Positions 1 through 32,000 of a stretch of DNA of 32,000 nucleotides are shown here, piece after piece. Source of the stretch: an uncultured Candidatus Odyssella sp. Its GTDB lineage: Bacteria; Pseudomonadota; Alphaproteobacteria; Bin65. The stretch covers positions 18,956 through 50,955 of the forward strand of contig CAYZSG010000008.1 of the NCBI GenBank assembly GCA_964481045.1, given 5' to 3'. The first letter of the stretch is position 1; every line of letters begins with the position of its first letter. Under the pieces are notes generated by a model that made no database searches, was not told the DNA's origin, and worked only from the letters and a program-made list of their open reading frames with translations. A program made the translations under genes and the position numbers.

Positions 1-488
1 TCGCCCTTGGGCGCGACCTTGCCTTCCCACGTCATTTCGCGGCCCGACTTCGCGTCGCGCAGCGTGAGCGTGTCGGCGGTAAGGTTCACGACGTCGAGAT
101 CGACGCCGGGCAGCGAAATGCGGTCGCCGTCGGCGATGGTCCAGCGTTCGGCGAAGCGCGCGTCGTAGCGCGTGGTGGTGAGCAGCACGCGCTTGTTCTG
201 CGACTTGTTGCCGAAGAACCACTGCCCGCCGCGATTGACGACGAGCAGGTGCTCGGCCGCGGCGCTTTTTGCGCCGCTGCGCTGGCCGAGCTCGAGATAG
301 CCGAGAACCCTGGGTCCATCGCTCGCCTTCACCGTGACAGGGCCGGCCATTTTGCCGGGCGGGGCGTTCTGAAAGACCATCCAGGTGAGCCAGCCCCACG
401 CGATCAGCGCGGCGTAGGCGACGATCGCCGGGCCCAGCGTGGCGAGGAATCCGCCCACCGCCGCCCAGCCGGCGCCACTCGGCCGCAT
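1..488 (-). CDS. Hypothetical membrane-anchored protein, N-terminal part only (gene runs off the left edge)
   Basis: Absent from the ORF track because it has no stop inside the window. My own reverse-strand translation from the ATG at 488..486 reads MRPSGAGWAAVGGFLATLGPAIVAYAALIAWGWLTWMVFQNAPPGKMAGPVTVKASDGPRVLGYLELGQRSG...LTLRDAKSGREMTWEGKVAPKG, with no stop down to position 1. There is one hydrophobic helix near the N-terminus. It is on the same strand as the PBP gene and 67 nt downstream of its stop. An alternative in-frame GTG start lies at 518..516, preceded by GGGGA, and an in-frame TGA at 533..531 bounds the ORF. Confidence 0.55.
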   Translation of the reverse strand, partial: MRPSGAGWAAVGGFLATLGPAIVAYAALIAWGWLTWMVFQNAPPGKMAGPVTVKASDGPRVLGYLELGQRSGAKSAAAEHLLVVNRGGQWFFGNKSQNKRVLLTTTRYDARFAERWTIADGDRISLPGVDLDVVNLTADTLTLRDAKSGREMTWEGKVAPKG

Positions 489-555
489 CCCCGCCGTCGC
501 CGCCCGCCCGTTATGCACGTTCGATCCCCATCATCGTGGTCGGGTCCCGGCTGTA

Positions 556-3486
556 TCAGTTGCGCGGCGGCGGGCGGTCGAGATCTTCGTCGGTTCCCTC
601 GGGCGCGTCCGGCTGCGGTTTCGGATCGTCCTCGCCCGGATTGGCGCGGAGGTCGGGCTTCTCCATCGTCTCGAGCGACATCATGATGTCGCGCACGATG
701 GCGCCGCAGACCGCGCCGCCGAAGCGCGGACCGCCGAACGCATGGTCGAGGTGGCTCACCATGCAGGCGACGGCGAAGCGGCGCCCGCCGGCCTGGAGCG
801 GCTCCTTCCAGCCGGTGAACCAGCCCGAGTTGTAGCCGCCGCCCTTCTTGGGGTCGGCCGTGCCGGTCTTGCCGTAGGCGCGGCACCAGATCGGCTTCAC
901 GCCGTTCTTGGCGTTGGCCTGGCGGATCGCGGCGACGCGCTTGCCGATGTCGCCGCTCTTCGCCTTCGCGTATTCCTCGCCGAGGATCATCACCGGCTCT
1001 TGCGCGAAGACGCCGGAGGCCGTGGCGCCGGGCGCTTCCGTCACCGCCTTCATGCCGAGACGGATCGCGGCCAAGAGATCGGCGCGGATATTGATGTTGT
1101 CGCTCTCACCCGGCGGCGTTTTCGGCGGGCCGAGCCGCTCGCGGCCCCAGCCGGCGATGATGTAGGGCCGCACGCGCGCGCCCTTGGCGATCGTGGCCGA
1201 GCCGAGCGCCACGTGCATCGTCGAGACCGACCACGCCTGGCCGATGCCGTTCAGCGCGATGCGATGCATGTAGTCGGGCAGATAGGCCGAGGGCGGGTTG
1301 TCGCGCATCAGGTTGACGTTGCTCGTGATCGCGGTCAGCGGCGGCCGCACGAACAGCTTGTCGAACGTGAATTTCCCCTTGATGCGCAGCAGCGGCTGCG
1401 CGTCGCCGAGGTTGGCGGCGAGATTGATCGGCTCTTCCCAATCGATGCCGATCTGCTTCATGCGCACCATCATGCGCGTGGGCGGAAGCGTCTTGATATC
1501 GGTGGTCACGCGCCCGGCGCGGTTCTTGGGCAGCGAATCGAGCCACTGCCGCACGTGGCGCTCCTCGAGCAGCATCGCCATGCGCGCGAAGAAGACGTTG
1601 AACGAATGCTTGAGCGCCAGCGGCACGTTGAGCGTCGTCGCGTTCACGCCCTGGCCGGTGTCGGTGCAGATGGGGTTGCGCAGCGGCCCGCTGGTGTGCG
1701 TGGCGGCGCCGCCGATGTTGCTGATCGAGCGCGTCGTCGAACCCGGAATCATCACCGTCGTGGCGCCCATCGCAATGCCAAGCCTGCGTGCCCAAGTGCC
1801 GGGATCCATGCCGAGCAACATCTGCCCGAGCGCTTCGTCCGGGCGTCCCGCGGCATCGGAGGCCTCGAGCGCGGTCGTCAGCGCCGTGATCGTCTTCCAG
1901 GTCGAACCCGGCGTGTTGTCGATCGTCAGCAATTGCCACGACGCGATCATCGTCGGGTCCTTGGTGGGGTTCGTGATCTGGTAGGAGACGTAATCCCACG
2001 GCCGCGCGCCGAGCGGCACGAGCGGCCAGCTGCCGATCGCGACCACGGCGCCGGTATCGACGTCGAGCACGGTGATCGAGGCGCGGCGCTCGTGGAAGAA
2101 GCGGCCCTGACCCCCGCGCCCGCCGCGATTGCCGTCGATGATGCGCGTCAGGTGATGCGTGAGCGTCGATTGCACGACGCGCTGGGCGCGGCTGTCGATC
2201 GTGAGCGTCACCTCGGTGTTGCCGCCGGGCAGTTTGCTGCCGCTCAGCAGGCCGATGATGCTCATCGAATCGGCGCGGCTGTAGCCGAGCAAGCTGATGA
2301 GGCCCATCTCGTTCGCGGCCTGGGTCGGCGTGCCCTTGCCGTTGGGGTCGGTGAGAGCCACGCCGTCGGCGGTACGCACGACGAACAGCTTGTCGGCGCG
2401 CGATGACGTGGGCGTCGCGCGCGCCACCGGGCGCCAGTTGTAGCTCCACTCGATCGTTCCGGTCGTGATGACTCCGGGATCCTTGTCCTTGCCGCGCAGG
2501 CCCTTCTTGCGCTTCGGGCGCTGGCGCGGCCGGCCGGCGAGATCCTCGCCGGACATGCTGATCGCGAGGCCGAACACGCTCGGCGAGCAGTTGGCCGCCG
2601 GCTCGACCGTGATGTCGAGCGGCGTGTTCTCGCGCACGTTCAGCGTGATGACCGCGGCCTCGGCCACGGTCTTGCACGCCCATTTCAACTCGCCCTTCTC
2701 GGTGAAGAAGTCGTAGGTGCGGCGCTCGACGCGCGCGCCGGGCGGCAGCTTGACGGGCCGGCCGATGATCTGGACGTGCAGCGGACCCGAATAGGAGCCG
2801 GTGTTGGTCGAGAAGACGAGCCGCTCGTTCTCGCGTGCGCCCGCCACGGCGACCCAATCGCTCATCCCTTTCGGGATCTGGTCCTTGTTGACGAAGCCGA
2901 AGCTCTCGGGAACGAGATTGGTGAGCGGCTTCGGAATGCCGCCTTCGCTCGCGGCCTTCCACACCACCTTGTTGGCCGCCTCCTGCGATACCGCGCGGTC
3001 GTCGCGCACCGCCGCCATGCGGCGCGTTCCGTTCCAGAGGTTCACCTGCGTCCGAACGATCGTGCCGGCCGCCGAATCGTAGAGCGCCTTCAGCAGCGTT
3101 TCCTGCTCGCCTTCGCTGATGCCCTCTTCCTCCTCGTCCTTGTTCTTGCCGTTGGCGCGCTTGATCAGCACGTAGTCGGGCGGCGCCATGTCGAGGCCGC
3201 TGTCGGACTCGCGCGGGACGATGAGGTTGGCGCGGACGAGATTGATGAACAGCGTCGAATCTTCGTAGCTCTGGAGCGCCGCTTCGGCGTCTCCGGCCTT
3301 GTTCTGGTAGCGGCCGTTGAGGTCGCCGAGGCGCCAGTAGATCAGCGCGAACAGGGCCGCGGCGACGCCGAGATAGGCGGCCATGCCGAGGAAACGCAGG
3401 CCGTAGCCGAGCGCGGCGCGATAGGGGTTGCCCTTTTTCTTCCGCGCGCCGCGATCGGGCGCCTTGGCCGGCTTCTTCATCGCCAT
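556..3486 (-). CDS. Penicillin-binding protein, class-B-like transpeptidase with a long N-terminal extension
   Basis: Part of ORF 556..3525. All three transpeptidase motifs are present in order: SxxK (PGSTWKTITALT), SxN (LKHSFNVFF) and KTG (YGKTGTADP). It has a basic cytoplasmic tail and one TM helix (LRFLGMAAYLGVAAALFALIYW). I prefer the ATG at 3486 (MAMKKPAK), which has GGAGG 9 nt upstream, over the TTG at 3525 used by the track. Confidence 0.85.
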   Translation of the reverse strand: MAMKKPAKAPDRGARKKKGNPYRAALGYGLRFLGMAAYLGVAAALFALIYWRLGDLNGRYQNKAGDAEAALQSYEDSTLFINLVRANLIVPRESDSGLDMAPPDYVLIKRANGKNKDEEEEGISEGEQETLLKALYDSAAGTIVRTQVNLWNGTRRMAAVRDDRAVSQEAANKVVWKAASEGGIPKPLTNLVPESFGFVNKDQIPKGMSDWVAVAGARENERLVFSTNTGSYSGPLHVQIIGRPVKLPPGARVERRTYDFFTEKGELKWACKTVAEAAVITLNVRENTPLDITVEPAANCSPSVFGLAISMSGEDLAGRPRQRPKRKKGLRGKDKDPGVITTGTIEWSYNWRPVARATPTSSRADKLFVVRTADGVALTDPNGKGTPTQAANEMGLISLLGYSRADSMSIIGLLSGSKLPGGNTEVTLTIDSRAQRVVQSTLTHHLTRIIDGNRGGRGGQGRFFHERRASITVLDVDTGAVVAIGSWPLVPLGARPWDYVSYQITNPTKDPTMIASWQLLTIDNTPGSTWKTITALTTALEASDAAGRPDEALGQMLLGMDPGTWARRLGIAMGATTVMIPGSTTRSISNIGGAATHTSGPLRNPICTDTGQGVNATTLNVPLALKHSFNVFFARMAMLLEERHVRQWLDSLPKNRAGRVTTDIKTLPPTRMMVRMKQIGIDWEEPINLAANLGDAQPLLRIKGKFTFDKLFVRPPLTAITSNVNLMRDNPPSAYLPDYMHRIALNGIGQAWSVSTMHVALGSATIAKGARVRPYIIAGWGRERLGPPKTPPGESDNINIRADLLAAIRLGMKAVTEAPGATASGVFAQEPVMILGEEYAKAKSGDIGKRVAAIRQANAKNGVKPIWCRAYGKTGTADPKKGGGYNSGWFTGWKEPLQAGGRRFAVACMVSHLDHAFGGPRFGGAVCGAIVRDIMMSLETMEKPDLRANPGEDDPKPQPDAPEGTDEDLDRPPPRN

Positions 3487-3596
3487 TCCCGGAATCCTCC
3501 GCTGCGGCGGGGCCGCCGCCTTCAAGAGCGCCTACAATACCGCAGGCCGGCGGCGACAAGAAGGCGCTAACGCGGTGTTCGGTCTATGGGAAGTGC

Positions 3597-5549
3597 CTAG
3601 CGCGCCATGCCCGGCTCGCGCGCGCGGGCGCGCATGACCGTGGCGTCGCGCGAGGACATGGCCTGGAGCTTCTCCTGGTGGAAGCGCAGCAGGTAACTGC
3701 CGACGATGAACAGCTCGTCCGGGCTCATCAGCACGCTGCCGCGGTCTCCCGGCGAGAGCGTCTTGAGCAGCTTGCCTTCGGCGTTGAGCACGTAGATCGG
3801 CATCTTGCCGTCAGCCATCGCGATGTCGAGCTTGTTGCCGACGAGGCGCAGCGCGACGTGCCGGCGCGAGAGGTTGAGCGCGTTGAGCTTGGCGCCCTTG
3901 GGTCCCTGCCCGTCGGCCCAGCGCAGCGATTCGGGATGATCGAGGAGTTCCATCGGCAGGTCGGGCTGGGCACCTTCGGCCGCCGAATCGCTGCGGCCCA
4001 GCAGGAACACCGTTGTGCTGAGCGGCAGGGTCTGCTCCTGCCGCAGCAGCAGGAGGCCGTGATAGGCCTCGGGCACCGGCGTTGCCAGCAGCTCGAGATA
4101 CTTGCCCGAGCCGGTGTCGAGCGAGCTCGGCATGTGGCGCACCGGGCTGAAATCCGACTGGCCCGGCAGGCGATAGAGGAGATGCTGGCTGTCGGCCCGC
4201 GCCGAAAGCGCGAGGCACCGGCGCGTATCCACCGTGTCCTTGTCGGCGCGGCGCACCGGGCGGCCGATGCGGTCGAACCAGACCGTCCATTGCTCGAGGC
4301 CGCCCAGGCGCCGCGCGCCGTCGATGCGCAGCAGCGCGCAGCCCGAGAGCTTGACCGAGAAGCGCTGCGAGATGGGCGCCTGCGCCCCGGACGCCGCCTC
4401 TTCGCCGCCGGGAGCCACCGTGGCGGGCGGCGGCGCCTCCTCGGCCGGCTTGGGGCTGCCGAAGAAACGGCCGAGGCCGGTGCCCCGCGGCGCGGGCTCG
4501 GCCGGCTTGGGTTGCGCCATGCGGTCGGCGAGGCGGCTGCCGGGCTTGGGCGCGGGCGGCGCGGGCGGCGGCGCCTTGGCCTTGGGCGCCGGAGGCGGCG
4601 CCGGCGGCGGCTTGGGCGGCGGCGGCGGCGGCAGGTTGAACGCGCGCCGCGTCGCCGGCTCGGAGACGAACTTCACCTCGACGACGAGCGTGTCCTCGCC
4701 GTTCTCGGCGCCGCGCGTATCTTTCAACACCCATTGGAACGACTCGCCGTCGCGCTTCGGCGTCACCTGCTCGGCGACGCGCACATGCTCGTTGTCGGAA
4801 TAGACCCGCTCGGCATCGGCGGACGAGAGGTTCAGCGAAACATTGCCCTCGCGCTGCGCGAACCAGAGCGGCGCGCGCACCGGGCCCGACGCGTCCGGCG
4901 TGATCAGGATCGAGCCCTGGCCGGCATAGACGCCGATCGGGCGCTTCACCTGCGCGCCGCCCTTCCAGAACGACCATTCCTCGAACTTGACCTGGTCGGC
5001 GTCCTTGGCGCGCTTCAGCGCGATCGTGCCGAGCATCTCGTCGTCCGGCCCCGGCACGTAGACGCCGAAGCCGAACTGGAAGACGACCGAGTTGGGGTCG
5101 ATCGCCGCGTCGGGCATGATCGTGTACATCGGCTCGCGGTCGGCCGGCAGCGAGCGGCGGAACTTCGAGGTGTGGAGCTGCGCGAGGTTCGATGCCAGCG
5201 CCTCGAGGCGCTGGCCGCGGCGCTTGGCATCCGCCCGCCATTTGGCCTCGGGGATCCACACCACGACGTCGGTGAACACCGGCGTCGTCTCGCGGAAGCG
5301 CCCCTCCGCGTCGCGGACATGCTTGATGTCGCGGCAGCCGTCGAGCGCCGCCTGGAGGCGGAAATCGCCGTCGCCGGTCCGCTGCTCCGCGATCTTCGGA
5401 TTGCCGCCATAGCGCCGGTCCCAGAGCGGGTCGGGATCGAACGGGTCTTCCACGTTGACCAGGGTCAGCGTGAAGACGCCGAGGTTCTCCCCGGCTTCAC
5501 GGTATTCCTCGATCGTCTCCTTGGACTTGTGCTTGAAGAGGCCGAACAT
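3597..5549 (-). CDS. Cytoplasmic protein with an unknown N-terminal domain, a Pro/Ala-rich linker and a C-terminal FHA-like domain
   Basis: 650-aa ORF with no TM segment. Residues ~306-336 read PPPPPPKPPPAPPPAPKAKAPPPAPPAPKPG. The C-terminal ~115 aa (FLLGRSD...LNLSRRHVALRLVGNKLDIAMADGKMPIYVLNAEGKLLKTLSPGDRGSVLMSPDELFIVGSYLLRF) follow the FHA pattern G-R ... S-R-x-H ... G-D ... F. The canonical S-x-N-G is not obvious. It lies directly upstream of the PBP gene on the same strand. Confidence 0.6.
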   Translation of the reverse strand: MFGLFKHKSKETIEEYREAGENLGVFTLTLVNVEDPFDPDPLWDRRYGGNPKIAEQRTGDGDFRLQAALDGCRDIKHVRDAEGRFRETTPVFTDVVVWIPEAKWRADAKRRGQRLEALASNLAQLHTSKFRRSLPADREPMYTIMPDAAIDPNSVVFQFGFGVYVPGPDDEMLGTIALKRAKDADQVKFEEWSFWKGGAQVKRPIGVYAGQGSILITPDASGPVRAPLWFAQREGNVSLNLSSADAERVYSDNEHVRVAEQVTPKRDGESFQWVLKDTRGAENGEDTLVVEVKFVSEPATRRAFNLPPPPPPKPPPAPPPAPKAKAPPPAPPAPKPGSRLADRMAQPKPAEPAPRGTGLGRFFGSPKPAEEAPPPATVAPGGEEAASGAQAPISQRFSVKLSGCALLRIDGARRLGGLEQWTVWFDRIGRPVRRADKDTVDTRRCLALSARADSQHLLYRLPGQSDFSPVRHMPSSLDTGSGKYLELLATPVPEAYHGLLLLRQEQTLPLSTTVFLLGRSDSAAEGAQPDLPMELLDHPESLRWADGQGPKGAKLNALNLSRRHVALRLVGNKLDIAMADGKMPIYVLNAEGKLLKTLSPGDRGSVLMSPDELFIVGSYLLRFHQEKLQAMSSRDATVMRARAREPGMAR

Positions 5550-5726
5550 CGGCCGGAAATTAACCGGTGAAGGAAGGCTTTGCTAGGACTTCGAAAGCGC
5601 CGGTTTTACGAATGGTGTCGGTCGAGGTTCCGCCTGGCCGTGCCGCGATGGGCCATGCTTGGCAAGGCGCGGCGCGATCTATAGGCATCGGGGCAAGCCG
5701 CTGGTGAGCCGGCATTGGGAGGAACG

Positions 5727-6881
5727 ATGACGACGCGCGACCCTGCTTTCGTGACCGACGAGCACCGCATGCTGCGCGACCAGGCGCGGCGGTTCGTCGA
5801 AGAAGAAATTCGCCCACACGGCGACGCCTGGGAGAAGCAGGGCCACGTGCCGCGCGAGGTCTATCGCAAGATGGGGTCGCTCGGCTTCTTCGGGCTGCGC
5901 TATCCCGAGAAATACGGCGGCAGCGCGCTCGACGCGGTCGCCTCGGTCGTGCTGTGGGAAGAGCTGGCGAAGAGCGGCTACGCCGGCGTCGGCGTCGGCG
6001 CGTCCGTGCACGCCGAGATGGCTTCGCCGCACCTCGCGCGCTACGGCACCGAGGCGCAGAAGGACCGGCTCATGCCCAAGATCGTCTCGGGCGAGGTGAT
6101 CACCGCCGTCGCCGTCACCGAGCCCGACGGCGGCTCCGACGTGGCGGCGCTCAAGACCCGCGCGCGGCGCAAGGGCAACGACAAGTGGGTGCTGAACGGC
6201 TCCAAGATGTTCATCACCAACGGCGTGCTCGCCGATGTCTATTTCGTGGCGGCGCGTACCGACCCCGAGGCCAAGGGCTCGCGCGGCATCTCGATGTTCA
6301 TCGTCGAGAAGGGCGCGCCGGGCTTCAAGGTGGCCAAGCAGCTCGACAAGCTCGGCTGGCGCTCGTCGGACACGGCCGAGCTCGTGTTCGAGGATTGCGA
6401 GATTCCGGCGGAGAACCTGCTCGGCGAGGAGAACAAGGGCTTCTACTCGATCATGAGCAACTTCCAGAACGAGCGGCTCGTGGCCGGCGCCGGCGCGGCG
6501 GGCGAATCCGCGCGCGCGATCGAGATCACGCTCGACTGGGTGAAGCAGCGCAAGGCCTTCGGCGGCGTGCTGTGGGACAAGCAGGTCGTGCGCCACAAGC
6601 TCTCGACGCTCGCGATGAAGCTCGAGGCCGGCCGCGCGCTCGTCTATCACACCGCCTATCTCGACGCGCAGGGCATCGACTGCGTGAAGGAAGTCTCGAT
6701 GGTGAAGGCCTATATGGGCGAGTTCGTGAACGAGTGCATGTATGTCTGCGGCCAGCTCCACGGCGGCATGGCCTTCATGCGCGAGAGCGCCATTGAGCGC
6801 ATGTACCGCGACGCGCGCGTCCAATCCATCGGCGGCGGCGCGACCGACGTGATGCTCGAAGAGGTGGCGAAGCGGATGTAG
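5727..6881 (+). CDS. Acyl-CoA dehydrogenase family protein
   Basis: Part of ORF 5715..6881. The layout is typical of acyl-CoA dehydrogenases: EEIRPHGDAWEKQGHVPREVYRKMGSLGFFGL, VTEPDGGSDVAALKTRA and a C-terminal IGGGATDVMLEEVAKRM. The ATG at 5727 (MTTRD) follows GGGAGG by about 5 nt and is more likely than the TTG at 5715. Confidence 0.9.
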   Translation: MTTRDPAFVTDEHRMLRDQARRFVEEEIRPHGDAWEKQGHVPREVYRKMGSLGFFGLRYPEKYGGSALDAVASVVLWEELAKSGYAGVGVGASVHAEMASPHLARYGTEAQKDRLMPKIVSGEVITAVAVTEPDGGSDVAALKTRARRKGNDKWVLNGSKMFITNGVLADVYFVAARTDPEAKGSRGISMFIVEKGAPGFKVAKQLDKLGWRSSDTAELVFEDCEIPAENLLGEENKGFYSIMSNFQNERLVAGAGAAGESARAIEITLDWVKQRKAFGGVLWDKQVVRHKLSTLAMKLEAGRALVYHTAYLDAQGIDCVKEVSMVKAYMGEFVNECMYVCGQLHGGMAFMRESAIERMYRDARVQSIGGGATDVMLEEVAKRM

Positions 6882-6884
6882 CTG

Positions 6885-8138
6885 CTACGCCACCGACCAC
6901 TCCGCGCGCACCGCATCGTCGGCCTCGCGCGGGGCGTGCGCGGCGGCGAGCGCGGCGAAGGCTTCGCGCGGCAATAGGCACGTGAGGGCCCAGATCGCGG
7001 CACCGCGCACGAGCGGCGAGGCATCGCGCAAGAGGCGCTCGGCTTCGGCGGCGAGCGCACGGTCGCCGGAATTGCCGATCGCGATGAGAATGTTGCGCAC
7101 GAAGCGGTCGCGGCCGATGCGCTTGATCGGCGAAGCGCTGAACACCTTGCGGAACCCGTCGTCGTCGAGCGCCACGTAGTCGATGAGCTTCGGGCGCGTG
7201 AGCTCGAGCCGCGGGATGAACGCGTAATCCTTCGTCGCCTGCGCGAACTTGTTCCATGGGCATACGGCGAGGCAATCGTCGCAGCCATAGACGCGGTTGC
7301 CGATCGCGGCGCGGAACTCGCGCGGAATGTGCCCCTTGTGCTCGATCGTGAGATACGAGATGCAGCGCCGCGAATCGAGCTGATACGGCGCCGGAAACGC
7401 CTCGGTCGGGCACACTTCGAGGCAGCGTCCGCACGTGCCGCAGTGATCCGCTTCAGGCGCATCGGGCGCGATTTCGAGCGTCGTCAGGATCGCCGCGAGG
7501 AACAACCACGAGCCGAATTCGCGCGAGACGAGATTGGTGTGCTTGCCCTGCCAGCCGATGCCGGCGCGCTCGGCGAGCGGCTTTTCCATCAGCGGCGCCG
7601 TATCGACGAACACCTTCACGTCGCCGCCGTGGCGCTCGGCGATCCAGCGCGCCAGCGCTTTCAGGCGCTTCTTGATCGTGTCGTGATAGTCCGCGTTGCG
7701 CGCATAGACGGAGACGTTCGCGCGCTCGCGCCGCTCGATGAGATCGAGCGCCGGATCGGCCGGGCCGTAATTGACGCCGAGCATGATCGCGGATTTCGCG
7801 GCCGGCCACATCGCGGCGGGCGTGTCGCGCCTTGCCGCCGTCGTCGCCATCCAGTCCATCTCGCCGTGGTAGCCGCGCGCGAGGTACTCGCCGAGCCGGG
7901 CCGCGATCTCGGGCGGCAGTGCCGCGGCCGTGAAGCCGATCGAATCGAAGCCGAGTTCATGCGCCTTTGCGATGATCGCGTCCTTGTTCGATGCTTCTTT
8001 CTGTCGTTCCCGCGAATCCGGGGATCCATCGCTCGCGCCGGCCATCTTGCCGGCCGGCATGGCGCCCGCGTCCGCATGGGCTGCCGCTTTCGCCGGAGCG
8101 ACAGGGCCCTTTTGCCGCGCGGGAATCGACGTTCGCAT
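6885..8138 (-). CDS. queG: tRNA epoxyqueuosine(34) reductase QueG
   Basis: Two 4Fe-4S ferredoxin-type motifs (CGTCGRCLEVCPTEAF, CDDCLAVCPWNKF) and a HEAT-like C-terminus (GNSGDRALAAEAERLLRDASPLVRGAAIWAL). The ATG at 8138..8136 overlaps the queF stop (TGATG). The first ~50 aa are low complexity, so a later start (MPAGKMAG) is possible. Confidence 0.85.
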   Translation of the reverse strand: MRTSIPARQKGPVAPAKAAAHADAGAMPAGKMAGASDGSPDSRERQKEASNKDAIIAKAHELGFDSIGFTAAALPPEIAARLGEYLARGYHGEMDWMATTAARRDTPAAMWPAAKSAIMLGVNYGPADPALDLIERRERANVSVYARNADYHDTIKKRLKALARWIAERHGGDVKVFVDTAPLMEKPLAERAGIGWQGKHTNLVSREFGSWLFLAAILTTLEIAPDAPEADHCGTCGRCLEVCPTEAFPAPYQLDSRRCISYLTIEHKGHIPREFRAAIGNRVYGCDDCLAVCPWNKFAQATKDYAFIPRLELTRPKLIDYVALDDDGFRKVFSASPIKRIGRDRFVRNILIAIGNSGDRALAAEAERLLRDASPLVRGAAIWALTCLLPREAFAALAAAHAPREADDAVRAEWSVA

Positions 8139-8647
8139 CAACCGCGACCGCGATACGGCGCCACGCCCTGATCGGGCAGCCAGAGCCCCTTGGGCGGCGG
8201 GCCGGATTGGTAGAACACGTCGATCGGCATGCCGCCGCGCGGATACCAGTAGCCGCCGATGCGCAGCCAGCGAGGCTTGAGCAAGAGCTCAAGCCTTTTG
8301 GCGATCGCCAGCGTGCAATCCTCGTGGAACGCGCCCTGATTGCGGAACGCGGAGAGATAGAGCTTCAGGCTCTTGCTCTCGACGAGCCTCGCGCGCGGCG
8401 CGTAGTCGATGACGAGATGCGCGAAATCGGGCTGGCCGGTGATCGGGCACAGCGTCGTGAATTCGGGCGCGGTGAAGCGCACGAGATAGACCGTGCCGCG
8501 GTGCGGGTTCGGCACCGTTTCGAGCGCGGCCGCGTCGGGGCTTTCCGGCAGCCGCGCCGGGCGGCCGAGCAGCGTGAGGTTCGGGCGGGATTTCTTCGGC
8601 ATTGCTGCAAACCTAAGCCTTCGCGCCGATTGCGGCCAGAGCGTCAT
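8138..8647 (-). CDS. queF: NADPH-dependent 7-cyano-7-deazaguanine (preQ0) reductase QueF, single-domain type
   Basis: Matches the QueF signature: [27 protein letters not shown]...[23 protein letters not shown]...GGMPIDVF. The ATG at 8647 has GGAG 5 nt upstream. An alternative ATG at 8602 ([13 protein letters not shown]) would give a more typical length. Confidence 0.85.
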
Positions 8648-8750
8648 TTGCGCTCCATCCGTGCGGCGTCATGCCCCCTCGCGGTCGCGGTGCGCGCGCC
8701 TTACGCAATGCCTGCAAGGGATTCGCTTCCACGCCCGTGAAGGTCGCGCC

Positions 8751-9347
8751 ATGCATTCGCTTGCCCGCCAGTGCCTGCTTCCGCTCGCCTTGGTTGTCGC
8801 TTTCTCCGCCGAAGTCGCGGCCGAGAGTGCCTCCAAGGATTTCGTTTCGGCGCAGTACAAGTTCCGCTTCGCCTATCCCGCCAATGGCAAGCTCGAGGAG
8901 CGCACGGTGCCGGCGCGCGGCGGCCGCGCGGCAAGCTTCGAAGTGCGTCTCTCGGTGCCGGACGAGGAATTCCTCGGCTGCGTCGTCGAGGTGCACCCGC
9001 AAAGCCTGCCCGACGACGGCACTGGCAAGCCCAAGAACCTCCCGGCGCTGCTCAACGGCGTGAACGTGCCGGTGGCGCGGCGCGACCTCCAGCCGTTGCC
9101 GAATTCGCGTGTGGCGGTGACGGTCGCGCGCGAGATGGCGGCGCTCGGCGGCCAGCCGGCGCGGCGCATCGACGTGCTGATGGAAAACGCGCGCAGCGGC
9201 ACGCCCTACAGCCAGAGCCGCGAATTGCGCACGTTCCGGAGCTACGGTCGCGTTTCGCTGCGCTGCTATTCCGATCCCAAGAACGTCGATCTCGAACAGA
9301 CCCACAAGCTGCTCGACCGCATCGCCGCCGGCTTCCGCTTCCAGTAA
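8751..9347 (+). CDS. Hypothetical secreted protein
   Basis: Inner ATG of ORF 8493..9347. MHSLARQCLLPLALVVAFSAEVAAES looks like a Sec signal peptide. I recognise no motif. It lies on the opposite strand to the flanking queuosine genes. Confidence 0.55.
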   Translation: MHSLARQCLLPLALVVAFSAEVAAESASKDFVSAQYKFRFAYPANGKLEERTVPARGGRAASFEVRLSVPDEEFLGCVVEVHPQSLPDDGTGKPKNLPALLNGVNVPVARRDLQPLPNSRVAVTVAREMAALGGQPARRIDVLMENARSGTPYSQSRELRTFRSYGRVSLRCYSDPKNVDLEQTHKLLDRIAAGFRFQ

Positions 9348-9352
9348 CGCGC

Positions 9353-11514
<2,162 letters not shown>

Positions 11515-11586
11515 ACGCTAGCGCTTCCGCCCGCCGGTGCCTTTGCCCGCGCAACTGGCCGTGCACGGCACCCCTCCCCCCGCCGG

Positions 11587-11623
11587 TGTAGGCTTCTGTA
11601 GTCTTTTGTAGTCTTTTGTAGTC
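11587..11623. repeat. Tandem 10-bp repeat TGTAGTCTTT (2 perfect copies, a truncated third copy, and a degenerate copy TGTAGGCTTC upstream)
   Basis: Read directly: tgtaggcttc tgtagtcttt tgtagtcttt tgtagtc. It sits in the relatively AT-rich queA/hpnC divergent intergenic region. Confidence 0.85.
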
Positions 11624-11733
11624 ATCGATCCGTCCGTTTCCGCGTGCAGTGGGTATAGCATCGCCGTCTATCGCGTTTCGCGTTGCGGCCCGCGACGCAG
11701 TGTCCGCCGGGCCGCAGCCCGATGATTTAGTTC

Positions 11734-12681
11734 ATGTTTTGTTCTAATCAAGAGAACCCCGCCGCCTTGACAGGCCGCGCCCGCCGTTGTGTCTCGTCGC
11801 CCTTCATCGTACGCGCACGGACACCGACCTTGGCCACCGCCGCACCCACCGCCGAAACGCCGTCCGGCAAGGGCGCCGGGGACGAGAACTTCCCGGTCGG
11901 CTCATTCCTGCTGCCGAAGGCGCTGCGGCCGCGCGTGGCGATCTTCTACGCCTATGCGCGCGCGATCGACGATATCGCCGACAATCCCGAACTCTCCGCC
12001 GAGGAGAAGATCGCGCGCCTCGACGGCTTCGACCGCGCGCTGACCGGGGCCAGTGACGACCCCGCCTACGCCAAGGCGATCCGCGTGCGCGAGACGATGG
12101 CCGGCACCGGCGACATCATCCGCCATTGCCGCGACCTGATCCTCGCGTTCAAGCAGGACGCGGTGAAGCTGCGCTACAGGGACTGGGACGATTTGATGGG
12201 CTACTGCATCAAATCCGCCGCGCCCGTGGGCCGCTTCCTGCTGGATCTGCACGATTGCCCGCCGAGCGGCTATCCCGCTTCCGACGCGCTCTGCAACGCG
12301 CTCCAGGTCATCAACCACCTCCAGGATTGCAAGGAGGATTTCCGGCGGCTCAACCGCGTCTATCTGCCCGGCGATTGGCTGGCGGCGGAAGGCAGCGCGG
12401 TGGAGGATCTCGACCGCGCGGCGGCGACGCCGGGTCTGCGCCGCACGCTCGACCGCTGCCTCGACGGCACCGAGGCGCTGCTGCGCGAGGCGAAGACCTT
12501 GCCGGGCAAGCTTCCGAACCGGCGCCTCGCGATGGAATCGGCCGCGATCGTGAGCCTCGCCGAAAAGCTGACCGCGATGCTGCGCCGGCGCGACCCCGTG
12601 GCCGGGCGCGTGGCGCTGGGCAAGCCGGGCACCCTGTTGCACGCGCTGATCGGCGTGGCCCGCTACTGGCTCTGGCGCTGA
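11734..12681 (+). CDS. hpnC: Hydroxysqualene synthase HpnC (squalene/phytoene synthase family)
   Basis: GDENFPVGSFLLPKALRPRVAIFYAYARAIDDIADN is the first Asp-rich motif, and QDCKEDFRRLNRVYLPGDWL is the second. It lies next to hpnD, hpnE and shc. The start is uncertain: the ATG at 11734 lies in AT-rich, non-coding-looking sequence. The in-frame TTG at 11830 (ATAAPTAETPSGKG...) or the TTG at 11767 are alternatives. Confidence 0.85.
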   Translation: MFCSNQENPAALTGRARRCVSSPFIVRARTPTLATAAPTAETPSGKGAGDENFPVGSFLLPKALRPRVAIFYAYARAIDDIADNPELSAEEKIARLDGFDRALTGASDDPAYAKAIRVRETMAGTGDIIRHCRDLILAFKQDAVKLRYRDWDDLMGYCIKSAAPVGRFLLDLHDCPPSGYPASDALCNALQVINHLQDCKEDFRRLNRVYLPGDWLAAEGSAVEDLDRAAATPGLRRTLDRCLDGTEALLREAKTLPGKLPNRRLAMESAAIVSLAEKLTAMLRRRDPVAGRVALGKPGTLLHALIGVARYWLWR

Positions 12682-12682
12682 C

Positions 12683-13843
12683 GTGCTGACGATCCTTGCC
12701 GGCGCGGGGCTCGCCGCCTGGGCCTACCTCGTGCTGTTCCACGGCGGCTTCTGGCGCGCCGATCAGCGATTGCCGGCCGAATCGCAAGCGCCCGAGCAAT
12801 GGCCCGATGTTACGGCCGTCATCCCCGCGCGCGACGAGGCGCCGGTGATCGGCGGCGCGGTCGAAAGCCTGCTGCGGCAGGACTATCCCGGCAATTTGCG
12901 CGTGATCGTCGTGGACGATGCGAGCAGCGACGGCACCGCCGATGCGGCCCGCGCGGGCGCCGCGCGTGCCGGCGCAGACGACCGGCTCGCCATCGTTTCC
13001 GCGCCGCCGCTGCCGCCGGGGTGGAGCGGCAAGCTCTGGGCCGTGCACAATGGCGTGGCCGCAGCGCCGGCCGACCGGCGCTATGTGCTGCTCACTGACG
13101 CCGACATCGTGCATGCGCCCGATGCGCTGCGGCGGCTCGTGGCGAAGGCCGAGAGCGGACTCGATCTCGTTTCGCTGATGGTGCGGCTGCATTGCGCCAG
13201 TTTCGCCGAGCGGCTGCTGATCCCGGCCTTCGTGTTCTTCTTCCAGAAACTCTACCCGTTTCCGTGGGTCAACGACCGCGCGAAGCGCATGGCCGGGGCG
13301 GCCGGCGGCTGCATGCTGGTGCGGCGCGCGGCGCTCGAGCGCGCCGGCGGCATCGCGGCGGTGAAGGACGCGCTGATCGACGATTGCGCGCTGGCGGCGC
13401 TGCTCAAGAAGAACGGCCCGATCTGGCTCGGCCTCGCCGAGCGCACCGTCAGCGTGCGGCGCTACCCGCGGATCGCCGATGTCTGGCGCATGGTGGCGCG
13501 CACTGCCTACACGCAGCTTCGCCATTCGCCGTGGCTCGTGCTCGGCACGGTGCTCGGCATGGCGCTGCTCTACCTTGTGCCGCCGCTGGCGATGGTGCTG
13601 TGCCCGTTTGCCGGCGCCTGGCTCGCCGCCGCGCTGGGCGCCGCCGCCTTCGCGCTGATGCTGTACGCCTATCGCCCGACCTGGACGCTCTACCGGGGCG
13701 ACGATCCCGCGATCCTGCTGCTGCCGCTCGCCGCGCTGCTCTACACGGCGATGACCGTCGACTCGATGCGCCGCCACCTGCTCGGCAAGGGCGGCGCGTG
13801 GAAGGGCAGGACGTATGCGAGGCAGCGACCGGGCGCTTCCTAG
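12683..13843 (+). CDS. hpnB: Hopene-associated family-2 glycosyltransferase HpnB-like
   Basis: N-terminal TM helix followed by VTAVIPARDEAPVIGGAVESLLRQDYPGNLRVIVVDDASSDGT, PLPPGWSGKLWAV and LLTDADIVH. There are several C-terminal TM helices. The GTG start lies 1 nt after the hpnC stop (TGA 12679..12681). Confidence 0.75.
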   Translation: MLTILAGAGLAAWAYLVLFHGGFWRADQRLPAESQAPEQWPDVTAVIPARDEAPVIGGAVESLLRQDYPGNLRVIVVDDASSDGTADAARAGAARAGADDRLAIVSAPPLPPGWSGKLWAVHNGVAAAPADRRYVLLTDADIVHAPDALRRLVAKAESGLDLVSLMVRLHCASFAERLLIPAFVFFFQKLYPFPWVNDRAKRMAGAAGGCMLVRRAALERAGGIAAVKDALIDDCALAALLKKNGPIWLGLAERTVSVRRYPRIADVWRMVARTAYTQLRHSPWLVLGTVLGMALLYLVPPLAMVLCPFAGAWLAAALGAAAFALMLYAYRPTWTLYRGDDPAILLLPLAALLYTAMTVDSMRRHLLGKGGAWKGRTYARQRPGAS

Positions 13844-13861
13844 AAAGTCGGCAGCGTGCGT

Positions 13862-13985
13862 GCGTCCATCCTTCGAGGCCGCCGCAAGAGCGGCGGCACC
13901 TCAGGATGAGGCACTCTTTGCTCGATCAACCTCGGCCTCATCCTGAGGTGCGCGCCTTCTCGGGCGCGCCTCGAAGGATGGACGC
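13862..13985. repeat. Nested palindromic intergenic repeat element, copy 1 (MITE/REP-like)
   Basis: The outer 17-bp arms, gcgtccatccttcgagg (13862..13878) and cctcgaaggatggacgc (13969..13985), are perfect reverse complements. So are the inner 16-bp arms, cacctcaggatgaggc (13897..13912) and gcctcatcctgaggtg (13935..13950). Each half also carries its own GC hairpin: gccgccgc-aaga-gcggcggc, and cgcgcc-ttctcg-ggcgcg. Similarity to copy 2 continues for about 15-20 bp on both flanks. Confidence 0.9.
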
Positions 13986-14040
13986 GAACGAGACGCGCGA
14001 CTTCTAAAGCCTTCCCGTCGGCGCCGCGCGCCCCTAAAAC

Positions 14041-14907
14041 GTGCCCGTGACCAACACCCTCACCGCCACCGATTTCGAAGCGCGCGACCATGTGCACAAC
14101 GTGGTCGAGGCGTCGGGCACGTCGTTCATGCAGGGCATGCGCCTGCTGCCCGAGGAGCGGCGCGAGGGCATGTTCGCCGTCTATGCGTTCTGCCGCGAGA
14201 TCGACGACGTCGCCGACGAGCCGGCGCCCGTTGCCGACAAGATGACGCGCCTGCGCGAATGGCGGCGCGAGATCGAACGCATCTACGAAGGCAAGCCGCA
14301 GACGCTGACCGGCCGCGCGCTGCTGCCGATCGTGCGGGAATACGGCCTCGACCGCGCCGATTTCCTGGCACTCATCGACGGCATGGAGATGGACGCGGTG
14401 GAAGACATCCGCGCGCCCACCATCGCGCGGCTCGAGCTCTATTGCGACCGCGTCGCCGGCGCCGTGGGGCGGCTTTCGATCCGGGTCTTCGGCGCCGTCG
14501 AGCCGCAGGCGAAATCGGTGGCGCGGCATCTGGGCCAGGCGCTTCAGCTCACCAATATCCTGCGCGACCTGAAGGAAGACGCCGAGCACGGGCGGCTCTA
14601 CCTGCCCGCCGAGCTCCTCGACGCGAACAGCGTGAAGACGCGCGAGCCGTTCGAGGTCCTGCGCCATCCAGCGCTCGGCGCGATCTGCGCCGAAATCGCC
14701 GCGCGCGCGCGCCAGCACTATCAGGCGGCGGCCGAGGCGATGCGCAAATGCCGGCGCGGCCCGATGCGCCCGGCACGCGCAATGGGCGCCATCTACCGCG
14801 CCTATCTCGACGGCCTCGATCGCCGCGGCTGGACGAAGCTCGACGAGAAGGTGCGGCTCTCGAAGCTCAAAAAGGTTTGGATCGCGCTGCGCTACGGGCT
14901 GTTCTAG
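14041..14907 (+). CDS. hpnD: Presqualene diphosphate synthase HpnD (squalene/phytoene synthase family)
   Basis: ASGTSFMQGMRLLPEERREGMFAVYAFCREIDDVADE and LRDLKEDAEHGRLYLPAELL. The GTG start at 14041 has no clear SD, and the GTG at 14047 is also possible. Confidence 0.85.
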   Translation: MPVTNTLTATDFEARDHVHNVVEASGTSFMQGMRLLPEERREGMFAVYAFCREIDDVADEPAPVADKMTRLREWRREIERIYEGKPQTLTGRALLPIVREYGLDRADFLALIDGMEMDAVEDIRAPTIARLELYCDRVAGAVGRLSIRVFGAVEPQAKSVARHLGQALQLTNILRDLKEDAEHGRLYLPAELLDANSVKTREPFEVLRHPALGAICAEIAARARQHYQAAAEAMRKCRRGPMRPARAMGAIYRAYLDGLDRRGWTKLDEKVRLSKLKKVWIALRYGLF

Positions 14908-14953
14908 TGCGCGGGCGCTCGAGTGGCGGCATTGACGTGTCGACGCTGTGCTG

Positions 14954-15077
14954 GCGTCCATCCTTCGAGGCGGCCCCAGGTGGGGCCGCACCTCGGGATG
15001 AGGGCTATTTGTTCGAACAAGTAATGCCTCATCCTGAGGTGCCGCCGCTCTTTGCGGCGGCCTCGAAGGATGGTCGC
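14954..15077. repeat. Nested palindromic intergenic repeat element, copy 2
   Basis: gcgtccatccttcgagg (14954..14970) pairs with cctcgaaggatggtcgc (15061..15077) with 1 mismatch. cacctcgggatgaggg (14989..15004) pairs with gcctcatcctgaggtg (15026..15041) with 2 mismatches. The sub-hairpins are cggcccc-aggt-ggggccg and ccgccgc-tcttt-gcggcgg. The central loop contains the perfect palindrome ttgttcgaacaa. Confidence 0.9.
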
Positions 15078-15124
15078 AAGCGAGGCGCCGCCGAATCGTT
15101 CCGGCTGACTCGGCTGAAGCCGCT

Positions 15125-16390
15125 ATGACTCTCACGCCCTCATCCACCGTCCACGTCATCGGCGCCGGGGTCGCCGGGCTTTCGGCCGCGGTGCGCGCGT
15201 GCGAGGCGGGCGCGCGCGTGATCGTGCACGAGGCGGCGGGCCAGGCCGGCGGACGGTGCCGCTCGTTCCACGACGATCTGCTCGGCGCCGAGATCGACAA
15301 CGGCAATCACCTGCTGCTCTCGGGCAACCGTTCGGCAATGCGCTTCCTCGCGACTGTCGGCGCCGCGCGCGAATTGCTCGTGATGCCGACCGCGGCGATC
15401 CCGTTCCTCGATCTCGAGACCGGCGAGCGCTGGACCGTGCGGCCGAATGCCGGGCCGATCGGCTGGTGGATCTTCACGCCGGGCCGCCGTGTCGCCGGCA
15501 GCCGCGCTTCGCACTATCTCGCGGCCATCAGGCTGGCGCGCGCCGGCAACGCCAGCGTCGCCGATCTTTTCGGCCGGCAGACGCCGACCTTCCGCCGCTT
15601 CTGGGAGCCGCTGGCCGTGGCCGTGCTCAACACCGCCGCCGCCGAGGGCGCGGCAAAGCTGCTGTGGCCGGTGATGACCGAAACCATCGGGCGCGGCGCC
15701 GCCGCCGCCCGCCCCTGCATCGCGCGCGACGGGCTCTCCAAGGCATTCGTCGATCCCGCGCTGAAGTGGCTCGCCGCGCGCGGGGCCGAAATTCGCTTCA
15801 ACGACCGCCTGCGCGCGATGCGCATCGAAGACGGGCGCGCGGCGGCGCTCGCGTTCGGCGAAGGCGAAACGGCGCTGGGGCCGGACGACCGCGTGGTGCT
15901 GGCCGTGACGCCGCCGGTGGCGTCCTCGCTGCTGCCGGGGCTCGCGGTGCCCGACGATTTCCGGCCGATCGTGAACCTGCACTACAAGCTCGCGGCGCCC
16001 GCCGCGCTGCCGGGCGGCCTGCCGCTGCTCGGCCTCGTTGGCGGCACGGCGCAATGGCTGTTCGTGCGCGCGAACATCCTCTCGGTCACGATCAGCGCCG
16101 GCGAGCGCGAGGTGGATCAGTCGGCCGAAACCCTGACCGAAACGGTGTGGCGCGACATCGCGAAGGCACTGGCGCTCGGCAACGCGCCGCCGCCGCCCTG
16201 CCGCGTGGTGAAGGAGAAGCGTGCGACCTTCGCGCAGACGCCGGCGCAGGTGGCGAAACGGCCGAAAGCCAATGCCGGCCCGCGCAATCTCGTTCTCGCC
16301 GGCGACTGGACCGACACCGGCCTGCCGGCCACGATCGAAGGCGCGATCCGCTCGGGCGAGACCGCGGTCCAGGTGTTACGGAACGTATAA
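15125..16390 (+). CDS. hpnE: Hydroxysqualene dehydroxylase HpnE (FAD-dependent amine-oxidase-like oxidoreductase)
   Basis: N-terminal dinucleotide-binding fold VHVIGAGVAGLSAAVRACEAGARVIVHEAAGQAGGRCRSF, a C-terminal LAGDWTDTGLPATIEGAIRSG, and a position between hpnD and shc. Confidence 0.85.
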   Translation: MTLTPSSTVHVIGAGVAGLSAAVRACEAGARVIVHEAAGQAGGRCRSFHDDLLGAEIDNGNHLLLSGNRSAMRFLATVGAARELLVMPTAAIPFLDLETGERWTVRPNAGPIGWWIFTPGRRVAGSRASHYLAAIRLARAGNASVADLFGRQTPTFRRFWEPLAVAVLNTAAAEGAAKLLWPVMTETIGRGAAAARPCIARDGLSKAFVDPALKWLAARGAEIRFNDRLRAMRIEDGRAAALAFGEGETALGPDDRVVLAVTPPVASSLLPGLAVPDDFRPIVNLHYKLAAPAALPGGLPLLGLVGGTAQWLFVRANILSVTISAGEREVDQSAETLTETVWRDIAKALALGNAPPPPCRVVKEKRATFAQTPAQVAKRPKANAGPRNLVLAGDWTDTGLPATIEGAIRSGETAVQVLRNV

Positions 16391-16511
16391 CCCCGCGCGC
16401 AATTCGCGCGGCCGGACCGGCTTGACCGCGCCGAGGCCCGCGTTTATCTCAATCGCGCCCGGGCCTTACCCTGAGTGGAGGCCCGGTTCGCTTTTGCCGT
16501 ATTTTGACAGC

Positions 16512-18464
16512 ATGAACATCCACACCCCCCGCCCGGCCGAGCCCGACCTTGCGGCGCTCGATACGTTGATCGCCGAGCAGGCCGGCCGCCTCGAAGCCGA
16601 GCAGCGCGGCGACGGCCATTGGGTGTTCGAGCTCGAGGCCGACGCGACGATTCCGGCCGAATACATCCTCTATCGCCACTTCCTCGCCGAGATCGACGAC
16701 GCGTACACGCGCGACCTCGAACCGAAGATCGCGGTCTATCTCCGCCGCATCCAGGGCGCGCATGGCGGCTGGCCGCTGTTCCATGGCGGCGATTTCGACA
16801 TGAGCGCGTCGGTGAAGGCCTATTTCGCGCTGAAGGCCGCGGGCGATTCGCCGGACGCGCCGCACATGGCGCGCGCGCGCGCGGCGATCCTCGCGCGGGG
16901 CGGCGCCGAGCGCAGCAACGTATTCACCCGCTCGCTGCTGGCGCTGTGGGGCGAGGTGCCGTGGCGCGCCGTGCCGGCGATGCCGGTCGAGCTGATGCTG
17001 CTGCCGAAGTGGTTTCCGTTCCACCTGAGCAAGGTGTCGTACTGGTCGCGCACGGTGATCGTGCCGCTCGTCGTGCTGATGGCGCTGAAGCCGCGCGCGA
17101 AGAACCCCAAGGGCATCCGCATCGCCGAGCTCTTCCAGCAGCCGCCCGAGAGCGTCCGCGACTGGCACAAGAATCCGACCGGGCGCTTCGCCGGCAACGT
17201 GCTGCTGAAGCTCGACCGGGTGTTCCGCGCGCTCGAGCCGGCAATGCGCGGTCGACGCCGCCGGCGCGCGATCAAGCGCGCGATGGATTTCGTCGAGGAG
17301 CGCCTGAACGCCGCGGACGGCCTCGGCGGCATCTTCCCGGCGATGGTCAACGCCGTGCTGGCGATGGAAGCGCTCGGCTACGCCAAGGACGATCCGCGCC
17401 TCGTCACCGCGAAGAAGGCCGTGGACGGCCTGCTCATCGAGAAGGAGCGCGAGGCCTATTGCCAGCCCTGCGTTTCGCCGGTGTGGGACACCGGCCTCGC
17501 CGCGCTGGCGATGATGGAAGCCAAGAACGAGCGCGAGAGCCCGATGATGGCGAAATGCGCCGACTGGCTGCTCGAGCGCGAGATCAAGGACGTGAAGGGC
17601 GACTGGTCGTGGCAACGCCCCGGCCTGGCGCCCGGCGGCTGGGCGTTCCAGTACCGCAACGACTACTATCCGGACGTCGACGACACCGCCGTGGTGGCGA
17701 TGGCGCTCGACCGCATGAACGATCCGCGCGCCAAGGCCGCGATCCAGCGCGCCGAAGCGTGGATCCTCGGCATGCAGAGCAAGAACGGCGGCTGGGGCTC
17801 GTTCGACGCCGACAACGACAAGTATTACCTCAACAACATCCCGTTCGCCGATCACGGCGCGCTGCTCGATCCGCCGACCGCCGACGTGAGCGGCCGCTGC
17901 CTCGCGATGCTCGCGCAGCTCGGCTACAAGAAGACCCATCCGGCCGTCGCGCGCGCGATCGAGTATCTCAAGAACGAGCAGGAGGCGGACGGCTCGTGGT
18001 TCGGCCGCTGGGGCACGAATTACGTTTACGGCACCTGGTCGGTGCTGACCGCGCTCAACGCCGTCGGCGAGGATCCGCAGCAGCCCTACATCCAGAAGGC
18101 GATCGCGTGGCTGAAATCGCGTCAGCGCGGCGATGGCGGATGGGGCGAGGACGGCGCCACCTATTGGCAGGAGCGCCGCGCCGAGGCGAAGGAAAGCACG
18201 CCCTCGCAGACGGCGTGGGCGACCTTGGCGCTGATGGCCGCCGGCGCCATCGACGACGAGGCCGTCGCGCGCGGCATCGCCTATCTCCAGGACGCGCCGC
18301 GCGAGGGCGTTCGCTGGAAGGAAGAGTGGTACACGGCGGTCGGCTTCCCGCGCGTGTTCTATCTCCGCTATCACGGCTACGCGGCCTATTTCCCGCTCTG
18401 GGCGCTGGCGCGCTATCGCAACCTGAAGCGCCGCAACGCGCGCTCTGTCTCCTGGGGCCTCTGA
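16512..18464 (+). CDS. shc: Squalene-hopene cyclase
   Basis: The catalytic DxDDTA motif (YYPDVDDTAVVAMAL), repeated QW motifs (QGAHGGWP, QSKNGGWG, QEADGSWFGRWG, QRGDGGWGE), and the N-terminal GDGHWVFELEADATIPAEYIL. The inner ATG at 16512 (MNIHTPRP) is in frame with track ORF 16221..18464. The upstream part of that ORF overlaps hpnE and is not credible. Confidence 0.95.
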   Translation: MNIHTPRPAEPDLAALDTLIAEQAGRLEAEQRGDGHWVFELEADATIPAEYILYRHFLAEIDDAYTRDLEPKIAVYLRRIQGAHGGWPLFHGGDFDMSASVKAYFALKAAGDSPDAPHMARARAAILARGGAERSNVFTRSLLALWGEVPWRAVPAMPVELMLLPKWFPFHLSKVSYWSRTVIVPLVVLMALKPRAKNPKGIRIAELFQQPPESVRDWHKNPTGRFAGNVLLKLDRVFRALEPAMRGRRRRRAIKRAMDFVEERLNAADGLGGIFPAMVNAVLAMEALGYAKDDPRLVTAKKAVDGLLIEKEREAYCQPCVSPVWDTGLAALAMMEAKNERESPMMAKCADWLLEREIKDVKGDWSWQRPGLAPGGWAFQYRNDYYPDVDDTAVVAMALDRMNDPRAKAAIQRAEAWILGMQSKNGGWGSFDADNDKYYLNNIPFADHGALLDPPTADVSGRCLAMLAQLGYKKTHPAVARAIEYLKNEQEADGSWFGRWGTNYVYGTWSVLTALNAVGEDPQQPYIQKAIAWLKSRQRGDGGWGEDGATYWQERRAEAKESTPSQTAWATLALMAAGAIDDEAVARGIAYLQDAPREGVRWKEEWYTAVGFPRVFYLRYHGYAAYFPLWALARYRNLKRRNARSVSWGL

Positions 18465-18718
18465 GCCCGGCCGATTGGCCATCAGGCCTAGCGCGCGGCC
18501 GATGCACGCGTCGCGCCGATGTGATAAAGAAGCGCCTCCCGGCTCCGACGCGGGCACCGTCGGCTGCTCAAGGGATTTCATAAGAGAAGTCGCCGGCAGC
18601 GATCCGGCACCATCGGCTTGAACACGAAACGGCGATCGGGCCCAGGCGCCGGATCGCGCCTCGGAGGATTTCCGGTGCCGGCGGGCCGCGCCCGCTCGCG
18701 CCCATTGCGGGGAACGAC

Positions 18719-19699
18719 ATGGGCAAGTCTGCTTCGATTCCGGCGCCAGCCGCGTTTTTGCGCAAGCGGGCGGCGGCGCTCAGCCACGCGCTTCTCGGAT
18801 TGATCGCGGCGGCGCTGTTGGCGCCCGCGGCTTCCGCCGAGATGCAGGTGCGGACGATCGCCGTCGGCGGCGTCGCGCGCGACTACCTTCTCTATGCACC
18901 GGCAATGCGCTCGGTTGCGGCGGATGGCGGCGTGCCGCTGGTGGTGGCGCTGCATGGCGGCAACGCGGTGGCCGACATGATGAGCCTCTATTCCCGTTTC
19001 AATGAAATCGCCGCGCGCGAGCAGTTCGCCGTCGCCTATCCCTACGGCGTCGGCCGCTGGTGGAACGACGGACGCCACTACGATGGCCGAGCGGAAAGCA
19101 GCGCCGACGACGTGGCGTTCATGCGTGCGCTCGTCGCCGACGCGGGCGCGCAGATCAAGATCGACCGGAGGCGCGTGTTCGCGACCGGTATATCGAACGG
19201 CGGCTTCATGAGCTTCCGCCTCGCCTGCGAAGCCGCGGACCTGTTCGCGGCGGTGGCGACCGTGGCCGCGACGATGCCGGCCGAGCTCGGCACGCGCTGC
19301 CGGCCCGCGAAGCCGGTGCCGGTGCTGCTGATCCACGGCACGGCCGACGCGCTCGTTCCCTACATCGGCGGCCATGCGCGGACCGGGAGCACGCTGCGCG
19401 GCACGATCTGGTCCGCCGACCGCAGCATCGCGTTCTGGGCCGCGCGCAATGGCTGCCCCGGCGCGCCGGCGACGCGCGTGCTGCCCGACCTCGACCCGGC
19501 GGATGGCTCGCGCGTGATCGAATCGGACTACCGCGGCTGCGCGGGCGCGCCGGCGGCGCTGCTGCGCATCGAGGGCGGCGGGCACACCTGGCCCGGCGGC
19601 GTGCAGATCCTGCCCACGGCGATGCTCGGCACGACCAACCGCGATATCGACGCGAGCGAAGCGATCTGGCGCTTCTTCAAGGCGGCGCCGGCGCGCTAG
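18719..19699 (+). CDS. Secreted alpha/beta-hydrolase esterase (polyhydroxybutyrate-depolymerase / LpqC-like family)
   Basis: Signal peptide LLGLIAAALLAPAASAEM, followed by PLVVALHGG, the nucleophile elbow GISNGG, LLIHGTAD and GGGHTWPGG. This order is typical of COG3509-type esterases. Confidence 0.75.
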   Translation: MGKSASIPAPAAFLRKRAAALSHALLGLIAAALLAPAASAEMQVRTIAVGGVARDYLLYAPAMRSVAADGGVPLVVALHGGNAVADMMSLYSRFNEIAAREQFAVAYPYGVGRWWNDGRHYDGRAESSADDVAFMRALVADAGAQIKIDRRRVFATGISNGGFMSFRLACEAADLFAAVATVAATMPAELGTRCRPAKPVPVLLIHGTADALVPYIGGHARTGSTLRGTIWSADRSIAFWAARNGCPGAPATRVLPDLDPADGSRVIESDYRGCAGAPAALLRIEGGGHTWPGGVQILPTAMLGTTNRDIDASEAIWRFFKAAPAR

Positions 19700-19751
19700 G
19701 CCGCGTTCCGTTCCGGGGAACCGGCGAGGATGCTCGCCCGTTTCCCCGTTC

Positions 19752-20975
19752 ATGTCTGCAAGCGCGTCGCACCGGGCGGCCTCGGCAAGCCTCGCCCTCA
19801 GCAATCTCAGGGCCGTCCTCATCCTGATCGTGCTCGCGTTCCATGGCGTGCTGCCGTATCTCGGCTCGCTGCCGGCGGGCGCGCACGCGTTCGACGACCC
19901 CGAGCGGCGCTGGCAGGCTTTCCCGATCGTCGATAGCCAGCGCTTTTTCGGCTTCGACCTGTTCTGCGCCTGGCAATACCTCAGCATGATGGCGCTGATG
20001 TTTTTCCTCTCGGGCCTGTTCGTGGCGCCGAGCCTCGCGCGCAAGGGCGCGCGCGAGTTCCTGACCGGACGGCTGCTGCGCATCGGCGTGCCGCTGGTGC
20101 TCGCGGTCGCGATCCTGACGCCGCTGGCCTATTACGCCTCGTATCGCGCGACCGCCGCCGATCCGAGCTTCGCCGCGTTCTGGCAGGAATGGACGGCGCT
20201 ACCGTTCTGGTCGCCGGGCCCGCAATGGTTCCTCATCCTGCTGCTGGCGTTCAGCGTGCTCGCCGCGGCCTTGCATTTCCTCGCGCCGGGCTTGCGTGAC
20301 CGGATGTTCGCCGCCGCCGCGCGCGCCGCAGACCGGCCGCTGCGCTTCTTCGCCGGCCTCGCGGCGGTCTCGGCGCTCGCCTACGTTCCGCTCGCCCTCG
20401 CCTTCTCGCCGTGGGGCTGGACGAATTTCGGGCCGGTGGCGTTCGAGACGACGCGCATCGCGCACTACGCCGTCTACTTCCTCGCCGGCTACGCCGTCGG
20501 CGCCGCCGGCCTCGGTCGCGGCATGCTCGCCTGCGACGGCCCGCTGGCCCGCAATTGGACCAAGTGGCTTGCCGCCGCCGCGCTCGGTTTCGGGCTGTGG
20601 GCCGGCAGCAGCACGCTGACGCTCGGCGCCTGGAGCGAGGTTCCGCTTGCCGCGCGGTTCCTGGCGGCAGTAGCGCTCGTCTTCGGCTGCGCCGCGGGCT
20701 GCATGTTCGCGCTCGCGCTGGCGCTGCGCTTCGGCCGCAAGCGCCGCGCGGTGTTCGACAGCCTTTCCGCCAACGCCTACGGCATCTATCTGCTGCACTA
20801 CGTGCCGGCGGTGTGGCTGCAATTCGCGTTGCTCGACGCGCCGCTGCCCGCGTTCGTGAAGGGCGCGATCGTGTTCGCCGCCACGCTGCTCGTCACCTGG
20901 CCGCTCGCCGCGGCGATCGGCACTATCTCTCTGCGAAGCCTGCTGCCGGGCATGAAGCGCGTGCGTAGCGCGTAG
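19752..20975 (+). CDS. Acyltransferase family 3 (OafA/YrhL-like) integral membrane protein
   Basis: 407 aa with about 10 hydrophobic helices. The N-terminal LSNLRAVLILIVLAFHGVLPY resembles the conserved R..(A/I)...V...H opening of acyltransferase-3 proteins. Confidence 0.7.
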   Translation: MSASASHRAASASLALSNLRAVLILIVLAFHGVLPYLGSLPAGAHAFDDPERRWQAFPIVDSQRFFGFDLFCAWQYLSMMALMFFLSGLFVAPSLARKGAREFLTGRLLRIGVPLVLAVAILTPLAYYASYRATAADPSFAAFWQEWTALPFWSPGPQWFLILLLAFSVLAAALHFLAPGLRDRMFAAAARAADRPLRFFAGLAAVSALAYVPLALAFSPWGWTNFGPVAFETTRIAHYAVYFLAGYAVGAAGLGRGMLACDGPLARNWTKWLAAAALGFGLWAGSSTLTLGAWSEVPLAARFLAAVALVFGCAAGCMFALALALRFGRKRRAVFDSLSANAYGIYLLHYVPAVWLQFALLDAPLPAFVKGAIVFAATLLVTWPLAAAIGTISLRSLLPGMKRVRSA

Positions 20976-21014
20976 CCTGCCCGAATTCGCCGCCAAATCG
21001 AGGGGAATGCCTGC

Positions 21015-22148
21015 ATGCCGCTGGTCGTGACGCTTGCGCTGCGCAATCTGCTGCACGACCGCCTGCGGCTCGCGGCGACGCTGATCGGCATCGTCTTCTC
21101 GATCGTGCTGGTCACCGTGCAGATGGGCCTCTATCTCGGCTTCGGCCGCATGGTGACGGTCGTCATCGATCGCGCCGAGACCGATCTCTGGGTGATGACG
21201 AAGGGCGGCACGTCGTTCGAAGGGCCCTCGGTGCTCGAGATGAAGGACCGCGACGCCGCGCTGGCGACGGCCGGCGTCGAGCGCGCGACCGCCGTCGTCA
21301 CCGGCTTCGCCGATTGGCGCCTGCCGAGCGGCGCGCTGACGCCGGCGATGATCGTCGGCATCGACCTCGACAGCCCCGGCCTCCGGCCCTGGAACGTTGT
21401 GGAAGGCGAGATTGCCTCGCTGCGCGTGACCGGCGCGGTCGCCGTCGATCTCGCCTATGCGGACCGGCTCGGCGTCTCGCGCATCGGCGAAAAGGCCGAG
21501 ATCCGCCAGCGGCCGGTGACGGTGACGATGCTCACGCGCGGCATCCGCTCGTTCACGACGACGCCCTACATCTTCATGGAAGACGACGCCGCGCGCGCAA
21601 TGACCGGCCTGCCGCCCGACAAGGCCTCGTATCTGCTGATCCGCCTCAAGGCGGGCGCGGACCTCGAAGCCGTGCGCGGCGCGCTGCGCGCGAAGATCCC
21701 GAAGGCCGAGGTGCTGACTTCGGCCGAGTTCGCGGACCGCAGCCGCACGTTCTGGCTGTTCAGCACCGGCGCGGGCGCGGCGCTGTTCGCCGGCGCGGTG
21801 CTCGGCATCGTCGTCGGCACCGCGATCGTCGCGCAGACGCTCTACGCGAGCACGAAGGAACACATCAACGAGTTCGCGACCCTGCGCGCGATCGGCTCCT
21901 CGCGCGGCTACGTTTACGCGGTGATCGTGTGCCAGGCCGTGTTCAGCGCGCTGATCGGCTTCGCGATCGCGGCGCTCATGGCGCTCGGAGTGGTGTGGGC
22001 GACGGCCGGCGGCGCGCTTCCGATCGTGATCACGCCGATGCTGATGGCGGCACTGTTCGGGCTCGCCGTCATCATGTGCATCGGCGCCGGCCTCGCCGCG
22101 ATCCTGCGCGTGATGCGCGTCGATCCGGCCACCGCGTTCACGCGATGA
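21015..22148 (+). CDS. ABC transporter permease, FtsX/MacB-type (DevC-like)
   Basis: LRNLLHDRLRLAATLIGIVFSIVLVTVQ is the N-terminal TM. It is followed by a ~220-aa extracytoplasmic domain and three C-terminal TM helices ending in RVDPATAFTR. GAGGGGA lies upstream of the ATG. The stop overlaps the ATPase start. Confidence 0.75.
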   Translation: MPLVVTLALRNLLHDRLRLAATLIGIVFSIVLVTVQMGLYLGFGRMVTVVIDRAETDLWVMTKGGTSFEGPSVLEMKDRDAALATAGVERATAVVTGFADWRLPSGALTPAMIVGIDLDSPGLRPWNVVEGEIASLRVTGAVAVDLAYADRLGVSRIGEKAEIRQRPVTVTMLTRGIRSFTTTPYIFMEDDAARAMTGLPPDKASYLLIRLKAGADLEAVRGALRAKIPKAEVLTSAEFADRSRTFWLFSTGAGAALFAGAVLGIVVGTAIVAQTLYASTKEHINEFATLRAIGSSRGYVYAVIVCQAVFSALIGFAIAALMALGVVWATAGGALPIVITPMLMAALFGLAVIMCIGAGLAAILRVMRVDPATAFTR

Positions 22149-22873
22149 TACGCGCGCCCACGACCGCGGCCGTCATCGACGCCGCGAACGTCGCCAAGAC
22201 GCTGGGCAGCGGCGCCGCCGAGGTGCAGGCGCTGCGCGGCGTCAACGTGGCGCTCGCCGCGGGCGAGCTGGCGCTGCTCATGGGCCCCTCGGGCAGCGGG
22301 AAGACGACGCTGCTCTCGATCCTCGGCTGCATGCTGCGGCCCACGCGCGGCACGGTGCGCGTCTGCGGCGAGGCGGCCGATGCGCTCGGCGCGGAAGATC
22401 TCGCGCGGCTGCGGCGGCGCCATATCGGCTTCGTGTTCCAGAACTATCACCTGTTCCCGACCTTGACGGCGGCCGAGAACGTGCGCATCGCGCTCGACAT
22501 CCGCGGCGTGCCGGCGCGCGCGGCGAAAGACAAGGCGCGCCGCGCGCTCGCCGAGGTGGGGCTCGCGCACAAGGTGAGGTCGTTTCCACGCGCGCTCAGC
22601 GGCGGCGAGCAGCAGCGCGTCGCGATCGCCCGCGCGATCGTGGGCGACCCCGCCGTGATCCTCGCCGACGAGCCCACCGCGGCGCTCGACGGCGAGAACG
22701 GCCAAGCGGTGATGGAGATCCTCGCGCGCCTCGCCGGCGGCGGGCGCGGCGTACTGGTCGTCACCCACGATACGCGCCTGCTGCCGTTCGCCGACCGCAT
22801 CATCCGCATCGAAGACGGGCTGATCCGCGGTGAGCAGAATGCGCCGGCCGCGCCCGAGCGCCGCTGTGCCTGA
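22145..22873 (+). CDS. ABC transporter ATP-binding protein (MacB/LolD/DevA-like)
   Basis: Inner ATG at 22145 of track ORF 21314..22873, overlapping the permease stop as ATGA. Walker A GPSGSGKTT, Q-loop FQNYHLFP, signature LSGGEQQRVAIARA, Walker B VILADEPTAALD, and the H-loop VTHD. Confidence 0.9.
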   Translation: MIRAPTTAAVIDAANVAKTLGSGAAEVQALRGVNVALAAGELALLMGPSGSGKTTLLSILGCMLRPTRGTVRVCGEAADALGAEDLARLRRRHIGFVFQNYHLFPTLTAAENVRIALDIRGVPARAAKDKARRALAEVGLAHKVRSFPRALSGGEQQRVAIARAIVGDPAVILADEPTAALDGENGQAVMEILARLAGGGRGVLVVTHDTRLLPFADRIIRIEDGLIRGEQNAPAAPERRCA

Positions 22874-22878
22874 GCCGG

Positions 22879-22910
22879 CGCCGCGCCGCTGCGGCAAACC
22901 GGCGCGGCGG
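22879..22910 (+). terminator. GC-rich hairpin immediately after the ABC ATPase stop (possible intrinsic terminator with a weak T tract)
   Basis: cgccgcgccg (22879..22888) pairs with cggcgcggcg (22900..22909) across an 11-nt loop, followed by tccttgcgtttcccc. The T tract is poor, so this is tentative. Confidence 0.35.
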
Positions 22911-23106
22911 TCCTTGCGTTTCCCCTAATATTCCAGTGGCTTGAACGCTGGCACCGCGCGCGGTTCGGGAGTATAACGCGCGCGGGATTGGGGACCGCGG
23001 GTCTTTGAAATCTCCGACGCACCAGGCCATCGAGCAACTTTGCTCGCGCGCTAATCCCGCGCGCTGTGTTGCTCGTGCCGGGTGCCGCACGCTCGGCGGC
23101 TAATTC

Positions 23107-23850
23107 ATGCGGCAGATCGGCATCATTTCGGGACTGACCAGCGAGTTGCGCTGCCTGGGCTTCGGCCTCGACCGGCCGGCGCACCTCGTCACCTTCGCCG
23201 CCGCCGGCGACCCCGAGCGCGCCCGCGCGCAGGCGCTGGGCTGGGCGGCCGACGGGCGCATCAAGGCGCTGATGAGCTTCGGCCTTTGCGGCGGTCTCGA
23301 CCCGGAACTGGCGCCGGGCCACGTCGTCGTCGCGCACCGCATCGCATTGCCCGAAGGCGGCGCGCTCGAATTCGACGCGCGCTGGGCGCACGCGATCGCC
23401 GCGCGCATTGCCGGCGCGCGCGTGGCGCCGCTGCTCGGTGCGCGCGACGTGGCGGCAACGGCGGCCGAGAAGCGCGCGCTGTTCGAGCGCCATGGCGTGC
23501 CCGCGATCGACATGGAGAGCCGTGGCGTGGCCGAGGCCGCGCGCGAAGCCGGCGTGCCGTTCGTGGCGCTGCGCGCGGTCGCCGATCCGGCCGGCCGCAC
23601 ATTGCCGAAGGTGGCCGCGCGCGCGATCGACGCGCGGGGCCGCGTCCGTCCGTTCCGCGTGCTGCTCGGCCTCGTGACCCGGCCGCACGACATCCCTGCG
23701 CTGATGGCGCTCGGCGGCGACGCAAGGCGCGGCTACGAGGCGCTCGCAGCCGCCGGCATGCGCGCGCTGCTGCCCGATCTCGTGCCGAACCCGCAGCCCG
23801 CCGCTGCCCCCGGCGCGATGGCGCCCGCGCTGGTGCCGCAGGGCTCCTGA
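23107..23850 (+). CDS. hpnG: Hopanoid-associated phosphorylase/nucleosidase HpnG (PNP/MTAN fold)
   Basis: MRQIGIISGLTSE, SFGLCGGLDP, VPAIDMESRGVAEAA and FVALRAVADPA are typical of HpnG-type nucleosidases. It lies in the hpn neighbourhood. Confidence 0.8.
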   Translation: MRQIGIISGLTSELRCLGFGLDRPAHLVTFAAAGDPERARAQALGWAADGRIKALMSFGLCGGLDPELAPGHVVVAHRIALPEGGALEFDARWAHAIAARIAGARVAPLLGARDVAATAAEKRALFERHGVPAIDMESRGVAEAAREAGVPFVALRAVADPAGRTLPKVAARAIDARGRVRPFRVLLGLVTRPHDIPALMALGGDARRGYEALAAAGMRALLPDLVPNPQPAAAPGAMAPALVPQGS

Positions 23851-23866
23851 CGCTTCGCACGCGGCC

Positions 23867-24445
23867 ATGAACAAGGCGTATGTCGTCCCGCTCGTTTTCG
23901 GTGGTTTGGTCGGCGCGACCGCGGTGGCGGGCGCGGTGATCCTCGCCGTGTCGCTCGACGGCAATGCCGGCGCGGGCGCCGCGATCGAGCTCGTTCCCGG
24001 CGTGCGCCCCGCCTATGCCGGGCGCCCGGCGCCGGCGCGACTCGTCGGCAAATGGTCGTCCAGCCGGCTCTCGATGATCAACTACCGCGACCGCTATAGC
24101 GGCAGCTTCGCGCCGCCTTCGGGCTCGATCTTCAGCTACACGATCGCCGCCGACGGCACGTTCGAGTTCTCGGGCTACATGCAGAGCTCGCTCTATCACT
24201 GCACGATCGTGATTTTCCGCTGGCAGCGCGGAACCCTGGTTGCGGATGGCCAGAGCCTCACGCTGACACCGCGCGAGGGCCGGCAGCACTATAAGGACAG
24301 CTGCCGCGCCGGGTCGGAGAAGGAAAAATCCGCCGTCGACGAGCCCGCGCGCTACAGCTTCACCATCGAGACCGAGGGCGCGCACACGGTGCTCGTGATG
24401 AAGAAGGCCAATGGCGAGGACTGGGGCCGCTTCTACAGGAAGTAG
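23867..24445 (+). CDS. Hypothetical membrane-anchored protein
   Basis: 192-aa ORF starting 16 nt after the hpnG stop. It has an N-terminal TM (VVPLVFGGLVGATAVAGAVILAV) followed by a beta-rich soluble domain (GKWSSSRLSMINY...YTIAADGTFEFSGYMQ...). I recognise no motif. Confidence 0.55.
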   Translation: MNKAYVVPLVFGGLVGATAVAGAVILAVSLDGNAGAGAAIELVPGVRPAYAGRPAPARLVGKWSSSRLSMINYRDRYSGSFAPPSGSIFSYTIAADGTFEFSGYMQSSLYHCTIVIFRWQRGTLVADGQSLTLTPREGRQHYKDSCRAGSEKEKSAVDEPARYSFTIETEGAHTVLVMKKANGEDWGRFYRK

Positions 24446-24647
24446 CGCCCGGCCGTAGTCCCCGCATCCATCCCCCGAATTCGGCCAACCTTCCGGGAAC
24501 TTTTCTGCAGGTTCCACATTATGCGTACGGGCTGGTGCACGCTCGCGCCGGGCCCCAGCGCGCGTCCGGATTTCCAACGCGAGAAAAGTTGGAACAGGCC
24601 GCGCGCCGCAACGAAAAAAAACGTGCCGGAGTCAGGGGTTAGCCTCG

Positions 24648-26219
24648 ATGAACGCAGTATTCTCGGCGCTGGCCGGGGTGCAGGCGATTCTGTGCGCGCT
24701 TTTGATGGCGCACGTGGCGCTGCAGCTGACGCTCGCGCGCAGCTATCTGCGCCGGCCGCGCAAAGGGCGCTGGGCCGGGACGCCGCCCTCCGGCGGCCGC
24801 AAGACCTTGCCGTTCGTCACGGTCCAGCTTCCGGTCTTCAACGAGCGGCACGTGATCGAGCGGCTGATCGACGGCGTGGCCGCGCTCGATTGGCCGCGCG
24901 ACCGGATCGAGATCCAGGTGCTCGACGACTCCACCGACGAGACCGTGGCGCGCGCGGCGGCGCGCGTGGCGCATCATCGCGCGGCGGGCCTCGACATCAA
25001 GCATCTGCGCCGCGAGAGCCGCGCCGACTTCAAGGCCGGCGCTCTGCGCCACGGCCTTTCGCTGGCGAAGGGCGAGCTGATCGCGATCTTCGACGCGGAC
25101 TTCCTGCCCGACGCCGATTTCCTGCGGCTCACCGTTCCGCATTTTGCCGATCCCACGATCGGCATGGTGCAGACGCGCTGGGCGCACGCGAACCTCGACG
25201 ATTCGCTGCTGACCCGGGTGCAGGGCCTGATGCTCGACACGCACCTGACCGTCGAGCAGGTGGGCCGCGCCGAGCAGAACTGCTTCTTCAACTTCAACGG
25301 CACCGCCGGCGTCTGGCGCGCCGTCGCGATCCGCGACGCGGGCAATTGGAGCGGCGACACGCTGACCGAAGATCTCGATCTCTCCTATCGCGCGCAACTT
25401 CGCGGCTGGCGCTTCCACTACATCGACGCGCCCGCCGCGCGCGGCGACCTGCCCGACGATGTGCGCGCGTTCCGCTCGCAGCAATACCGCTGGATCAAGG
25501 GCGGCGCGCAATGCGCGCGCAGCCTGCTGCCGCGCATCCTGGCCGCGCCGATCGGCTGGAAGGCCAAGCTCCAGGGTGCGGAGCATCTGCTCGAGACGAG
25601 CTTCTATCTCGTGTTCCTCGCGCTGATCATCTTGACCGTGCCGATGGCGGCACTTTCGAACATCGAGGTGAACGTCGCCTGGATCGTTCCCGTTGGCCTT
25701 TTCGCGCTGAGCATGGGCGCGCTCGCCCTCGTCTATGCGGCGCCGCAGCGGGAGATGATCCGTAGCCCCGGCGGCGCCCGGCGCTTCCTCGCGCTGTGGA
25801 GCGCCTTCATCGTCGTCTCCGCGGGCCTCGTCGTTCACAACGGCCTTGCCGCGCTCTCCGGCCTGCTCGGCCGCAACGGCGAGTTCGTGCGCACGCCGAA
25901 GCGCGATACGCAGAGAAGCACGGGTTGGCCCGTCGGCGATGCGTATCTGCCGAAGGGCCTCGGGCGCAGCTTCGCGCTCGAAGCCGCGCTGTGGGCCTAT
26001 CTCGGCGCCGGCATCGCCGTCTCGGTCTGGAACGGCACGCCCTATTTCATGCTCGGGCCGATCGTGGCGTTTATCGGCCTTTCCTACATGCTCGCGCTGT
26101 GCCTTCGCGACTTCGCGCGGCAATGGAGCGAGGCCGCGCGTATGCGAGCAGCCGGCCGCGGGCGCCGCGATCGGCGGCTGGCCCACGGCGGCAAGCGGCG
26201 CGCGGCGCACCGCGGTTAA
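24648..26219 (+). CDS. Processive-type family-2 glycosyltransferase (CslA / lipid glucosyltransferase-like)
   Basis: VTVQLPVFNERHVIERLIDGVAALDWPRDRIEIQVLDDSTDET, IFDADFLPD, TEDLDLSYR and the QxxRW motif (RSQQYRWIKG). One N-terminal TM and several C-terminal TM helices. Confidence 0.85.
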   Translation: MNAVFSALAGVQAILCALLMAHVALQLTLARSYLRRPRKGRWAGTPPSGGRKTLPFVTVQLPVFNERHVIERLIDGVAALDWPRDRIEIQVLDDSTDETVARAAARVAHHRAAGLDIKHLRRESRADFKAGALRHGLSLAKGELIAIFDADFLPDADFLRLTVPHFADPTIGMVQTRWAHANLDDSLLTRVQGLMLDTHLTVEQVGRAEQNCFFNFNGTAGVWRAVAIRDAGNWSGDTLTEDLDLSYRAQLRGWRFHYIDAPAARGDLPDDVRAFRSQQYRWIKGGAQCARSLLPRILAAPIGWKAKLQGAEHLLETSFYLVFLALIILTVPMAALSNIEVNVAWIVPVGLFALSMGALALVYAAPQREMIRSPGGARRFLALWSAFIVVSAGLVVHNGLAALSGLLGRNGEFVRTPKRDTQRSTGWPVGDAYLPKGLGRSFALEAALWAYLGAGIAVSVWNGTPYFMLGPIVAFIGLSYMLALCLRDFARQWSEAARMRAAGRGRRDRRLAHGGKRRAAHRG

Positions 26220-26433
26220 CGCCGGAGCGCGTACCAAAGGTGGTGGATTCGGGCCACCACGCGCTCGGCGCGCGCGCGGCCGGCACATTGCCGCCACAAA
26301 CCGGCGCCGCGTTGGTCGCGCAACCCGCTGGTAAATGGGTGAATCGGCGCGCGGTAAGCATGTCCGTTCACACGCGCTTAGAATTTTCGGCGCTTTCTGG
26401 GCGCGTCGGACGAGACGCGAGAGGAGAGACGCC

Positions 26434-26643
26434 ATGGTTAACCTCGAGACCTACCGGCGAAAGCGGCGCGGCCCCGATTTCGGCAAGTGCGCGGTGCTGG
26501 CGGCCCTTTTGTCGGCCTTGATCGTGAGCGGCGTCGAACTCACCGGCGGCCCTGTGGCGCCCGCCAATGCCGGCCTCGGCGCGCCGGCGAAAGCAGCGAT
26601 GGGCGCGGCGCCGGTGACGGCACCGGTGGCGGCACCCCGTTGA
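26434..26643 (+). CDS. Small hypothetical membrane/secreted protein (69 aa)
   Basis: Inner ATG of ORF 26335..26643, with a strong SD (GAGGAGAGA, 26421..26429) 4 nt upstream. MVNLETYRRKRRGPDFGKCAVLAALLSALIVSGV is followed by an Ala/Pro-rich tail. There is no homology evidence. Confidence 0.35.
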   Translation: MVNLETYRRKRRGPDFGKCAVLAALLSALIVSGVELTGGPVAPANAGLGAPAKAAMGAAPVTAPVAAPR

Positions 26644-26653
26644 ACGACCTGGC

Positions 26654-29128
26654 CTACTCGAACACTTTCGGATCGATCGGCCCGTCGAACGTCACGGTCT
26701 CGTAGGCCAGAACGATGCGGCCCAGAATCGGGACGGTGATGGCCGTGGCGAACGGCACGCGGATGCCGTTCACCGCGCGGTAGTCGGAATAGTCGGCGCT
26801 GACCGAGAGCGGCACCAGCGTGTCGCCGATATAGACCGGCGGCTCCTCGCGCAGCACGAGGTATGAGCCGGACGAAATGTAGAGCCGGGTGGGCGCAAGA
26901 TTCGGCGGCGCCATTTCGACGACGAAAACATTCTCGCCGTTCACCACGGTTTCGCCGACGAGGGTCGCCACGGCGTAACGCTGCTTCCAGCGATAAAGCG
27001 GATGCGGCACCGCGTTGTGGCGGGCGGCTTCGAGCGCCTTGCCGGTCGCAACCGAACGCGCCCCATCATAGGACACGTCGTAGGAGCCGCGTTCGGTCGT
27101 GACCGAGCGCGTGCGGATGACCACCTTGCCGAACGCGCCGAGCTCGAAGGCGGTCGCGCGCTTGCCGGCCTCAACGTGATCGAGGTACGGCCCGTCCAGC
27201 CCGTCCTTCGCGGCGACGGCGCGGCCAATCGCGCGCATCGAGACCAGCCGGTCGAGCGCCTCGGCGCCGCCGGCCGCCGCTGCGGCGTGCTCCAGAATCT
27301 CGCGCCCGCGCGCCGGATCCTTCACCGGCGCCGAGCCCTCGGCGAGCATGTCCTGCTGCGCGGAGGGCGTTTCGAGCGTGAAGCCCACCACGGCTCCGCT
27401 GGCCGCGCGGCGCACATGCAGGCGATGCGTCGCGGGGCCGCCTTCCAGCCGGTAGTGGTTGCCGCCGTCCGGCACGAGCGGCCGCGGCTCGTCGCCGGCG
27501 ACGACGAGCGCGACGCCGCTCCGGAACGGCGCGATCTCCTTCGTGAGCTTTTTGTCTGCGCTCTGATAGCCGCCGATCAGCGCGGCTTCGGGGCCGCTTT
27601 GCCCGGCCCGCGCGCGCAGAAGCCAGGCATCGTCCTTCTTCAGCAGCGGGATGTCGCCGCCGGAATCCGAAGGCGGCTTGAGCAGCGCGGCCTCGATGCG
27701 GCCCGGCATCGCTTTCGACTCGGCGACGCTCATCGTGTATCCGCCCGATCCCTCGACGTCGTAGAGATTGGTCCCGGCGGGCTTCAACATCAGCGGTGGC
27801 GCGCCCGGAAGAATCATCGCGAAGCCGGCGCCCTCGCGCTTCACCTCGAGCCTGAGATCGTCGCTCGAAAAGTAATGTCCGATGAGCCGCTCCATCGCGA
27901 TGGCGGGGCCCTGAGGCGCCGGGCGCGTCGGAGGCGCCGGAAGCGTGGGCTGCACGACGGCTTGCCAGAACAGATCCTTGGCGATCGCCGCCAGCGCAGA
28001 ATTGTCCTGGTTGGTCAGCAGCGCGAAAGACAGCGCCGTATCGGGCACGAGCACGACGATCGCGGTGAAGCCGGGAATGTTGCCATGGTGATGCGCCACG
28101 AGCAGCCCCGCGCGGGTTTCGAGCATGTATCCGAGGCCATAGCTGCCGTCGGGACTGTGGCGCTCGAAAAGCCGCGCAAAGGCGGCCGGGGCGACGCGCA
28201 CGCCCGGCGCCTGCCCCCGGGCGTTGAGGAAGCGCAGCCATGCGCCCATGTCTTGCGCGGTGCTGTTGAGGGCGCCCGCCGGCGCGATCGCGGCGAGATC
28301 GGCGGGCTTCGCGGCCGCGGCCGTCCCGCTCGCGGCGCTGCCGGTGTAGCCGGTCGCACGGTTCGGGCTGGACGCGAGTTCGGCGAGCGTGAACGTGGAG
28401 GATTTCATGCCGAGCGGCGCCAGGAACCGCTCGGTCATGAACCGCTCGTAGGTCGTGCCGTAGGCGCGCGCCACCGCTGCGCCTGCAAGCGAGACCATCG
28501 TGTTGTTGTAGAGGAATTTCTCGCGCAGCCTGGCGGCCGGCACCGCGCGGCCCGCGAGCTCGATCAGCTCGTCCTGGGTGAAAGAGCCGAACAGGAACGT
28601 GAAATCCGAGCGGTCGAGGCCCGTCCGGTGCGCCAAAAGGTCGATGAAATTGACCTTCGCATCGGCCTCGGGATCGCGCAGGCGAAAGCTCGGCACGAAG
28701 CGGCGCGGGTGATCCTCGAACGCCAGTTTGCCTTCGCCGACGGCCAGCGCCACGGCCACCGCCGTGAACTGCTTGGTGACCGACGCGATCGGGAACACCG
28801 TGTCCGCCGTGACCGCCGCCGGCGCTTCGCGGGAACGCTGGCCAAGCCCCGCGATGCGCAAGATGCGATCGCCCTGCGCGACCACGATGGCGGCGCCGAC
28901 GACGCCAAGCTCCTTCCGCTTCGCCTCGAGCTGCGCGACGAATCCTTCGACGCGGCGCTCGAGCGCGGGCGGGCTGGAGGGCTTCGGTTCCTGGGCGCGT
29001 GCGCCGAGCGATAGGCACGCGATGGCCGCTATCGGCAGAACGGATCGCGCGACGCGCGGCGCCGCCGCTCGTGCGATCCCGCGGGGACTCGCGATTTCCG
29101 AAGACCGGCCAGACCCGACACCGAACAT
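26654..29128 (-). CDS. Beta-lactamase-fold serine hydrolase (class C / PBP4*-like) with a large C-terminal extension
   Basis: Part of ORF 26654..29329. The inner ATG at 29128 has GGAGG 6 nt upstream and gives a signal peptide (SVLPIAAIACLSLGARAQE). The SxxK nucleophile motif is VFPIASVTKQFTAVAV, and HHHGNIPGF lies near the expected KTG/HxG position. About 450 further residues carry no motif I recognise. Confidence 0.8.
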   Translation of the reverse strand: MFGVGSGRSSEIASPRGIARAAAPRVARSVLPIAAIACLSLGARAQEPKPSSPPALERRVEGFVAQLEAKRKELGVVGAAIVVAQGDRILRIAGLGQRSREAPAAVTADTVFPIASVTKQFTAVAVALAVGEGKLAFEDHPRRFVPSFRLRDPEADAKVNFIDLLAHRTGLDRSDFTFLFGSFTQDELIELAGRAVPAARLREKFLYNNTMVSLAGAAVARAYGTTYERFMTERFLAPLGMKSSTFTLAELASSPNRATGYTGSAASGTAAAAKPADLAAIAPAGALNSTAQDMGAWLRFLNARGQAPGVRVAPAAFARLFERHSPDGSYGLGYMLETRAGLLVAHHHGNIPGFTAIVVLVPDTALSFALLTNQDNSALAAIAKDLFWQAVVQPTLPAPPTRPAPQGPAIAMERLIGHYFSSDDLRLEVKREGAGFAMILPGAPPLMLKPAGTNLYDVEGSGGYTMSVAESKAMPGRIEAALLKPPSDSGGDIPLLKKDDAWLLRARAGQSGPEAALIGGYQSADKKLTKEIAPFRSGVALVVAGDEPRPLVPDGGNHYRLEGGPATHRLHVRRAASGAVVGFTLETPSAQQDMLAEGSAPVKDPARGREILEHAAAAAGGAEALDRLVSMRAIGRAVAAKDGLDGPYLDHVEAGKRATAFELGAFGKVVIRTRSVTTERGSYDVSYDGARSVATGKALEAARHNAVPHPLYRWKQRYAVATLVGETVVNGENVFVVEMAPPNLAPTRLYISSGSYLVLREEPPVYIGDTLVPLSVSADYSDYRAVNGIRVPFATAITVPILGRIVLAYETVTFDGPIDPKVFE

Positions 29129-29596
29129 GCGCGCCTCCGACCGATCGCCGGAGGCCACTCTGCAAAACTTCGCAGGCGAGGACAATCGCGCCGACTTTGA
29201 CCGACTGGAAATCAGGCGGCGATTCGGCCCGGCCCCTGGCGCGCCGGCAGGGCGGGCCCACAACGCTGCGATACGCGGCGTATTCCCGTCGTTGGCGCCG
29301 GGACGTGGCTGGGCGACCCGCCCCGGCAAGGCTGCATTCGGTTTCTACATAGAATCGCCTCCGGCGCCACCCGGCGGGTTGGCCTTTCTGCACCGCGCCG
29401 GCCAGTGCGGTTCGCGCCGTTTGCGAGTCGATCCGTTTTGCTGCGTACCCCCTTGACGCCGCGGAGGGGTGCAACCATCTCCCTACCAATCTGAGTCCGG
29501 GCCCCTCTGGCGGCGGAACGTTCCGCCGCGATGTCGGACTCCACCTGCGCGCTGATGCCCAGCCTTTGGGCAGGCGCCGCATCTGGAGGCGTCGAC

Positions 29597-30619
29597 ATGG
29601 ATTCCGTCTGGCTCTGGCTCGGCTTCAATCTCTTCGTTCTCGCGCTGCTCGCGTTCGATCTCGGCGTTCTTCATCGGAAAGAGCGCGCGATATCGGTCCG
29701 CGAGGCAGTTTGGCTCAGCGCAGGCTATGTCGCGCTCGCGGCGGTCTTTGCCGCCGGCGTGGTCCATTTCCGGGGAGCGCAGGCCGGGTATGAGTTCGTA
29801 ACCGGCTACCTGATCGAGAAATCGCTCTCGCTCGACAATGTCTTCGTCTTCTACCTGATATTCGCGCATTTCGCCGTGCCGCCCGCCTACCAGCACCGCG
29901 TGCTGTTCTGGGGCATCCTGGGCGCACTCGCGATGCGCGCGGCGCTGATCGCGGCCGGCGCGGCGCTGATCGCGACGGTGCATTGGATCGTGTTCGTGTT
30001 CGGCGCGTTCCTGATCCTCACCGCGGTGAAGATGCTGCTTGCGGCCGATGCCGAGCCCGATCTCGAGGGCAACCGCATCGTGCGCTTCGTGCGCGCGCGG
30101 TTGCGCGTCACGCCCGACTATCGCGGTCCGCGCTTCTTCGTGCGCGAGGCCGGGCGCGTTTCGGCCACGCCGCTCTTTCTCGTGCTCGTGCTGATCGAGT
30201 TCAGCGATCTCGTCTTCGCGGTCGATTCGATCCCCGCGATCTTCGCAGTGTCGAGCGACCCGTTCATCGTCTACACCGCGAACGTGTTCGCGATCCTGGG
30301 GCTGCGCGCACTGTATTTCGCGCTCGCCGGCATCGTCGGGAGATTCCGCTATCTCAAGTACGGTCTCTCGATCGTTCTGCTCATCGTGGGCGCCAAAATG
30401 ATCGCCAACGGGGTCGCCGGCGAGAAACTCATCCCGGTCGAAATCGCGCTTCTGCTCACGGCCCTCGTGATCGGCGGCTCGATCTTGCTTTCGATGCTGC
30501 GGCCGGCGCCTGTCAGCCGCACGCCCGCCGTCGGCTGGGTACCGGGCTCGGGAACGCGCCCGGCCGTCGAAACCGCGTCTCCCGATAGAACACTCAACTC
30601 GCAAACGGAAAGGAGCTGA
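29597..30619 (+). CDS. TerC/Alx family integral membrane protein
   Basis: Inner ATG at 29597 with GGAGG 7 nt upstream. The protein begins MDSVWLWLGFNLFVLALLAFDLGVLHRK, and YEFVTGYLIEKSLSLDNVFVFYLIFAHFAVPPAYQHRVLFWGILGALAMRAAL is the TerC signature region. Confidence 0.85.
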   Translation: MDSVWLWLGFNLFVLALLAFDLGVLHRKERAISVREAVWLSAGYVALAAVFAAGVVHFRGAQAGYEFVTGYLIEKSLSLDNVFVFYLIFAHFAVPPAYQHRVLFWGILGALAMRAALIAAGAALIATVHWIVFVFGAFLILTAVKMLLAADAEPDLEGNRIVRFVRARLRVTPDYRGPRFFVREAGRVSATPLFLVLVLIEFSDLVFAVDSIPAIFAVSSDPFIVYTANVFAILGLRALYFALAGIVGRFRYLKYGLSIVLLIVGAKMIANGVAGEKLIPVEIALLLTALVIGGSILLSMLRPAPVSRTPAVGWVPGSGTRPAVETASPDRTLNSQTERS

Positions 30620-30622
30620 CCC

Positions 30623-30964
30623 ATGCGTGCCTTGAATTGCCCCCACTGCACCGCGACCGACGCCAACCTCGTCGTCGTCGAGCGCCATGGGATCGAGATC
30701 GACTATTGCCCGCGGTGTCGCGGCATCTGGCTGGAACGCGGGGAACTCGAGAAGATTTTCGAGCGCGAGGCCCGGCTCGGCACGCAGCGCGGCGGCGATG
30801 AGCGGCGCACGGAGTCGCCGCGCCGTCGCGATGACGACGACGACGACGACCACAAGCGACGCGACTGGCGCGGCGGCGGCGAATGGCGGGGCGATGACGA
30901 TCGCGAGGGCCAGCGCCGTCGCCCACGCCGCGAAGGCATTCTCGGCGAGCTGTTCGACTTCTGA
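30623..30964 (+). CDS. TFIIB-type zinc-ribbon protein with a highly charged tail
   Basis: CPHC...N18...CPRCRGIWLERGELEKI matches the zf-TFIIB-type ribbon. The C-terminus is GILGELFDF. AAGGAG lies 8 nt upstream, and the start is 3 nt after the TerC stop. Confidence 0.7.
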   Translation: MRALNCPHCTATDANLVVVERHGIEIDYCPRCRGIWLERGELEKIFEREARLGTQRGGDERRTESPRRRDDDDDDDHKRRDWRGGGEWRGDDDREGQRRRPRREGILGELFDF

Positions 30965-30979
30965 AGCCGGAGGCAGACC

Positions 30980-31651
30980 ATGCGGGACCGGCCAGCCGCG
31001 GCCGCACCGATGGACGCAATCGCGCTCATCGCTTCGGCGCCGCCCCGGCGCACGTCAGAGATTCTGTCGGCACTGGCGGCAAGTCACGCCGGTGAGCGAA
31101 TTACGGTCGGCAACATCATGTGCGGCCTCGGCGACCGGGCGTTCGGCATGCTCCTCTTCGCCTTCGCGGCACCGAACTTGCCGCCGCTCGGCATTCCGGG
31201 TCTCTCGTCGGTGTGCGCCGTTCCGCTGTTGATCCTGGCGCTGCAGCTCATGGCCGGCCGCGCAGAACCCGCGCTCCCCTCATGGGTAACGGCGCGCTCG
31301 ATGCCGACGGCGGCGTTTCGGCGGCTCGTGGCCTTCGTCGTGCCTTGGCTCGGTCGTGCCGAGCGTCTGGTACGCCCGCGCGCCGCCTTTGCCGCCTCGG
31401 GCGTCGGGGAACGCGCGGCCGGCGCCGTGATCGCGGTTCTCGCCCTCGTGCTCGTCCTGCCGATCCCGTTCGGAAATCTGTTGCCCGCAGTAGCGATCGC
31501 GCTGTTCGCGCTGGCGATCGTCGAGCGCGACGGCCTCGCCGCGCTTGCCGGTCATATTGCAGCGGTCGTGAGCCTCGCGGTCGTCGCCGGCGTGGTCATC
31601 GGCTCGGCCGAACTGGCGATGGCAGCGTGGCGCTATCTCTTCGACGCGTGA
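30980..31651 (+). CDS. exoD: ExoD family (exopolysaccharide synthesis) membrane protein
   Basis: ERITVGNIMCGLGDRAFGMLLFAFAAPNLPPLGIPGLSSVCAVPLLILALQLMAGR...LPSWV...ERLVRPR is the ExoD-family pattern. GGAGG lies upstream. Confidence 0.8.
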   Translation: MRDRPAAAAPMDAIALIASAPPRRTSEILSALAASHAGERITVGNIMCGLGDRAFGMLLFAFAAPNLPPLGIPGLSSVCAVPLLILALQLMAGRAEPALPSWVTARSMPTAAFRRLVAFVVPWLGRAERLVRPRAAFAASGVGERAAGAVIAVLALVLVLPIPFGNLLPAVAIALFALAIVERDGLAALAGHIAAVVSLAVVAGVVIGSAELAMAAWRYLFDA

Positions 31652-31658
31652 CGCGGCT

Positions 31659-32000
31659 TTATTCCGCCGCGACGCTCGGGGCCTTGGGCTCGTTGCCGGG
31701 CAGCGGCAGGTTCTTGCCTTCGAACCAGCGCTTGTCGCGCGCGGTGAGCGGCACGTCTTTCATCGCGTCGTAAACGTGGCGCTCGTGCAGGCGCGCGGCC
31801 GGGCGCGCCCTGGTGAGGTCGAGCTCGGGCGCCATCGGGCCCTCGGTGCGGGGCCCGCGCAGATGCACGGCCAACGCCTTCAGCGGGCGCTTGAACGTGT
31901 CTTCCACCGCCGAGCCCTCGTAGCCGCAATGCACCATGCAGTTCGCGCACTTCTCGTATTTGCCGGTGCCGTAGCTGTCCCAGTCGGTCGTCTCCATCAG
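31659..32000 (-). CDS. hpnH: Adenosylhopane synthase HpnH (radical SAM), C-terminal part only (gene runs off the right edge)
   Basis: TDWDSYGTGKYEKCANCMVHCGYEGSAVEDTFKRPLKAL matches the C-terminal domain that follows the radical-SAM core in HpnH proteins. The reading frame stays open to position 32000. The stop TAA is at 31661..31659. Confidence 0.8.
   Translation of the reverse strand: MMETTDWDSYGTGKYEKCANCMVHCGYEGSAVEDTFKRPLKALAVHLRGPRTEGPMAPELDLTRARPAARLHERHVYDAMKDVPLTARDKRWFEGKNLPLPGNEPKAPSVAAE

Follow-up and report, generated by a model that had tools for sequence, protein, structure and literature searches.

Two nested palindromic elements flanking hpnD in a hopanoid operon belong to a widespread alphaproteobacterial REP/BIME-like repeat family

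Why are the two spacers that flank a single gene of a hopanoid operon filled by the same palindrome? This question was raised by a sequence-only reading of the window (the whole 32-kb stretch of DNA analyzed here), which had placed one copy of a nested palindrome of ~124 bp in the hpnB-hpnD spacer and another in the hpnD-hpnE spacer. We found both copies as described, with cores at 13862-13985 and 14954-15077, and the gene names hpnB, hpnD and hpnE were also correct, all three scoring above their NCBIfam cut-offs. The features of the locus are listed below.

12683-13843, plus strand: hpnB (TIGR03469, 549 bits against a cut-off of 379)
13845-14003, no strand: copy 1, full element including the less conserved outer stem, in the hpnB-hpnD spacer (fold, direct repeats, alignment)
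13862-13912, plus strand: copy 1, left unit (U+), GCGTCCATCCTTCGAGG, hairpin, CACCTCAGGATGAGGC (inverted repeat I1, arm matches)
13879-13896, no strand: copy 1, left inner hairpin CCGCCGC-AAGA-GCGGCGG (sequence and fold)
13913-13934, no strand: copy 1, central spacer (loop) with a TTGnTCGAnCAA-like mini-palindrome (alignment, spacer list)
13935-13985, minus strand: copy 1, right unit (U- on the plus strand), with inner hairpin CGCGCC..GGCGCG at 13951-13968 (repeats, arms, fold)
14041-14907, plus strand: hpnD, intact and bracketed by both copies (TIGR03465, 347 bits against a cut-off of 279)
14936-15093, no strand: copy 2 in the hpnD-hpnE spacer, full element with its outer stem (fold, direct repeats D1/D2/D4)
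14954-15004, plus strand: copy 2, left unit, with inner hairpin CGGCCCC-AGGT-GGGGCCG at 14971-14988 (sequence, repeats, arms)
15005-15025, no strand: copy 2, central spacer, palindrome TTGTTCGAACAA (inverted repeat I23)
15026-15077, minus strand: copy 2, right unit, with inner hairpin CCGCCGC-TCTTT-GCGGCGG at 15042-15060 (sequence, repeats, arms)
15125-16390, plus strand: hpnE, intact (TIGR03467, 376 bits against a cut-off of 283)

Inverted repeats and arm matches showed that each core is an inverted pair of 51-nt units with the layout CCATCCTTCGAGG, GC hairpin, CCTCAGGATGAGG, separated by a gap of 22 nt in copy 1 and about 22 nt in copy 2. Similarity and complementarity ran ~17 nt past the core ends, to roughly 13845-14003 and 14936-15093, and the full element with its outer stems measured ~155-159 bp. 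For copy 1, conservation past the 124-bp core was seen in direct-repeat families D1/D4 and in an alignment with loci L018, L069 and L070; its outer stem paired 13845-13850 with 13998-14003 in the predicted fold, and the hpnB stop codon lay 1 nt ahead of this stem. Each arm motif occurred exactly four times in the 32-kb window and nowhere else in it: CCATCCTTCGAGG had 4 exact matches, and CACCTCAGGATGAGG had 4 matches at up to two mismatches against 0.05 expected, a number reached by 0 of 100 shuffles. The window carries these two copies only. All four inner hairpins were self-complementary as listed in the sequence-only reading, and reverse-complementing the right unit of copy 2 indeed gave the left unit of copy 1, except for a 1-nt loop indel. 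Copy 2 had a single change in the 3' arm of its left unit (CCTCGGGATGAGG), and the outer end of its right unit read GGTCGC, not GGACGC. No transposase adjoined the copies in the window, and no promoter or terminator was found in the two spacers. Open reading frames that cross the copies are spurious. Among the peptides quoted for them, HPEVR...RRMDA could be read in one frame, and SFEA and LRMR both exist but in different frames; such peptides had been linked to hypothetical-protein annotations of GC-rich alphaproteobacteria, a link not confirmed by a single protein-database search with a 51-aa spurious peptide, which gave no candidate.

The same two spacers were then compared among relatives with hpnD homologues of 98-82% identity. 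L114 and L123-125 (HpnD 90% identical) had spacers of 39 and 5 nt without a repeat, and the hpnB-hpnD spacer of L116 (82%) was also empty. In such repeat-free relatives hpnE starts only 5 nt past hpnD (gene table of L114); in the window it starts 47 nt past the core of copy 2. The window's repeat family was present in L122 (91%) and L118 (98%), the latter holding an orthologue of copy 2 with the same flanks, and L115 (85%) had a collapsed derivative of it. The contigs L118 and L122 end at the repeat. Other palindromic families occupied the same two spacers in L118, L119-121, L115 and L116, and a CGTC-3-like element was found in the hpnB-hpnD spacer of L118 and L121. Unlike L122 and L115, copy 1 of the window retained the ancestral spacer on its right side, which argues for separate insertion events. 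Thus, as far as comparison of sequences can tell, presence and absence in close relatives shows both hpn copies to be insertions into the spacers flanking hpnD. With the relatives' order of descent taken from HpnD identity alone, the pattern may reflect independent insertion, or ancestral presence followed by precise loss. Because the spacers were empty or variously filled among relatives, they are insertion-prone sites with fast turnover, permissive hot spots that have taken up other repeat families in sister lineages. For the possible consequences named in the sequence-only reading (mRNA processing or stabilization, differential expression within the operon, deletion of hpnD), empty or differently filled spacers in close relatives also argue against an hpn-specific role.

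The expectation of further copies elsewhere was borne out by an exact-pattern scan of species-representative assemblies, with at least 113 matching stretches spread over 72 alphaproteobacterial assemblies of many orders; a dimer-loop pattern detected 68 additional metagenome stretches. The hosts listed included Xanthobacteraceae, Bradyrhizobium, Ancylobacter, Methylorubrum, Bosea, Devosia, Roseibium, Marinicaulis, Parvularculaceae, Zavarzinia, Reyranella, Magnetospirillaceae and Rhodobacterales. Examples of complete carrier genomes rich in the repeat are those of Zavarzinia sp. CC-PAN008 (NZ_CP173678), Roseibium OZ246005 and Ancylobacter oerskovii. Among the matches listed were 211 units with 181 distinct inner sequences, arranged as 49 '<>' dimers, 24 '><' dimers, 60 singles and 1 head-to-tail pair. 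Linkers of '<>' dimers were 21-24 nt long and conserved within lineages, and heterodimers paired a variable unit with a conserved one ('type B'), again through lineage-conserved linkers. Gene contexts of the matches listed were 52 tandem, 35 convergent, 9 divergent and 10 intragenic, with a median distance of 57 nt to the upstream stop codon; they come from crude gene calling based on GC3, which overlooked hpnE in the window. Single units showed no orientation bias relative to transcription (21 versus 18), and heterodimers showed none relative to the upstream gene; a strand-specific role in mRNA is thus not supported. Density differed between genomes, with 2 copies per 32 kb in the window versus 3-4 elements (5-7 units) per 8 kb in the Xanthobacteraceae MAG JARBUD01. 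Occurrence on plasmids and viruses was limited to two Methylobacterium replicons and 3 of 2.9 million viral contigs, and this rarity suggests that the repeat family is not plasmid- or phage-borne.

Within the window's sublineage, the pair, central loop and outer stem behaved as one element. The same element, with conserved loop and outer stems, was found at unrelated loci (L018, L069, L070, L138, L141 and L170); the TTGnTCGAnCAA-like mini-palindrome of the copy 1 loop was kept across the sublineage, and the left unit of copy 1 had an identical counterpart in L018, which is a different genome. The elements are palindromic with terminal inverted repeats and a size of 81-186 bp. Ends of the sister family read CTGCAT or CTGGGAT ~18 nt outside GCGTCC. 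The bases 5' of CCATCC varied (gctg, gcgg, acga, ggc and others), the GCGT(CC) start was confined to the window's sublineage, and no conserved 5' GTAG-type cleavage tag was present beside the hairpin among the units aligned.

RNA fold prediction turned both elements into four-way junctions at -112.2 and -113.8 kcal/mol, with z-scores of about -10.9 (copy 1) and -10.3 (copy 2) and 0 of 200 shuffles equally stable. A long hairpin carrying two side hairpins, as proposed from the sequence, was thus the minimum-free-energy fold of both copies, but this is only part of the picture, since covariation across the family backs self-folding of single units alongside it. At least 9 dimers had a compensated arm variant in one unit only; together with the family-wide covariation, this indicates that each 51-nt unit folds on itself. 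The module is an imperfect hairpin of roughly 40-55 nt (39-58 nt from arm to arm), with an interrupted 5+4-bp outer stem and a 5-8-bp inner stem: CATCC/GGATG and GAGG/CCTC helices enclose a conserved asymmetric internal loop in which TTC faces A, and a GC-rich stem-loop of variable sequence lies innermost. Over several orders neither the arms nor this internal loop varied, while the inner stem changed freely and stayed paired. Two registers of the inner stem coexisted among units, which were compared through regular-expression and equal-length alignments.

Selection for structure, which the sequence-only reading had seen in the four hairpins of the window, was evident family-wide in inner stems that were hypervariable yet compensated. 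In a formal count on 49 units, 88.7% of inner-stem cells were paired versus 81.6% in shuffles and 34-47% in slid controls, and 56 double-sided changes were counted versus 27.7 in shuffles; neither value was reached by any of 500 shuffles. Among the matches listed, inner stems were perfect in 110 of the 211 units, and 97 of the 211 had at least 5 perfect inner pairs, versus 1.8% of shuffles. The arm helix of the unit covaried too, with compensated variants inside single units (CATGG/CCATG, CATGC/GCATG, CGTCC/GGACG, CATAC/GTATG and CACCC/GGGTG). Even where orthologous copies lie in DNA of 96% identity (window versus L118), their inner hairpins differed by compensated G:C to C:G flips. Inner-stem mismatches were strand-asymmetric, with 133 pyrimidine-pyrimidine versus 9 purine-purine oppositions on one strand, and inner loops on the opposite strand read GAA, GCA or GGA. 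A K-turn reading of the TTC/GA loop was dropped on inspection because the opposing strand forms Watson-Crick G-C and A-U pairs, not tandem G.A. At the gathering threshold, Rfam 15 placed no family on either copy, the sole match in the window being terC (29489-29546), and a permissive scan of the copies found merely generic long-hairpin plant miRNA models far below threshold. With regard to intrinsic terminators, no T-tract followed either element, and the scan flagged only 5-bp CCTCAGGATGAGG mini-stems within copy 2.

The organization of both elements matches that of REP units, BIME-type REP dimers and REPINs. As in E. coli REP/BIME, imperfect palindromic units occur in many extragenic copies, mostly past stop codons in tandem or convergent settings, and form inverted heterodimers with conserved linkers (21-24 nt here) and no internal transposase. 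In contrast to the E. coli elements, the sequence of the window's family is unrelated and has no GTAG tag, its unit is longer, at 40-55 nt, and nested, with a hypervariable hairpin inside a conserved outer helix that has an asymmetric loop, and its arms are conserved over the whole class rather than within a family. The REPIN-RAYT system (Bertels & Rainey 2011, PMC3116915; PMC5581495) is similar in that an inverted REP-like pair with a short spacer makes one long hairpin, that in the window's sublineage the doublet is conserved and replicates as a whole, loop included, and that there is no target-site duplication; however, no RAYT was detected near the copies, and the distribution is far wider than that of a typical REPIN-RAYT pair.

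Two alphaproteobacterial repeat groups were also considered. Members of the CGTC superfamily are mostly inverted dimers with 20-100-bp spacers, have no associated transposase genes and are present in all orders (Di Nocera et al. 2013, PMC3733652). It has been reported that CGTC repeats have an unpaired CGTC/TGTC/CCTC tag, an 8-9-bp stem starting with AT, a 4-5-nt loop and a 3-nt CCA tail, and that CGTC-3 codes for VIPGLDPGIH-type peptides, GTCATCCCGGGC... (PMC3733652). The window unit differs in sequence, in its bipartite stem and in its nested hairpin, and its peptides are absent from the CGTC tables (PMC3733652); CGTC-1 to CGTC-4 were ruled out by these differences of anatomy and peptides. 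Br-REP1 and Br-REP2 of Bradyrhizobium japonicum (Hahn et al. 2016, PMC5082802) are likewise palindromic, located in 3'-UTRs or intergenic regions, and sometimes composite (three stem-loops). They occur in Bradyrhizobium and Rhodopseudomonas, and their abundance shifts fast between relatives (PMC5082802). They have their own consensus sequences, CCGGAATCTCGAGATTCCGG and CGAGATTCCGGGTTCGGCTCTT-CGAGCCGCCCCGGAATGA, and are confined to Bradyrhizobiaceae (PMC5082802); the differing consensus sequences ruled both out. RIME, judged from papers that cite it, was set aside, as no Rhizobiaceae were found among the matches listed. In literature searches, only chance matches in unrelated papers turned up for the arm sequences, related motifs and peptides, and a 2024 survey of prokaryotic MITEs did not mention Alphaproteobacteria or the related taxon names sought. 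We conclude that this is a REP/BIME/REPIN-like family for which we found no description in the literature, set apart from CGTC and Br-REP by their published definitions and consensus sequences.

Taken together, the best explanation, to which we assign a probability of roughly 0.8, is that class-wide, non-autonomous nested-palindromic repeats were inserted at hpnD and that any effects on hpn mRNA are by-products. Such repeats would spread by a DNA-level process that depends on the hairpin and does not duplicate the target site, with a putative trans-acting enzyme most likely recognizing the conserved arms and loop as single-stranded DNA, in the way that RAYT acts on REPINs. Once inserted, very stable hairpins would be transcribed inside the polycistronic hpnCBDE-shc mRNA, where their possible effects are slower 3'-to-5' decay or new processing sites, and the insertion of copy 2, taking the hpnD-hpnE spacing from 5 to 217 nt, would abolish any close translational coupling. 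These consequences would be side-effects and not the reason for the presence of the elements.

Two other explanations seem unlikely, to about the same degree. In one, a conserved host factor uses the units (as nucleoid sites, for gyrase/IHF-type binding, or as generic 3'-end mRNA stabilizers) and spread is secondary. This would account for the invariance of arms and asymmetric loop across several orders beside a free yet paired inner stem; exact 13-mers shared by several orders could mean selection for host function, not mobility; and the enrichment of copies past stop codons and their depletion between divergent genes, by crude gene calls, parallel the roles reported for E. coli REP/BIME (summarized in PMC5082802). 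However, close relatives have empty spacers, repeat families with no relation to each other replace one another at these sites, genomes differ greatly in density, and there is neither an orientation bias relative to mRNA nor any terminator feature. In the other, the elements are REPINs proper, that is, inverted REP pairs copied by a cognate single-copy RAYT (an IS200-like Y1/HUH transposase) located elsewhere in the genome. The architecture of two inverted REP-like hairpins with a short spacer and a foldable whole agrees with this, as does the absence of target-site duplication, and the strand-asymmetric mismatches, GAA/GCA/GGA loops and lack of orientation bias of single units together agree better with recognition of single-stranded DNA than of mRNA. 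But tblastn with 7 queries of RAYT and related tyrosine transposases (TIRYT) gave no match at E<0.2 in the 0.89 Mb flanking the 211 units of the matches listed in 72 assemblies, and a conserved GTAG tag is missing. RAYT-tied REP sequences are usually genus-specific, and the arms found here are identical across orders. In addition, RAYT Group 1 has been reported to be rare in Alphaproteobacteria, a scarcity that also counts against a cognate RAYT, and a clear association with REPs is found only in Groups 2 and 3 (PMC5581495).

The sequence-only reading had called the elements MITE/REP/BIME-like and free of a transposase. The REP/BIME(/REPIN) organization and the lack of a transposase held, while the classical MITE, an internally deleted insertion sequence with long terminal inverted repeats mobilized by a DDE transposase, is a distinctly poorer candidate than either explanation above. 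A size of 80-160 bp, near-perfect palindromes with defined termini in the composite elements, and presence/absence polymorphism among relatives would suit a MITE. Against it, direct repeats of 2-8 bp at offsets 0-3 were near chance and none was visible by eye at the outer CTGCAT/CTGGGAT termini, so that target-site duplication did not rise above chance; for this reason REP/BIME/REPIN fits better. The 60 lone half-elements among the matches listed also speak against it, as do dimers in both relative orientations with different linkers, unexpected for a deleted insertion sequence, and the absence of a transposase beside any copy, with viral matches limited to 3 of 2.9 million contigs and plasmid matches to 2 records. 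Least probable is that the copies are locus-specific cis-regulatory RNAs (attenuators or processing sites) tuning hpnD relative to hpnB and hpnE: both spacers of a single gene are occupied, the predicted folds are extremely stable, and intercistronic hairpins set segmental mRNA stability in other alphaproteobacterial operons such as the Rhodobacter puf operon, an analogy in its favor, but the element recurs at numerous unrelated loci across many taxa, both copies are missing in 90%-identical relatives with different repeats there in others, and no Rfam family or U-tract is present. The comparative data have largely refuted this reading already.

Insertion of class-wide repeats is therefore the reading that we prefer, and the finding is real yet fairly ordinary, as the elements belong to a very widespread alphaproteobacterial REP/BIME-like family. 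A more speculative and improbable extension is that the family marks a class-wide hairpin-recognition system, in which a putative non-RAYT protein reads the arms and the TTC/A loop and copies, flips or converts modules. A conserved non-RAYT reader of single-stranded DNA would fit the strand-asymmetric tandem G.A oppositions and GNA triloops; if true, it could explain the compensated G:C to C:G flips between orthologous copies, and why CGTC repeats likewise lack a transposase. For the operon itself, the odd spacers of an otherwise compact gene cluster are repeat insertions and not regulatory inventions, and hpnD could be lost by recombination between the two copies, which lie 0.97 kb from each other in the same orientation. 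Operons of the window type and the L114 type offer natural pairs with and without the repeats for comparing segmental mRNA stability. Beyond this locus, the family illustrates how frequent and how well conserved palindromic repeats without a transposase are in Alphaproteobacteria, and its sequence and structure model, with asymmetric loop, free paired inner stems and strand-asymmetric mismatches, may guide the search for the factor that spreads or uses them.

Two palindromic repeats were found in the spacers on either side of hpnD, and each core joined two mutually inverted copies of one 51-nt unit, laid out as GCGTCCATCCTTCGAGG, a GC hairpin and CACCTCAGGATGAGGC:

13862-13985: core of copy 1, inverted pair of the 51-nt unit, in the hpnB-hpnD spacer
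14954-15077: core of copy 2, inverted pair of the 51-nt unit, in the hpnD-hpnE spacer

Each arm motif occurred four times in the 32-kb window, always within these copies; for the 3' arm, 0.05 matches were expected by chance. The nested palindromes were present as the sequence-only reading described them, except that the copies remained similar to each other, and each remained self-complementary, for approximately 17 nt past the core ends, and the full elements therefore span about 13845-14003 and 14936-15093. RNA structure prediction, which had also been proposed, folded both regions into stable four-way junctions, in which outer and central helices are combined with two side hairpins (-112.2 kcal/mol for copy 1 and -113.8 kcal/mol for copy 2, some 10-11 SD under shuffled controls). 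The composite junction, at about -112 kcal/mol, is predicted to be much more stable than separate-unit folding, as two isolated units gave about -60 kcal/mol and the two halves with their flanks -77 to -79 kcal/mol. The inner hairpins are common to both foldings.

Gene order in the window was tgt and queA (minus strand), hpnC, hpnB, copy 1, hpnD, copy 2, hpnE and shc; every gene scored above its curated cut-off, and hpnD and hpnE were intact. In the hpnC-hpnB-hpnD-hpnE-shc stretch (11734-18464), the glycosyltransferase gene hpnB lies between the two squalene-synthesis genes and only 1 nt separates it from hpnC. Three relatives (L114-L116) have the same order; in L117 (HpnD 69% identical) hpnB is missing and hpnC adjoins hpnD. 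A scan of the spacers detected no T-tract terminator and no sigma-70-like promoter, and an Rfam scan of the window found no family matching either copy. In a polycistronic mRNA the predicted hairpins may affect the operon. The longer hpnD-hpnE spacing would remove close coupling, and the two copies may be a recombination substrate around hpnD. Elsewhere in the window, a terC RNA motif (RF03067, 29489-29546, plus strand, 64.6 bits; gathering score 39.9) sits just upstream of the gene for a membrane protein of the TerC/Alx family (29531-30619, plus strand, TIGR03718, 396 bits), an ordinary riboswitch-gene pair.

HpnD homologues provided a graded identity series, and their contigs were compared at both spacers flanking hpnD.

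Contents of the hpnB-hpnD and hpnD-hpnE spacers, in that order, in the window and in relatives (HpnD identity in brackets).
Window: repeat-family dimer; repeat-family dimer
L118 (98%): different, CGTC-3-like repeat; repeat family, place and flanks as in the window
L119-L121 (94%): CGTC-3-like repeat (L121); third family (GAGAGACCTCCATCCCGGCCTTCCCCCGC...)
L122 (91%): repeat family, with the window's right-hand unit on the left; contig end 49 nt past the hpnD stop
L114, L123-L125 (90%): no repeat, spacer of 39 nt; no repeat, spacer of 5 nt
L115 (85%): single palindrome CCATCCTTCGAGG-CCGCCGCTCTAGCGGCGG-CCTCGAAGGATGG; third family
L116 (82%): empty; palindromic repeats of still other kinds, 422 nt

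The order tgt-queA-hpnCBDE-shc was common to the window, L114 and L123-L125, and a longer contig with HpnD identical to that of L122 had a 220-nt hpnD-hpnE spacer. Taken together, the relatives show that repeats have been gained, lost, replaced and rearranged at both of these permissive spacers; they do not reveal a conserved regulatory device. The L122 dimer adjoins a conserved CCTAAAAC motif, and the window keeps the ancestral spacer to the right of copy 1. In L115, a 44-bp perfect palindrome (L115:3924-3967) consisting of the family's two outer arms and a single hairpin, CCGCCGC-TCTA-GCGGCGG, resembles the remnant that a dimer would leave after losing the DNA between its side hairpins. Between copy 2 and L118, where coding DNA was 96% identical, the right unit differed at 1 of 51 positions and the arms were almost identical; the left-stem loop and central spacer differed, and the left inner stem had two compensated flips from G:C to C:G (window 14971-14988, L118:1236-1253), a pattern that either fast compensatory evolution or gene conversion by a further copy could explain. 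The different repeat upstream of hpnD in L118 (30-250) and L121 (1-150), GTCATCCCGGGC.../...CACCCGGGACGAC, resembles the published CGTC-3 family. Other, unrelated nested palindromes, for example of the GAGCGACCCCCATCCCGACCTTCCCCCGC...GCGGGGGAAGGTTGGATGGGGGTCGCTC and CCTCCCCCGCAAGCGGGGGAGGG types, filled the hpnD-hpnE spacers at L115:4885-4975, L119:905-975 and L116:2960-3330, and this spacer is a hot spot for several repeat families. L118 (1335 bp) and L122 (1251 bp) are short metagenome contigs that end at or just before the repeat, as expected of a multi-copy sequence, a typical site of assembly breaks.

The repeat is also not specific to hpn loci. When the exact pattern CCATCCTTCGAGG-N10-30-CCTCRGGATGAGG was scanned over one genome per species, at least 113 stretches in at least 72 assemblies matched, which bore out the expectation of a dispersed family and identified a common intergenic repeat present at many loci in many Alphaproteobacteria. 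Among the matches listed, every named host was alphaproteobacterial, from many orders, and a few were labelled only Proteobacteria or Pseudomonadota. With two mismatches tolerated per arm, the loci listed from the scan plus the window contained 211 units with 181 distinct inner sequences, and one Xanthobacteraceae MAG had up to seven units per 8 kb. The family was almost absent from plasmids (2 records) and viruses (3 of 2.9 million contigs). Units identical or nearly identical to those of the window, with the same outer stems and central loop core TTGnTCGAnCAA, were found at unrelated loci of 70%-GC MAGs (L018, L069 and L070) and soil metagenome contigs (L138, L141 and L170). L018 and L069, which carry the window's exact subfamily, belong to JAEULD01, labelled Candidatus Odyssella sp. 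MAG-112. Odyssella is a member of the Holosporales, a low-GC group; because these loci have 70% G+C, the label looks doubtful.

The family unit is an imperfect hairpin with a CATCC/GGATG stem, TTC opposite a single A, a GAGG/CCTC stem and a GC-rich inner stem-loop that varies in sequence and length and whose 3' side usually carries one or two bases without a partner. Among the matches listed plus the window, inner stems were perfect in 110 of 211 units, and 97 had at least five perfect pairs, as against 1.8% of shuffled inner sequences. In 49 units of equal length, 88.7% of cells were paired compared with 81.6% in column shuffles, and double-sided changes numbered 56 compared with 27.7; none of 500 shuffles reached either value, and sliding the partner by 1-3 columns lowered pairing to 34-47%. 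This observation supports the proposal that the hairpins are selected for structure. The outer helix also covaried within units (CATGG/CCATG and CGTCC/GGACG three times each, CATGC/GCATG, CATAC/GTATG and CACCC/GGGTG), and at least nine dimers retained the canonical sequence in the partner unit; therefore, the feature conserved across the family is each unit's own hairpin.

The 135 elements among the matches listed plus the window included 49 "<>" dimers (CCATCC ends facing, linkers tightly 21-24 nt), 24 "><" dimers (GAGG ends facing, the type of copies 1 and 2), 60 singles and one head-to-tail pair. Many heterodimers joined a conserved "type B" unit (inner CTCGCTNCGCTCGCA) to a unit with a variable perfect hairpin, and their linkers were kept within a lineage. 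According to a crude GC3-based gene caller, 52 elements lay between tandem, 35 between convergent and 9 between divergent genes and 10 inside genes, at a median of 57 nt from the upstream stop. Mismatches were strongly asymmetric: on the CCATCC strand, inner-stem non-Watson-Crick oppositions comprised 133 pyrimidine-pyrimidine (34 tandem T.C/C.T among them) and 9 purine-purine cases, counts that are non-independent events in that many units share a type B ancestor. The commonest inner loops were TTC, TGC and TCC, so the complementary strand reads tandem G.A/A.G and C-G-closed GAA, GCA or GGA triloops. Tandem G.A and GNA-type triloops closed by C-G are unusually stable in single-stranded DNA, the classic mini-hairpin being d(GCGAAGC). 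Orientation relative to the upstream gene showed no preference (21 versus 18 single units, 8 versus 7 heterodimers), so the asymmetry does not follow the mRNA strand. As a lead, it leans towards a DNA-level process, and the mismatches hint at recognition in single-stranded DNA.

When metagenomes were scanned for the dimer centre GGATGAGG-loop-CCTCATCC, 68 stretches matched (L126-L193), and many of them belonged to a sister family. Its outer arms read GCGTCCTTCGAC and its inner arms GCTCAGGATGAGG, its central loop CTTTGTGCCACAAAG is conserved, and its outer ends, CTGCAT or CTGGGAT, lie some 18 nt beyond GCGTCC. Members extended from plain 81-bp palindromes that lack side hairpins (for example, L129:2507-2587 and L134:3288-3368) to versions of 145 bp bearing one or two such hairpins; thus, side hairpins are optional modules at a fixed position.

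The sequence-only reading had called the copies transposase-less and MITE/REP/BIME-like. The MITE part became unlikely, as no target-site duplication was found at any offset or at the CTGCAT/CTGGGAT ends; the REP/BIME-like organisation stood, and nothing transposase-like lay beside either copy. Its statement that the spurious peptides occur in hypothetical-protein annotations found no backing, a protein search with the 51-aa peptide giving no match. Seven RAYT or related tyrosine-transposase (TIRYT) queries (PMC3733652, supplement 5) had no tblastn match in 0.89 Mb of flanking DNA, although a single-copy gene could easily lie elsewhere. No GTAG tag was found at family units, and the GCGTCC start was confined to the window's sublineage. 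The family may belong to the RAYT-dependent class. In organisation it corresponds to REP/BIME and REPIN systems, and dimers and heterodimers are arranged as in the E. coli BIME, whose sequence is different. The CGTC repeats (Di Nocera et al., PMC3733652) are likewise alphaproteobacterial and without transposase but have 8-9-bp stems, 4-5-nt loops and a CCA tail, CGTC-3 being the GTCATCCCGGGC element; Br-REP1 and Br-REP2 of Bradyrhizobium also differ in sequence, and the arm sequences were not found printed in the literature searched. The family is mechanistically REP/BIME/REPIN-like, and the original finding is real and its core interpretation right. Of mild interest is the family itself, with its class-wide conservation without a known transposase, its compensated hypervariable hairpins and its strand-asymmetric mismatches.

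Follow-up and report, generated by a model that had tools for sequence, protein, structure and literature searches.

The gene cassette between shc and hpnG

Positions 18719–22873 of the 32-kb window (the whole stretch of DNA analyzed, part of a 51-kb contig) contain four intact open reading frames on the same strand, all with a coding-type composition (GC3 of 0.87–0.93), which are located between the squalene-hopene cyclase gene shc and an hpnG-like gene (Table 1). All four products score above the Pfam thresholds, and the Pfam and NCBIfam profile searches agree with the identities proposed in an earlier note on this DNA, namely an esterase, an AT3 acyltransferase, a DevC-like permease and a DevA-like ATPase. 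Searches against the NCBIfam hopanoid (Hpn) models gave no match for any of the four. The short internal spacers given in that note (39–52 nt and an ATGA overlap) are also confirmed, the sequence reading 52 nt, 39 nt and then a 4-nt ATGA overlap.

Table 1. Coordinates of the cassette and of the adjacent hopanoid genes and spacers in the window
Feature	Positions	Strand	Remarks
Upstream hopanoid cluster hpnC-hpnB-hpnD-hpnE	11734–16390	+	All four above NCBIfam equivalog cut-offs
hpnC	11734–12681	+	NCBIfam equivalog
hpnB	12683–13843	+	NCBIfam equivalog
hpnD	14041–14907	+	NCBIfam equivalog
hpnE	15125–16390	+	NCBIfam equivalog
shc (squalene-hopene cyclase)	16524–18464	+	Upstream flank of the insertion
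Spacer shc/esterase	18465–18718		254 nt; conserved imperfect palindrome CATCAGGnCTA...GATG and downstream TGTGCTAT-like block
Secreted serine esterase, PHB-depolymerase/feruloyl-esterase alpha/beta-hydrolase family	18719–19699	+	PF10503, NF050058; catalytic domain only
AT3-only transmembrane acyltransferase (Acyl_transf_3)	19752–20975	+	PF01757; no fused SGNH domain
DevC-like MacB-type ABC permease	21015–22148	+	PF12704, PF02687; MacB periplasmic core domain and FtsX domain
DevA/MacB/LolD-like ABC ATPase	22145–22873	+	PF00005; start codon overlaps permease stop (ATGA)
Spacer ATPase/hpnG	22874–23106		233 nt; clade-conserved block of ~130 nt
hpnG-like nucleoside phosphorylase	23107–23850	+	TIGR03468, PF01048; downstream flank of the insertion
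hpnH, cut	31659–32000	-	Not adjoining hpnG in the window

The esterase matches Esterase_PHB (PF10503, 41.9 bits) and, over residues 51–320, NF050058 (161.3 bits, cut-off 150); the nearest solved structures are feruloyl esterases (9j07, 8jh8) and an esterase of the PHB-depolymerase family (8daj). Both the catalytic triad and the oxyanion motif are intact, HGG79–81, S159 (in GISNG), D210 and H289 being invariant among 21 homologs, and the N-terminus reads as an RKR stretch, a hydrophobic stretch and ASA. The family is generic, and relatives with 58–64% identity occur in ordinary housekeeping neighborhoods. The AT3 protein aligns with PF01757 over residues 16–386 (88.8 bits, cut-off 31) and contains the family motifs as defined in PMC7448272 (R-X10-H, RXXR, FFxSG), in the form of R20-X10-H31, R107-x-x-R110 and FFLSG at 84–88, with R20, H31, R107 and R110 invariant across 24 homologs. 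The score with the MdoC/OpgC model is only 44.8 bits, far from its cut-off of 338.

The permease combines a MacB_PCD domain (PF12704, 55.5 bits) with an FtsX domain (PF02687, 52.1 bits) and scores below the cut-off of the devC model (TIGR01185, 116.5 bits, cut-off 290). Similarly, the ATPase is a clear ABC_tran protein (PF00005, 119.8 bits) that falls below the DevA cut-off (TIGR02982, 215 bits, cut-off 296); its translation contains Walker A (GPSGSGKT), signature (LSGGEQQR) and Walker B (ILADEP) motifs. A tblastn search for membrane-fusion-protein homologs in the 32-kb window found none, in agreement with the earlier observation that no adaptor (DevB) gene is adjacent. As this search covered 32 kb of a 51-kb contig, an adaptor may be encoded elsewhere in the genome.

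The shc product matches TIGR01507 at the equivalog level in an NCBIfam profile search (792 bits, cut-off 431); the start of the gene was chosen from its 646-aa relatives (the relatives are 646–650 aa long), the longest open reading frame beginning at 16221. The hpnG-like gene product scores 166 bits with HpnG, slightly below the cut-off of 187. The synteny queG-queF-tgt-queA-hpnC-...-hpnE-shc is common to the window and two sister contigs, L094 and L095, whose shc is 75% and 71% identical, respectively, and in which hpnG follows shc after 20 nt and 6 nt without the cassette. Because these two lineages with the same synteny join shc directly to hpnG, the cassette is, judging from gene order, a lineage-specific insertion into a once-tight junction, as the earlier note had proposed. 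The expectation that shc is elsewhere followed directly by hpnG/hpnH holds for hpnG in these sister lineages; in the window, hpnH is not beside hpnG. The distance from the shc stop to the hpnG start is 4,642 bp, of which the four open reading frames make up 4,155 bp, and the previously given figure of 4.4 kb is to be replaced accordingly.

Alignment of four clade members defines the conserved blocks in the 254-nt spacer upstream of the esterase, which may be a candidate promoter or operator of the cassette; a search of this spacer for an intrinsic terminator yielded none that was convincing. The 233-nt spacer downstream (mean column identity of 71% in alignment A4, with no supported RNA structure) includes a block that is kept in the clade whether an ATPase or an esterase gene stands upstream, and probably serves as promoter or leader for hpnG. 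Given these long gaps with conserved non-coding blocks, a separate transcription of the cassette from its own promoter is suggested, so that it would not be simply embedded in the hopanoid operon.

The AT3-DevC-DevA genes in related loci

The comparison set consists of 166 related loci with fetched flanks of up to 8–10 kb, the named hosts being Bradyrhizobium, Xanthobacteraceae, Rhodoplanes and Roseiarcus, mainly Bradyrhizobium and relatives. The order AT3, DevC, DevA is constant among all loci that carry these genes and are long enough to judge, and the permease of the window is 57–64% identical to the one following AT3 in GTDB species loci. By this comparison, AT3-DevC-DevA is a predicted portable envelope module of Hyphomicrobiales-type alphaproteobacteria, widespread and unstudied, that is repeatedly met beside hopanoid genes.

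The commonest form of the module is followed by a DevB-like membrane-fusion adaptor (70 of the 166 loci), as in DevBCA-type systems, in contrast to the window, where none is present. The description of the ABC pair as adaptor-less therefore applies to the window locus and its clade but not to the module overall. In 17 of the 166 loci, an HSL-family (hormone-sensitive-lipase) Abhydrolase_3 esterase follows DevA, and in five loci an esterase of this family stands beside AT3 alone, without ABC genes; the coupling to a PHB-type esterase is found in the window clade. Adaptor and esterase do not occur together in any of the 166 loci, none of the 70 adaptor loci having an esterase. These patterns suggest that esterase coupling arose several times from unrelated hydrolases and that, in the window clade, the module probably lost the adaptor and gained a secreted esterase.

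FtsEX and other MacB-family members regulate periplasmic hydrolases. The mutual exclusivity of adaptor and esterase at the fourth position could accordingly be read by analogy with FtsEX, such that the adaptor-less DevC/DevA would transport nothing and ATP-driven movement of the periplasmic domain would activate and inactivate the secreted esterase. We consider this highly improbable: in the other clade without an adaptor, the HSL-type esterases show no obvious signal peptide at their N-termini, so that these enzymes would be unreachable from the periplasm; DevC of the window has the same length as its adaptor-associated homologs (377 aa), to which it is similar at the identity level given above; and the five loci without ABC genes indicate that the conserved pair is the acyltransferase and the esterase.

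Hopanoid linkage and candidate substrates

Fetched flanks of 157 of the 166 related loci contain no hpn gene, and linkage of the module to these genes is, for this reason, exceptional. A number of genuine hpn genes are likewise often unlinked. All surveyed hosts come from hopanoid-rich taxa, so that taxonomic co-occurrence is confounded by phylogeny. Within the narrow window clade (shc 84–91% identical), the cassette remains beside shc while AT3 identity drops to 61% and the position of the esterase shifts: the order is shc-EST-AT3-DevC-DevA-hpnG in the window and L084 but shc-AT3-DevC-DevA-EST-hpnG in L089, and contig L096 and the P0006 contigs start with shc-EST-AT3. In an NJ tree, AT3 genes that border hpn genes fall in three separate branches, namely the window clade, Roseiarcus (shc-hpnG-AT3 in L067 and AT3-DUF308-ispA-hpnBCDE-shc in L068), and metagenome contigs (L099/L104, hpnC-hpnB / ispA-DUF308-DUF2147 / AT3). 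The commonest neighbor of the module is a divergent DUF2147 gene upstream of AT3 (52 of 150 loci). A 2025–26 preprint independently proposed DUF2147, which occurs near shc and hpnN, as a hopanoid carrier or shuttle, "HpnT", as a prediction only; with HpnM, HpnS and HpnT now proposed as hopanoid transport candidates, the notion that HpnN is the sole known family has become outdated in this respect. In a published survey of shc gene neighborhoods, neither AT3 nor MacB-type permeases nor esterases were singled out as associated with hopanoids. The link to hopanoids postulated earlier is thus favored by retention beside shc, the two further AT3 branches and DUF2147, and is weakened by the 157 unlinked loci, the adaptor present in 70 of the related loci, the generic esterase and the long flanking gaps with their conserved blocks.

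These observations are compatible with the hypothesis, to which we assign a probability of about 0.4, that the cassette is a system that acylates, extracts and deacylates a lipid of the envelope, which is probably an extended hopanoid. Under the mechanism typical of the family, AT3 would draw an acyl group, probably acetyl or another short acyl, from cytoplasmic acyl-CoA and transfer it through the inner membrane to a hydroxyl group on a periplasm-facing amphiphile; the characterized AT3 enzymes use short acyl-CoA donors (acetyl, propionyl, succinyl, isovaleryl). The MacB-type DevC/DevA would then pull the acylated product, at the expense of ATP, from the outer leaflet or the periplasm and, in the common variant, deliver it to an adaptor and an outer-membrane duct; in the window, a periplasmic acceptor would receive it instead. 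Because the module is recurrently paired with esterases, the secreted serine esterase is predicted to remove or transfer the acyl group in the periplasm. In the window clade, the most likely substrate would be an extended hopanoid, the ribose-derived polyol side chain of which is carbohydrate-like; in Hypericibacter terrae, side-chain O-acyl bacteriohopanetetrols (BHTs) constitute 80% of the bacteriohopanepolyols (BHPs), with no enzyme assigned. A second chemical precedent is the acylation of non-sugar hydroxyls, those of lipophilic macrolides, by AT3 enzymes. If hopanoids are the substrate, the cassette would tag them reversibly with acyl groups and take part in their trafficking; as a candidate for the modification or transport of these sterol-like lipids, it is unproven but open to testing.

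Most characterized AT3 proteins acylate glycans, and some sources label relatives of the AT3 protein "glucan biosynthesis protein C", so that the three activities might act on a non-hopanoid envelope substrate, the shc-hpnG site being a neutral, tolerated insertion inherited in one narrow clade. This is a serious possibility, if a somewhat doubtful one, and the scarcity of hpn genes around the module, the closeness of the shc sequences in the clade, the apparently separate transcription suggested by the long flanking gaps, and a cellulose-synthase-like GT2 gene and an ExoD gene downstream all fit it. Bradyrhizobium lipid A, in addition, bears an acetylated fatty acid, 26:0(25-OAc), for which a literature search found no named enzyme. 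Conversely, the presence of three independent AT3 lineages beside hpn genes is hard to attribute to chance (by a rough estimate, ~0.6% of a genome lies within 10 kb of an hpn cluster), DUF2147 is the preferred neighbor, the recruited esterases are of the lipase/HSL or PHB type rather than SGNH or CE-type glycan esterases, and AT3 is far under the MdoC/OpgC cut-off.

The earlier note also pointed out that the enzyme that forms the hopanoid-lipid A ester (HoLA) is unassigned, which holds for the searchable literature, and offered the cassette as a candidate to make or remodel this ester. The named hosts, mainly Bradyrhizobium and its relatives, from which HoLA has been described, and the match of several esterase relatives to PF00756, a family that includes Ag85-type transferases, lend this proposal some appeal. 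It nevertheless seems very unlikely, as support for it is positional, known AT3 donors are short acyl-CoAs rather than a C35 triterpenoid acid, the Bradyrhizobium-type loci have no hpn gene near the module and the common adaptor form comes without an esterase, and an ABC extractor is not obviously required for ester formation.

Finally, AT3 enzymes can acylate non-sugar hydroxyls on lipophilic macrolides, as MdmB, AcyA and CarE do, and MacB-type pumps with adaptors, the form found in the 70 loci, export macrolides and other small molecules. The module could thus modify and expel a secreted or foreign lipophilic compound unrelated to hopanoids, with AT3 tagging it, the pump expelling it and the esterases reversing the tag; one HSL-family relative shows a weak match to chloramphenicol hydrolase. 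We regard this as unlikely given that genes for biosynthesis or resistance are not among the recurring neighbors of the module, which are DUF2147, DUF308, ispA and hpn genes, and that the module behaves like a stable part of the chromosome across a whole family rather than a patchy accessory gene.

Composition of the cassette and the shc–hpnG junction

The four genes located between shc and the hpnG-like gene encode an esterase, an Acyl_transf_3 membrane acyltransferase (hereinafter AT3), a DevC-like ABC permease of the MacB type and a DevA-like ATPase. The earlier note described this four-gene set correctly save for minor numerical details, and profile searches assign the products to AT3, esterase, MacB_PCD/FtsX and ABC_tran, so that the parts of the cassette belong to known families. 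The four ORFs have coding-type composition (GC3 of 0.87-0.93, the G+C content of the window being ~70%). The fragment of hpnH that is cut by the right edge of the window lies on the opposite strand and is preceded by ExoD-family and zinc-ribbon genes, which implies that the hopanoid genes of the window are spread over ~20 kb among unrelated genes.

Coordinates of genes, conserved blocks and other features in the window and in the compared loci (L numbers)
Sequence	Feature	Coordinates	Strand	Support or remark
Window	ORF, 650 aa	3597-5549	-	no Pfam match
Window	queG, queF, tgt, queA	6885-11514	-	queuosine set
Window	ORF, 284 aa	8493-9347	+	no Pfam match
Window	hpnC	11734-12681	+	NCBIfam score above cut-off
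Window	hpnB	12683-13843	+	NCBIfam score above cut-off
Window	hpnD	14041-14907	+	NCBIfam score above cut-off
Window	hpnE	15125-16390	+	NCBIfam score above cut-off
Window	shc	to 18464	+	NCBIfam score above cut-off
Window	palindrome and block	18470-18535	+	directly after shc stop
Window	esterase	18719-19699	+	Esterase_PHB; NF050058, 161.3 bits (cut-off 150), residues 51-320 of 326
Window	AT3	19752-20975	+	PF01757, 88.8 bits (cut-off 31), residues 16-386
Window	permease (DevC-like)	21015-22148	+	MacB_PCD + FtsX
Window	ATPase (DevA-like)	22145-22873	+	ABC_tran
Window	~130-nt block	22920-23060	+	upstream of hpnG
Window	hpnG-like gene	23107-23850		TIGR03468, 166 bits (cut-off 187)
Window	192-aa protein and 523-aa GT2	23867-26219	+	after hpnG
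Window	891-aa protein	26654-29329	-	PF00144, 181 bits
Window	terC RNA motif (RF03067)	29489-29546	+	64.6 bits (gathering score 39.9)
Window	TerC/Alx-family membrane protein	29531-30619		preceded by terC motif
Window	zinc-ribbon gene	30623-30964	+	before cut hpnH
Window	ExoD-family gene	30980-31651	+	before cut hpnH
Window	hpnH (cut)	31659-32000	-	76% identical to hpnH of L089
L084	~130-nt block	10560-10700		upstream of hpnG
L089	~130-nt block	14330-14470		upstream of hpnG
L017	DUF2147 gene	9129-9764	-	upstream of AT3
L068	DUF2147 gene	20242-20637	-	directly after shc
L068	DUF308/HdeD-like with ispA-like	11289-11951
L099	DUF308/HdeD-like with ispA-like	5277-5900
L104	DUF308/HdeD-like with ispA-like	3200-3823
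L105	DUF308/HdeD-like with ispA-like	1481-2101
L099	IS-type transposase/integrase fragment	9263-9796	-	adjoins AT3
L104	IS-type transposase/integrase fragment	2712-3086	-	adjoins AT3

Comparison with two sister contigs (L094 and L095, with shc 75% and 71% identical to that of the window) identifies the cassette as an insertion: hpnG follows shc there after 20 and 6 nt, respectively, with no cassette in between, and the wider synteny, queG-queF-tgt-queA-hpnC-...-hpnE-shc, is common to all three sequences. Neither direct or inverted repeats flanking the cassette nor a composition shift are detected, and hence there is no evidence of a recent transfer. Within the window clade, the cassette adjoins shc in every case. 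The full order shc-EST-AT3-DevC-DevA-hpnG (EST, esterase) is found in the P0006 contigs, which represent clade members (AT3 80% identical), and in L084 (78%); shc-EST-AT3-DevC is traced as far as the contig end in L086/L087 (AT3 70%) and L096 (66%); the order is rearranged to shc-AT3-DevC-DevA-EST-hpnG in L089/L090 (AT3 61%); and in the L085 lineage, DevA is followed by a P450 gene, not hpnG.

The gaps that flank the cassette (254 and 233 nt) are far longer than its internal spacers (52 nt, 39 nt and an ATGA overlap). After the shc stop, an imperfect palindrome (CATCAGGCC...GGCCGATG) and then a TGTGATAA/TGTGCTAT block are conserved in four clade members and may represent the operator and promoter of the cassette. 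Upstream of hpnG, three lineages (the window, L084 and L089) share the ~130-nt block whichever gene precedes it, the ATPase in two lineages and the esterase in one, and none of the fetched loci contains a second copy. The block probably represents a promoter or operator that was gained or evolved after the insertion. Consensus scans detect no sigma-70-like sites and only weak terminator-like hairpins at the cassette junctions, and shuffled sequence folds at least as well as the hairpins that follow the DevA and shc stops. The possibility that the leader of hpnG contains an RNA element was rejected, the covariation term, derived from three sequences only, being unfavourable; an Rfam scan of the window yields only the terC motif, away from this leader. 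Taken together, the clade-conserved sequences in both gaps suggest that the insertion broke the old coupling of shc and hpnG and that the cassette and hpnG are now separately controlled. Thus, membership of the cassette in the hpn operon, as proposed in the earlier note, is unproven.

Predicted activities of the cassette proteins

The AT3 protein aligns with PF01757 over the polytopic core and contains the R/K-X10-H motif (R20-X10-H31) and the RXXR motif (R107-L-L-R110), both invariant in 24 homologues, as well as FFLSG (the FFxSG motif). The R/K-X10-H motif, located in TMH1, and RXXR are essential in OafA and Oac, and FFxSG also counts among the motifs known as essential or conserved in these enzymes (PMC7448272). 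The protein ends at residue 407 and shows no SGNH match, i.e., it is an AT3-only enzyme, similar in the Pfam family, all three motifs and the lack of an SGNH fusion to Oac, ExoZ/ExoH, NolL/NodX, OpgC/MdoC and MdmB/AcyA. By analogy with the known AT3-only enzymes, the likely mechanism is transmembrane acyl transfer from acyl-CoA; among the precedents, rhizobial NolL and NodX acetylate a lipo-oligosaccharide that is later secreted. Unlike the known AT3-only enzymes, however, the subfamily represented in the window is a constant part of an operon that also encodes an ABC pump, and its putative acceptor is possibly not a glycan. With the model of the OpgC/MdoC glucan succinyltransferase (NF003014), the window protein scores 44.8 bits (cut-off 338) and so does not reach the equivalog level. 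It belongs to a subfamily of its own, with at least 48% identity over hundreds of species and the signature peptides GFDLFCAW and NAY[RG][MI]Y (in longer form, NAY[RG][MI]Y[LM][LIV]H), and is represented by matches in at least 535 species; in the GTDB species loci, AT3 identity to the window is at most 62%. At the sequence level, no match in PDB is found for AT3 or DevC.

The permease aligns with TIGR01185 (devC) over its full length (6-375 of 377) at 116.5 bits (cut-off 290.35), and the ATPase, in which the canonical Walker and signature motifs are present, scores 215.1 bits against 295.8 with TIGR02982 (DevA), its best matches being the DevA, MacB, FtsE and LolD models with about equal scores. 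The pair shares the MacB periplasmic core and FtsX domains of the permease with the type VII tripartite exporters DevBCA-HgdD and MacAB-TolC, a family known to export lipidic substrates from the inner membrane or periplasm, but, unlike DevBCA, falls far below both equivalog cut-offs. A membrane-fusion adaptor (MFP) like theirs is encoded directly after DevA in 70 homologous loci, whereas tblastn detects no MFP homologue (DevB/MacA/HlyD) within the 32-kb window, and no outer-membrane factor gene (TolC/HgdD) is seen there either. Two further differences from DevBCA and MacAB are that a dedicated AT3 gene stands ahead of the pump genes in every case and that, in two clades, an esterase takes the place of the adaptor. 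An FtsEX-like control of the esterase by the ABC pair is very unlikely. Modification and efflux of a small molecule is somewhat less remote and still improbable. We found no description in the literature searched of an AT3 hard-wired to a MacB-type pump with adaptor or esterase alternatives.

The esterase passes the model of the extracellular scl-PHA depolymerase catalytic domain type 1 (NF050058) and scores 56.5 bits, under the cut-off of 107.9, with TIGR01840. Like type 1 scl-PHA depolymerases and feruloyl esterases, it has a signal-peptide-like N-terminus and a Ser-Asp-His triad with an HGG oxyanion motif (S159 in GISNG, matching GxSxG; D210; H289; HGG79-81), these residues being invariant across 21 homologues. 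Genuine polymer depolymerases possess a linker and a C-terminal substrate-binding domain; the window protein (326 aa) consists of the catalytic domain only and has no room for either. The closest solved structures are feruloyl esterases and esterases of the PHB-depolymerase family, so that the substrate (e.g., PHB) cannot be read from the family. The placement in an AT3-ABC cassette points to a small ester substrate rather than polymer granules. Relatives with 58-64% identity occur in housekeeping contexts (CoA-transferase, esterase, WYL, ruvX, gatCA), which implies that the window esterase was recruited from a common periplasmic family. Judging from the intact motifs, the proteins of the cassette look functional.

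The AT3-DevC-DevA module and its possible connection with hopanoids

The distribution was analyzed in 166 non-redundant loci encoding AT3 relatives (80 GTDB species, 80 metagenome contigs, plus contigs from exact look-up), with the gene content of each locus taken from homology-anchored tblastn maps. The AT3-DevC-DevA core is followed by a DevB/HlyD-like adaptor in 70 loci, by an Abhydrolase_3 esterase of the hormone-sensitive-lipase (HSL) family in 17 and by another gene in 7. The variant with the PHB-type esterase is represented by 7 loci; in 5, AT3 adjoins an HSL-type esterase without ABC genes; 6 encode AT3 without DevC, 2 of these beside hpn genes; and in 54 the contig is too short for judgement. 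None of the 166 loci mapped combines an adaptor with an esterase. The named hosts are Bradyrhizobium, Xanthobacteraceae, Rhodoplanes, Pseudolabrys, Pseudorhodoplanes and Roseiarcus. A neighbor-joining tree of AT3, which carries no support values, shows the window clade as a monophyletic group whose sister is the Bradyrhizobium adaptor clade; the HSL-esterase sequences form a clade apart from these, and those of Roseiarcus branch at a distance. AT3, DevC and DevA together constitute a portable module. A PhaZ gene convergent with this module is present in six Bradyrhizobium-type loci; it encodes a genuine PHA depolymerase of the intracellular type (532 bits) and, being confined to one subclade, is taken as a coincidence.

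Several observations count against a link to hopanoids: none of the four cassette proteins matches an Hpn NCBIfam model (the neighbouring hpnC, hpnB, hpnD, hpnE and shc products all do), no hpn gene is present in the fetched flanks of 157 of the 166 loci, and the characterised AT3 acceptors are mainly glycans. Furthermore, all hosts of the module are hopanoid-rich taxa, so that co-occurrence of the module with hopanoids is confounded by phylogeny. We found no link between Acyl_transf_3 and hopanoids in the literature searched, and nothing relevant on DevC together with an acyltransferase in Bradyrhizobium among the papers listed. Action of the same machinery on a glycan or lipid A, with the position of the cassette reflecting a neutral insertion, is accordingly a serious possibility, to be set against the following evidence. 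The module is linked to shc/hpn genes in the window clade, which keeps the cassette beside shc despite internal rearrangement, and in two further AT3 lineages. In Roseiarcus, AT3 is located after hpnG in one species and upstream of DUF308-ispA-hpnBCDE-shc in another. In L099 and L104, the order is hpnC-hpnB, ispA-DUF308-DUF2147, AT3, with the AT3 77% identical to the Bradyrhizobium adaptor clade; their close relatives L101 and L105 have the full DUF2147, AT3-DevC-DevA-adaptor arrangement. The hpn-adjacent AT3 genes without DevC in L099 and L104 adjoin IS-type transposase/integrase fragments, and IS activity may have removed the ABC genes there.

A divergent DUF2147 gene upstream of AT3 is the commonest neighbour of the module outside the window clade (52 of 150 loci; at 160-830 nt in the GTDB loci measured, e.g., L017), which also counts in favour of the hopanoid link. 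No DUF2147 gene is found in the window; in Roseiarcus L068, one lies directly after shc. A preprint (bioRxiv 10.1101/2025.07.29.667474) reports an enrichment of this family around shc and hpnN in Hyphomicrobiales and proposes that it functions as a lipocalin-like hopanoid shuttle, HpnT. AT3, MacB-type pumps and esterases go unmentioned there, and a supplementary table lists DUF308 among frequent shc neighbours (385 occurrences). The HpnT role is itself an unproven proposal. The stretch between AT3/DUF2147 and hpnB repeatedly contains genes for a DUF308/HdeD-like membrane protein and an ispA-like polyprenyl synthase. Finally, side-chain O-acyl bacteriohopanetetrols (BHTs) are abundant, indeed dominant, in one alphaproteobacterium, Hypericibacter terrae (GCF_008728855.1), with no enzyme assigned to their formation, which likewise speaks for the link. 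The interpretation of the genes as a hopanoid cassette is thus partly supported.

The repeated, independent pairing of AT3 with unrelated hydrolase families, with or without the pump, suggests from gene neighbourhoods that AT3 makes the ester that these esterases cleave or transfer, and the invariable AT3-DevC-DevA order suggests that the pump acts on the acylated product. Both favour a cycle in which AT3 would form an ester on a periplasm-facing amphiphile, DevC/DevA would handle and extract the acylated product, and the esterase would later cleave or transfer the ester; in the window clade, the amphiphile would most likely be an extended hopanoid. To this reading as a whole, hopanoid included, we assign a probability of roughly 0.4. 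Synthesis of hopanoid-lipid A is highly improbable. Doubtful, although far less so, is the extension of the acylation cycle to hopanoid trafficking in general, whereby the AT3 subfamily would be the first hopanoid side-chain O-acyltransferase, DevC/DevA a second, ABC-type extractor alongside HpnN that passes its cargo to DUF2147/HpnT or an adaptor duct, and the variable esterases would remove the tag.

The module resembles HpnN (RND/MMPL), HpnM, HpnS and HpnT in being located in or beside hpn clusters (in three lineages) and in including an envelope-located transporter, and the HpnT family is its commonest neighbour elsewhere. In contrast to HpnN, the candidate transporter belongs to the ABC superfamily, not RND, an MMPL gene being found only in the sister contig L094, and, unlike all four Hpn proteins, the cassette adds putative acylating and deacylating enzymes. 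The logic proposed for the module, acylation followed by export and deacylation, is that of the yeast Atf2/Say1 cycle of sterol acetylation, export and deacetylation, which acts on a polycyclic triterpenoid lipid. In the sister variant, the HSL-type esterases match the Pfam family of the Say1 steryl-acetyl-hydrolase with 51.7 bits, compared with 197 bits for the generic Abhydrolase_3; the acyltransferase and exporter are unrelated to the yeast proteins, and this is an analogy only.

Hopanoids are bacterial counterparts of sterols and a major geochemical biomarker. The module may bear on their routes to the outer membrane, on O-acylated forms such as acyl-BHTs and on attachment to lipid A. What is new here is a conserved module of three uncharacterised genes that takes different genes in fourth position and recurs beside hopanoid genes and those of the proposed carrier HpnT, and its presence in cultured, genetically tractable Bradyrhizobium strains makes the hypothesis directly testable. 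Such carriers are Bradyrhizobium sp. BWA-3-5, with the adaptor (L019), STM 3562 and ARR65, with the HSL-type esterase (L079 and L081), and B. hereditatis WSM 1738 (L071). Reversible O-acylation, if true, would give the yeast sterol cycle a counterpart in prokaryotes and would mean that natural acetyl tags were missed for decades because bacteriohopanepolyols are usually acetylated chemically ahead of analysis. Even with a non-hopanoid substrate, an AT3 with a MacB-type pump and an adaptor or esterase would represent a hitherto unrecognised way of handling lipids or glycans of the envelope.

Other features of the window

The queuosine gene set is divergent and adjoins hpnC, and this queuosine-hpn synteny is kept in L094 and L095 although shc is only 71-75% identical. 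The two genes after hpnG encode a membrane-anchored protein with a weak match to Rot1 (PF10681) and a cellulose-synthase/PgaC-like GT2 that the clade retains after hpnG, with 75-81% identity in L084 and L089. The possibility that the Rot1-like protein is a hidden DUF2147/HpnT was rejected (hhalign probability 1.8%). Two ORFs without a Pfam match (650 and 284 aa) are well supported by composition. The 891-aa protein contains a beta-lactamase/transpeptidase-like domain in its N-terminal half, followed by a long, uncharacterised C-terminal half. The terC motif overlaps the assigned ATG of the TerC gene, so that the true start codon is probably located further downstream.
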